Part shown: positions 1 through 64,000 of the stretch, piece by piece | Position numbering within the stretch: the stretch's first letter is position 1 | Layout of the letters: every line of letters starts with the position of its first letter | Assembly (NCBI GenBank): GCA_016748015.1 | Contig: JAAOMT010000200.1 | Span: 246,984 to 310,983 of the forward strand | Origin: Geosiphon pyriformis uo1 | Lineage: Eukaryota > Fungi > Glomeromycota | Direction of reading: 5' to 3' | Length of the DNA: 64,000 nucleotides | Notes under the pieces: generated by a model | Seen by the model: the letters and a program-made list of their open reading frames with translations, nothing else | Databases searched by the model: none | Told to the model about the DNA's origin: nothing | Made by a program: the position numbers and the translations under genes

Positions 1-2851
1 TAGTATTTTTTTTTAAAAAAAAATGTTTTTGTTAATAATATAAAACACTTAAATAATAATAAAAATTAGTCTTTAATTAAGTCTTTAAATAATAATAGTA
101 TGTTTTTTAATACAGAGAAGTTAAATAACAAAAATAATAGTGCTTTCTTAGCTGATAGTTATAAATTTAATAATAAAGCAAAGATTTTTTGAATTTTACT
201 TTGAATATTTTTAATACTAAGTAAATTAATATTAATATAATAAATGATATTTTTTTTGAATCTTTTAATTTTAATATTAATAACAAAAAAATGGTTTTTT
301 TTCTTAATATTTTTTTGATTAATTTAAAAATTATAAAAACATTTGTAAAAATCTTCATAAAAAAATTATATATTTTGAATATTAATTTTTTAGTAATTAA
401 AAATAAGTTAGCTACAACAAAAATAAAAATTATTAAGAAAATTTTTTTATTAATTAATAGATTTAAAAAAGCTACTTAATATTTTAATATTTGGTTTAAT
501 TTAATTTAAATTCAATTAAACTATTAAATTAAACTAAAATTTTAGCTAAATTTAAACTTAAACTTGAATTTGAATTTAAAATAAACTTAAAATCACTAAA
601 CTTGAATAAATTAAGTTTAAAGTTTATAAATATGTTTAGATTTGACTATTAAAAATAATATTATATTATTAATCAATTTTTTTTTTAATAATTTTTGTAT
701 TTATAATTAAAAATATTGTATTGTTTTTATAATTTTAGACACTAAACAAAATTTTATATCTGTAACTATATTTTTATTTGTAAAAAAAATATATAAAACA
801 AAAAAATTGTGTTTAATGTACTTAAATATTGAATTTTTATTAAAAATAATAATTTAAATAAATATTTTTTGCAATATATTTTTATTATATTATTATATCT
901 ATTTTTTTATTAGTTATTTTTTTAAAAATATAATAATTAATTTTATCAAGTTTATTATTATTATTATTATCAAAGTTTATTTTTAATATAAACTATATAA
1001 CTAATATTATAATATTATTAAAAGTGTTATTTAATAAAAAACTATTATTTAATATAAGTATAATAGTTAATATATACTTTATTTTAAAAAAAGTATATAT
1101 TTTAAAAATTTATTTATGTTATTTTTTGTTATAATATATATTATTTAATAAAAAGCTTTTAAATAATATTATAAAAATTTGATAATACTTGTAATTTTAC
1201 AAAAAAATAGTTTATACACATATTTTGAAACTATATATATAATAAAACCTTCTTTTTTTCCTATGTTTCAAATTCCTGAAATAGTGTATTTTTAAAGAAG
1301 TTTTTGTTTTTTCATCTGTTTTTATCTTTTACTTTTGCTTAATTTTCACAATTTTTTAATTCACAAATCTTTTCATTGTCCCTTTAGCATCTGATGCTGT
1401 CAACATTATGTTCATGAAGAAATCGGCCAGAAGTGCTACTACAAGTTCTGTGAGTAGTAGTCTGAGGCAAAAATCAAAGGTTTTGCTTGGTAAAGTTAAA
1501 TACTCAGATGATAAAGCTGATTTATCTTTCAAATTACCTATAAGTAAGCCCGACCAGTACAAAAACATGAATACCTCTTCCAAAAAAAAGTTGGGACACA
1601 AATTGAGCAAGAACTTAGGCTATGATGCTGGCAGTGAGAGTGATGGGCTGTTGGACTCTCATATCAACACCCCAAAGGCTAAATGCTTTAAATTTAATAC
1701 AGTAAAAGTTCCATCTTTGAAGCCCTGTGACTTTGGCTCTGCCATTAATGATGTCAACATAGACTTACTTCTCCCTGTTTTTTTGGAATTCTCTCTTCAT
1801 TCGGTCACTTCTGTCAAGGAGAGACTCTGCTTTGAACCAACCAAATCTTTTGCACTCGATATTGGTTTGTCAGCCATTCCCAGAAATACTCTGCATGACA
1901 AACTCAAGAGTGTCAAGAAGCTGTTTTACAAAGTTGATGGTTTTGGGGGTGTGTTGACTCCATCAAAATTTCCAGGTATTGTTAGAATGTCTTTCACGTC
2001 TGAATTCAGTTTCACTTTGGTTAAACAGTTGGCTGTGTCTGAGAATCTTGTTGTCAATGCTGATCTAAAAAAGATCAGCATACGATCAGATTAGGAAATT
2101 ATTATCAAAGAAATTCCGGTTAATCTGCTCAAATTGGTGATTGAGTCAGCTTTGGTCAAGTATAAGAAAATTTTTTCAATCAAAATGCAGCTGATTGGTC
2201 TCTGACAGAAAGTGCTTGTGGAGTTTGAGAGTTCTCAGGTTACTGACCTGGTTGCATCCAAATAGTCAATCTTGCTGGGTAAGGACTCAGTGCAGGTTGC
2301 CAAAGCCAATACCAACAAACAAACGTGGGATTTAAGGGACAGCTATTGCACTCTCCTATACACTCTGCTGATAGGCACAACTGTCCACAATCTCTTGAAT
2401 CTGGTCCAGTTGTATGGTGGAAAGACTTGCTGTATTTCTAGAAATTTGGTATCTTATGCATGAGCCCAATGTGCTGTTGTATGTATTGACTCTGAAGAAG
2501 CCAGAGAGGCTGCCATTTGCTCTATGCCAGTGTTTAAGGGTATCAACTTCATCTGGGCTGGTTTGTCATTTCTTAAGTGTGCCACATGTGGTAACTTTGG
2601 TCATGTTTTCTCTGGATGTAGCAGTAGTGAGAAAACCTTTGGGCTGGGTTTCAAAAAAAGATTTCTTTGTTCCAATTTGGATAAAAAATGTCTTGTGCTC
2701 ATCTATGCCAAAAAACAAGCTCCCGTGTCTTGTTTTGTCTCCTTTGGTGGTGCAACTTGGGCTTCTGTAGTAAGTGGCTCCCCTAAAAATTTGTCTTCTA
2801 CACTGTTTGTTGAAACCAATATGAACATAGAACTGGTTGGCGGTTCAATGC

Positions 2852-3829
2852 TGTTACTCATAAAATATAGAAAGTATATTAGCATATAAATTAGCCAATC
2901 ATAGATAGATGTAGTAAATGTAGAATTCCAGGATTCTTTTCAAAGGAATTACAAGATTCCAGGAATTGCAGGATTCTCACACAAGGAATTGCAAGATTCC
3001 AGAATTCCAGGATTCCTCTCAAAAGAATTGCAGAATTCCAGGAATTCCAGGATTTCTGACATAAAGAATTGAGGAATTGAGGAATCTCAAATACATATAT
3101 ATAGCAGTAATATCAGAAGTTAGAAAATTAGTCAATGGGACTTAGAGTCAATTGATTTGTGGAGTCAATTAGACTCATAGAATTAATTAAACTCGCAAAA
3201 TCATAATTATTAAAATTAAAAAAAAAAAGAATCCTTTAGTGAGACCTTCCAGTTTAGATTTCATCTAAATAACCTTTCAATTCACAATTATCAAATAAAT
3301 AATTATTTCATATCTCAAATCTACTCTTCACTATCAACACTTTATGTTGATAGTAATTGATACTTGACCACACTGGAACAATAGCTCTTGATCACAGCTA
3401 TTGACAAATACTAACTTGTGCATTGCCTTGGATTATTTTCTTATTTTTTTTATTTTTTTATTTGCTTTATTTTCTTTTTTTTTGATTTTATTGTTGTGTA
3501 CTAACTGTTTAAAGATTAAAAGTGCTGAATTACTAACGTCAAAAATTGCCTGGTAAAAGATCCTTGCGAGTGGGTAGGACACATACAGTAGATACAGAAT
3601 ACTTACCAGAGGATTGCCGGCCACCATGCCGAGAGAAAAATTGACAGAATTGTGATTCTGGAAAGCTACGGATAAAACAACTATTGAATTTCTGTTCATT
3701 ATACAAAAGACTCCAACAAAACCTTCAGACTACAAAATTTTCAGATTACTATCAAATGTGAACAGCCCTTTGAGCACCAAGTTATGAGTTTGATATTGGA
3801 CTTAAGACCCCAAATTAACAACTGTAACA
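2852..3829 (+). repeat. Solo LTR, Gypsy family 1
   Basis: TGTTAC...GTAACA termini; colinear with the LTRs of element B; TSD ATGC/ACGT (both derivable from ACGC); no PBS follows. Confidence 0.93.
2895..3104 (+). promoter_or_regulatory. LTR U3 promoter: CCAAT box, GGAATTCCA-type repeat block, TATA box
   Basis: AGCCAATC at ~2893-2900 and TATATATAG at 3096-3104; the same arrangement occurs in the other family-1 LTRs. Confidence 0.6.
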
Positions 3830-4212
3830 ACGTCTGAGGTTGCAATTCTAGCTTCATGTGTTAGTGTTCTCAAGCATTTGTTTGAGAATGTGTCTGACCA
3901 GGTAGCTGACATTTCACATAAGTTGGACAGATTGTTGGCAGTTTCATTGGCAAGTTTTGTTGTTTTGCCTACTCTCGAGCATAACCCTATGTTGAATATG
4001 GCTGTTGACACTCTGTTATTTGTTCCTCCTATGCCTAGTGTGATTGCTGCTGTTGCCCAAGACATTTTTCCAAGTGGTTTCCGAGTTTTAACTGCAAAAG
4101 TGGGTGGCTTGAAGACTAGCCTGTTGGTTCTAGAGAATTCAATTAAAATAATAATGAATAAGTTGAACTCTTTTGGTTCTGGCAGTAGTGTGATACTCCA
4201 TTCCCTTTCCCA

Positions 4213-7200
4213 ATGAGTAGTTTAACCTGGAAAATTACTACTTGTAATGTTAGAAATATGAATATTCCTGCTAAGTAGGAAGACATTATTAGATGGCATA
4301 CAGTTTTGAATAATAACATTTCAATAGTTACTGAGACTAAGTTTCACTCCAGTGTCAAGTCTTGGATCACAAATAAGTTTTCTGGTGTGAGAGTATTTAC
4401 TTCAGGTCTGGATGCTGGGTTTTTAGGTGCAGGTGTCGCTTTAATTATGAATGAAAATTTAGCCAGGCATGTTTTAAAAATCTCTGAGATTCTGGGTAGG
4501 CTCTTAATGGTTCGTTTACTATTCAAAAACAAACAATGTGTCTCTGTGTTGGGTTTGTATGTGGAGGCCTCTCAAAATAGACGTACAATTCAGGCTGATC
4601 TTATTAACTCTTTTATAGCCAGGGCTTGTAATAAGAGTACTTTCATTATATTAGGTGGTAATTTTAATGCAGGATGGGAACAAATGTAGCTTTAGCTTTA
4701 GTAAATGTGTGGATCTTGGTTTAGTCAATGCATTAGTTAATTGTCTCTACATTAAGGCTTTTACTTGGAGTAATTTCAGGGGCATTGAAAAGACCATTGA
4801 TTTTGTTTTTATTTCACAGAGTTTGAGTAATGCTTTGATAAATGGATGAGTTGTGGATGTGAATGAGTTCTTCAATACTGATCACAGTTCTGTTCAGATT
4901 ACAATTGGTCTTGGTAGGATTTTGGATCTTGTTTTGAGAGCTATTCATGTTCAAGCCAATAGAAACAAGTAGAAGTTTAATGTCAAAAATGCTGATGGGG
5001 TTAAATGGAAGTGGTATAGAAATGTATTTTGTGAGAATTTTGCCATGTTCTCTAATGAGTTTGCAGATTTTTACTGTTTGTCTGATTTGAATGACATGTG
5101 GTGTGTTATTCGCAAAGCTGTCTGCTTTTCAGCGAATGAAGTTTTCTCAAAGACCTGGTCTAAAAGTTTTGATAGTGATTATACTAAGTGCTCTTTTTGT
5201 TTTTATAGATTGGAACTTTTGGTTTCTAAATTGGTGAAGGCTTCATATTCTGTGTTATCGGATGAGTTTGTTTCCCTTTTAGACATTTGGATCTCTTTGG
5301 ATTTTGTTAATGCTTCTGTTGTCAAATTTCTTTTCCTTTTGGAATCTCATTTTAATGCTATCAGGTAAGCTTTGACAAAGGTTAGAAAATATTATTGTTT
5401 ATTTAAGATGATAGAATCAAAATTTGCTCAGAATTCTCAGATCAAGCTGGCAATTAACAAAAGAATGGAAAACTTTGGGTTGAATAAAGGCCAGACTATT
5501 AGGAGTGTATTTGAAAGACCATTTTACAAAGTTATATTGGACCATTTGGTTGTGAATGAGACCTTATTTTGGAACCTGGTTTGGTTAAATTTCACGTTGA
5601 TAGGATTATGGAGGGATGGACCAAAAAGTGTATAGTAATTGGTGACATTTCAGATGACTGGAGTCACCAGTTTCAACTCTTGGAGTATGTTTTTGATGAT
5701 GCTTTTTCGAATATTATGCACCCAATTGAGGTGGATGAGTTTTTTGGTGTGGTTTTGGATTTGCCTGATAATAAAGCTGCTGGTCTTTCTGGTATTTTGA
5801 ATGAGCTATAGAAACATTGTAACAGGTCTGTTTTAAATTCGCTTTTAGTTCTTTTGAACTTTTGTTTGGTTTGTGAGGCTGTTTCAGACCCTTGAAAAGA
5901 GGTCTGGATGTCTATGATTCCTAAACCCTACAACTGGGAGGGAGTTCTTATGAATATCTGACCTATTGCACTAATTGAGACTGCTTATAAAATTCTCTCC
6001 AAGATTTTTTTTGACAGAATCTCTTTGGTGTGTAGTAAGTATGATGTTCTTTATGATGACAATTTTTTGGTCCTTAAAGGTATGACAATACAGTCTCCTA
6101 TTTTTGCTATTGGTTCAGTAATAGAGAATGCTTTAGAGAAGAATTGCAAACTTTGGTTGGTTTTACAAGACATAAGGAAAGCATATGATTCGGTTGGCTG
6201 AGAACATTTGAGAAGAAGTTTGATCAGAATCAAAATGTGCAGTAGATTTATAAGATTTTTTGGGAATATTCACAATGGCCACACAAACAGAGTGATGACT
6301 GATTTTGACTAATGGTTATAGTGTTTGTAATGACTTGGATTAAAGGAAAGTGTTTTCACCTCTCCTTTGGTGAATTTTTTATAACACTTTGCTGTGTGAG
6401 GTTAAGAGACAAGAGGCAGTGTGTGGCTACAGACTGAACTCGCATTATGTTGCCAAAACTGGTCATGTGAATCTACAGAATGGCTTTATATCTTTTTTTG
6501 CTGCAGGTGCTTTTGTCGATAACACTATATAAGTTAGTTCTAGTCAGGCGACTACACAACACATTCTCAATATTGCCAGTGAATTTTTCAGGTTAAGTGA
6601 TATATTAATTAACAATGACAAGACTGTAATGATCCCAATTAATTGTAGAATGGTAGTGCCTTTTTTATCTATCAGTGATGCTCCTATTTCCATTGCCAAA
6701 AAAGAGGTGTCTCACTGTTATCTGGGTGTTTTTCTCTCTTCTGATGAATTGTCTAAGCCCAGCCTGGCCAAAGCACATTCTAATGTTTGGTTTTTTGCCA
6801 ATTTAGTACTGAAAAAAGCGATTTCAAACAAACAGTTTTCTTACTTAGTTTTAGCAGTTCTTTATTTTATCATTGGTTACAAGACCCAGTTTAGCTTTGT
6901 TTCTGCTAGTGTGTACCAGAAGTGGGATGTTTTGATTCAAAAAGGCCTAAAACTGAAGTCGGGTCTTTCTCTGGATTTTCTTAATAATGTCTTACATCAC
7001 TCTTCATTTTATGGCCTAAAGACTTTTGAGCAAATCTAGGCCGAAGGCAAGGTTGCCGCTATGGTGTGTTTTGCTAACTCTGTTGGAATTTTGGGCCAGT
7101 TGTTTATGCATAGATTGCATGACTTGTAGGTCTCGAGTTGGCATCCAGTATATCCCTTGTGTTTTCCAGTTCACATTAGTGTTAATCCTTTGAACAACTT

Positions 7201-8896
7201 CTTGGCAGGTGTGGTTCGAGTCTTTCTTGACTCTGGTTTATTCTTGGGCAACCTTGTTTGTGATGTTTTTTGCTTCCAAAATAGAACTTCTTTATTTGAG
7301 ATCCTTAGTGAGTCAATGTATTTCAGGTGTCTCCCCTCCCTTTGTCATTATGAAATAGCTTTTGTTGAGCAGCTTTGATGCTGAAATAGTGCTGTCTTTG
7401 ATTGGAAAACTTTCAAGCAGTAGAAGAGGCTCAATCTGCATGGCCCTGTTCCTGTCTGGTTTGCTATTGCTGTTTACCATCTTTATGTTGCTGGTTCTTT
7501 TAATATTGGCTCATCCCCTCTGGTTGTTACTTCTGTAAAAAACATTCTTGATTCCCATAAATTTAGATCAGTACATGATTGGTTGTCTGGTCTTGGTGCC
7601 TTCAATTTTTCTGTGTACACAGATGGTTTTCTTTGTGGCTTGAGAAGCATGAATATGAAAGCTGGTGCTGCCGTGTTCTTTGAAGACATTAACTTGGGTC
7701 TTGGGGTGGAGGTGTTTGGCATAATTTCTTCCACATTAGTAGAGCTTCAGGCCATTGTATTGGCTCTTGAGTGTGTGCCTAGTTCAAGTTCAGTCTATCT
7801 ATTTTCTGACAGCCAAGCTGCACTGAATGCATGTAAATCTGAATTATTATTGTTGGCTCTGGATTTTTGAAACAAATGTTGGGTTGAGCATTAGCACATT
7901 GCTGGAATCATACATAACAAGAATTTGAACATTGGCTGGCATAAGATCAAAGTTCACTCAGATGTTCCAGGTAATAATAGAGCTAACTTGCTTGCTAGTG
8001 TTTCTTCCCATTTGGGCCAGCTCCTTCATTCCTGGTTCAAGAAATGTTTTATCTTGGCTAATGGCAATACTATTTCTGGAAACTCTAGGCACTTTGTTCA
8101 TAATATTTTTTAGTCTATTTATCATGCAAGCTGGGAGGTTGGCTCTGATGCCAAAATTGTGAACAGTTGTATTCTTTCAGATATTGATTGGTGTAAGTTA
8201 TTCCTTGTTTGGCATCCTGACTCTCACATGGCTGCTGGCTTTACAAGTTACCACTCGGCTGGCTTCTGTTCTTATTTTATGAAAGCTTTACATTATAGAC
8301 TACCTGTTGCTGTTTAAAAACACCTCTATAATAAACATTATTTCAGTGTAGTGTGCCTATATTGTGGCAATGTCGAATTGTCGGACCATGTTTTCTCTTG
8401 TATGTTTGATGCAGCTGCTTGGTTCCAGTTGTTTGTTGATTTTGCCTCCACTTGGAAAACTGTTTCTGGTCTGTCTTATGCCTCCTTTCATGTATCACAA
8501 ATGCTATCTAATTGTTTGGCTGATTTGAAGCTTGTTGTCTTATTGTGCAAAAGTTTTGTGCTCATGGATTGGTGCCAGGAGGCCACTTCTTGCTTTAACA
8601 ACTCTAAGGTTGTATCTGGTAAGGTGGTTGAGTTTGTTCGTAGTTTGTGCTTATCTTTTAGGAATGATATTTGGCTGGTCCGTTCCAAGCATTGTGTTTA
8701 TATGAAAAAACATGGTCTGATCCCTTATAATAGTTCGATTCTTGTCTTGGTGTCTGGTGGCATGTCAGTGTTTTCAGCTTGAATGGTTAGACTGCTTGGT
8801 ATTGACAATGCATTTGGTGTTAGTTTTGGGCTGCACAGCTCTTGCTGGTCTTTTTTAGGTATAAGTAATTTGGTTTCTGTGCATGTGAGTGTGTAA
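4213..8896 (+). pseudogene. LINE ORF2: APE endonuclease - reverse transcriptase - RNase H - C-terminal CCHC
   Basis: WKITTCNVR, IVTETK, LGGNFN, KTIDFVF (EN); QDIRKAYDSVG, FSPLL, AGAFVDNT (RT); VYTDG, ELQAI, FSDSQAA, KVHSDVPGNNRAN (RNase H); CLYCGNVELSDHVFSC; many transition-derived stops. Confidence 0.93.
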
Positions 8897-10904
8897 TGTA
8901 GTCCTGATTGGCTTAAGTGGCTAGTTACGTGTAGGAAAAACATGATTCACACCTAATTTAGATCATTATTTTGATGTATTGTCATTAGGCAGTGTTTGGA
9001 CTTTACTCATTAAAATATAAAAAAAATATATATATAATTATTTTTTTTTGTTTACTTAAACTTATTAAAATAGTTTTATTTTTTATTTTGAAAATTATAT
9101 TTACCAAAAATATTAATATTTAAATTATTTAGATCATTAAATTCTATTATTTTAAATTTTAAGTTTTTAATAATATTAAATAATAGGTTTATTTTAGTAA
9201 GTTAAAAAACAGAATTATTATATATATATAATTTTATATACTTTTTAATTGATTATAATAATTAAACAAAGTAATAATTAATAAATAAATAATACAATTT
9301 TTTTTTAATTTTATTAAATTTAAACAAATTTTTAAACTTTAAATCAAATTTAAATTAAATTTAGACTTATTAAAAAGATTCAATTTTAAATTTAAATTAA
9401 ATTTACTTTGAAAATTTGGTTTAGTTAAAGTTTAATAATTAATTTAAAGCATTTTTATTTACTTTTTTAATAAAAATAACTATATATAGTCTTAATACTT
9501 TATTAAATAAAGCTAATAAAAAAAACATGTATTATAATTGATTATTTAATATTAGTATTAAAATATATTATACTACTATATATTTTAAATTTAAAAATAA
9601 TTTAAAATCAGTATTTTAAATAATTTTATTATTTGGCAATATAAATTTTTTATAAATAATTAACTTAAATTTTGCTTATTTTTGTTTTCTATTAATTTAA
9701 TTTTATCTGATTTAAAAATGCTTTATTTTCTTTTAATTATATTTATAAGCTTTTATTTATTCAATTTTAAGTGATTTTTAGAATTTTTATCTAATTAAAT
9801 ATTTAAAATCTTTGGTTAATTAGTCTTTTTTTGTTAATATTACATATTAGTTATTTTAAATTTGGATTTAGTTTAAATATAATTATAGATAACACAAATA
9901 TGTTACTTTTTTATCTGTAAATGGTTTTAAAAAATTTTTTATTACAAGTTTTAATAGTTTTAAAATTTTTATTATTAAAGTTAATAGATTAAAATCTAAG
10001 AATATTGTTCTAAAAGTCTTAGTTAATATTATATTAGAGAAATTAAATTAATTGTTTATTGGTTTTGGTTTTGGTTTATTTTTATTTTTATATTAATTTT
10101 TTTTATTAAATTAAATTTAAATATAATTTATATTATTATATTGGCTAAAATTTTTAATATTATTTTAAATTTATAAAAGTAAAAATATAAAACATTAAAC
10201 TAAATTAAACTACTTTAAATATCTTAAATTAAATTTAATATTTAAATTATAAGTTTTTTAAACTAAATTTTATTATTATATTAAGTCTAAATTTTTTAAT
10301 AAATTTAAATAAATAAAATATTGTTTTATATTATTTAAATTTTTATTAATTTTTAAAGCAGAATTTGAATTTAAATTAATATTAAATTTTAATTTTTATT
10401 ATTTTTTATTATTAATTTTTCAAAATTTAATTAAAATAACTTAAACTTAATATAAAATCTGATTAAAATATTTTAAATAAATAATAATTATATTTTTTTT
10501 GTTTAATTATTTAAACTAATTTTATAGCTAAATAATAAAAATACTGTAAAAATATAGTTTTTAATGTATTAAAATTTGCTAAATTGTTAATAAAACTTTA
10601 ATAATATAATTGGTAATTTTAATTAAAAAGAATAATAATATTTAAATAATATATTAAACATTTTAATTTCTTATTATAATTATTTTTTAACTTTTATAAT
10701 TTACAAATATATATTGTTTTTTTCAAAAAAATTTTAAATTTAATAAAATATAAATAAGTTATGATAATTATTAATAAAAATAAATTTTTATTAATTATAA
10801 AAAAATTTTAAAACAACTAAAAACTAAATTTTTAATTTAAAAATTGGTTAAATATATTAATAATTAAATTTTAATAAATAAATTTGTTTTTTATATAAAA
10901 ATTT

Positions 10905-13825
10905 AAAAACTTTTTTCTCTACTATGTTTAAAATTCTCCAAAAAGCAATTTTTTAAAAAAGAAGTTTTTGTTTTTATTTTTCTAATAACATTATTTTTAA
11001 TATTTTTTAAGTTAATAATAATCTGTTTATAATAAACTTGAAAACTGTTTTAAATAGCAATATGTTTAAAAAAAAGACGTTCAAAAGTGCTTTTTATGAT
11101 TCTGTTAAAGATATTTTCTTTTAGGAAAAAAAGTATTTATAAGTAATATTAAATATTTTAATAAAAAAAAATCTTTTTGGTTAAATCTGGTCTTGGTAGT
11201 AGTATATATTTAAATATAAATAGTAATTTTAATAACAGTGAAATAAATAATATATTAATGAGTGTTAATAATAGTTTTTATTTTGGTTCAACTACAACAA
11301 TACCTAAAACTAAAAAAATTAATACCAATTTCGATTATAGTTCTTTTATTAATATACTTAACTATAAAATAAATAAAGATAAAAAACTTTTTTCTTCTTT
11401 TTTTGATATTTTTCTTGACAAAAAATAGATTAATCATAAGATAATAAAATTTAAATTAAAATAATTATCAAAAAATTTTTTGTATTAAATATTAATTTTT
11501 TAACTATAAAAAAAAATTGACAATAATTAAAACTCAAATTATTAAAAAATATTTTCTATAATCAATAGTTTTGGAAGGGCCATTACTTTTTCAAAATTTG
11601 AAAACATTATTAAATTAACATTTGCATTAGAAAAAAGCATAAAAAAACCACATTATTAACTCAAAAAAAGAGAATTATCATTGTTATCAGAGGTTTTTGG
11701 TCTCTTTTCTTAAATGTTGGTAATGTTAATTTGCTGTAAATTCATGTTTTCAGGAAGTAGTTGAACCTCCAGTAACTGAATTTATCTTCAAATTATCTTC
11801 TATAATTTGAACTGCTGGGCTTATAAGTGGAATGGCCAATTCCGTGCCAGTTGCTTCATATAATTATGTTGTAGTAAATGTCAACTCTTTCCCAGGAATT
11901 GCTTGTCTGGAAGCTTACTAAAATGTATAGTTACTTTGTTGTGAAAGTCAACTCTTCTACAGGAATCTTGTCTGTAGACTACCCTAATGATTATAATAAG
12001 AAAATAAAAGAAAAAAAATAAAAGAAATGTAAAAGAAATAGAATTTTGTCAAAGAAAACGTTTTCTATCCAGGCCTGGAGTCACTAACAGTTTACTGAAA
12101 TTGGTAGCTAATCAATTTCAAAACGTTAGTTGGGTTTTGGGGATTTTTTTCCAAGTGCAATAATTAAAGAATTTGGTTTTTTAAATTATTTGATATTTAT
12201 TTCTTTTTGTGTGTATAGAAATGGTTCTAAGTAATAAATCTAAATTAAGATACATTTTCTCGAAGAGAGAAGCTTTTCTTTTATACAACTTGTTGTAACA
12301 CTATTCTATGAACTTGAACTTTGCTATTTCCTATAATTTCACTGAACTAAAGATACATTTCGGTGAACTACAAGTTATTTCTGCGAACTATTAGATATTT
12401 CGGTGAACTATCAATTATTTCAGCGAATTTCTACAAATTTTGGTGAACTTTTTGAATGTTACATAGTTCGGGGTATTGCATGATTGATCATCACAATTAG
12501 GTTATATTTATGTTATGTGCAAATTGGATTATTAATTAAATGATAATTTCGGACATTTTGCTAAGTAATAATTTGAAATGATAATATATGCTAATTAATG
12601 ATAGGGATTATAAAGATAATTTCATGCTAAATAATATCTCTAATTTCGTTTGGTAACATCATAAACAACAATATTAAGAAACAAGAAATTATATTAAATT
12701 AGGCTGTAGTAATTAAAAAAATTTCTATGAATATGTTAAATAATTGTTGCAGCTTTCTTTAAGTTTGATTAAGTAATGTCAATCTAATTACAACTAATTG
12801 AGCTATAACAAAAGGCTGTAATAGAATTTGCTAAATTAATTTAAAACACTTTTATTTATTTTTTTTATGAAAATAACTGTTTATAATTTTGGTACTCTTT
12901 TAAAAAAAGCTGGTAAAAAAACTTGTATCATTAATTGATTATTTAAAACTGGTGATAGAGTTTATTGTACTGTAGTTGACTTCAAATCTGAAAAAAAATT
13001 GGAGTTAGCTTTTTATACAAAGCCAATTTTAAGTAATATTAAACTCTTTTAAACTAAGTTAAATCTGATTTATTGTAAAAAGTATGAGCATTTTGGATAT
13101 TTAATTTTAAAGTGTAATGTATTAAGTATATTTATTTCACTGTTTCTAAAAATTTATAAAGAAAAGTATTTTTATTTTATGTTTTACTGTTTTTTATAAC
13201 AAATTATAAGCTTAGATAGCTTTACTTGTTGTTTTTTTTAATGGTTTATGCTTTAATTCTGGTTTTAGATTTTCTTTTTTTGACACTCTGCATATTAATA
13301 AAGATCTTTCTATTGTTTAGAATGAATTATTTTATTGATGTTTGTTTAGTTTCTTTGAAGTACTCTTTAAAGCTTTTGGCTAATCAAATATCTAATATTG
13401 TATAAAAACTAAGCAATATAAATCTAGTACCTTTGATATTTGTTTCTTAATTTTTTTTCCCAATTGTTTCTATAATTTTGGATTTAGGTTTAGATTTGAA
13501 CATAATTTTAAATAATCTATTGGTATTGTTTCTTCTTTTTTCTTTAATAACAAAAGATAAAACTTTGAATTTAAGTTTGAGTAGCTTTAAAATTTTAACT
13601 ATTAAGATAAGTGGCCTAAAATCAAAGATAATAGCTCTTAAAACTTTTGTTGATTCAATTTTAATAAAGTTAGATCAGTTGTATGCTAGTTTAAATTCTT
13701 TAGTACATTTTTTTTCTTAATAAATGACTTAATTTAGAAGTTTGCTATATACAATATTCAAAATATCAATGTTTCTGCTAAGCAAAAAAAAATTGTTTGC
13801 TGGCATATAAATTTAAAAAATATGG
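10905..13825 (+). mobile_element. LINE-2w 5' part (5' UTR, ORF1 ~11062-13723, start of ORF2 EN), heavily A/T-degraded
   Basis: Same 5' terminal motif as 1244 and 49265; residual ORF1 motifs (INSFGRAITFSKFENII); ORF2 start KFAIYNIQNINVSAKQ. Confidence 0.8.
11682..12658 (-). repeat. Solo LTR, Gypsy family 2
   Basis: TGTTAT...GTAACA termini; perfect TSD TCAT (11678-11681 / 12659-12662); reverse complement matches the LTR after the PPT at 41911 and the segment ending at 45446. Confidence 0.92.
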
Positions 13826-16800
13826 TGTTATCAAAAATTTTTGGTCTCTTTTCTTGAATATTGTTAATATTTATTTGCTATTAATTCATAATTATTGAAA
13901 GTGAATAAATCTTTAATAATTGAATTTTATCTTCAAATTATTTTTTATAATTTGAATCACTAAGTTTATAAGTAAAATGGCCAATTCTATACCAAATTAA
14001 TCTTTATGTACAACTTTGGTTAGAATTTTATTATTAAGTTTTAACTTATATGATCTATTGCCTAAGATTTTATAAATATAAAATAGTCTATTTTATTTAT
14101 GTTTAAATTTTCTACTTCATTGTTTTTTAGCCTTAGTTTTATGTAAGAAAACTTTGTTTTCAACTTTGAATTTATTGGTAATTAGTGGTAATTTGTTGTT
14201 GTGTTATTTTTTTTGTTAAGTTTAAAAGTATTTAATATAAGTTGTTGCTATTCAAAAGATATGTATTTTAGTGTTTTATATGGTAGTAACACTAATAAAA
14301 TAAAAATATTTTATTTTTGCTCAAAATTAGTTGAGATTTTGGTTAGTAATTCATATAATATTTAGTTAAAACATTTTATTAATTTATTTGTTTAAGAATA
14401 ATAAGATAATAATAAAAGTCTTTTAATCTTAAATTGTTCACAAATTTCTTATATTAAGTTGTTTACAAAATGTGTTTTTTGATCAGATAAGAGTTCAATT
14501 GGGCATTTATATTGTTATAGATGATTATTTAAGATGTTGATACAAATAACAAATCTATAACTTGGTGCTCAATAGCTTGTTAATATTAGTAATATTTGAA
14601 AGTTTTTGTGATCTGAAGGTTTTTGTTGAGTTTTTTGTATAATAAACAGAAATTTAATAGTTGTTTAATACTTTTCTAAAAGCTTATTTCATGAATTTTT
14701 TTTTCAGCTTGGTGGCCAATTCTTCCTGGTAAGCTATTCTCAATTTCCGAATTTCTACTTTTGTTTTTCAAGTCTTTTACCAGTTCTACTTGACATTAAT
14801 AACTTCATGTATTAATCTTTTAATCAATTAGTAAACAACAAAACAAAATAAAAAAAAAATAAAAAAAAATAAAAAAAATAAGAAATTAATATTCTGTTAA
14901 TAGTTATAATCAAGAATTATTGGTCTAGTGTGATTAAGTGTTGGATTTTATCAACATAAAATATTGATAGAATGAAAATAATTAATATTTTTAATCAAAT
15001 AATAATAATATAAATTTGATAATAATAGATATTTTATTAATATGAAAATAATTTTACTTTAAGTTGTAGAAAACTACTTTTTAAAAGAAAAAGTATTGTT
15101 CTAAATTAATATAAACTCTATTTAAATTTTTTTGGAATTACTTTTTCTGTTTTTAATACTCTTACTATATATATATAATTTATGTTATATAAGATTCTTT
15201 GAATTCTTTTAATTTTTTTTCTCATATTTATCACAATATTTTAAGTTATAGAGAATTAGACAATGTTTACAGAGTTTTATATTTAATTGTTCTAAACATT
15301 GCTCTTGTTTTTCTTAAGTAAGTGCTAAATTTTTGTAGTAGAATGGTTTTTTTCTTGGTTTTGACAAGTATAAAATGTGCCAACCATTATTTGTTTTTTC
15401 TGTAGAAGTGCTAGCTTATAGTTTATTCTCTTTTTTTTTTTTTTTTTGTTATCCCAAGAAAGTATTGGTATTGGTTTGTTGTGTTTATCTTCAGCTCACA
15501 AAATTTAATAGGCTTTTTAGATAGGTTTTTTTTTTCAAACTTAATTAGTGGTAATTAGGTAGTAGTGCTTGTTTTAAAATAGCCACAGATAGCAAATACT
15601 TGAGTTTGCTAATTATCTTGACTAAGCTGTAGTTTTTGAGTGTTTTAGTTAAGCATAGCATTAGTTTTGAATAGCCAGTTATTATTAATAAAAGCTTAAT
15701 ATTGTGTGGCTTCTATTACCAACATTTTGATTGATGTGATAATGCCTTTGATTTTAAAAAAAAAGTTATCAATTTTGCCAATAAGAGTTTTTGTTATTTT
15801 ATTGGCTGTAATGATTCTGGTGTTGACAGTATGATCAACTTGATAACTTAGTTGGTTTATAAGTTGTCATATAATAATACTGTCTGCTAACTCATTATTA
15901 AGAATTAGCTTGATAGATTGGCCATAGACTTTGGCATTCATGTATATTATGGTAATTGGTTTGACATTAAGAGTAACTCTACTAAATAGAAGTGTTATTA
16001 TTAATTATTCTAATCCAAAAAGAAAGATGGCTGCAAGTAATTTATCTTTGGTAACTGTTGCTGGTAAAATATTGTTGGTAAGTAGTGTTGGATTGAATTC
16101 CAAGTTGTTAGATAGGTTGTTTTCTAAAATAACCAAAAGACTTAAATAGTTCTGAAAATTTAGGTTTTGGGTGTAACCACTTTTTGAATTCTACTGATAT
16201 GATCCTAATGGCTGATTTGATGAACTAGGGATTGGTTGATGCCTTATTATTACTAATTATCAGTCTTGTTAGATGAATGTAATTCTCAGTCTTTGATTTC
16301 TAGTTGTTATTTGAGCTAAATTTTGGGGTAATATTTGAATTGGTTGGATTTAATAAATTACTAGTGACTATAGTTAATAAATTACTTGTGACTGTAATTG
16401 ATAGATTACTGGTACTGAAATTTAATAAACTGGAGGTATATATATTGGTTGTTGTATTATTGAAATATAATAAGACTAGTATTAATATTGATCTTGATTT
16501 AGAGTGTAATTTGGAGTTTAAAATCTGCAATCAGAGTTTTAATATTGATTTTTCAATTGTTGGTTATTAAATCTAGAGTGGCAATTTGCTTTTAGATAGT
16601 CTTGTTTACTACAATAGTAATAATTATACATTTTTTATTGTCATGGTTAATTTGCTAATAATAAATGCAATTAATTTTGGAAACAATTGAAGTTTCCTTG
16701 ATTGTCAATATTGTAAAAGCTGATAAATTATTTGATTGCTAGCTAAGTATCTCTCTAATTTCTGGTTAATGTTAGTATTAGTTCTGTGTTGAATTATACT

Positions 16801-19615
16801 TTACAGAAAGCACCAAATGTTACAGGTAATTATTTGAAGTGTTAGTATAAATAACAAATTTGTAACTTGGTGCTTAATAGCTTGTTAATATTAGTAATAT
16901 CTGAAAGTTTTAATGATTTGAAGATTTTTGTTTAGTTTTTTGTATAATAGACAGAGATTTAATGATTATTTAGTACTTTCTTGAAAGCTTATTTCATGAA
17001 TTTTTCTCAGCTTGGTGGCTGGTTTTTTCTAATAAGCTATTCTCAATTTTCGAGTTTCTACCTTTGTTTTTTAGGTTTTTTACCAATTTTTTTTGATATC
17101 AATAATTCTGTGTGTTAATTTTTTAATTAATAAATAAACAATAAAATGAAACAAAAATAAAATAAAATAAAATAAAATAAAAATAATAAATAAAAATGAA
17201 AAGAAAATAAAAAATTAGTATCTTGTCAATAGTTATAATCAAGAGCTATTAGTTTAATATGGTCAAGTATTGGATTCTATTAACATAAAGTATTGATTAA
17301 GTGGAAGTAATTAATATTCTTAATCAAGTAATAATAATATAAATTTGATAATAATAGATAATTTTATTAATATAAAAATGATTTCACTTTAAGTTGTAGA
17401 AAACTATCTTTTAAAGAAAGAGGTATTGTTTTAAATTAATATAAACTCTATTTGAATTCTTTTGGAATTATTTTTTTTGCTTTTAATATTCTTACTATAT
17501 ATATATAATTTATGTTATATAAGATTCTTTGGATTCTTTTAATTTCTCTAACCAGAAATCTTGTAATTTCTTAAGAAAAATTCTGAAAAACCTCTTTTAC
17601 TATGCTTATTTTTAATTGGCTATTTTATATCCTTATTAAGAATTCTTAAATTTCTATGAGTAACAATGTTTACAAATGATGTCTTTATAGATAAAATTTG
17701 TTACTGATTTTGCACCTGCTTTTTGAATAACTTTGACTTTAGGTCATTTGGTAAGATAATCTATTACAACTATAATATAATAATTTTCTTGAATTGTAAT
17801 AAATAGTAATCTGATTAAATTAATTTCTATTCTGTTAAAAAATTGTCTAACTTTAATTGAATTTAAAAGTTTAGTTAAACAAGTTTTTTTTTTAATAACT
17901 ATTACATAATTTTATATATTGTCAAATATTTTGATATATTTATAACCAAAAATAATATTCAAAAGTTTTTTAAATTGTACTATTTATTCCTAAGTGTGCT
18001 GATAAAAAATCTGTGTATATGTTGTATAGAATGGTTTTTTTTTATTTTGTTGAACTAATCTGAGTAAATTTGTTAGATTTTTGCGATTTTGATAATAAAT
18101 TTTATTGTGATGAATAAAGTATTGCTTTGCTTGGTTTTGTAATTGGTGTTTTTTAATTGAAAACCAATTTTCTGATATGTTAAAAATCTTCAAATAGTTT
18201 TTAATATTGTTGTAGTTTTCAGAATCTATTGTTACTAATTTGTTTGTTGAATTGTTGAGTTGTTAATATAAGTTCTAATCTTGTCTTATTTTAAAAAAAT
18301 TATTAATATTTGTGTGTAATTTTTCTAGTTTATAGTGCATAATATATTTGTAATTGGCTAAAAAACTAGTCTATTGATTGCTTTTTACTAAGTTCAGAGC
18401 TTTTTTTGTTGAGCTATTTAAAGCTGATATTATTAGTAATAATATCAAATTGGAATTCATTTCTGAAATATTGTTGAAAGTATTTAAAAACCCAAATAAT
18501 GGCTGCTGTTTATAATTTAGTTGAGTCATATTTGAATTCTGTTAGTTTGAGTGTTTTACTGGCATATACAATTACTTACTTATTGTTATTGTTATCCAAT
18601 TGTAATAAAATAATACTAAAAACTATATATAAAGCATTAGTGGTTAAGTAAAACTATTTGTTAAAGTCTGAATAAACAAAAACTGAAGCTGTTGTCAATT
18701 TTATTTTGAAAGTTTCAAATGTTTTTTGCTGTTTATTGATTTATTAATATGATATGGTTTTATTAATTAAATAGTTAAAAAGTTTTATAATTTCAGAAAA
18801 TCCTTTGATAAATTTCTGATAGTAAGAAATTAATTCAATAAATCTTTTTAATTCTGTAGTATTTTAAAGAATTTGGAAATTTTTAACAGCATTAATTATT
18901 ACTAGATTTGGTTGAACTCCATTTTTGCTAATAATATGTTCTAAGAAGATTAGGTTTGTTTTTTTGAAGTGATATTTCTTAATATTTAGCTTTGATCTTA
19001 TTTCTTGTAATTGTTAAAATACTTCTTGCAAATAGATAAAATAAGCTTTAAAAATTAAAGAATAGACATCAATATTGTCAAGATAAACAACTACTGATTG
19101 TTATAGAAGTCTTTTATAAACAATATCTATTAATTATTAGAATATTATTAGTGTATTGCAAAGTCTAAAAACATAATATTGAATTTGTAGTTTTTTTTTT
19201 GTGTGGTAAATACTGTTTTGAAGTGGTTCTTAGAATTTATTTTAACTTGCCAATATCTATTTTTCAAGTCTAAAGTTGAGAAAAATTTGGCTTTTCTAAG
19301 AGTATCTAGCATATTGTCAATTCTTGAAAGAAGGTATATATTTCTAATTATCATATTGTTGAGTTGTTAATAATCTACACAGAATTTAATCTTGCTATTT
19401 TTTTTGACCAGAACTACAGATAAGACCCAAGAACTTTTTAATGATTAGATAAGACTATTGTTAAGTATCTATTGTACTTTTTCTCTAATAAATTAGTGGC
19501 TGGCAGATAGGACTTAATAAGCTTATTGGCATTTTGGTAGAGCATCTCTTGTGTAAATTTGATATTGTATAATGTTAGTTTTTTCAAGATTATTGTTGTT
19601 TTTGGCAAATATATT
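13826..19615 (-). mobile_element. Gypsy family 2 element D, 3' half (RT, RNase H, IN, truncated 3' LTR 13826-~13996), interrupted by element C
   Basis: Minus-strand motifs KFCVDY, FSTLDLKNRYWQV, VYLDNIDVYS, IICKH|..CPIELLSDQKTHFVN; highly similar to 28230-29920 and 39960-40920 in opposite orientation. Confidence 0.85.
14513..17665 (-). mobile_element. Gypsy family 1 element C, internally deleted non-autonomous copy (5' LTR 16818-17665, PBS, late gag-PR, partial 3' LTR 14513-~15222)
   Basis: Two direct LTR copies; PBS at ~16800-16817; TSD ATAT/ATGT splits the integrase of D; lacks dUTPase, RT and IN. Confidence 0.85.
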
Positions 19616-22600
19616 GGTAATGACTAACTGTTTAAGACCAATATCATATTTAACTAGACTATGCAAAAGCTACAGCTCAATTAAAATAATTAGCAAACTT
19701 AGATACCTGCTATTTGTAAACACTTCAAAGCTCTTTCAAGAGAGCAATCATTGATTTAATTGAAAAAAAAGAAAAAAAAACTTACTTGAAAAGTCTATCA
19801 AGTTTTATAGACTGAAAATAAGTACACAAATTACTGCTGATACTTTCTTGGAACAATAAAAAAAAAAAAAAAGAAAAAGATAAACCAAAAACCACCACAG
19901 CCACCAAAAAAATAACCAGCAGATGAAATCAATTCTACTCTATAGACACAAAAAAAAATCATCATATATTCTACTGAGATGTATTAACTATAATAAAAAG
20001 CTTTTTTTTATAAAAGCTTGAATTTTATTTAAAGAAAACTATTAAACACACATATATTACTACTATAAACTATGTCATCAAGAACATTTTAACTACCTTA
20101 AATGACAAAAAAAGTGAAACAATAAACCATGTTTTGTTTGTAGAAAAATGTTATTTGATGAAGAAATATAAAATAACATTTTTGGTTGAAGAGAAATATA
20201 CAACACATCATATTAATAAACAATTCTTATAAGTAATTGGGTGAATCAAAAAATATCTTTCAATATTATATGAAACCAAGCATTTTTATGCTTAAACAAC
20301 TACCCACACAACAAAGACAAAATCTGATAAATAACAAGTGTCAAAATCAAAAACACTTTGTTCAATAAAATATTAATCATCAAAAACAATTCACCAAAAC
20401 CTGTTGAGACTATTTTTATTTCCAATTCAAATACATTTATCAATATTCTAAACAATTCAGAACAGTTTCATAAATATTACCAAGATCTAGTACCAACTAA
20501 AAAAGAGCAAAAGTAGTATTTGAAATAGTTAAATATAAAATTCTGTAAATATTGTTTAATTTCCAGTAACTTCAAATATTGTAATAATTGTAATTTTATC
20601 TACAATCTATCACCACACATAATTTATTTGATCTTTGAAGAAAAAAAACTAATCAGCAAATGTGTATTGGAATCAAAATCAAAATCCAATTACAATTTAA
20701 ATTTTAATGATAATAACAACAACAGTTTTAACTTTATTTATAATGGCAACAATAATAACAACAATTTAAACTTTAATTACAACCTTGAACAATATATTAT
20801 GCTCTCAGATTTTTTATTGAAGCAGAAACTTAAATAATTTAGCAATAATAATGAAAATATTATGCCAGAATATGCATATAATATCAATATAGAATTTGAT
20901 TTAAGATATCCAGAAAAAACTGCCATCAGATTGAAATCTCATTTATGTACCAATATAGATCTAAAAATAGCACTGAAAATTTTGGCAATAACAATAGTTT
21001 AATTAGTTTTTAAATCTAGTTTAGTAAAAAAAAAGATTAATATTAGAGAAAGAATAATTGATGTAAAATATATAGAAAATAGCAATGTAATACTACAAAA
21101 TGACTCAGAAAAAAAATATAATTAAACCAAATAAAAAAATAGCACAGACAATATTTCTGTCTTTGATTAAAATAGCTTAGTTATTATTAGTAAAAACAAA
21201 AAAAAAGTTAGAGATTACAGCAAAAGAAATAAAAAAATTCGAATTTATGAATAAAATAGAAATATCAGTCAATATGACAGAAAAAAAAACAATTGATAAG
21301 GAAGAAATTATCTTTATCCATTAATTAATTTCTATTTTATTATATAACCAGTATATATTAGTTATAGAAAAGAAGATAAAAGATCAACTTCAGATTTTTG
21401 AAGCTAAAGAAAACATTTGTGAATTAGGAGAGATTAGTATTATTAATCTTTATATACCAGTCAAGAACCACAAACACATTAAAATCTTAATATACAACAC
21501 AATTAGAGATCTCATAAAAATATCAAATAGAACTACTATTAAATACTTAAGTGCTAAAATTGAAAACCAACCACCAACCACTATTTTAGACTTTCCAAAA
21601 CTGTGTAAATATGTGAATATTATATTACAAACAATCTATGAACAAGAAAAGTGTTATTTGTTACAATTCAAACAATTAGAACAAATAAACTTGGGAAATT
21701 TAGACCTATTTTAACAAATATAATTCAAAATAGTACTTAACAATTTTACTGACATTTTTGCCAGTAAAAATGAATTTAGCAGAACTAATATCATTCAACA
21801 CCAAATCAAAACTAAAGATGCAATACCAATTAAACAAAAAACATACAAAGTACTACTTATTAACCATAAGATAATTAGACAAGAAATCAACCAAATATTG
21901 AACAACAGATTAATTCAATTATTAATAAGCCTATGGTTATTACTAGTAGTACTTGTTTATAAAAAGAATAGAAAGATTCACTTTTGTGTAGACTATTAAA
22001 AACTCAATAGTATTACTCATGGAAACAGCTATCTGACTTCATGAATTCAGAAATTATTTAATGTTTTCAAAAAAAAGAAATGGTTTTCAATATTAAACTT
22101 AAATAGTAATTATTGACAAGTAATCATAAATCTAGTTAACAAAAAGAAAACAGCATTTACTATCAGAAAAGAGAACTTTAAATTTAATGTTATACTATTT
22201 AGCTTAATCAATACTTTAACCATTTTTCAATAACTTATGAATATTGTATATACTAAATTGCTATAAAAATCAGTAGTGGTTTACTTAAATAACACCAATA
22301 TGTTTTCAGAAACATTTGACAATTATTTTTATTATTTCTAACAAGTGTTTAAAAAATTAAAAAGAGCTGAATTAAAGTTGAATGCAATCAAATACTTCTT
22401 TGGCAAAACAAAACTCAAGTTTGGAATATGTCATAAGCAAAAACAGCATTAAAACAAATTTAAACAAAATTGAAATAGTTAAGAACTTTTTAATATCAAC
22501 AAACTTGATGAAATTAAGAACATTTTTGGAATTTGCTGAATACTATTATCACTTTATCCAAAACTTTTCCAAACTGGCTCAACTATTTTACCAGTTACAA

Positions 22601-25600
22601 ACAAAGAATATTAAATATGAATGAACTGAAATCCAACAAGAAGCTTTTAACATCTTAAAAAGAAAACTTATTCAAGTTTTAATACTGATCTATTCAAATT
22701 ACAACAAGCCATTTATCATTATTACCAATGTATTCAATCAAACATTAGGAGCTGTATTGTCACAAAAAAAAGCAGATAGACAAGAACATTCAATAACATA
22801 TACCAGCCAAAGTTTAAGTTCAACTAAAAAAAACTGGAACTTTAGCATTAAAATAAAAAGAATATTTAAGTCAAAAGTTTAATGTATATACTTATTACAA
22901 AGAATTGACATCAATTCAAAAGCAAAAATTTGAAGATAATTGTTATGCAAGATAGAAAATAGAACTATTACTATTTAATTATACAATATATTATAAAAAT
23001 AAAAAAAAAACAGAAATACTGACAGTTTGTAACAAATGAAATAAATCTAAAAACATTTTAATCCAAAAATATAACAAAAAATGAACACACAAAAATATTA
23101 ACAATTTCAACATTATATCTATACTTAACAGTTCAAGAAGAAATTATCTCAAAAAGAACAAAACAACATAAAACAACAATTAAAATATTTTATCACTTAC
23201 TAAGATATACTATATTAGAAAAACAGAAAATATCCAGATCAGTCACTTAAAGTAATCACAGAACCAAAAAAAAACAATATTGTTTAATATGTATTCAAAT
23301 CTAACAGTAGGATATTTTTATAAAGAAATAATTATAAAAAAAACCAAAAAAAAATACTATTGGCCATTTATATATCCAGATATTATTTAATATATTCAAA
23401 ATTGTAATACTTGTTAAAAAAGAAAAAAAACCAGATTCAGTAAACTGTTAAAATTAATTAAAGTAAAACAATCATTTAATTAAATTAAAATTGACTTAGT
23501 CAAATCATTAACAATAACCAGCAAAAACAATTAATATATAGCAGTAGTCATAAAATATTTTATAAAATGGCCAGAAGCAAAAACAATTCAAAAAACAGGT
23601 GCAAAATTTATAGCTGAATTCATATACCAAAATTAGATTTGTCAACATAGATGTTTAAAAAAATTATTATCAGATCAAAAAACTTACTTTGTGAATAAAA
23701 TATTAACAGAATTAAGTTAAATAAATGGAATTAAGAGACTATTATTATTACCATATCATTTACAAACAAATAACTTAGTCAAAAAGTTTAATAAAACATT
23801 ATATAAAGCAATAAGCAAGATTAGCCAAAAAAATCAAAACAAATAAAATCTGTTTATACTATTGGTATTATTTGTTTATTAGACAATAAAGCAAGATACT
23901 ACACAAGCAACACTATTTGAACTTATTTATAGTAGAACAACAATATTACCAGTTAAGATAAATATCAATATATATCTAACAGAACCAATAACAAAAGTCA
24001 ACTTCCAAAGAAATTACTAAAAAAAACATATAACTTAATGAAAACATTAGAAAACAAAAAGTAAAAAGCAGCTAAAAACATCTAAGTCACAAACAAAACA
24101 AAAAAAATAATATAATAACCAATTATCAGATAAATTAATTAAATTCAGGATTAAAAACAAAGTACTTTTGCATTTTATTAAAGCAAAAAAACAATAAAAT
24201 AGAAAATTTGATTCCAAATGGAATGGACTATTTTATATTAAAAAAATTCTAAAAAATAGAACTTATAAATTAAGATAGAACAACAAAATCTTAGCTAAAG
24301 CAGCATATAAAAATTAATTGAAACCATATTACAATATAGTATTATTATCCACCAGTAATATTTTACAACTAGAAATACAATAAATATTAATTCAATTAGA
24401 TAAGATTCCATGAGACTTAGAACCAATTATAATCATTAACACAAACACATCAAATTAATCTACAAAAATAATATATAAAACACAATATATACAACAAAAA
24501 CAACAATAAAAAAATAAAAATTCCAAACTACATCTATATAATAGCTTAATAATTATTTCAGACCATAAGTTAACAACAATTAGATATAAAAATTATTATC
24601 AATCACCAAACAATTTGTTATTAAAACACCAAAAGAAAAACAAAAACAAAAATTACTCCATATTAGTAATCATAGAACCAAACAAAGTACTGGTTAAATA
24701 AAGTCATAGAAAAAGTAAAGAACACTTTTGGGAAAATGCCAATAATAATTTTAATAGAAGAGCTAACTAAAAAAACTGGAAGCTATAAATAAAACAACTT
24801 TCAGTATTATATTGTTATTATTAGTTAAGAAAAAAGCTAAATATCTAAAAATTATATATTAATAAATCCAAAAAAATATTTAATCAGAAAATAGTACAAT
24901 AAATTAAAGATTTTATTGAAAAGAAAACAAATTCTATACTATATATCAAAACAATTTACTAATTATACACTATATTTTAAAACTATTTAGAAATACTATT
25001 ATATTAAAAAATAGAAATAATAACTGTTAACCAGTGGAAAAAAATAAACAATTCTCAATATAAAAAAATAAAAAACAGAATTGAACAAACAATATTATAA
25101 AAAAAAATAATGAACTTAATTTAAAATAAAAATTTTAATAGAGCTTAATATTAAAGAAGGAGATAATATTACTTATAGAAAAGTACAAGATAGAAAATAA
25201 AAAAAACAGATAAAAAAATAGACCAATAAAAGAATAAAATTTAGTAAGTAAGTACAATATTAAAAATAATAACACATTGCTTAATAATAAGCATATTATT
25301 AATAAATTATGGCACATTGTTCAGCAATAAACACATTGTTAAAAAATCATAGCATATTGCTTAATAATAAGCATATTGTTAAAGAAAATAAAGCATATTG
25401 TTCAAGAAAATATGAGATTTCATATAACAAAAATTATGTATATATAGTAAGAAAGTTAAAAACAGAAAAGACAGAATTAATTGAGACAAATCAGTTATAA
25501 CTTATTAATTATTCAATATCTTTTCTTTTAAAAAGTAGTTTTTTATAACTTAAAATAGAATTAAACTACATATCAATAAAATATTAATTATTACTTGAAT

Positions 25601-26119
25601 TTATGTTACTATTATTTAATTAAGAAATATTAATCTATTTTATACTATTAACACTTTATGTTAATAGAATTTAAGATTTAATTATACTGAACCAATAGTT
25701 TTTAATCATAGTTATTAACAGAATACTAATTTTTTATTTTCTTTTCTTATTTCTTTTTATTTCTTTTATTTTCTTTTATTTTCTTCTGTTTTGTTTTCTT
25801 TGTTAATTGCTAATTGATTATAAAAATTAAGCACAAAGTATTTGACATTAAGAATAGCCTGGTAAAAAACCCAGAAATAAAAATAAAAATTTAAAGATAG
25901 CTTCCCAAAAAGACACAACTGTCAGAATAAACTAGTCATCATGTTAAAAAAAAAAATTCATAAAAAAAACCATTAATTGAATCTCTGTTTATTATATAAA
26001 GAACTCAACCAAAATCTTCAGACTCCAAAATCTTCAGAAATTACCAATATTACCAGCTATTAAGCACTAAGTTACAGGTTTGTTATTTGTTCCAACATCT
26101 TAAATAATTATTTGTAACA
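19613..26119 (+). mobile_element. Gypsy family 1 element F, 5'-truncated (PR end, Cys-rich, dUTPase, RT, RH, IN, 3' domain, 3' LTR 25167-26119), heavily degraded
   Basis: Colinear with A from ~33500; PPT AAAGAAGGAGATAA before 25167; LTR ends TGTAACA at 26119. Confidence 0.88.
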
Positions 26120-27439
26120 ATGATAACATAGATCTGAATAATATGTAAATAGTATTTCTTGATATATAATAATATAACAAGTAAATAAATGAAACAATTC
26201 TTGGTTTTTTTTAAGTAGACAGTTGTATTTTCTTTGATATTTTTATTAGAATTTGCAATTTTTCTTTATTTTTGTTTGTAAAGATAATAGAAAATTTCTA
26301 CTGGATGTAGTTTTCAATTTTTTAATTTATTTCTGTAATTAGTGGAGTAAATAAATAATTTTGTGAAAGCATAGTATTTTAAAGTAATTATTATAAAAAT
26401 TTTTGAGAACAGCTTTTAAATCTTTTTGGTTTCTCAAGTAAGATTTAATTTTTTTGTTAACATAAAAATTAAAAGCTGATTCTATTGGCCAATAGTTATT
26501 TGTTAGTTTAAGATAAATTTGGTAATATTAAAATAAAAATTTGGCAAATTTTAAATGATTTTCTTCTATGATTTTTTGGTCTCCTATTTTTCTGAATAGT
26601 TAATATTAGTGTTAGTTCTCTGTTAGATTATATCTTATAAGAAGCACTAAATATTATAAATAATTATTTAGAGTGTTAAAAACTCATAATTTAGTGCTCA
26701 ATAGCTGTTGATAATAATGGTTTCTAAAGATTTTGAAGTCCAAAAATTTTGGTTAAGTTTTTTATATAATAAACAGAAATTCAATTAATGATTTTATTCT
26801 ATGAATTTTTTTCTTCACCATAATGGCTAGTTTATTCTGATAGTTGTGCTTTTTTGGTAAGCTATTCTTAAATTTCTACTTTTGTTCTCAAGTTTTTTAT
26901 CAGACTATTCTTAATGTCAATTATTTAGTATCTAATTCTTTAATTAATTAATAAATAACAAAAAAAAGAAAAAAAAGAAAATAAAAAAAAAATAAAAAAA
27001 AAATAAAAAATTAATATTCTATCAATAGCTGTAATTAAAAACTATTGATTTAGTGTAATTAAGTATTAGATTTTATTAACATAAATTATTATTAATATAA
27101 AAGTAATTAATATTTTTTAATTACTAATAACAATATAAATTAGATAATAATAAGTATATTTATTAATATAATTATGTTTTTATTTTAAATTATAGAATAC
27201 TATCTTTTAAAAAAAGAGATATTGTTATTTTAAACTGAATTATCTGTTTTTATTGCTTTTAACACTTTTGCTATATATACATAATTTATGTTATATGAGA
27301 TTTTTTAAAATTTTTCAATTCTTTTAAAAAAATTCTAGAATTTTGGAATTTTACAATTTTTTAAGAAGAATCTTAGAATTTTTTTTTATTATGTTTATTT
27401 TTGTTTGGCTAATATAATTTTTAATTTTTATAAGTAACA
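26120..27439 (-). mobile_element. Gypsy family 1 element G remnant: 5' LTR (26652-27439), PBS, gag N-terminal region
   Basis: Minus strand reads ENHLKFAKFLF...ESAFNFYVNKKI as in A and B; degraded PBS at ~26635-26651. Confidence 0.82.
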
Positions 27440-29921
27440 ACAAAAATCAATCTTAGAATTGCTCTTGAAATTTTATTAGAAACAATGATTTAAATTACTT
27501 CTTAATTATTATTAACAACCAAAAAAATCAACATTAGAAAAAAAATTATAAATAGAAAATATACAGGAGACATTGCAATTATGCTACAAAATAAAACAAA
27601 AAATATATTTAAGATTAAGCATGTTGAAAAAATTGCCCAAACAATTTATTTACTCTTAATTAACATTTTGGGTTTATAACTAGTCAATCAAAGAAAACAA
27701 TTAGGCAAAAGTAATAGAAAAACCCAAGATTTTGGTTCAACTAAACATTTTACAGTCTTAATAAACATAGTTCTTAATGTACAAAATAAATTTTACCAGA
27801 TTTTTTGACTTTTTTAACCAATTATTATATTACTTTTTGAAAAACATTACAAAATTTATACCTGCCCAAAATTTACTACTATATAACAAATCTTGGAATC
27901 AAATAAACAAATCTGCACAAAGCACAAAATCTCAATTTTAAATATCTATATTCTGAAAAAAATAAAGAAATTCTGAGTTATTTTTATAACTCCAACAAAT
28001 ACCCTATTATTTTATTAAATAGACTGAAAAGAAAAATTATATATAAAAATATTTTTTAAAATAAAACCTCTCAAATTATTTCTAATTTATAAAAATTATA
28101 AAACACACACTTTTTTCAAACCCAAATATTATTTTCACTGCTGAAACTATTATTTTATTGAGGAAAAACTTTCTTAAATTAACATGAACTTCTTAAAATC
28201 CCAAAAACAAAAACAATTAAAACAACTAATTGCCAAATATATTAATATATTCACTAAAAATAACAACAATCTAGGAAAAACTAATATTGTTTAATACCAA
28301 ATTTATATAAAAAATGCTCTACTAAAATGTTAATAAGTCTATTAAGTCTTATTTGCTAACCACTAATTTATCAAAAAAGAGATCCAGAAAATGCTTAAAA
28401 ATAGTTTTATTCAATTATTAAAAAGTTTTTGGGTTTCATTAGTGATCTTTGTTAAAAAAAAAATAGAAAAATCAGATTTTGTGTAGATTATTATCAATTA
28501 AACAGCATGATAATTGAAGATATATATTTTTTTTCAAGAATTAACAATATGCTAAATGCTCTAGAAAAAGCCAAGTTTTTTTTAACTTTAGACTTAAAAA
28601 GTAAATATTAGCAAGTTGAAATAAATCCAAAAAACTGCCTCAAAACAGCATTTATCACACAAAAAAAAACTACAAGTTCAATATTATGCTTTTTAAATTC
28701 TGTAATATACCAACAACATTCTAGAGACTAATAAATATTGTTTATAAAAGACTTTTATAACAATTAGTAGTTGTTTATCTCGATAATACTGATGTTTACT
28801 CTTTAAGTTTTGAAACTTATCTGATCTTTTTGTAAAAAGTTTTTCAACAATTATAGAAAACAAAACTGAAATTAAACATTAAAAAATATTACTTTTAAAA
28901 AACAAGTTTAATTTTTTTTGAATATATTATTAGCAAAAATAAAGTTTAATCTAATTCAAAAACAATTAATGATGTTAAAAACTTTTAAGTTTCTCAAAAT
29001 ACTATAGAATTAAGAAAATTTATAGAATTAACTTTGTATTACTAAAAGTTTATTAAAGAATTTTCAGAAATTGTCAAATTTTTTAATTATCTAACCAATA
29101 AAAATGTCTAATACCAATAGATTTTAATTCAACAAAAAACATTTAACACTTTTAAAAAAAAACTAACCACAACTCCAATTTTTGTCTATTCCAATTTCAA
29201 CAAAAAATTTCAGTTAGCTACCAATACTTTACACATAGTTTTTGGTGCCATTTTATTACAATTAAATAACAATAACAATAAATGAGTAATTACACATATC
29301 AATAAAACACTCAAGTCAACAGAACTTAAATATGGTTTAATTGAATTAGAAACAGCAACCATTATTTAATCTCTCAAATACTTTTAGCAATATCTTAGAA
29401 ATAGATTTTAATTTAACATTATTATTAATAATATTGGCCTCAAATAGCTTAACAATAAAAGCTCCAAACTTAATGCAAAACAATTCTAATTGACTGATTT
29501 TCTAGTCAATTACAAATATATTATGCACTACAAATCAGAAATATTACACACAAATATTAATAGTTTTTTTAGAATAAGGTAAGATTAGAACTTATATTAA
29601 CAACCCAATAATTTAACAAATTAATTAGTAATAATAAATTCTAAAAATTACAACAATATTAAAAACTATTTGAAGATTTTTAACATATCAAAAAATTGGT
29701 CTTTAATTAAAAAACACTAATTACAAAACCAATTAAAGCAATATTTTATCCATTACAACAAAATTTATTACCAAAATTGCAAAAATTCAACAAATTTATT
29801 TAGATTAATCTAACAAAATAAAAAAAAACGATTTTATACAACATATATACAGATTTTTTATCAGCACATTTAGGAAAAAATAGTACAATCCAAAAAACAC
29901 TTGAACATTATTTTTGGTTAT

Positions 29922-30787
29922 TGTTACTCATAAAAAAAAAACAGATATAGAAAATAGCAGACCAATGAGAGAATAGTATTTAGCACATGAGCACAATGCT
30001 TAGCAATGTGGAGCAATATCAGAAATTATGGCACATTGCTCAGCAATATGGAGCAATGTCAGAAAACATGGCACATTGTTCAGCAATGTAGAGCAATGTT
30101 AGAAATTAGAGCACATCACTCAGCAATGTAAGTATTGCTCAAGAAATCATAACACATTGTTTGGAAATATGAGTGATTTCATAGAACATCAATTATGTAT
30201 ATATAGTGGGAGTATTAGAAGTAGAAAAAACAGACCTCTCAGTTTAGATTTAATCTAAGCAACCTTCCATTCACAAATATCAAATAAATAATTATTTACC
30301 ATCCAAATTCACTCTCCACTATCAACACTTTATATTGATAGTAATTAATATTTAACTACACTGTAACAATAGCTCTTAATCATGGCTATTAACGGGATAT
30401 TAACTTGCAATTGCTTTTGTTTACTTCTTTATTTTTTTTTATTTTTTTTTATTTCTTTTTGTTATTTCTTTGGTTTTACTAAATTGATTAAGGATTAAGC
30501 ACTAAAATACAGACATCATAGAGACTGGTAAAAGACCTGTGAAACAAGAGTAGAACACTTATAGATTTGAGGATAGCTTATCAAAAGAATTACCAACCAC
30601 CACACTGAGAAAGAAATTCGATGGAATTGCGATTCTGGGAGGCTACTGAAAACAACTATTAAATCTCTGTCCATTATACAAAAAACTCCACAACCAAAAC
30701 CTTCAGATATTAACACTCAAGTAACAACTAAGCACCAAGTTACAGATTTTTTATTTGACTTGAGACCCCAAATAATTATCTGTAACA
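29922..30787 (+). repeat. 5' LTR of A
   Basis: TGTTAC...TGTAACA; direct repeat of 39202-39958. Confidence 0.95.
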
Positions 30788-30806
30788 TTTGGTGTTTTCT
30801 GTGAGG
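30788..30806 (+). other. Primer-binding site (consensus TTTGGTGCTCCCTGTGAGG from A, B and C)
   Basis: TGG two nt after the LTR; complementary to a tRNA ending ...CCUCACAGGGAGCACCA; resembles elongator Met or Ile(UAU) 3' ends, identity not established. Confidence 0.8.
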
Positions 30807-30847
30807 TATAATTCTACAGAGAACCAGCACCAACAAATAAATCAACA

Positions 30848-33800
30848 GTGGCAGAATCAGAAAGTATAAGAGCAAATTATTTAGAATTTGTGAAATTCTT
30901 ATTTCAACACTACTGTCAACACTTGGAATTGAACCACAATCAGATATTAGCAGAATTAGCCTTTAATTTCTATGTCAATGAAAAAATTGTCTATTTGTTA
31001 AGAACACCAGTAAACACTGAATTAGTGAGAGAAACTTTTTATCATGAATTAATCCAAAACACCAGCTTATCAACAAATTATAATTTTGCATCCATCATTA
31101 CTAAGATTAATAAAGAAATTAAACATCATACACAACAAAGATATCCAATCACTTATGCCAGTAAAGGCAAAGAAAAATTGCAAACACCAGTAGTAATACC
31201 AAAACAAATACAACCACCTACTTGGAAGAAAACCAGAGTTAAATCACCAACAAACCCATCATACCACTATACACTTAGAAACACCATTAACATCACATCA
31301 ACAGGTGCATCCACATCACATGTGACATTAATCTTTGGACAATTTTCATTTCAGAGTAAACAAAGGAAAGAAGATCTTTTAAGATCATATGGCGCGTATT
31401 TTGAAAAATTTAAGTCTCAATCGCCAATGTCATCAGAACTTTGATTTCTACCACCCCAACCAGATTTTGGAATCATGAGTTCCTGGAAAGTAATAGAATT
31501 GGAGGAAGAACAAGAAGAAGAGAAAGAAGAATCTGAAGATCAAAAATTTACTTACCAGAACCCAATCCCAGAAAACCTGAACATTGAAACACTGAATTTT
31601 TAGACTCAGCAAAATCCAAATTTAGAAAATCCAGAAATCAGAACTCCAAATTTCCAAATGCAGCACAATCAGAACAATCGAAACCCTGACATCAATAATT
31701 AACAACACTTATCTCCAGTAATCGGGATTAATTCAGCTCCACCAATCAACGAACAGCAACAGCAGCTACTTCAACCACCTCAACAACTACAGCAGCTGCT
31801 TCAACAGCCATAACAACAACTGCAACAACCAAATGTCAATCCAATGGCCTATGCTTTGATAGTGAAGCTTGAGAAATTTACCGGCAAAGAAGATGATGCC
31901 CAAGTGTGGCTAAATGATGTGGAAAAAACCATTGCAGCCAATGGCTAAAATGACACCAGAGCCATACAGGCCATTTTTTACTTTCTCCAAGATACCACTG
32001 ATTCATGGTATCAAAGCTGGCTAACAAACCCCAAGATTTTGCTGTATTCAAGCTTGCATTCCTACAATACTTTAGCAACAACAATAGTATTAATCGGTTA
32101 GCAAACACTTTTACCACTATCAAACAAGGAGAAAATAAAGCAGTCACTACTTACTTAGGACACTTCCATAGAAATCTGTACTAGATTCAAGCAATTCAGG
32201 CTGATTACTTTACAGCACCACAAATCCTAAACCAATTTATTAGAGGCCTGCACAGTAGCATTCTCCAACACATATGCCCAATGCATCCAGTAGACCTTCA
32301 AGCTATAGTTAACAATACCAGAGATTTTAAAGCAGCTGAACTCAAAGCCAACCATGCCCAAGCCATAAATCTAGTGATGAATGGATCATCTGAATTGGAT
32401 TCTAAATTGAAACAATTCAGTAATTCCATTAACCAAAAGCTGGAAGGGTACTTAGCTGACAATTGCACAATTTATCAGTCATCCCAATGATACAATAATT
32501 TAGGAATGACAAATCACCCACAAAATCAGTCATGTTCCTCATCATCATCCAATCAGCCATGGCAGCAAGAGATGCATATTTGCCACTACTGTGGTAAACA
32601 AGAACATTTGAAAATCAATTGTCAGTTAAGAATAGAAAACCAATGATCGAAAAATCAATATTGAAATTTTGATTGCAGGTTTTTAGCTCTAAGTTATCAA
32701 TCAATCTCAACAATATATCAACCAAATTACATACTTATGATGCAGCCACAAATTTATCAATCACCAATTTATCAGCCAACAGCACCTATTGTTTATCAAC
32801 TACAGTTTCAACCTATATATTAGCTGCAGTCACAAATAATCTATCAAACACCTGCAGTTTAAACACCATCACCCAACCTCACTCAAATGACATTAGGAAA
32901 TCTTAGATCAAAAGTCACCCAAAACTGGAGATTGGTAATGGTTGTTTATCAACCAATTCTTAGTTCATTCAACCAGTTATCAGAATCATGACAGTGGAGT
33001 TCGAAAACTGGGTATACTCAAAACCCGAGTTCTCAGAACTATTTAAGCCTTCTGGTTACCCCAAAAGACACCTCACCCAACACCCAGAAACCCAACCAGA
33101 AGTAACCACTTACCAATATTCCGCCAGCCACTGTTATAGAAGACGAGTCTCTAGTAGCAATATTTCTTTTCGAAATCGAGGAACTGACAGAAACTCCTTT
33201 ATTCAGTGGAGCTGCACTCGAGGAAAAACCTATTACAGCAATGTACACGAATGCCAAAATTGATGGTCAGTTTATCAAACTGATCCTAAATAGTGGATCA
33301 GCTGGCAGCATTATCACAAGACAGCTCATGAACCAATTAGGTTGCTGAGTTAATTGAGCTGCCAGTGCAAAAATAATTACAGCTGATGGAACCACCAAGA
33401 CTCCAATTGGTGAAATAGATAACTTGCTTATAGAAATCAATGGCATCATTGTACCAATCAAGGTATTAGTCATGGAAGCCACTCAATACCAAGCACTAAT
33501 GGGTAATAACTGGCTGTCCAAAATCAATGCAACACTTGACTGGAACACCCAAGAGCTCTAGCTTAGCCAGAACAGATGACACACATACATACTAGCTATA
33601 TGTGACCATTTCAAACTCATCACCACACCATCAGCTCCACTTATTGAATTGGAAAAAAAAAAGGAAAAACCTACCTGGGAAGCCTATCAAGTTTCTTAGA
33701 CCAATAAAAACAACCACAATAAATTACCACTGATACTATCCTGGGATGATAAAGAAAAAAGAAAACAAATAGAAAAACTTACCTAGAATCTGGATCAAGT

Positions 33801-36800
33801 CTGAGGAACTAACAATGATCAAAATGAACTACCAACAACCTGGGAGTGGGAAGAGAATAACTACAAAGAAAAAGGGAAAGAGAATAAAAAAATTCCAACA
33901 CCAACCACTATTCACCATACATATACTTACACACTACCACAACCAAATTATTGTTGACCAAAGCTTATATGTGCCAATTGTGGCAAGAAATTGTTTTCAA
34001 TGAGCACATGCTGTGGCAATGATGAAAAATACCAGATGGCAACTAAGTTTTATTGCCGTGCATGTTTCATTAAATGTTTTGGAAGGCCAAAACAAGTGAG
34101 AAAATGAGATAATACACCATGTTTAGCTTGTGGAGAAACTCTTCCAGATGAAGAAATGTGGAATGACATTCCTGGACAAGGAGGAACGTGTGATGAAATG
34201 TGCCAATATACAATCCTAATTAATGATTGAGTATACAAAGGCACACCAATTGATGACATCTGGAAAAAAGTGTTGTGATAATTAAAAAAATATTCTCACG
34301 ATGAACACAAACTCTGGAGAATGGCATATGTGAAAGCAGAAGGCACAACAACCAGTGAACTACTGGAAATCAAAAACAACCCTCTATCACTTCCTGAACC
34401 TGAATATGTCCAAACTTTTGACGTCTTTAACAACATTAAGGATGATTCAGAGGAATTCCATAAACATTACCAATAATTAGCACCCACCAGAAAGGAACAG
34501 AAACAATGCTTGGAAGAAATAAACACCCAATTATGTGACCACTGTTTGATTCCATGTGACTTCCAGTATTGCAATGAGTGTGATCTTATTTACAATCTAC
34601 CACCACACATGATCTACATGATCTCAAAAGAAGATGAACCAATAAGCAACTGTGCATCAGAATTGGAATCAATTTTTAATCCCAATTCAAACTCCAACAA
34701 TGATGATAACAAAAACACCAGTTCTAGCTCTGCTCAAAACAGCAACAAAAATAACAACAATTTGGATCCCAATTCAAACTCTGAAACATATATTGCCCTC
34801 CCTAATCTTACCAAAGAGCAAAAACTGAAATGATTCAGCAATAATAATGAAGGTATTATGCCTGAACACACACATAATACTGATGTAAAATTTGATTTGA
34901 GATATCTGGAGAAAGATTCCATCAAATTGGAATCTTACTTACACATTTGTATCGATCTGAAAATAGTGCTGAAAATTCCAGTAACAACAATAGTTCAATT
35001 AGCATCTAGAAGTAGTTTAGCAAAAAAGAGAATCAACATCAGAGGAGGAATAATTGACGCAAAATACATAAGAAATATTATTGCTATGCTACAAAATGAC
35101 TCAGAAAAAACATATACTATAGATCCAAATAAAAAGATAATACAGGCAATATTCCTATCTCTAGTGAAAGTAGCTCAGCTAGTGTCAGTGGAAAACAGAG
35201 AAGAATTGGGAATTACTGCTAGAGAGATACAAGGATTTGAATCAACGGATAGAATAAATATACCAGTTAATATAACAGAAAAAGAAATTGTTGACAAAGA
35301 AGAAATTATCTCAAACTGTCACACAATTTTCATTCCACCATATGATCAGTATATGTTAGCTATAAAAAGAGAAGTAAAGAATCAAGCTCAGTTGTTTAAA
35401 GCAGAAGCTACCATTTGCAAATTAGGAGAAATTGGACTCACCAATCTCTACATATCAGTCAACAGCCCCAAGAATATCAAAATTTTCATCTACAACACAA
35501 CAAGATGTGTTATTGAAATACCAAAAGGAACCATCATTGAATATTTAACTACCAAAGTTGAGAACCAACCACCAAACCATATTCTAGATTTTCCACAGCT
35601 TTGTGGATATGTGGACATCACATTACAAACCATCTACAGATGAAACGAATGTTATCTGTTCTAACCAGAACAATTGGAACAGATAAACATGGGGAATCTA
35701 GACCTACTCCAACAGATACAACTAAAGACGTTACTTAGCAACTTCAATGACATCTTTGCCAGCGAAAACGAATTTGGCAGAACCAACATCATCTAGTATC
35801 AGATCAAAACTGGAGATGCAATGTCAATTAAACAAAGAACATACAGAGTACCACCAGCTAGCCATGAAATTATTTGTCAAGAAATTAACCAAATGCTTGA
35901 CAATGGGCTAATTCAGTCATCAATGAGCTCATAGTCATCACCAATGATACTAGTCTGAAAGAAAAATGAGAAAATCTGCTTTTGTGTAGATTACTAGAAA
36001 CTAAATAGAGTAATCAAAGAAGATAGCTATCCAATGCCCAAAATTCAAGAGCTGTTCAATGTTTTTGGAGGAAATAAATGGTTCTCGATACTGGATTTGA
36101 ATAGTAGTTACTGGCAAGTAGCCATGGATCCAGCCGACAAAGAGAAAACAGTCTTTACCACAAGAGAAAAAAATTTTGAATTTGAAGTCATGCCATTTGA
36201 ATTGATGAATACACCGGCCATATTCTAATGACTAATAGAAATTGTATACACTGGACTACTATGGAAGTCAGTAGTTGTATACTTGGATGATACCAATGTG
36301 TTTTCAAAAACATTTGATGATCATTTGTATCATCTTTAACAAGTGTTCAAAAGATTGAAAAGAGCCAGAATAAAATTAAATGCAACCAAATGTTTCTTTG
36401 GAAAAACTGAACTCAAGTTTTTGGGACATATGGTGAGCAAAGATGAAATAAAAACAGATCCAAACAAGATTGAGATTGTCAAAAACTTTTCAGTACCAAA
36501 TAATCTCACAGAATTGAGAGCATTTTTGAGATTTGCTGAATACTACTGCCATTTCATCAAGAATTTTCCAAAATAGCCCAACCACTACACCAACTTCAAA
36601 CAAAGAATGTAAAGTATGAATAGACAAAAACTCAACAAAAAGCTTTTGATATCTTAAGAAGAAAGCTTATTCAAGCTCTAGTATTGATGTATCCAGATTA
36701 CAGCAAACTATTCATTATCACTACTGATGCATCTGGCCAAGCATTGAGAGCAGTACTATCACAGAAAAGACCAGATGGAAGAGAACATCCAGTAGCTTAT

Positions 36801-37082
36801 GTCAGTAGAAGCTTAAGTCCAGCTGAAAAGAACTATAAAACTCCAGCACTAGAATACTTAGCTATCTATTGGGCTGTCATCAAATGAAAGGAATACTTGA
36901 GCCAAAAGTTTGAAGTGTATACTGATCACAAAGGATTGACTTCAATTCAAAAACAAGAATTTGCAGACAATTGTTATGCCAGATGGAAAATAGAACTTTC
37001 ACCATTTAATTATACAGTACATTATAAAAAAGGAAAAAACAATGGAAATGCTAACAGACTGTCACGAATAAGACAAATCTAA
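30848..37082 (+). pseudogene. A ORF1: N-terminal extension - capsid Gag - CCHC - aspartic protease - Cys-rich - dUTPase - RT - RNase H
   Basis: KLEKFTGKEDDAQVWL (capsid), CHYCGKQEHLKINC, LILNSGSAGSII (PR), FCVDY, VYLDDTNVFS (RT), TTDASGQAL (RH), ends NANRLSRIRQI*. Confidence 0.92.
34858..35250 (+). pseudogene. dut: Trimeric dUTPase domain in A
   Basis: All five motifs recognisable: (DVK)FDL, SRSSLA, GGIIDAKYIRNI, IIQAI, REIQGFEST. Confidence 0.9.
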
Positions 37083-37112
37083 AAACATTTCAAACCAAAA
37101 ATATAACAAAAG

Positions 37113-38516
37113 ATGAATATACAAAAATACCAACAACTACAACATTATATAGATATTCAACTGTTCAAGAAGAAATTATCTCAAAAAGAACAAAGAAACA
37201 TTAAACAACAATCAAAATATTTTATCAATTATCAAAATATACTTTACTGGAAGAACAGAAGAAATTCAAATCAACCAATCAGAGTAATCACAGAACCAGA
37301 AAAAAAAACAATATTATTCAACATACACTCCAATCCAACAGCAGAAGATTTTCATAAAGAAGCAACCATGGAAAGAACTAGAAAAAGATACTATTGGCCA
37401 TCTATGTACCCAGATATTATCCAATATGTTCAAAATTGTGATGCTTGTCAAAGAAGAGGTAGAACAAAACTCAGTGAACTATTAAGACCAATCAAAGTAG
37501 GACAATTATTCAACTGTATCGGAATTGACTTAGTAGGACCATTAACAATCACCAGCAGAGGAAACAGATATATCACAGTAGCCATAGACTATCTTACAAA
37601 ATGGCCAGAAGCAAAAACCATTCAAAGAGCAAATGCAAAATCTGTTGCCGAATTCGTTTATCAAGATTTGATTTGTCAACATAGATGTCCAAAAAAACTA
37701 TTATTAGATCAAAGAACTCACTTTGTAAACAGAACATTAGCAGAATTAAGTCAAAGATTTGGAATCAAAAGACCATTATTATCACCATATCATCCACAAA
37801 CTAATGGACTAGTTAAAAGATTTAACAGAACATTGTGTGAAGCAATCACCAAAATCAGTCAAGAAAACCAAGACAAATGGGATTTGTTCATACCATCAGT
37901 ATTATTTGCTTATCAGACAATGAAACAAGATACTGCACAAGCAACACCATTTGAATTAGTATATAGTAGAACAGCAACATTACCAATTAAGATAGAAGTC
38001 AACACTTACCCAACAGAACCAATAACCAAAGATAATTTTCAGAAAATATTGCTAAGAAAAACATATGACTTAATGGAAACATTAGAAAATAAACAGTAAA
38101 GAGCAGCTGATAACATCCAGAAGTCACAAAAGAGACAAAAAAAAAGACACGATAACCAACTACCAGATAAACCAGTTGAATTCAAGATTGAAGACAAAGT
38201 ATTTTTACATCATACCAAAGCAGAAAAACAATGGAGTGGAAAATTTGACCCCAAATAAGACAGACCATTTCACATAGAAGAAATTCTTGGAAATGGAGCT
38301 TATAAATTAAGATGAGACAACAAAATTTTAGCCAAAGCATCACATGGTGATTGACTGAAACCATATTACCAGATAGCATCATTATCTACCAATAACATTC
38401 CACAACTAGGAGTACAAAGAATACTAGTTCAACCAGATGAGATTCCATGAGATTTGGAACCAATCATAGTTATTAAACCAAACACATCAAATCAAACAAC
38501 CCAAAAGAGTATATAA
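37113..38516 (+). pseudogene. A integrase (HHCC, DDE core, GPY/F module)
   Basis: HSNPT..FH...RYYWP...CDAC; IGIDLVGPL; LLLDQRTHF; PYHPQTNGLVKRFNRTL; DRPFHIEEILGNGAYKL. Confidence 0.93.
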
Positions 38517-38550
38517 AGACACAATACACATGACAAAAGCAACCAAGAAA

Positions 38551-39186
38551 ATGGAAATACCAGATCATATTCACACTATAGCTTAACAACTGTTCTAGGT
38601 CTTAAGTCAACAACAGTTAGACATGGAAATTATTGTTAACAACCAAACAATTTGCTATTGAAACACCAAAAGAAAGACAAAGAATACCTCATATCAACGG
38701 TTACCAAAGAATGATAAAAACTGGTCAAATAACATAATAGAAAAAGTAAAGAACACTTTTGAGAAAATACCTATTATGGCACCAACAAAAAAACTTACAA
38801 AAAAGAATTGGAAGCAATAGACAGAACAACTTTCAATATCATATTGTTACTACCAGTTAAGTCGGAAGTTGAATATTCAGGAGTTGTATACCAACAAATT
38901 CAAGAGAATATTCAACCAAGACATAATACAACAAATTGAAGAATTTATTGAAAAGAAAACAAATTCAACACTACATGTTAAAACAATGTACCGACTATAC
39001 AACATATTTTGAAACTATCTAGAAATACTGTTACACTCTGACATGGAAACCATAATCATTAACCAATGGGGAAAAATGAACAATACATAAGTAGAAAACA
39101 TGAGAAACAGAGTTGAACAAACAATACTTGAAAAAAAAATATTGGAATTAATTCAAAATGAAAATTTTAACAAAGCTTAATATTAA
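38551..39186 (+). pseudogene. Unknown ~210-aa domain or ORF between the integrase and the PPT of A
   Basis: MEIPDHIHTIA...NF(N/D)(K/R)AQY* alignable with 61168-61797 and 24514-25153; internal stops are explicable as CAA/CGA/CAG>T. Confidence 0.75.
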
Positions 39187-39201
39187 AAAAGAAGGAGATA
39201 A

Positions 39202-39958
39202 TGTTACTCATAAAAAGAAAACAGATATAGAAAATAGCAGACCAATAAGAGAATAGTATTTAACACATAAGCACAATACTCAGCAATGTCAAAAATCATG
39301 ACACATTGCTCAAGAAATCATAGCACATCACTTGGAAATGTGAGCAATCTTGTAGAACATCAATTATGTATATATAGTGGTAACATTAAAAGTAGAAAAG
39401 ACAGACCTCTCAGTTTAGATTTGATCTAAGCAACCTTCTATTTACAAATATCAAATAAATAATTATTTACCATCCAAATTCACTTTCCATTATCAACACT
39501 TCATGTTGATAGTAATTAATACTTAACCACGCTGGAACAATAGCTCTTAATCATGGCTATTGACGGGATACTAACTTGCAATTGCTTTTGTTTACTTCTT
39601 TATTTTCTTTTATTTTCTTTTATTTCTTTTTGTTATTTTTTTGGTTTTACTAAATTGATTAAGAATTAAGCACTAAGATACAGACATTATAGGAACTAGT
39701 AAAAGATCTGTGAAACAAGGGTAGAATACTTATAGATTTGAGGATAGTTTACCAGGAGGATTACTGGCCACTACACTGAGAAAGAAATTCAACAGAATTG
39801 TAATTCCAGAAGGCTACTGAAAACAACTATTAAATCTCTGTTCATTATACAAAGAACTCTACAACCAAAACCTTCAGATATTAACACCTAAGTACTAACT
39901 AAGCACCAAGTTACAGATTTGTTATTTGACTTGAGACCCCAAATAATCATCTATAACA
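39202..39958 (+). repeat. 3' LTR of A, preceded by PPT (39185-39201)
   Basis: AAAAAAGAAGGAGATAA|TGTTAC...TATAACA. Confidence 0.95.
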
Positions 39959-42564
39959 CCATACATGTACCAAAACATTTGATAATATATAGAATTATGT
40001 GATAGTTGTTAAAAAAAAAGGAACTCATCTTATTGAATTTTTAAATTCAAATAAAGTTGAACAACTTTTTAACAAAGTGAAAAACAATTTAGTTAGACTA
40101 CTACTTATTACTACTTAAAAAAACTGTTATATTGTAATTGCAGTAGATTATCTTATCAAATGGCTTAAAGTTAAAGCTATTTTAAGAACAAACACAAAAT
40201 TAATAGCAAATTTTATCTATAAAAACATTATTTGTAGACATGAATATTCAATTAAACTTCTATCTAATCAAGAAACATACTTTGTAAACAACTTGATACA
40301 AAAAATTTGTAAATAATTCAATTTTAAATAACTTCTATTATTATTATATTATTCATAAACAAATAGATTAGTGGAATATTTTAACCAAATATTATGTGAA
40401 TTACTAGAAAATTTCAATTAATTTTGAGCAGAAATAAAATATTTTTATTCTATCAATATTTTTAATATATAGAATACTAAAACAAAATACAATAAAGCAC
40501 ATACTATTTGATTTAACTTATAAAAAAACAACAATATTATTAGTCAATTTTACTGTAAAAACATATTTAGTACAACTAATTACAAAAAAAAACTTTCAAA
40601 AAAACATTTTAATAAAGAGTTTATACTCTTTTTAGCACATTAGAAAAAAAATAACAAATTGCAGCCACTTATATTAAATACTTTTAAATACAACAAAAAA
40701 ATGGCATAATAACAAATTGCCACTTATTACTAACAAATTTAAAATTAGAAATAAAATTTTTTTACATAAAACTAAAGCTAAAAAACAATGAAATAAAAAA
40801 TTTGATCACAAATAGAATAAACTATTTTATATTTACAAAGTTCTAGACAATAGATTATATAAATTAAGACTTGATAACAAAGTTTTAGCCAAAGTTGTAT
40901 ATAAAGATTAATTAAAGCATTATTATTTTAGAAACAATCTTGAACTATTAATTTCACAAATTGGTACATATTTTTTTTAATTAATCTTGAAAATATTTCC
41001 TAAAATTTAGAACTAATAATTATAATAAAACAACAACCAAATCTGAACATTTAATTTAATTTTATTAGTATTTTTTTAAAATAATTCAAAAATATTAAAC
41101 AAAAATAATAAAATAATCACCAAAAAATATTTAAACCAAAAATATATAAAACTTTTATACCAAAAATAATTTTTTTTTTATTTTTTTATTTCTAAAAAAT
41201 TAATTTAAATTCTATTTAACTTTATAATGTTTATTTTCTGAAACATTTAACAAATATTCCAAAAATTAATATTAGCTTTAAAAACATTTTTTGACTTATT
41301 TATAATTATCAATGAAAATCAAATCAATTATACTTATAAAAAAACTATAGTCTTAATAGTAAATAATTCCCAAAAATATTATCCTTATAGAAAAAACATA
41401 AGAAATTATTCTGAAAGTCAATTATTAAAACTTTTAAAGCAAGCTTTAAAAGAAAACTTATTGTTTATATTTATTGATATTTTTTTAAATGCTATAATAC
41501 AACAAAAACTTCAAATGTGTTTTAATAAAAACAGTAAATATACTTCTAGTTATCAATATTTCCAAATTAGAAAACATTATACCAACAGAAACTAGAATTC
41601 AAAGCAACTAATATTTATTCTAAAGCTATATAAAAGTGAATACACAATAAATTCAAGACAACAGCTTGATCAACAAATGCTTATTATAAACTTAAAACAG
41701 TTTTTAAACTCTATAACTTATTTAACATATGTGAAAATATCCTACAAAATTTAATACTTTAACCAATAAAAATTCAATATATTAACAAGCTTACAAAATT
41801 GAAATTTTAACAATTTTCAGACCAAATTACTTTAATAATTTAGAATTACTATCTCAAAATTACAAATAATGCTTGGACTTTAATAGAACTTAGTTTTAAG
41901 AAGAAAATTATGTTACCAGTAGAATTTTAGTTATTAACTAGCATGAAATTACTCTTATAATTTCTATTATTAATTAATATATATTAATATTATTTCAATT
42001 ATTACTTATTACTTAAATCAAATTATTGAATATTACTATTTAATTAATAACCAAATTTATATAATAAAAATTAGGATGATTAAATGACACAATACTCTAA
42101 ACTATTTAATATTTAAAAATTTGCTAAAATTTACAAAAATTTACCAAAATAATAGATAGTTTATCAAAATAGTTTATAATTTGATGAAATAACTTGTAAT
42201 TTATTAAAATATATTTTAAATTTGTCAAAATTATAGCAAAAAAAAAGTTCAAGTTTATAAACTAGTACTATAACAAATTGTATAAAAGAAAAGCTTCTTT
42301 TTTTGAGAAAAAATATTTTATTTTATTTTCTTTAGAATTAGCTTACAATATAAATTCAAAATAAAAATATACTTTAAAAACCAATTTTCGAAATAATTAC
42401 ACTTGAAATTCTCTAAAACCCAATTAACATTTTGAAATTAATTAGCTACCAATTTTAGTAAATATTAGTAACTTTAAACCTAAACCAGAAAACAATTTTC
42501 TTAACAAAATTTCATTACTTTTATATTTCTTTTGTTTTTTTTTGTTTTTTTATTATAATTATTA

Positions 42565-45130
42565 ATGTGGCCCTATTCTTAAATAGTTTAAGCTTTCTGT
42601 TAACTTTTTTAGTGGTATAGCTTTCTTTCCTACTTGCTCCTTTTTTTTAAGTAATATTAGACCTTTAATATTTTTGAATCAAATAAGTTTGAATTGGTTT
42701 ATGGTTGTTTATCAAATGTTAATGTTGGTAGTTTGTCTGTCTATATAGATGAATTTCTAAAAAACTTGGAGACAACCAACATAATGGCTAGTGCTGTGGT
42801 TTTTTTTGAAGATGTTAATTTAGGTCTGGGTGTTAAAATTTTTGGCTTGATGTCTTTTATATTAATAGAGTTGCAGGCTATTGTGTTGGTTCTTAAGTGT
42901 ATTCTTCTCCATAACTTAGTTCAATTATTTACAGACGATCAAACAGTTTTAGATACATGCAAATTAGAATTAAGTTTGGTGTATTCAGATTTTCAGAATT
43001 AGTGTTGAATTAAATGATAACATATCATAAATCTAATTTATAGCAAGAATTTGAATTTTAGCTGGCACAAAGTAAGAAATCACTCAAGTATTTTGGGTAA
43101 TAAATGTACTAATGCACTTGTTGACACTATATTTCTTTGTAATTAGTGCTTTTTTCTCTAATTAAAAAATTTTTATGTTAAAACTAATAGTAGTAATGTT
43201 TTTGGTAATTCTAAATATTTTGTTTATAAGGTTTTTTAGTCTGTTTATTGTACATATTAGGAGATTAGATCTGTGTTTAAGGTTTTGGTTAGTTGTTTGC
43301 TCTTGGACATTAATTGGCTTAGTTTATCTTTGATGTGGCATCCTAACTTGTACATAACTACTGGTTTTACTACTATTATTTGTACTTATTTTATGAAAGT
43401 TTTGCACTATTGACTACTTATTGCTATTTAAAAAAATCTGTATAACAAATGCTATTTCAGTATAACATGGTTGTATTATGGTAATATTAAGGTCTTAGAC
43501 CATGTTTTTTTTTGTGCAATTAACAATTTTGTTTGTCATCATTTGTTGGATGCCTATGTAAATGCTTAAAGAGTGCTTTCTGGTCTTCTTCATTTTTTTC
43601 ATGTGTATTTCAGCTAATGTTCTCTTGCATTTTTGATGCTATAGTGTGTATGGCTTTTTGCAAGAGCTTTGTCTTTAATGGTTGGGATCAAAAAGCTGTT
43701 TCTGTCTTTGGTAATTCCAAAGTTGTGAATCTAATAATTGTGAGCTTTGTGTGTAATTTCTGTTTTGCTTTTAGAAAAAAAATTTTGTTGGTTTGTGCTA
43801 GACATTATGTCTTTATAAAGAAGAATGAGCTGATTTCACATAATAGTTCAGCTCTTGTTTCTATTTTTAGATTGTTTATAGTGCTTTCTACTAGTGTAAT
43901 TAAATTGCTTGATATTACTAAGACATTTAGTATTAGTTTTGGTTTATGTAAGTCTTGTTTTTTTTTAGGCATTAGAGATTCAATTTTAATTTATGTAGAT
44001 GCATAGTATTGTCCTAATCAGTTCAAGTAACTAGTGTTATGAGTAAACTAAGTGAGATATGATGATAACATTTGGTGTTCAAAATTTGAGTTTCTAAGAA
44101 GCTTTTGATAATTTTTTTTTAGTAGGCTTGTTTGATGTATTAGTGTTATTAGTTTCTGAAAGTCTGTTTAATTGATATAAATTTACTCATAGAGTTTTTT
44201 AGTTATAAGGCACAGAGAAATATTTCACAGTATTACAACTTCTTATATGTGAATGTAAGCTATCTTTTCCAAACTAACAAGTACAGTTATTAGAGTCTAA
44301 TAGTGTTTTTTCACCTTTCTAATAAGCTATTAAGATAATATTAATATCTAAACTTAGAAGTAGCTTCTTTTTTTTACTAGACTATTATAAAGTCTATTTT
44401 TAGACAGTCAATTTTCTTATGTTGCCACTTTATAAGAGAGAATAAAATAAAAAAAATAAAAAAAAAATAAAAAAAGATAAATTAATATTATTAATTGCTG
44501 TGATCAAGAGTGATTGATCCAAATTATTAAGGGTTTGAGATATTTATGCTAAGAATATTTGTTCTAGAATGAAAGTATGAAACAAAGATTAGTTTGATTT
44601 AAACATGGGATAATTGATGACTATGTATTAATAATTTCGAGTTTTCAAATAAGTTCTTTATTTTTGTAAAATGTAATAATTATAAGAAAAAAGAAAATTG
44701 ATTCTTTTTTTGGCTGTCTTTCTAACTTCTATAACTATTTATTTTTATATATTTTTTTTGGTTCTACAGGATCGTTTCATTTTTGTTAGCTATTGCTTCA
44801 CTATTTCTGTTATTGCCTTGTTTTTCTATATTATTACTAGTTATTTTATGTTTCAACTAGTTATTTTATGCTATAATATGTTATTAAGTTTTGTATTATG
44901 TTATCTTAAGTTATTACATATTATTTTGTATTCTTTTATATTATTTTGTGTTATTTTATGTTATTCCATTTTTGGTCACATTTTCTTCATAATTTTGGAT
45001 TGATTTTTTTACTTGGGTAATACTAGTCATGTGTAAAAAAAGCATAATTTACATCTAATTTAAATCACTTATATAATGTATTATATTAAGCAATATGTAA
45101 ACTTTACTTGTTAAATTAAATAAAATAAAA
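42565..45130 (+). mobile_element. 5'-truncated LINE (RNase H, CCHC, 3' UTR, A-rich tail) inserted in the 3' LTR of E
   Basis: SLSVYIDE...ELQAIVLVL...FTDDQTV homologous to 7600-7870; probable TSD ATAATTATTA at 42555-42564 / 45131-45140. Confidence 0.85.
44035..45022 (-). repeat. Solo LTR, family 3, in the LINE 3' UTR
   Basis: TGTTAT...GTAATA termini; perfect TSD CTAG (44031-44034 / 45023-45026); flanks rejoin into a 3' UTR homologous to 8900-9010; orientation inferred from the CTCTTGATCACAGC motif shared with family 1. Confidence 0.82.
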
Positions 45131-45446
45131 ATAATTATTATTAAAATAGTCTACAGACAAAATTCTTGTAGAAAAGTTAACTTTTACAACAAAGTAACTA
45201 CACATTTCAGTAAGTTTTCAGATAAGCAATTTCTAAGAAAGAGTTGATATTTTCTATAAGATAACTAAACAAAATAATTGGCATAAAATTGGTTATTTTA
45301 CTTATAAACCCAGTGATTCAAATTATAGAAGATAATTTGAAAATAAATTCAGTTATCAGAGGTTTACTAGTTTTCAGAAAACGTAAATTAATAGCAAACA
45401 AACATTAACAGTATTTAAAAAAAGAAACCAAAAATTTTTGATAACA

Positions 45447-48297
45447 GTATAAAGCATTTAACTTTGTTAGTTAACACTATTTAAAAGCTAGTTTGCAGCA
45501 TATTAAAATATATAAAAAATTTATTGATTTTTTTGGCAGTATTTATAAGAATAAAATAAATAAAATTATAATAGAGTTTAGTTTTACAGATAAATATTAA
45601 GTATATAATAAACTGGATTATAATAAAATGTTCTTTTCCTTTTTTTTAAAAATCTTCTATGATCTTTTTTTGTAAGATTAAGAGACATAAATATTTGTGT
45701 AAATATTGAATTAATACCAGATTTGTGACCAAAATAGATAAAATAAAAGTTAAAAAAAATAAAACTTTTTTTCTATAGTTAAGTGTTTTTTTTAAAAATA
45801 CTATTTAGATTAAAAATAGCCAAGTCTTTACACAATATATTTTGGACATTGCAAGTAAATTTTTTTTATTTAATAATATTTTAATTAACAATAATAAGAC
45901 AGTAGTTATTTTTATTAATCAAAAGATTAAAAATACTTCTTTAAAAATCAGCATTTTGCCAATTTCAATTGTCAAATATAATATGTTACATAAACATTTG
46001 AGAATTTTTTTGTCAACAAATAATTTGTCTAAACCCAGTTTGGTTAAAGCTTAATCTAATATTAGGTTTTTTTCGAATATAATATTTAAGAAAGCTATTA
46101 CAGATAAATAATTTTCTTATTTGGTTTTGGCTGTTTTATAGTCTATAGTTGAATATCAATCACAATTCAGCTTTATTTTACCTAAAACATATTGCCACTA
46201 AAATGTTTTAATCAGAAAAGATTTTAAGTTAAAAGCTGATTTATCTTGTAACTTTTTTAATGATGCATTTTATTATTATTTTTTATATAATCTTAAGATA
46301 TTTGAACAAGTTCAACCTAAAATAAGATTACTTTAACTGTTGCTTTTGCAAATGCTGCTGGAATTTCAGTTGGTTTTTTGATCACAGATTTTTAGATTTG
46401 CAAATTCTGGACTAGACATTTTTGAATTCCTTGTAATATTTAATTAAGTTATATATTAGTCCTTTTAACAATTTTTTGGCTGAAATAGTGTATTTTTTTA
46501 GACAATAATCTGTTATTAGTAAATAATTTGCTTTGTATATTCCTTAATCCTAGCAGATTTTTTATGTTAAGTGTTTTAAAAACTTTATTGTACTTTAATA
46601 AGATTGGTTTCTTAAAGAAATTTGATATGGTTTTTATAATAAACTTTTAAATAAGTAGAACAGAGTTATGAATTAAAAAACTTTCTGTTATTAAAAGAGA
46701 CTAAATCTTAAAGAGCTTGTGTTTTTTTAATTTATTTTGATATTAAAGTTTTTGTATGATACTAATTTTATATTAGTATTTTTTGGTGTAATTCCTGAAT
46801 TAGCAAATAATAATATTTTGTTAACAAATAAATTTTTAATATTAAAAAAACATTTACATAAGATTTAGTTGAATTTAGTTAATGTATACAATAATAAATC
46901 TTTAAAAGTTTGAGGTTTTTTGTTATTGTAAATAAAACTGCTGCTTATTTTTTTAAAATAAATTTAGAATTGGGTTTAAAATTTATAAGTTGTTGTTTTT
47001 AATACTAATTAAGCTGCAAACTGTTGTTTTTTTTCTAAAATGCATGCTTTTTTTCTGCACTGTAATTGTGTACTTGGATAGTTAAATTATCATAAATATA
47101 TACATATTAAAATTGAAGCTTTTGGGGCTTAATTTTTACAATTGCTGTTGGATAAAAAGAAAACATATTGTAAACTTGTTCAGAAATAAAAAAATTTTTG
47201 TAATGTGGTCAAAAATTAAGGGACATTTAAGAGTTTTAAGCAATATTTATACTAATACTCTAATAAATAAGACTGTATATTTATCTATATTGCTATCTAA
47301 CAATATATATGAATGTTTTATTAAGGCCAATAATTTGATAGTATTTAGTAATATTCATTATTTTGTTTATAATATATATAGATCTGTAAGTTATATTTAT
47401 TAGAAAGCTGAATTTAATTTTAAAGTAATTAAAAGATTCTTGGTTTATAAGATTGATTGGATTTAAACTACTATAGTATAGCATCTAGATTTACATATGC
47501 TTTCAGGTTTTACTAGTAAGGCTTTAACTGATTTATGCACATATTTTATAAAAACAATTCATAGAAGATTGTCAGTTATAGTTAAAAAAAAACTTTATAA
47601 TAAAGATTATTAAGACATTTTATGTTTACAATATAAAGAAATTTAATTTTCTAATCATATATTTACATGTTTAGAAAAGATCAACTCTTGTAAAAGAATA
47701 ATATTAGATCTAATTTTGGTTTGGAAGTTCTTAATAAGATTTTATGCTCTGTTATTTTTTGTAGTAATAGATTTTTTTCTATTATATATATTGAATATTA
47801 AATTATATGCACTTTTTTATAAAAACTTTATGCTTAAAAATTAATATTATAAAGCTGTATAGGCATTTGATAATTATAAAAAAGCTGTTTATATATTGAT
47901 TAATTTTGTGTATAGATTAAGTAAACATTATTACTCAGATTTGTAGAGATCTAAATTTAAATATAAGACTTATATAAAAAGACATAAGTTGATTGAAAAT
48001 AATAAAGTAGTACCTAGTGTTTCTTATATTTTGGTAGCAGAATTATCAAATAAAATGATTAGATTAATTAATATTGACAAGTTATTTAATATTATTTTTG
48101 GTTTTTATAAGTTTTATTTATTTTTTTTAAGTTTAAATAGTAAAATTTCTGTTTATATAAGTGTATGGTATTGTTTTAATTGGTTTAAATAACTGATTAT
48201 ACATAGAAAAAGTGTAAATTACATCTAGTTAAGACTTTTAGCTTTGGTTCTGTATACTAAATAGTAATTAAACTATATTTATTAAATTTAAAAAAAA
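45447..48297 (+). mobile_element. LINE 3' part (RT C-half, RNase H, CCHC, 3' UTR, poly-A), probably the continuation of LINE-2w
   Basis: Starts YKAFNFVS (equivalent to RKAYDSVG); LDIASKFF...NNNKTVVI; LSKPSLVKA; same heavy degradation as 10905-13825. Confidence 0.8.
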
Positions 48298-49403
48298 TTA
48301 AATGTTTAATAAGAACTTTTAACAAGTTAAATTAAGTTAAGTTTTAAGATTTAACTTAAAAATTTTATATTTTAAAAAATTAGGTAGAATTTAATAGTTT
48401 ATAACTTAATTTAACTTATTATTTATTATATATAAAAATTTTATTGGTAAAATTTTTATTTTTATTAATAAAATTATATTATATTTATTTTATTTTATAT
48501 TTTTAGTTATTAAAAATTTATTAATGAACAAGTTAAATAAATAATAAATAAATAATAAAAGCATTTTTCATAATTAAAAATATTTATTTATAAAAGTTAT
48601 ATTTAGTTTTTTTATTATTAAATTGCTTATAAATTTTAAATTCATGGTTTTTTTTTAATTATAATAATTATAATATCTATTTTAATATTATTGTTATTTT
48701 TTAAACTAAAAAAAATAAAAATAAAATTTAATTTATTTATATATAAAACTTAATAAATTAGATATAAATTAAAGAAAGTTAATTTAATTTTTTTGAAGTT
48801 TTATTTCTAATTATTAAAATAATAAAATTTTAAATAATAAAATCTTAAATAATAAAATCAAAAATTTTTGTGTTTTAAATAATATTAATTAAAATTACTA
48901 TAAAAAAATTAGTTTTTTAATTAAATAAATTGTTAAAACTAAAAAATATAATATTTAAAAAGTAATTTTTATATTGTTTTAATAGTTTCATTTAAAAATA
49001 TTTTAAGCTTTTTGATGTCTTTGAATATAAAAATTAAATTTTTTTTATATTTACTTAAATTTTATTATTTAATATAAATTAATATAATAATTTTATAAAT
49101 AAGTTAAATTAATAACTATTGTTTTAATTTATTAATTTAAGCTTTAAATAAGTTTTTTGCTTTGTTTTTTATTTTTAAAATTTTTTTTAAAATTTTTATA
49201 ATTTAACTTTTGAATTTTTTTAAATAATTATTAATTTATTATTAAATATAATAGATATATTTTTAAACTTCTTTCTCTTATTCATCCCAAAATTCCCAAA
49301 AAAAGTCAATAGTTTTTTTGAAAGAAGTTTTTTTATCATTTAGTATAATAAAACCAAACCATTTTTTGATTTCGAGGCCACTGTTGGCTCTAGTATTGTT
49401 GTC

Positions 49404-51193
49404 ATGAAGAAGGTAGTTAAAGAGTCTGGCTTTGGCAGAGGTTTCAAGCCTGTTTTGTCAAGGAAGAAGAAAAAAGATGTCACTTTGAAGAATGGTGTTG
49501 GTAACAAAAAGGTGCTTACTAAGGTATCAAGTAGTCATTTTTGGAGTTCTGAGACTAGTAACACTACAAGGTCTAAAAGCATCAATATAGAAGAAGAATA
49601 TCTAGTTGAGAAAACCAGCTTTGACTATGATAAAGGTGGTACTATTATTAATGGGGATTATGATCATACACTTAAAGAGCCAAGTGTCAAAATTACTAAA
49701 TTATTGGGCAAGCCATTGGGTAAAATAAATTTCTCAAATTGTGGTGATGATGATGATGTTCTCTTAGATACTTTTCTGGAGCTTTCCCCTTCCTTGAGGA
49801 ATTTGGTCACTGTTTCTGTTAGAAAATCTTTTGCTTTAGATATTGGCTTAGATAAAGTGGTTGAGAAATTTTTTCAAGAAAAGCTAATAATAATTAGAAA
49901 ATTATTTTCAAAAGTTAATGGTTTTGGAGAGACTTCTACCCCCTCAAAATTTGTTGGGATCATCAGAGCGACATTTACTTCTGAAATAAGTTTGGTGCAG
50001 ACTTCTAAAAAAGCTGAGGAAGTGAAAATCTTAGTGAACACCAATCTCAAAAAATTATTTGGGCACTCAGATTGGGCTGTGGTAGTGAAAAAAATCCTTA
50101 TTGGGACTTCAGCTAAGGCTGTATGTGCTGTGCTATCTAAATATAATACAATAGTGTCAATCAAAATACAATTGGTAGATTTGTGGCAAAAAGTTATAGT
50201 CAAATTTGGTAAGGTTGAGCAGACTGATTTGGTCGCAGCTTGTTGGTCTATCCTAATTAAGAAGGATACTGTGTATATAGCCAGGGCTGATCAAGAAAAA
50301 AATTATGGGATTTAAGAGATCATCATAGGGTGCTGTTCTATACTTTGCCAATAAAAACAAATGCTTATAATGTCTGGGACTTTATTGGTTCTGTGGGTGG
50401 GAAAACATGTGTGATTGATTGTCATCTAATTATATATGCTTGAGTTAGATGTGCTGTTGTTTGTTTTGAATCAGCTGAATTCTTGGATGTCATCATGGAA
50501 ACTACTTTAGTTTTGAAGAGCGTAAAATTGCATTGGTTTTGTATAGGTTTTTCTAAATGTGCTAAGTGTGAGAAAATAGGTCATACTTTTTTAAACTGTG
50601 CTGTTAGTGGGAATATTCTTTTGGGTGGCTCAGTGCATAAGATGTTTTCAGATGCTAATAAAAGCAGACTGGCTACAATTTATGCCAAGCATTTGGCTCC
50701 AGTTGCTTATCCAGTCTCTTTTGGTGGCCTTTTTTGAGCAAAAATTGCTGGTAGATCTGTTTTTCCCCCTCTCTCTGGTCAGAATGGGTTGGCAAATATT
50801 GGCTCTTTTTCAGAGATGAAGTCATCTCTACCAGTTATATTGAATGTTAGTAATAGGTTCACTGCTCTTAAGCACAGTCTGGCCAGCCTTGTAGAGCATA
50901 TTGATAAGCTGGCTAAGAAGATAGACATATCTGGACCAATAGTTTCCCAGCTTAGTCCTGAATGTCAGCCATTGGTGATCTTTTCATCACAGAATCAAAG
51001 AGTGAATATAATAATGAGTAAGAGTTTAGGTGTGATCACTAGTGATAAGACTGTTGTAGGGGTGGTGGTTTTCAATTCTTCAGTTATTGGGAAAATAGAA
51101 GACACTTTAAGAAATCTTGCTATTATGATTATAAGCCTTTTGGCCAAAATGAACAATACTGGTTTGGTTCCTGTTGCTTCTTCCCCTCAATGA
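49404..51193 (+). pseudogene. LINE-3w ORF1
   Basis: RKSFALDIGL, TPSKFVGIIRATFTSE, CAKCEKIGHTFLNC knuckle. Confidence 0.88.
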
Positions 51194-52469
51194 CAGAGTT
51201 AGTATAGAAATTTGTTATGTGTAATGTTTGAGGTCTCAATGTTTCTGCTAAGCAGAAAGACATTGTTTATTGGCACAAAAAATCTGGGTATATGGTGTCT
51301 ATTATTACAGAAACAAAATTAAGATCTAATGTTAGGTCATAGATTATGAACAAGTTTGTTAAAGTGAGAATATTCTTTTCTGGGTTGGACAGAGATTTTT
51401 TTGGTGCTGGGGTAACAATTAATATGGACAATTTTCTTGCATGTCATGTTTTTAAGATTGAGAAAATTCCTGGTCATCTTATCTCTGTTTGGCTTCTTTT
51501 TAAAGGCAAGCTGTCGGTTGTGATTTTGGGTCTCTATGCTGGTGCTTCTGCTGAGACAAAGTTTGGTCAGACTTTGAAAATAAATTCTCTCATTTTTAAG
51601 GCTGTTAATTCCAGTACTTTTGTGGTTCTGTGTGGAGATTTTAATAAGAATGGTTTTGCAAAAAATATGAGTTTCAAGTTCTGTTTAGATTTGGGTCTGA
51701 CCAACTTATTTAGTGGTCATCTACTGGTTAAAGCTCCTACATGGGGCAATTCAAAAGATGTTGAAAAAACAATTAATTAAATTTTTGTCAGTAGTAGTTT
51801 GTCATTAGTGGTTGCTAGTTAAAAAATTAGTTCAGTTTTGGACTATTTTGACATTGATCACATGTCTGTTGGGGTCTCGATTGGTTTGGGTGAACTTTTG
51901 GATGTTTAATTAAATAGTTTGCGCAAACAAGCTAATAAGAATCATTGAAAATTCAAAATTGCTGATGCAAACAGTCCTGGATGGATTTGTTTTAAGGAAT
52001 ATACTTTTGTCAAGTTTTCTTCTGTGGTTAATGATTTCTCAGCTGCATGTAACAGTGAAGATTTTGATTCTATGTGATCTTTATTGGTAAAAGTGATAGT
52101 CAATTTGGCTGATAAGACATTTTTTAGGCATTGGTTTTATAAGATCAAATGCTCTTTTAACAAACAATCTTCTAAGTTTTTTAAGTTGGAACTGCTGATT
52201 GCTAAAGTAGTGAAGTTTTTTCAGTTTGGTGATGTGTCTAGAACAGATTTTCTGTTTGATGCTTGGTTTATTGCTGATAAGGAAAAAACTCTTGAGATCC
52301 AGAATATGTTGAATATTGGTTTCAGCAGTATAAATATTCTTAGTTACTTGTTTAAGGTTAAGAAAAATTACCATTGTTCCAAATGCATAAATCTAGAGCT
52401 GCTAAAGCTGTGGCTATAAGATATGCCATTGATAAGAGGATAGAGAACTTTTGCTCAGACAAAGACCAC
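51190..52469 (+). pseudogene. LINE-3w ORF2 N-part (APE endonuclease)
   Basis: KFVMCNV, IITETKL, VLCGDFN, APTWGNSKDVEKTIN. Confidence 0.88.
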
Positions 52470-53257
52470 TGTTACTTATAGAATATAGAAAGTAAAGTAT
52501 TATTAATCAGTAGATATTAGCCAATCAGAAGTAAACGCAGTAAATGTGGAATTCCAAGATTCCTTTCAGAAGAATTGCAGGATTCCTCTCATCAGGAATT
52601 GCAGAATTCCAGAAATTCCAGGATTTCTGTCGCAAAGAATTGAAGAATTGAGAAATCTCAAATATGTATATATAACAGTAGTATTAGAAGCAGAAAAAAC
52701 AGAATTGACACCAAGCATCTTTAGCTTAGTTATCACAATCCTCAAATAAATAATTATTCACTATATCAAATTCATTTTTCACTATCAACACTTCATGTTG
52801 ATAGTAACTGATACTTAACCATACTGGAACAATAGTTCTTGATCACAGTTATTGACAGGATACTAACTTGCAAATTGCCTTGGCTTATTTTTTTATATTT
52901 CTTTATTTTCTTTATTTTTTTGTAATTTTGTTATTGTGCACTAACCAATTGATTAAAAGCACTAATTACTAAGGTCAAAGATTGCCTGGTAAAAGACCCC
53001 TGCAAGTGGGTAGAACACGTACAAGAGATACAGATTACTTATCAGAGAATTGCCAACCACTAAGCCAAGAAAAAAATTGACAGACTTGTGAGTCTGGGAA
53101 GCTATAGATAAAACAACTATTGAATTTTTGTTCATTATACAAAAGACTCATTTGGAAAACCTTCAGATACCAACCCCTTAAAGATATTATCAACAATGCA
53201 AATAGCTTTGAGCACCAAGTTACAGGTTTGATATTGGCCAAACAAACAATTGTAACA
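52470..53257 (+). repeat. 5' LTR of B
   Basis: TGTTAC...TGTAACA; direct repeat of 61811-62624. Confidence 0.95.
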
Positions 53258-53319
53258 TTTGGTGCTCCCTGTAAGATATAATCCTACAGAGAATCAGCAC
53301 CAACAAACACTATCCAAAA

Positions 53320-56300
53320 GTGGCAGAATCAGAAAATATAGGAGCAAACCATTTAGGATTCACAAAATCCTTATTTCAACACTATTGTTAATACTTGGGA
53401 TTAAACCACAATCATATATCTACCAAATCAGCCTTCAATTTTTATGTCAACAAAAAGATTTTTTTTTTGTTAGGAACACCAGTAAATACTGAATCAGCAA
53501 GGAAAACTTTCTATAGAGAATTAATTCAAAACATCAACCTACCAACAAATTATAATTTTGCATTCATTATCACTGAGATCAACAAAAAAATTGAACATCA
53601 CACCCAACAAAGATATCCAATTACATATGCTAGTAAAGGCAAAGAAAAACTACAAACACCAGCAGTAATACCTAAAAGGATACAACCACTCATTTGAAAG
53701 AAAACAAGAGTTGAATCCCCAACCAATCCATCTTATCACTATACACCTGGAAGTGCCATCAACATTTTATCAACAGACATGTCCACATCAAACATGACAT
53801 CAACATTTGGACAATTCCCATTCCAAAGTAAACAAAAGAAAGTGGAGTTATTAGGACCATATAGCGAATATTTTGAGGGATTTAAATCATGATCACCAAT
53901 GCCATTAGGAATTCGATCATCACCACTTTCACCAGATTTTAAAATCTTTGATCCATGGGAAGTAACGGAATCAAAAGAAGAGAAAGAAAAAGAAACTGAG
54001 AATCAAGAATTTACTTACCAGAACCCAATCACTGAAAACTTAAAATTTGAAACTCCGAATCTTCAGAACCAGCAAAATTTAAATTCAATAAATTCAGAAG
54101 TTGAAACTCCAAATATTCAGACACCGCCAACTCAGGATAATCAAAACCCTGATTTAATTAATCAACCAAACTTATCTCTAGTAATCATTATTGATTAACC
54201 ACTATTTGATCCAATAGCCAAACCCATACAGCAGCCATTTCAACTATCACCTCAACAAAATCAACAACCATTTTAACAGCCACCACAACCACCCAACTTA
54301 GATCCAATGGCATACGCACCAATAGCCAAACTCAAAAAATTTACTGGCAAAGAGGATGATGCTCAAGCCTGGATCAACGATGTCACCAAAGCAATCACTA
54401 TCAATAACTGAGATGATGTCAGAACCATACAAGTCATCCCCTATTTTTTCAAAGACATGGCAGACTCTTGGTATCACAGTTTAGCCCAGAAACCTCAAAC
54501 TTTAATGCCTTCAAATTAGAATTTTTGAGGTATTTTAGTGATAACAACAGCATCAACTGCTTGGCAAGTACTTTCATCACCATCAAACAAGAAGACACAG
54601 AAGCAGTCACCACTTACTTGGGATGCTTCCATAAAAATCTGTGCCAAATTCAGACAATCCAAGCTGACTACTTTACAGCACCACAGATCTTGAACCAATT
54701 CATCTGAAGATTACACAGTAGCATCCTCTAGCAAGTACATCCAATACATCCAGTTAATTTCCCAACTGCCATGACTCATGCCAGAGATTTTGAAGCTGCC
54801 AAGTTAGAAGCTAACCATGTCCAAGCTGTGAATTTAGTACTGAATAAATTATCTGACCTGGATTCCAAGCTAAAACAACTCAGTGACAACATTAATCAGA
54901 AATTAGAGAGCTACTTAGCTGACAATTGTGCAATTTATTAGCCACTCCAACAACATAATGATTTAGGAAATGTGAATTGTTTCCAAAATCAATCATGTCC
55001 AAGATTATCTATTAATCAGTCACAACAGCCAGAAACGCATGTCTGCTACAACTGTGGTAAACAAGGGCATATTAGGACAAACTGCCATACTTATAGCAAC
55101 CCACAATCAGAAAATCATTATCAAAACTCCGATCGCCAGTTTCAGACTCCAAATCACCAATCCAATCAAAAACTATTTCAAAACGCTTACCTGCCTATGA
55201 TACAGCAACCAATTTATCAGCCAACAATATATCAACTGCCAATTTATCAGCCACAGCCACCAACAATTTATCAACCGCAGCCACAAGTCATTTATCAGCC
55301 GTAGCCTCAAGTAATTTATCAACCTCAACAAGTTCAAATGCCACACCAAAACTTAGTTACGATGACATTAGGAAATCCAAGATCCAGAATTACCCAAAAC
55401 TGGAGATCAGCAATGGTTGTTCATCAACCGATCCCCAATTCATCAGGCCAACAATCAGGATCTTGTCAGCGGGATTCGGGTATTGGTTCTACCCAAAACC
55501 TGAATTCCCAGAACTATTTAAGTCTCCTGGTTACACCAAAAGACATTACCTCCAACAACTCAGAACTTGATTAACAACCAACAATACTTACCAACAACAT
55601 CTTACCAGCAATTGTCACTAACAACAAGTCTTTAGCAGCCATCTTTCCATTTGAACTCGAGGAAGTTATGTCAGTCCCCTTATTCAGTAGAGCAGCTCTG
55701 GAAGAAAAACCCATCACTGCCATGTATACTGATATGAAAGTCAATGGCTGCTTCATCAAGTTAATTCTTGACAGTGGTTCAGTAGGCAGCATTATCACAT
55801 GACAACTCATGGATCAATTAGGTTGCTGAGTTGATCGAGCTGCCAGTGCTAAAATTATCACTGCTGATGGCACCACAAAAATGCTTATTGGTAAAATTGA
55901 CAACTTCCCAATTGAAGTTAATGGCATCATTACTTCCATCAAAGTCTTGGTAATAAAAGCAACCCAATACCAAGCATTAGTGGACAATAATTGGTTGTTT
56001 AAAAACAATGCCATTCTCGACTGGACCACACAGAAGCTCCAGCTCAGCCAAAATGGCCAACACACACGAGTACCAGCAATATGTGGCCATTTCAAATCTA
56101 ACAATGTCATGACATCAGTACTGCTTATCAACCTCGAGGAAGAAAAACTAAAGCCTACTTGGGAGGCGTACTAAGCATCGTGGACCGATGTTGACCACAA
56201 CAAACTACTGCCAATACTCACTTGAAATGACGATAACAATGGAAAGGAGGAACAAGGAAAAGAACCTACCTGTGGAACCACCATCAATGCTTGGACCGAC

Positions 56301-59300
56301 AACAAAGACCACTACGAGCTACCACCAATACTATTGTGAGACAAAAACCCCAAGAGAAAGCAAAGAGAGGAACTTACTTGGGAAACGGATGACCTGATCT
56401 GGACCAACAATGATGAAAGGGAACCGACACCAAGCTGAAAATGGGAAGAGAGCAACAAAGAGAAAGAAAAAGCGAAAGAAGAGCCACTGTCAACAAACCT
56501 GTATACCTCCTATCAACACACAACACCACAACAATTCACCTATTGCTGACCCAAATTAGTGTGTGTCAATTGTGACAAGAAATTGTTGTCAATGGACGCA
56601 TACTGTGGTGACAATGAAAAATATCAGATGGCAACCAAGTTCTATTGCCACACATGCCTCGTCAAACATTTTGGAAGACCAAAATGAGTGGGAAAATGAA
56701 ATAATACACCATGTTTAGCCTGTAGAGAAACTCTTTTCGATAAAGGAATGTGGAACGACATTCCTGGGAGAGGAGAAACGTGCGACATTTCTTACCAATA
56801 TATGATCCTCATTAGCAACTAGGTTGAGAAAGAAACACCAATAGAAGCTGCCTGGAGAAAAGCTGTACAGTGATTGGACAGTTGTCCACATAACAACAAT
56901 AAATTATGGCAAATGACAATCGCCAAAATTGAAAGCACATCACCAGAAGAAATTAGGACAATTAAAAACAATCCACCAGAACCCATCGAGCTTGACTGGG
57001 ACGCAGAGCCAGTCATAAATTTCCTGGAACCAGAAGAGTTCCATGAACACTACCAAAACTTGGCACCCACTAGAGAAGAGCAAGAACAATGACTAGCACA
57101 GTTGAATACAAAACTGTATTGCCATTGTTTAATTCCCAGTGACTTTGAATATTGTGACAATTGTAACCTCATTTACAATCCACTACTACACATGATCTAC
57201 ATGATCTCCAAAGAGGAAAAACCAATCAGCAGCTGTGCATCAGAGTCAGAATCACTATTTGATCTCAATACAAACTCTAACAACAACAACAACAAGAATA
57301 ACAGTTCCAGCTCTGTTTAAAATAGCAATAACAATGACAATAATATCAATTTAGATTCAAACTCTGACTCAAACTATGAACAATATATCATGCTTCCTGA
57401 TCTCACCAAGAAACAAGAACTGAAATAGTTCAGCGATAATAATGAAGGTATTATGCCAGAACGTGCGCATGATACTGATGCTGAATTTGACTTGAAGTAT
57501 CCAGAAAAAGATGCCATCAAATTGGAACCACATTTGCACACCTGTATTGATCTGAAAATAGCACTGGAAATTTCAGCAACAACAATAGTTCAACTAGCAT
57601 CCCGGAGTAATTTAGCAAAAAGAAAGATTAATATAAGAGGAGGAATAATTGACATGGAATATATAGAAAATATCATTGCTATGCTACAAAATAACTCAGA
57701 AAAGACCTATATTATAGAGCCAAATGAAAAGATAGCACAGGCAATATTCCTGCCTCTGGTTAAAATAGCTCAATTAATGTCAGTAGGAAACAGGAAAGAA
57801 TTAGAAATAACAGCAAGAGGGATACAGGGATTTGGGTCAATGGGTAGAATAGATGTACCAGTTAATATGGCAGAGGAAGAAATTGTTGGCCAAGAAAAAA
57901 TTATTTCAACTGGTCAAGCTATTTTTATTCCACTATATAGCCAGTACATGTTAACAATAGAAAGGAAGAAAAAAGAGCAAGAACAGTTTTTTGAAGCTAA
58001 AGCAAACTTTTGTGAATCAGGAGAGATTAAACTGATCAATCTTTATATACCAGCCAAAAACTATAGCTGCATAAAAATTCCCATCTACAACAACACTGAC
58101 AATGTCATCAACATACCAGAAGGAACTACCATTGGATATTTAACCACAGAAATAGAAGACCAATTACTAAATCCCATTCCAGACTTTCCACAACTTTGTG
58201 GATATGTTGACATCACATTATAAACAATCTATGGATGAGACAAATGTTATTTTCTCTAACCAGAACAATTAGAACAAATGAACATGAGAAATCTAGACCC
58301 ACTACAATATATGCAGCTCAAGATATTGCTCAACAATTTCAATGACATCTTTGCCAGCAAAAACGAGTTTGGCCAAACTGACATCATCCAGCATCAGATT
58401 AAGACTGGAGATACAATGCCAATTAAACAAAGAGCATACAGAGTATTACCAGCTAGCCACGAAATTATCTATCAAGAGATAAACCGAATGCTTGATAATG
58501 GGCTAATTCAGCTATAAATAAGTTTATGGTCATCACCAATGGTACTTGTCCAGAAAAAAAATAAGAAAATCCACTTTTGTGTAGATTATAGAAAACTCAA
58601 TGAAGTAACTTGTGGAGATAGCTACCCCATTCCATGGATCCAAAAATTATTCAATGCTTTTGGTGGAAACAAATGGTTCTCAACATTAGACTTGGACAGT
58701 GGTTATTGGCAAGTAGCCATGAATCCAGCTGACAAAAAGAAAATGGCATTCACTATTAGAGAAGAGAATTTTGAATTTGAAATAATGCCATTTGGCTTAA
58801 CCAATGCTCTAGCTACTTTCCAACAGCTAATGGAAATTGTTTATACTGGCTTATTATAGAAATTAGTAGTTGTATACTTGGATGACACCAATGTATTTTC
58901 AAAAATGTTTGATGATCATCTTTATCATCTTCAACAAGTGTTCGAAAGACTAAGAAGAATAGAACTAAAGTTAAATGCAACAAAGTGCTTCTTCGGCAAG
59001 ACAGAATTAAAATTCTTGAAACATATAGTCAGCAAAAATGGCATCAAAATGAATTCAGAGAAAATAGAGATAGTAAAGAACTTTCCAGTGCTGACCAATA
59101 TGACAGAATTGAAATCATTTTTGAGATTCACCAGCTATTATTGACATTTTATCAAGAACTTTTCCAAGATAACGCAGCCACTTAACCAATTACAAAACAA
59201 AAATACAAAATATGAATGGACAAAAAGTCAACAAGAAGCTTTTAATATTCTGAAAAGAAAGCTCATTCAAGCTTCAGTACTGATCTATCCAAATCACAGC

Positions 59301-59668
59301 AAACCATTTATTATCACCACCAATGCATCTGGCCAAGCATTGAGAGCAGTACTATCTCAAAGAGGACTGGACAGCAGAGAACATCCAGTAGCATATGCCA
59401 GCCAAGGTCTAACACCAGCCAAAAAGAACTATAGAACACCAGAACAGAAACACTTGGCAATCTATTGGGCAGTCATGAAGTGGAATGAATACTTGAGCCA
59501 AAAGTTTGATATATACATGGATTAATATCACTTCAAAAGCAAGAATGTGATGATGGCTGCCAATCCAGATGAAAAATGGCACTCTCACAATATACTTATA
59601 CTATACACTATAAGAAAAGAAAAAACAATGGAAATGCTGATGGTTTGTCGTGAATAAGACAAATCTAA
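53320..59668 (+). pseudogene. B ORF1: Gag-PR-Cys-rich-dUTPase-RT-RNase H
   Basis: CYNCGKQGHIRTNC; LILDSGSVGSII; ORF fragments at 54972, 55338, 55881, 56874, 57102, 57453, 58278, 58539, 58878 and 59340 are all in one frame, so no gag/pol frameshift is needed. Confidence 0.92.
57453..57850 (+). pseudogene. dut: Trimeric dUTPase domain in B
   Basis: DAEFDL, SRSNLA, GGIIDMEYIENI, KIAQAI, RGIQGFGSMG. Confidence 0.92.
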
Positions 59669-59730
59669 AAACATTTCAAACCCGAAAATATAACAAAACC
59701 AGAACAATACCAACGAAAATATAACAAAAG

Positions 59731-61107
59731 ATGAACATACAAAAATATCAACAACTTCAACATTATATAATCACTCAACAGTTCAAGAAGAATTTATCTC
59801 AAACAGAATGAAAGAGTATTAAACAACAATCAAAATATTTTATCACTCACCAAAATATACTTTATTGGAAAAATAGAAGAGATCCAGATCAACCAACTAG
59901 AGTAATCACAGAGCCAAAAAAAGAGACAATATTATTTAACATGCACTCAAATCCAACAACAGGACATTTTCACAAAAAAGCAACCATGAAAAAAACCAGA
60001 AAGAGATACTATTGGCCATTAATGTATCCAGACATTATTCAATATGTTAAAAATTGTGATACTTGTTAGTGAAGAGGAGGAACAAGACCCAGTAAACCAT
60101 TAAGACCAATCAAAGTGGGACAACCATTTGACCGTATTGGAATTGATTTAATCAGACCATTAACAATCACCAGTAGAGGAAACAGATACATAGCAGTAGC
60201 TATAGACTATCTTACAAAATGGCCAGAGGTGAAAGCAATTCAAAGAGCAAATGCAGAATCTGTTGCCAAATTTGTTCATCAAGATTTGATTTGTCGATAT
60301 AGATGTCCAAAAGAATTATTATCAGACCAAGAAACTCATTTTGTGAACAAAACATTAACAGAATTAAGCCAAAGATTCAGAATTAAGAAATCATTATCAT
60401 CACCATACCATCCACAAACCAATGGATTAGTCGAAAGATTCAACAGAACATTGTATAAAGCAATAGCTAAGCTTAGCCAAGAAAACCAGAACAATTGGAA
60501 TTTGTTTATACCATTAGTATTATTTGCTTATAGAACAATGAAACAAGATACTACACAAGCAACACCATTTGAATTAGTGTATTGGAGAACAGCAACATTA
60601 CCAGTAGAGAGAAAAATTAATACATATCCAGCTGAACCAATAACAGAAGAGAATTTTCAAGAAACATTGCTAAAAAGAACATATGACTTAATGGAAACAT
60701 TGAAAAACAAACGAAGAAGAGCAGCTGAAAATATTCAAAAGTCACAAGAAAAACAGAAAAAAAAACACAATAGTCAACTACCAGACAAACCAGTTGAATT
60801 CAAGATTGGAGACAAAGTACTCTTATATTGTACCAAAGTGGAAAAACAATGGAGTGGAAAATTTGACCCCAAATAGGATGAACCATTTCACATAGAAAAA
60901 ATTCTAGGAAATAAAGCTTACAAATTAAGACTGGATAACAAAATCTTAACCAAAGCAGTACATGGAGATTGACTGAAACCATATCACAACACCACACCAC
61001 TCTCGACCAGTAATATTCCACAATTAGGAGTACAGAAAATACTAGTCCAACCAGATGAGATTCCACAAGATCTGGAACTAATCATTATTATTGACAACAA
61101 CATGTGA
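59731..61107 (+). pseudogene. B integrase
   Basis: HSNPTTGHFH...RYYWP...CDTC; IGIDLIRPL; LLSDQETHF; PYHPQTNGLVERFNRTL. Confidence 0.93.
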
Positions 61108-61137
61108 AATTGATCCGTCAAAAGAATATATAAGGAT

Positions 61138-61797
61138 ATGGTTGACGTGACGAAAGATACTAGAAAAATGGAGATTACCAACAGCATCCATTCATTAGCA
61201 CAACAAATTTTTCAATTAATCCAACACCAGGAGATAGAAATTATAATCAATCAACAAACCATTCGATACAAAAGTACTACAAAGATACCACAACACAAAG
61301 CAAAGAGAAAACTCGAAAATGTTGTTGACAGAATCATGACCAAGGTAAAATTGGCCATAAAAGAACAACAGATAGTCGAATTATACCAAAAACTTACCAA
61401 AGAAACTTGGACTTAGTAGATGCAACAATTTCTAAGAAACTATTGTCATTTCCACTTGGGACAACACGTAAATATCCAGAATTTGTACACTGACAAAACA
61501 AAATAGTTATTTGATACAACAATACTGGGACAACTGGAACAATTTATGGGAAAGAACAATCTAATCACACAAGCTCAAATCATTTATTGGTTATACATGG
61601 GATTTCAAGACTGACTAGAAATTTTACTCAATACAACAATGAATACAATTACAAGTAATCAATTAGAAAAAATGACCAACACCCAATTTGAAAAACTACA
61701 AATTCAAATAACACAAGTAATACTCGAAAAAAAAGTTCAAGAAATAATTCAAGAGGGAGAATTAAAGAAATTAAATTTTGATAGAGCTCAATATTAA
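61138..61797 (+). pseudogene. Unknown domain or ORF between the integrase and the PPT of B
   Basis: MEITNSIHSLAQQIFQ...NFDRAQY*; homologous to 38551-39186. Confidence 0.75.
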
Positions 61798-61810
61798 AAG
61801 GAGGGAATAA

Positions 61811-62624
61811 TGTTACTTATAGAATATAAAAAGTATAGTATTATTAGTCAGTAGATATTAGCCAATCAGAAGTAGACACAGTAAATGTGAAATTTCAGGA
61901 TTCTTTTCAGAGGAATTGCAGGATTCCAGAATTCCAGAATTTCTCTCATCAGGAATTGCAGGATTCCAGAAATTCCAGAATTCCTGTTTCAAAGAATTGA
62001 AGAATTGAGAAATCTCAAATATGTATATATAATAGTAGTGTTAAAAGCAAAAAAGACAGAATCAACACCAAGCATCTTTAGCTTAGTTACCACAATCCTT
62101 AAATAAATAATTATTCACTATATCAAATTTATTCTTTACTATCAACACTTCATATTGATAATAACTAATACTTAACCATACTGAAACAATAACTCTTGAT
62201 CATGGCTATTGATGGAATACTAACTTGCAAATTGCCTTGGCTTATTTCTTTATATTTCTTTATTTTCTTTATTTTTTTGTGATTTTGTTATTGTGCACTA
62301 ACCAATTGATTAAAAGTGCTGATTACTGACGTCAAGGATTGCCTGGTAAAAGACCCCTACGAGTGGATAGAACATGTACAGGAAATACGGATTACTTACC
62401 AGAGGATTGCCAACCACTAAGCCAAGAAAAGAATTGACAAACTTGCGAGTCTGGAAAGCTACAGATAAAACAACTATTGAATCTCTGTCTATTATACAAA
62501 GAACTCATTTGGAAAACCTTCAGATACCAACTCCTTAAAGATATTATTAACAACATAAACAGCTTTGAGCACCAAATTATGAGTTTGATATTGGACCTGA
62601 GACCCCAAATAAACAATTGTAATA
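61811..62624 (+). repeat. 3' LTR of B
   Basis: AAAAGGAGGGAATAA|TGTTAC...TGTAATA. Confidence 0.95.
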
Positions 62625-64000
62625 CCATATGATTAAAAGTATTTTAGATAAACCCTTTTGCAAAGTGGTTTTTGATTATTTGATAGTTGATGATAAGCTG
62701 GTTTTGGATCCTGTTGAAGTTAAATCTAAAGTTGATATAATAATGGAAGGGTGGACTAGGAAGCATTTAATGTCTGCACTTTTATCTGCTTCTTGAATTT
62801 GTCAGTATGCTTCTTTACAACATGTGAATAATAGCACTTTTTCTGATATTATAGATGTTATTGGTTTTGATGAGTTGTTTCAAGTTGTCAAACATTTGTT
62901 AGATGAGAAAACCACTGGCCTTAGTAGTATTCTTAACAAATTGTGGAAGCATTGTGGTAATGCCATTCTTAAAAGTTTGTTGAGTCTTTTAAATTTGTAT
63001 TTAAGATTAGGTACAGTTCCAGTTTTGTGGAAGAAAGCATGAATTTCAATAATACCCAAGCCTTACAATTGGGATAGTGTTTTAATAAACACTTATTCTA
63101 TTGCTCTAGTGGAGACTGCTCGCAAGATTCTCTCTAAGATCTTTTTAAATTGGATTTCTCTTACTTGCAGCAAGTTTGGAGTTTTATGTAGGAATAATTT
63201 TTTTATACTTAAAGACACTTCAATGCAGACTCCTATTTTTGCTGTTGGCTTAATGGTTGAAGATGCTTTGGAGAAGGGTAGAGAGATTTGGTTGGTTTTA
63301 TAGGACATGTACAAAGCATATGACTCAGTTGGCTGGCACCATTTGAAAACTAGTTTGTGGTGCATCAAAATGTGTAATAGGTTTATCAAGTTTTTTGGTG
63401 GAATTCACAATGGAAGAGTGAACTGTGTTATAACTGATTTTGGCCTTTCAGATGGCTACTGGGTTTTTAATGGTCTTGATTAAGGTAAGATGTTGTCCTC
63501 TCTTCTTTGGTGGATCTTCTATGACTTTCTGTTGTGTGAAGTTAAGAGACAAGAGAGTGTGTGTGGTTACTGGATTGATACCAAGTTTGTGGCCAAAACA
63601 GGCAGGATAAGCAACATAAGTGAAATGACCTCCTTTTTTACAGTTAGGGCTTTTGTTGACAATACTATTTGGGTTGGGAGTAACCAGGCTGCTCTGCAGT
63701 TTATACTTGACATTGCTAGTAATTTTTACTTAATCAATAATATTTCAATTAATAATGATAAGACAATAGCTATTCCTATCAACCAGAGAGTTAAAGATGT
63801 TGTACTTAAGATCAGTGGATCACTTATTTCGATTGCCAAACATGGTGTACCTCATAGATACTTAGGTATTTTTTTGTCTACTAGTCATTTGTCCAAACCC
63901 AGTTTAGCTAAAGTGCAGTCTGACATTAAGTTTTTTTCTAATATGGTGTTACAGAAGGCTATTTTTAACAAACAGTTCTTATATTTGGTTTCAGCTGTTT
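62625..64000 (+). pseudogene. LINE-3w ORF2 continued (RT), truncated by the window end
   Basis: MIKSILDKPF, DMYKAYDSVGW, LSSLLW, AFVDNTIWVG, LSKPSLAK. Confidence 0.9.

What the first reader, a model, noticed from the sequence alone, without database searches (positions are those of the whole stretch)
33950..34600. Cys-rich multi-zinc-finger-like insert between protease and dUTPase
Seen in A: CANC-x8-CC...CRAC...CLAC...CDEMC...(helical W-rich stretch)...CDHCLIPCDFQYCNEC. It is largely conserved in B (56545-57180: CVNC, CHTC, CLAC, CHC...CDNC), F (~19975-20600) and partly in C. It is flanked by acidic/W-rich and low-complexity linkers, as expected for a separately folded, protease-released product. 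Known: Gypsy PR-RT linkers do not normally carry such a domain. Inference: a captured or new Zn-binding reader, nucleic-acid-binding or host-antagonist protein.
Basis: partly seen in the sequence, partly recalled or inferred. Interest (0 to 1): 0.72.

Follow-up and report, generated by a model that had tools for sequence, protein, structure and literature searches.

The report
Triple-zinc accessory domain in fungal retrotransposon
A broken jumping gene, most likely from the soil fungus Geosiphon, carries between its protease and its dUTPase a conserved 210-amino-acid domain with six cysteine pairs that matches no described protein family, is predicted to bind three zinc ions, and is likely cut out as a helper protein that would travel with the element's DNA copy and bind host proteins.

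Summary
Real and conserved, not decay. The stretch 33961-34600 lies in the single gag-pol frame of a dead Ty3/gypsy LTR element, between protease and dUTPase. Twelve cysteines form six pairs (Cx2C-x24-Cx2C; Cx2C-x19-Cx3C; Cx2C-x8-Cx2C). They hold in 84-96% of aligned rows, and their usual substitute is Tyr, not Arg; control columns show which other cysteines are CpG decay. The domain is shared by at least five subfamilies only 35-52% identical, including an intact 1064-aa metagenome polyprotein, and its tree follows the dUTPase tree at subfamily level. All named relatives seen are Geosiphon pyriformis gene models. No Pfam, NCBIfam, PHROG or PDB match is convincing. AlphaFold (pLDDT 71) gives a treble-clef-like first finger, a second finger leading into a helical bundle, and a poorly modelled third site. 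Function is untested. Best guess: a protease-released, packaged adaptor that binds host proteins. dUTPase in this position is known; this insert was not found in print. The scan noted Cys/His modules at the same position in other genomes (three notes); a look-up by sequence found no likeness. Verdict: new variant of a known kind, interest 0.48.

The parts
29922..30787 (+). 5' LTR of copy A (TG...CA), followed by a primer-binding-site-like TGGTG at 30790
   Evidence: 87% identical to the 3' LTR over 696 compared columns
31841..32640 (+). gag: capsid-like region and CCHC knuckle; from about 32020 it is in the same frame as pol
   Evidence: (PF03732 E=1.1e-6, PF19259 E=6.5e-6)
33235..33570 (+). 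retropepsin protease (catalytic Asp read as Asn in this copy)
   Evidence: PF13975 E=4.4e-9
33571..33960 (+). variable acidic/Trp-rich linker with a conserved E-[TA]-[YF]-x-[AVL] motif near 33679-33696, a predicted cleavage site
   Evidence: cleavage inferred
33961..34080 (+). zinc site 1: Cx2C-x24-Cx2C (Cys at 33970, 33979, 34054, 34063), predicted treble-clef-like
   Evidence: LIM first finger Z 3.9, rmsd 1.9, 39 aligned
34102..34230 (+). zinc site 2: Cx2C-x19-Cx3C (Cys at 34120, 34129, 34189, 34201), running into a long helix
34200..34530 (+). predicted helical bundle and two further helices, net acidic
   Evidence: (pLDDT 81-95 over residues 81-150 of the intact relative)
34531..34600 (+). 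zinc site 3: Cx2C-x8-Cx2C (Cys at 34534, 34543, 34570, 34579) with a fifth Cys at 34555; fold not modelled with confidence
   Evidence: pLDDT under 55
34601..34810 (+). Asn/Ser/Asp low-complexity linker ending in E-[TQ]-Y-I-A-L at 34783-34800, a second predicted cleavage site
   Evidence: cleavage inferred
34811..35245 (+). dUTPase
   Evidence: PF00692 E=7.8e-14
35691..36600 (+). reverse transcriptase
   Evidence: PF00078 E=3.1e-24
37107..38400 (+). integrase (HHCC, core, SH3-like tail; no chromodomain hit)
39202..39958 (+). 3' LTR of copy A, preceded by a purine tract
56553..57170 (+). same domain in copy B (element 52470-62624), 10 of 12 core Cys
19974..20600 (+). same domain in the more decayed copy F, 8 of 12 core Cys
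15161..15340 (-). remnant of the third site in copy C

Best explanation
The stretch encodes a conserved 210-residue domain with six cysteine pairs inside the gag-pol polyprotein of a fungal Ty3/gypsy lineage; it is predicted to bind three zinc ions, is likely cut free by the element's own protease after packaging, and would then most likely act as an adaptor that stays with the reverse-transcription/pre-integration complex and binds host proteins (a chromatin tether or a shield against host defence). Shown: position, reading frame, conservation, co-inheritance with the dUTPase. Predicted: zinc binding and fold. Inferred: equimolar synthesis with Gag (single frame), cleavage at both sides, action in the particle and after it, protein binding.
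For: Core Cys columns 84-96% Cys with Tyr as the substitute, against Arg/Cys/His mixes in decay columns. Intact 1064-aa relative P0179 has PR-insert-dUTPase-RT in one unbroken protein with all 12 Cys. Five subfamily references are 35-52% identical. Against P0179, copies A and B keep 36-52% identity in the three Cys sites and 28-34% in the helical part, but 21-30% in the linkers and 52-62% in PR and dUTPase. A versus B: second-position transversions 10 of 209 codons in the insert against 6 of 31 fourfold sites; linker 1 has 13 of 127. Insert and dUTPase distances correlate over 26 proteins (Spearman 0.82; pairs not independent) and both trees give the same four main groups. Gag capsid/knuckle and pol share one frame in A. 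A hydrophobic E-x-[YF]-x-[AVL] motif is kept in the otherwise variable upstream linker in all four main groups and recurs before the dUTPase in the largest group. The domain is net acidic (26 K/R, 38 D/E in P0179), and its best fold matches for finger 1 include LIM and ZZ-type protein-binding fingers.
Against: No binding partner, cleavage or zinc binding was tested. Fold matches are weak (no Foldseek E under 0.001; best VIA Z 5.3) and nucleic-acid-binding treble clefs (ribosomal proteins, GATA) score as well as LIM. Finger 1 and its linker are basic (12 K/R, 7 D/E). The downstream motif differs in two groups, so the domain may stay fused to the dUTPase. Selection is weaker than on the enzymes (second-position transversion rate 0.048 against 0-0.018). 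Nearly all sequences come from one genome's decayed copies through automatic gene models.
Confidence: 0.38

Rival explanations
1. The domain stays fused to the dUTPase and anchors the trimer on the element's nucleic acid or RT complex, as the zinc-finger nucleocapsid does in betaretroviral NC-dUTPase.
For: It always precedes the dUTPase and is co-inherited with it. NC-dUTPase fusions are described in PMC4531489, section 9. Three earlier scan notes report Cys/His modules at the same position (unchecked).
Against: The domain is net acidic whereas NC is basic; no CCHC knuckle; a 40-70-residue variable linker with a cleavage-like motif separates it from the dUTPase.
Confidence: 0.22
2. It is a nucleic-acid-binding regulator acting in trans on the element's RNA or DNA (RNA export like Cer1 CERV, or anti-silencing).
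For: Finger 1 is basic and superposes on ribosomal and GATA treble clefs (Z 3.1-4.1). Site 2 has TRASH/FCS-like spacing, and FCS fingers bind RNA (PMC4047054). CERV needs a Cys loop for genomic RNA export (PMC10309623).
Against: A product released from Pol inside the particle comes late for export or transcription control; no separate or spliced ORF was shown; FCS signature absent; overall charge acidic.
Confidence: 0.22
3. It is a captured host or viral gene fragment that rides along with little function.
For: Selection is weaker than on the enzymes; most Gypsy elements do without it (general knowledge).
Against: All 12 Cys and many aromatic positions persist across 35-40% divergence, while linkers diverge more; no donor gene was found.
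Confidence: 0.1
4. The cysteines are an artefact of CpG decay (CGY>TGY).
For: CpG is depleted in both copies (observed/expected 0.16 and 0.24) and several Cys in A do come from such columns.
Against: Arg appears once each in only 2 of the 12 core columns' listed residues; the intact relative has all 12 Cys.
Confidence: 0.01

Closest known systems
dUTPase-bearing fungal Ty3/gypsy elements (PosPlaTy3-5 of Postia placenta; elements of Phanerochaete and Tuber) and rotifer Juno/Vesta/TelKA
   Same: dUTPase between protease and RT (PMC2864245 passages; PMC5408684 passages; PMC6431247 passages). Juno has an extra Zn knuckle after the dUTPase.
   Different: The passages read mention no multi-finger domain between protease and dUTPase; no chromodomain hit here. 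Supplements of these papers were not read.
Betaretroviral NC-dUTPase (MPMV, MMTV)
   Same: Zinc-finger module directly N-terminal to a dUTPase (PMC4531489 section 9).
   Different: NC is 81-95 residues, basic, CCHC and Gag-derived; this domain is about 210 residues, acidic, all-Cys and lies after the protease.
Treble-clef zinc fingers (LIM, ZZ, GATA, ribosomal; TRASH/FCS clan)
   Same: Finger 1 superposes on single treble-clef fingers (Z 3-4, rmsd 1.8-3.3, 36-46 residues); site 2 has Cx2C-x19-Cx3C spacing.
   Different: No significant profile hit; finger spacing is unlike LIM; FCS signature absent; fused to a helical bundle with no clear match.
CERV of C. elegans Cer1
   Same: LTR-retrotransposon accessory protein with essential cysteines and no known homologue (PMC10309623 abstract and passages).
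   Different: CERV comes from a spliced mRNA sharing the Gag start and has one Cys loop; sequence likeness was not tested.
Packaged retroviral accessory proteins (MLV p12, lentiviral Vpx/Vpr; recalled, from no call)
   Same: Proposed mode of action only: carried in the particle, then binding host proteins.
   Different: No sequence or fold match appeared.

Membership tests
Ty3/gypsy LTR retrotransposon | LTR pair, PBS, PPT, short target duplication | tested here: met
   TG...CA LTRs 87% and 89% identical, TGGTG after the 5' LTR, purine tract, 4-base flanks TTAT/CCAT and CCAC/CCAT
Ty3/gypsy LTR retrotransposon | gag, then PR-RT-(RH)-IN order | tested here: met
   PF03732/PF19259, PF13975, PF00078, PF17921, PF00665 in that order; RNase H not scored by Pfam in the frame given (frameshift)
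Chromovirus | chromodomain after integrase | tested here: inconclusive
   only an SH3-like tail (PF24626, E=0.0012); no chromodomain hit in decayed copies; RT clade not placed
LIM domain | two fingers separated by two residues, His at ligand 3 | tested here: not met
   sequence: 18 residues between sites 1 and 2, all-Cys ligands; only one finger superposes
PHD / extended PHD (PF13771) | C4HC3 cross-brace and profile score over cut-off | tested here: not met
   one protein scored 18.8 bits against a cut-off of 29.1 (E=0.0019), 1 of 42 members at E=0.28; no conserved His ligand; third and fourth Cys not kept
RING finger | C3HC4/C3H2C3 cross-brace | tested here: inconclusive
   no Pfam hit; no His at the ligand position; only weak Foldseek rows (E>1.5)
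TRASH/FCS clan | Cx2C-x14-30-Cx3C spacing | tested here: met
   site 2 is Cx2C-x19-Cx3C; consensus from PMC4047054
TRASH/FCS clan | FCS signature or profile hit | tested here: not met
   residues read T/V/M-C-D; no clan member listed
zf-CXXC (CpG reader) | two CxxCxxC repeats with KFGG motif (recalled) | tested here: not met
   pattern absent from the alignments; no Pfam hit
NC-dUTPase fusion | basic CCHC nucleocapsid retained on the dUTPase | tested here: not met
   no CCHC, net acidic; retention after processing cannot be tested here
Zinc-binding protein | bound zinc at the Cys pairs | not testable with these tools
   inferred from paired Cys and the predicted fold

The most novel reading that the evidence does not exclude
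A fungal LTR retrotransposon lineage has evolved its own retrovirus-style accessory protein: a three-zinc domain of a new family, packaged with Gag, freed by the protease, that disarms or co-opts a host silencing or chromatin factor, helping these elements fill about 40% of the Geosiphon genome; metal-binding modules would have been recruited repeatedly to the protease-dUTPase slot of fungal Gypsy elements.
Probability: 0.15. Interest if true: 0.78.

Novelty: new variant of a known kind. Interest (0 to 1): 0.48.

Why it matters
Fixation of an extra conserved domain in an LTR retrotransposon is considered rare and can reveal host-element conflict (PMC9289625 abstract). Geosiphon has 41.2% of its genome in LTR sequence (PMC11952901 passage), and this domain is present in hundreds of its gene models, where it inflates the count of 'hypothetical proteins'. 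An intact relative (P0179) makes the domain testable. If it is an antagonist or tether, it names a host defence or targeting route in mycorrhiza-related fungi.

Tried and rejected
No whole genome was held. Pfam on the insert: no hit over cut-off; NCBIfam best E=0.04, PHROG best E=0.0038 in 3 of 42 members: treated as chance. PDB by sequence: best E=0.12, the N-terminal helix of fungal NF-YC/HapE over about 44 residues; not accepted, since the predicted helix pattern does not continue as a histone fold and none was listed among the top 50 (inconclusive, not excluded). First fold model was unusable (pLDDT 45). Foldseek: no match at E<=0.001 in PDB or BFVD; VIA-align best Z 5.3, generic helical rows; site 3 was barely tested. 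Internal duplication of the fingers: HHalign probability 27% for sites 1/2, under 2% for the others, not supported. No related locus in JGI metagenome contigs or IMG/VR; these pattern scans are weak. The ESM Atlas gave no answer. No verdict on domain-dUTPase binding was obtained. No RNA holder listed; one DNA run holds the stretch with 7684 contigs laid at 90% or more, several at 100% inside the insert (may be the source sample). Thymidine-kinase lasso, HNH and B-box readings were considered from recalled motifs and dropped for lack of P-loop or His ligands.

Full report
Setting. The window is AT-rich (15-39% GC by 2-kb block) and filled with nested, decayed LTR elements. Copy A runs from 29922 to 39958 and copy B from 52470 to 62624; their LTR pairs are 87% and 89% identical, and 74 of 88 and 82 of 89 differences are transitions. 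Pfam places gag, protease, dUTPase, RT and integrase in Ty3/gypsy order. From the second half of the capsid region through RT, copy A reads in one frame interrupted only by stops, so gag and pol were likely one ORF. All 120 listed hits (132 hits among 276 candidates) and all 120 listed hits (269 among 1188) are named Geosiphon pyriformis hypothetical proteins, so the host is most likely this fungus (inference).

Observation. The cysteine motifs are present at 33970-34581 in the pol frame. Eight CxxC/CxxxC patterns in 213 codons were never reached in 2000 shuffles. Aligning 361 stored proteins plus copies A, B and F to a profile (500 matched pieces) gave 12 columns with 84-96% Cys (79 of 92, 82 of 96, 133 of 156, 128 of 152, 192 of 201, 193 of 206, 186 of 210, 182 of 197, 213 of 228, 212 of 220, 208 of 218, 208 of 223), Tyr being the commonest substitute, as expected when TGY decays to TAY. 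Columns 34057, 34075, 34279, 34507 and 34606 instead mix Arg, Cys, His, Gln or Trp, the mark of CpG decay, and serve as an internal control: the Cys at 34075 and 34507 of copy A, and the one at 33952, are such products. The 'CC' is a feature of one subfamily. These rows are copies of one expanded lineage seen through automatic gene models, so they are not independent.

Depth of conservation. The search of 1.84 billion representatives found 399 proteins at E<=0.001, of which 150 were listed without names. I looked up 10 divergent ones: 9 are Geosiphon, 1 (P0179) is an unnamed ENA metagenome protein. P0179 is an unbroken 1064-residue protein with protease, insert, dUTPase and RT and all 12 Cys. 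Five references are 35-52% identical over the insert. Against P0179, copies A and B keep 16-20 of 43-45 residues in sites 1 and 2, 8-11 of 21 in site 3 and 29-35 of 102 in the helical part, but 10-14 of 47 and 9-11 of 42 in the linkers, and 70-71 of 115 and 76-78 of 147 in protease and dUTPase. A transversion-only comparison of A and B, blind to C>T decay, shows constraint between that of linker and enzyme. For the 26 proteins covering both parts (of 93 with the insert and 113 with the dUTPase at 70% cover), insert and dUTPase trees give the same four main groups, though not the same order inside the largest. A word search with the P0179 insert found 5 proteins among 69 candidates: itself and four Geosiphon models. 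The 249 unlisted hits may hold other species, so the range is not settled.

Identity and fold. No family library gave a hit over its cut-off; the best hints were PF13771 for one protein (E=0.0019) and a helix of NF-YC (E=0.12). AlphaFold on a 42-row alignment led by P0179 gave mean pLDDT 71, pTM 0.47: a finger with a C-terminal helix (1-46), a second finger running into helices 86-99, 104-115, 119-133 and 138-156 (pLDDT 81-95), two more helices, and an unresolved third site. Finger 1 superposes on single treble-clef fingers of LIM, ZZ, GATA, FYVE and ribosomal proteins at Z 3-4; these Z values show a common fold at most. The helical part has only generic matches (best Z 5.3). Foldseek found nothing at E<=0.001.

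Mechanism. Shown: position in a single gag-pol frame, paired cysteines under selection, variable linkers on both sides. Predicted: three zinc sites. Inferred: an E-[TA]-[YF]-x-[AVL] motif is kept in the upstream linker of all four main groups, and E-[TQ]-Y-I-A-L recurs just before the dUTPase in the largest group, with a similar stretch in a second group; I read these as protease sites. A single ORF means one copy per Gag, packaged and freed only on maturation (general retroelement knowledge), so the domain would act during reverse transcription, nuclear entry or integration. Its net acidic charge favours protein over nucleic-acid binding. I therefore commit to a packaged adaptor that binds host proteins (0.38), with a dUTPase-fused anchor (0.22), a nucleic-acid-binding regulator (0.22) and a passenger (0.10) as rivals. 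That the domain is real and was under selection I put at about 0.9.

Comparison with what is known. dUTPase between protease and RT is described in fungal, rotifer and planarian Gypsy elements (PMC2864245, PMC5408684, PMC6431247; passages only). Betaretroviral NC-dUTPase joins zinc fingers to a dUTPase (PMC4531489; passages and section 9). CERV is a Cys-dependent accessory protein of an LTR element (PMC10309623; abstract and passages). PMC3248453 (passages) has no mention of dUTP or zinc in its main text. PMC9289625 (passages), PMC4047054 (passages) and PMC11952901 (passages) supply context. Searches listed no paper describing this insert; the Geosiphon genome paper did not appear in them and was not seen, and no supplements were read (Additional file 1 of PMC2864245 lists element structures and may bear on novelty). 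Three earlier scan notes describe 400-codon Cys/His modules at the same position in other genomes; a look-up by sequence found no look-alike, and I could not compare them.

Verdict. A real, undescribed zinc-finger-type domain fixed in a Gypsy lineage known so far from one fungus and one metagenome contig; new variant of a known kind; function untested; interest 0.48.

Noticed in passing
window 38530-39190 (A) and 61130-61800 (B): A further reading frame of about 220 codons after the integrase, similar in both copies, with no convincing Pfam hit: a possible third ORF.
   Followed up: partly
window 30812-31444: Open 210-codon frame in front of the capsid region, with no convincing Pfam hit; many relatives also carry a long N-terminal extension before the capsid.
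   Followed up: partly
window 35246-35690: A 145-residue stretch after the dUTPase, less conserved (32-34 of 143 identical to P0179), under some constraint; it looks like a degenerate second dUTPase-like domain (recalled pattern, untested).
   Followed up: no
   Followed up: partly
window 27446-29921 and 39961-40909: Copy A is nested in the pol of another subfamily's element, whose dUTPase end resembles the P0159 group; its upstream part is lost.
   Followed up: partly
LTR pairs of A and B: C>T/G>A differences occur in all dinucleotide contexts and on both strands, not only at CpG, and copy F has decayed to about 22% GC: a broad cytosine-loss process in this genome.
   Followed up: partly
window 1360-2094, 5905-8782, 42787-46136, 49344-51193, 63040-64000: Decayed repeats of another kind, with open frames lacking Pfam hits; possibly non-LTR elements.
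   Followed up: no

What the first reader, a model, noticed from the sequence alone, without database searches (positions are those of the whole stretch)
38500..39186. Conserved unknown ~210-230-aa domain after the integrase, where a chromodomain or env would sit
Seen: A, B (61138-61797) and F (24514-25153) all encode a homologous protein (MEI...H..AQQ.FQ...EII.N.QTI.Y; KLTK..W; YC...L...NIQ.LYT.K.K..F; LEILL...M.TI..NQ..KM.NTQ.E; NF..AQY*) that ends at the PPT. A and B are much more diverged here than in IN but keep the frame and these motifs. No signal peptide, TM segment or chromodomain signature is visible. Upstream, KR(V/I)YKD....TK.T(K/R)KME is conserved and is in frame with IN in B (across two TGA codons) and, up to the YK codons, in F, which suggests an IN C-terminal extension. 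However, a TATATAA lies exactly 41 nt before the MEI ATG in both A and B, so a separate accessory gene is also possible. Family 2 has a similar-sized ORF remnant at ~41227-41890. Inference: a new targeting, packaging or anti-silencing module.
Basis: partly seen in the sequence, partly recalled or inferred. Interest (0 to 1): 0.8.

Follow-up and report, generated by a model that had tools for sequence, protein, structure and literature searches.

The report
Third gene of fungal Gypsy retrotransposons
Jumping genes in what is likely a Geosiphon-type soil fungus carry, after their integrase gene, a separate small gene that selection has kept and that matches no described protein family, and it likely encodes a regulator of the jumping gene's own activity.

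Summary
The feature is real, but it is a separate third gene (ORF3), not an integrase extension. Decayed dUTPase-bearing Ty3/gypsy copies A, B and F encode homologous ~210-aa proteins between integrase and the polypurine tract; family 2 holds a distant remnant. Selection is shown (A/B pN/pS 0.44; 5 of 5 indels in frame). The TGA codons before ORF3 are the majority reading across related copies, while two internal stops of B are minority variants. Two metagenomic relatives carry ORF3 316 and about 720 nt behind the integrase stop. At least five ORF3 types exist; all named homologs are Geosiphon pyriformis hypothetical proteins. The protein is soluble, basic and mostly helical (pLDDT 71.5), with no Pfam, PDB or fold match. 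Integrase itself is a separate ORF (stop after RNase H in 6 of 6 copies). A TATA box shared by A and B suggests an internal promoter. ORF3 type goes with the type of palindromic U3 repeat, so a foamy-Tas-like regulator is my best guess (about 0.4); it is untested. New variant of a known kind (additional ORFs of LTR retrotransposons).

The parts
38551..39186 (+). ORF3 of element A (type A), decayed, 7 internal stops
   Evidence: intact natural homolog P0081 74% identical
38510..38517 (+). TATA-like octamer 41 nt before the ORF3 ATG; candidate internal promoter
   Evidence: one of only 3 TATAWAWR sites at aligned places in A and B, the other two being the LTR TATA boxes; function untested
37113..38516 (+). 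Integrase ORF of A, with its own in-frame ATG; the family stop position is 38493-38495, A's own IN-frame stop is 38514-38516
37080..37082 (+). Stop codon ending Gag-Pol after RNase H in A
   Evidence: stop at the same place, within one codon, in 6 of 6 copies aligned
30788..37082 (+). PBS and decayed Gag-PR-(Cys-rich)-dUTPase-RT-RNase H region of A
   Evidence: Pfam Retrotrans_gag, Ty3_capsid, aspartyl protease, dUTPase, RVT_1, RT_RNaseH; Gag start not determined
29922..30787 (+). 5' LTR of A; U3 has ~40-bp tandem repeats at 29991-30129 before the TATA at 30198
39185..39201 (+). Polypurine tract of A, overlapping the ORF3 stop
39202..39958 (+). 3' LTR of A (90% identical to the 5' LTR; 69 transitions, 5 transversions); AATAAA at 39454
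61168..61797 (+). ORF3 of element B (type B), 4 internal stops; second in-frame ATG upstream at 61138
61105..61113 (+). Two TGA codons ending the integrase ORF of B; majority reading in related copies
61127..61134 (+). TATA-like octamer of B
59731..61107 (+). Integrase ORF of B (H2C2, rve, SH3_Tf2-1; no chromodomain)
52470..53257 (+). 5' LTR of B
61811..62624 (+). 3' LTR of B; U3 repeats of another type at 61913-61984; AATAAA at 62102
24514..25154 (+). ORF3 of element F (type A), frameshifted and heavily decayed; IN-frame stop at 24456, TATATAA at 24472
41230..41924 (+). Distant ORF3 remnant of family 2; its frame runs over the PPT into the LTR start as in the metagenomic relatives
   Evidence: not detected

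Best explanation
This is a separate, selected third gene (ORF3) of dUTPase-bearing Ty3/gypsy retrotransposons, lying between the integrase stop and the polypurine tract, likely transcribed from an internal TATA promoter, and its soluble, basic ~25-kDa product is predicted to be mostly helical and likely binds nucleic acid to regulate the element's own expression. Shown: separate ORF, purifying selection, several types, no membrane segment. Inferred: a ~1-kb mRNA from the TATA box to the 3' LTR poly(A) signal, translation from the MEI ATG (the only ATG shared by types A and B, in a good initiation context), and binding of the palindromic U3 repeats through the helix-turn-helix-like stretch 123-153, as foamy virus Tas acts on its LTR. 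My odds by step: separate selected gene 0.92; internal promoter 0.55; regulator of element expression 0.4; LTR transactivator specifically 0.25.
For: Separate gene: no variant at 8% or more at 61111-61113; 61106 differs in 20%, 61107 in 10%; the CpG site 61103/61104 shows the decay mix, 49% and 25%; no indel listed; 61415 and 61418, two of B's internal stops, read otherwise in about 93% of depth; 59 of 81 gene models keep the N-terminus, all start at MEI or at most 17 codons before it, the stop is 19 codons before; 9 of 159 models hold IN-like sequence, none runs on into the ORF3 N-terminus; L001: IN 54% identical to B's, stop at 2137, 316-nt spacer, intact ORF3 in another frame; L002: stop at 133, ORF3 about 720 nt on. 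Selection: pN/pS 0.44 (0.36-0.55) against 0.62-1.45 in five other frames; transversions 27 at position 2 against 59 at position 3, p 0.0007; 5 of 5 indels multiples of 3. Promoter; TATA-like octamers also in F, family 2 and L001; no CTRAY branch motif or pyrimidine tract in the 80 nt before the ATG. Regulator: pI 9.1-9.5; invariant K135, N138, R148, N171 and no invariant acidic, Cys or His residue in 6 rows of five types; U3 repeat type differs between A/F and B as ORF3 type does; in L001 one 7-mer occurs 5 times, twice before the internal TATA and three times before the LTR TATA. Precedent for the layout: foamy Tas, CaMV P6 and Tor env (passages).
Against: No RNA, start-site or binding data. 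The 16 codons before MEI look coding-like (pN/pS 0.29, 95% 0.13-0.67) and type B has a near-fixed in-frame ATG only 11 nt after the TATA start (28 of 59 models begin there); if that is the true start, this TATA cannot serve it and reinitiation on the genomic RNA is more likely. A TATAWAWR arises by chance in about 45% of shuffles of the L001 and L002 spacers, and its distance to the ATG varies from 41 to 126 nt. The U3 motif is not enriched before the internal TATA of A or B. ORF3 and U3 are adjacent, so linkage alone explains their co-variation. The helix-turn-helix reading rests on secondary structure and conserved residues only; no fold search supported it. The contig evidence comes from one study that may be the window's own source.
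Confidence: 0.4

Rival explanations
1. ORF3 is a separate gene whose product counters host silencing (DNA methylation or small RNA) of the element.
For: Fast protein change at similar synonymous depth: transversions per codon at positions 1 and 2 are 0.23 and 0.13 in ORF3 against 0.024 and 0.018 in the protease, with 4-fold-site transversions 5 of 12 and 20 of 44; five types; window CpG observed/expected 0.17; TEs are highly methylated in Rhizophagus (passages).
Against: No likeness to a known suppressor was found; the copies here are heavily CpG-decayed; fast change also fits a regulator that tracks its LTR.
Confidence: 0.2
2. ORF3 is a trans-acting partner of integrase or Gag that steers integration or helps particle assembly and nuclear entry.
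For: It sits where chromodomains and other targeting modules sit and the integrase has no chromodomain; basic stretch at residues 41-56.
Against: It is not fused to integrase; integrase is nearly the same in A and B while ORF3 is 40% identical, which a tight partner would not favour; no target preference could be measured from two flanked insertions.
Confidence: 0.15
3. ORF3 is a translational helper, like caulimovirus TAV, that lets ribosomes reinitiate at the separate integrase ORF.
For: A stop ends RNase H in 6 of 6 copies and an in-frame ATG follows 9-11 codons on in A, F and L001; CaMV has the same order, with a TATA in the spacer after RT (passages).
Against: No sequence or fold likeness to TAV was found; integrase could come from its own or a spliced RNA, or from helper-free reinitiation.
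Confidence: 0.12
4. The region is a C-terminal extension of integrase, made directly or by stop read-through.
For: B and F keep the IN frame through the linker and A's shift is private; the linker looks coding-like; A has CAA at the stop position; long IN extensions without chromodomain exist (PMC5006619 passages).
Against: Two TGA codons in the majority of B-like copies, A-like loose ends also reading TGA; no continuous IN-ORF3 model among 159; different frame and long spacer in L001 and L002.
Confidence: 0.05
5. ORF3 is an env-like entry protein.
For: Position only.
Against: No signal-like or membrane segment, at most 2 cysteines.
Confidence: 0.02

Closest known systems
Sense additional ORFs between pol and the 3' LTR (aORF-3S; PMC7264820, parts 1-2 of 3 read) and 'add. 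ORF' of fungal Gypsy elements (PMC2864245, passages)
   Same: Sense ORF between pol and PPT, kept in the copies of a family, function unknown; PMC2864245 also reports dUTPase between PR and RT in a Postia element.
   Different: Plant sense aORFs are described as env-like with membrane segments; ORF3 is soluble and basic. No sequence link to a described aORF was found. Integrase is a separate ORF here.
ORF3 genes of bdelloid rotifer dUTPase-bearing LTR elements (PMC5408684, passages)
   Same: dUTPase in pol and a variable, family-specific third gene, one of them 210-230 aa.
   Different: Those are env-like, GDSL, DEDDy, coiled-coil or TM proteins; none of these families was hit here.
Foamy virus Tas (PMC6669543, passages) and Oikopleura Tor env (PMC4402516, passages)
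   Same: A 3' gene driven by an internal promoter; Tas activates both the LTR and the internal promoter. This is what ORF3 may work like.
   Different: No homology shown; promoter use and DNA binding untested here; no env.
Caulimovirus P6/TAV (PMC5902531, passages)
   Same: Last ORF after RT, TATA in the short spacer, upstream cistrons separated by stops.
   Different: Pararetrovirus; no homology shown; reinitiation help untested.
IN C-terminal extensions: chromoviruses, Dictyostelid DGLT-A/Skipper (PMC5006619, passages)
   Same: Same position behind the GPY/F-SH3 part of integrase.
   Different: Those are part of the IN polypeptide; ORF3 lies behind a conserved stop and has no chromodomain.
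CERV of C. elegans Cer1 (PMC10309623, abstract)
   Same: A Ty3/gypsy-type element with a novel accessory protein that regulates its own RNA.
   Different: Made from a spliced mRNA; no homology tested.

Membership tests
Ty3/gypsy LTR retrotransposon (host element) | LTRs TG..CA, PBS, PPT, short target duplication | tested here: met
   LTR pairs about 90% identical, TGG-type PBS 2 nt after the LTR, PPT, 4-bp flanks matching except for transitions
Ty3/gypsy LTR retrotransposon (host element) | Order Gag-PR-RT-RNase H-IN | tested here: met
   dUTPase between PR and RT
Ty3/gypsy LTR retrotransposon (host element) | Integrase made as part of Pol (usual, not strictly defining) | tested here: not met
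   stop after RNase H in 6 of 6 copies
Chromovirus | Chromodomain at the IN C-terminus | tested here: not met
   no chromodomain family in Pfam scans of IN of A and B (E up to 0.05) or of ORF3
Integrase C-terminal extension | Open frame from IN core into the domain | tested here: not met
env / env-like ORF | Signal peptide and membrane segment | tested here: not met
   highest 19-residue hydropathy 0.27-0.63 in 5 of 5 intact homologs; hydropathy only, no dedicated predictor
Sense additional ORF (aORF-3S) | Sense ORF between pol and 3' LTR, kept across copies | tested here: met
   4 of 4 window elements whose IN-to-PPT region was examined, plus L001 and L002
Sense additional ORF (aORF-3S) | Purifying selection | tested here: met
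Tas-like transactivator (works like) | Internal promoter | tested here: inconclusive
   shared TATA, but chance is high in spacers and a second ATG lies close to it
Tas-like transactivator (works like) | Binds and activates its LTR | not testable with these tools
   only co-variation with U3 repeats, confounded by linkage
Tas-like or HTH regulator (membership) | Sequence or fold homology | tested here: inconclusive
   no significant row
TAV-like reinitiation factor (works like) | Downstream cistrons separated by stops | tested here: met
TAV-like reinitiation factor (works like) | Protein raises reinitiation | not testable with these tools
   needs a reporter assay

The most novel reading that the evidence does not exclude
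A clade of 'complex' Ty3/gypsy retrotransposons of mycorrhizal-type fungi has a three-cistron layout (Gag-Pol | integrase | ORF3) in which ORF3, made from an internal promoter, is a new-fold, sequence-specific transactivator whose recognition helix changes together with palindromic repeats in U3: a foamy-virus-like regulatory circuit evolved separately in a fungal retrotransposon.
Probability: 0.2. Interest if true: 0.8.

Novelty: new variant of a known kind. Interest (0 to 1): 0.5.

Why it matters
LTR elements cover 41.2% of the G. pyriformis genome (PMC11952901, passage), and this gene is annotated there only as scores of 'hypothetical proteins'. Recognising it cleans up that annotation and defines an accessory protein family with intact natural members that can be expressed. 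If it is a regulator, it gives a testable reason for the expansion of these elements under heavy methylation and a fungal parallel to complex retroviruses. The separate integrase ORF poses its own question of how a downstream cistron is translated.

Full report
Setting. The window is AT-rich and CpG-poor (observed/expected 0.17). It holds two full-length decayed LTR elements, A (29922-39958) and B (52470-62624), a truncated copy F, and an older family 2 into whose integrase A is inserted. Pfam finds Gag, aspartyl protease, dUTPase, RT, RNase H and integrase in Ty3/gypsy order, with an SH3_Tf2-1 part and no chromodomain. All 73 homologs of the questioned protein from three searches are Geosiphon pyriformis hypothetical proteins (60, 10 and 3), so the host is likely that fungus or a close relative; this is inferred, as no genome is held.

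A, B and F are homologous, A and B stay in one frame, and all end at the PPT. A versus B gives pN/pS 0.44 (95% 0.36-0.55) over 204 codons, against 0.34 for integrase; the five other frames give 0.85, 1.45, 0.87, 0.62 and 1.17. Synonymous sites are saturated, so dN/dS could not be corrected. Transversions number 47, 27 and 59 at codon positions 1, 2 and 3 (p 0.0007 for 2 against 3), and 5 of 5 indels are multiples of three. Intact natural proteins exist for both types (P0003, P0070; P0081). The window copies themselves are dead.

It is a separate gene. Contigs of one DNA run stand in for other copies (one study, possibly the window's own source). Of 547 contigs laid on 61050-61180, none of the listed differences at 8% or more touches TGA 61111; TGA 61105 is the majority (20% differ at its second base, 10% at its third); the neighbouring CpG shows the expected decay mix; no indel is listed; A-like loose ends also read TGA at the second stop. 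By contrast two of B's four internal stops are minority states (about 93% of depth reads otherwise at 61415 and 61418); the other two were not among the 40 of 292 rows shown. Of 81 gene models, 59 keep the N-terminus and all start at MEI (26) or at most 17 codons before it (33), inside the 18 codons after the stop. Of 159 stored homologs, 9 contain integrase-like sequence, and in all 9 the ORF3 part begins at profile position 16 or later, so none reads through the linker; annotation filters could bias this count. Most telling, a metagenomic relative (L001; integrase 54% identical to B's over 414 aa) has its integrase stop at 2137, a 316-nt spacer and an intact 230-aa ORF3 in another frame, and L002 has ORF3 about 720 nt after the stop with a 128-aa ORF between. 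Against this: B and F keep the integrase frame through the linker, A has CAA at the stop position plus a private 1-nt insertion, and the 16 linker codons look coding-like (pN/pS 0.29, wide interval).

The family. A profile search of 1.84 billion representatives gave 94 hits at E 0.001. Of 20 looked up, 18 are G. pyriformis and 2 are unnamed metagenomic proteins. A tree of 19 rows separates five types, each one side of a starred branch; type D follows an integrase tail in gene models, the context of type C was not seen. With the wider profile the family 2 remnant is clearly homologous, though the narrow profile missed it. The Atlas's top feature hit for P0161 is an unnamed 98-member eukaryotic cluster, commonest Mucoromycota (0.93, 173 features), but a closterovirus coat and a helicase cluster score 0.93 and 0.92, so this is a lead only. 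The conserved end NF..AQY* is probably a DNA element beside the PPT: the same bases are read in another frame in family 2, L001 and P0136, where the ORF runs over the PPT into the LTR and gives the acidic tail. A and B are mosaics: transversions at 4-fold sites are 8 of 99 in integrase, 12 of 50 in RT, 20 of 44 in protease and 5 of 12 in ORF3, so integrase is unusually close, while ORF3 has also changed much faster at non-synonymous sites than the protease. In ORF3, 101 transversions are unique to B against 14 in integrase.

The protein. About 25 kDa, pI 9.1-9.5, no hydrophobic segment, 0-2 cysteines. AlphaFold with 30 diverse rows gave pLDDT 71.5, pTM 0.63: a weakly modelled N-terminal helix and beta hairpin, a basic disordered linker, and a helical core at 84-203. 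Across six rows of five types the invariant residues are Y98, G104, K135, N138, R148, F153, L160, L161 and N171. The lack of an invariant acidic, Cys or His residue argues against a metal enzyme. K135 and N138 sit in the turn between helices 123-133 and 139-153; the start of the second helix differs by type and R148 lies in it. That pattern suits a nucleic-acid-binding helix; this is inference.

How it is likely expressed and what it likely does. A and B each have 5 TATAWAWR octamers; 3 lie at aligned places, the two LTR TATA boxes and the one 41 nt before MEI. MEI is the only ATG shared by types A and B and has A at -3 and G at +4; AATAAA lies in each 3' LTR. That predicts a ~1-kb subgenomic mRNA. 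Doubts: the test is post hoc, such octamers arise by chance in about 45% of the L001 and L002 spacer shuffles, and type B has a second ATG 11 nt after the TATA start. U3 carries ~40-bp tandem repeats of palindrome-like units just before the LTR TATA, of one kind in A and F and another in B and a solo LTR; ORF3 type follows, but the two are adjacent. In L001 a 7-mer occurs only before the two TATA boxes (5 places), a pattern not seen in A or B. Foamy Tas, CaMV P6 and Tor env show that 3' genes with internal promoters exist (passages of PMC6669543, PMC5902531, PMC4402516). I therefore commit to a regulator of the element's own expression at 0.4, with anti-silencing 0.2, IN or particle cofactor 0.15, reinitiation helper 0.12, IN extension 0.05 and env 0.02.

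A linked finding. A stop ends RNase H at the same place, within one codon, in A, B, F, two family 2 copies and L001, and an in-frame ATG follows 9-11 codons on in A, F and L001 (B has a 32-nt insertion there). The layout is therefore Gag-Pol | integrase | ORF3. The frame shifts inside Gag of A and B lie at different bases and one G. pyriformis model reads through the site, so they are likely private deletions.

Comparison and novelty. Additional ORFs after pol are a known kind (PMC7264820, parts 1-2 of 3 read; PMC2864245 and PMC5408684, passages), as is dUTPase in fungal Gypsy elements. This ORF is not env-like, not a chromodomain and not an IN extension, and eight literature searches listed nothing describing it. 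Earlier notes of this scan report similar extra genes and a separate integrase in other fungal genomes; they are unchecked, and kinship with this family was not shown. Verdict: real, new variant of a known kind, function unproven; interest 0.5.

Noticed in passing
window 37080-37115 (A), 59666-59733 (B), 23048-23083 (F); L001 772-801: Integrase is a separate ORF: stop after RNase H in 6 of 6 copies, spaced from an in-frame ATG rather than overlapping it.
   Followed up: partly
window ~33970-34660 (A), ~56520-57180 (B): Cysteine-rich region of about 200 codons between protease and dUTPase, conserved in frame, with no Pfam hit.
   Followed up: no
window ~35270-35650 (A), ~57860-58230 (B): A conserved ~120-codon stretch after the dUTPase that by eye resembles a second, degenerate dUTPase; Pfam does not score it.
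   Followed up: no
L002 425-811: An extra 128-aa ORF between integrase and ORF3, no Pfam hit and no match in the window.
   Followed up: partly
window 29991-30129, 25258-25383, 61913-61984, 2923-3071: U3 tandem repeats of about 40 bp built from palindrome-like units, of two types; A's 3' LTR lacks about 110 nt of them.
   Followed up: partly
window 30788-30805, 53258-53275, 16820 (minus strand): PBS begins 2 nt after the LTR; by recall it resembles the 3' end of elongator tRNA-Met, which no call tested.
   Followed up: no
window 28244-29921 and 39959-42562: Family 2 element split by insertion of A inside its integrase; a second family 2 piece lies on the minus strand at 17942-19615.
   Followed up: partly
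window 2852-3830, 14504-15268, 16765-17627, 26599-27416: Further LTRs related to those of A and B, on both strands.
   Followed up: no
window 5491-8925, 42667-46480, 62625-64000: A different, GC-richer repeat with an RNase H hit at 7424-7870; B is flanked by it and several G. pyriformis gene models fuse ORF3 pieces to such sequence.
   Followed up: no
G. pyriformis gene models: Many annotated 'hypothetical proteins' are ORF3 fragments joined by predicted introns to LTR, Gag or flanking sequence, which likely inflates the gene count.
   Followed up: partly
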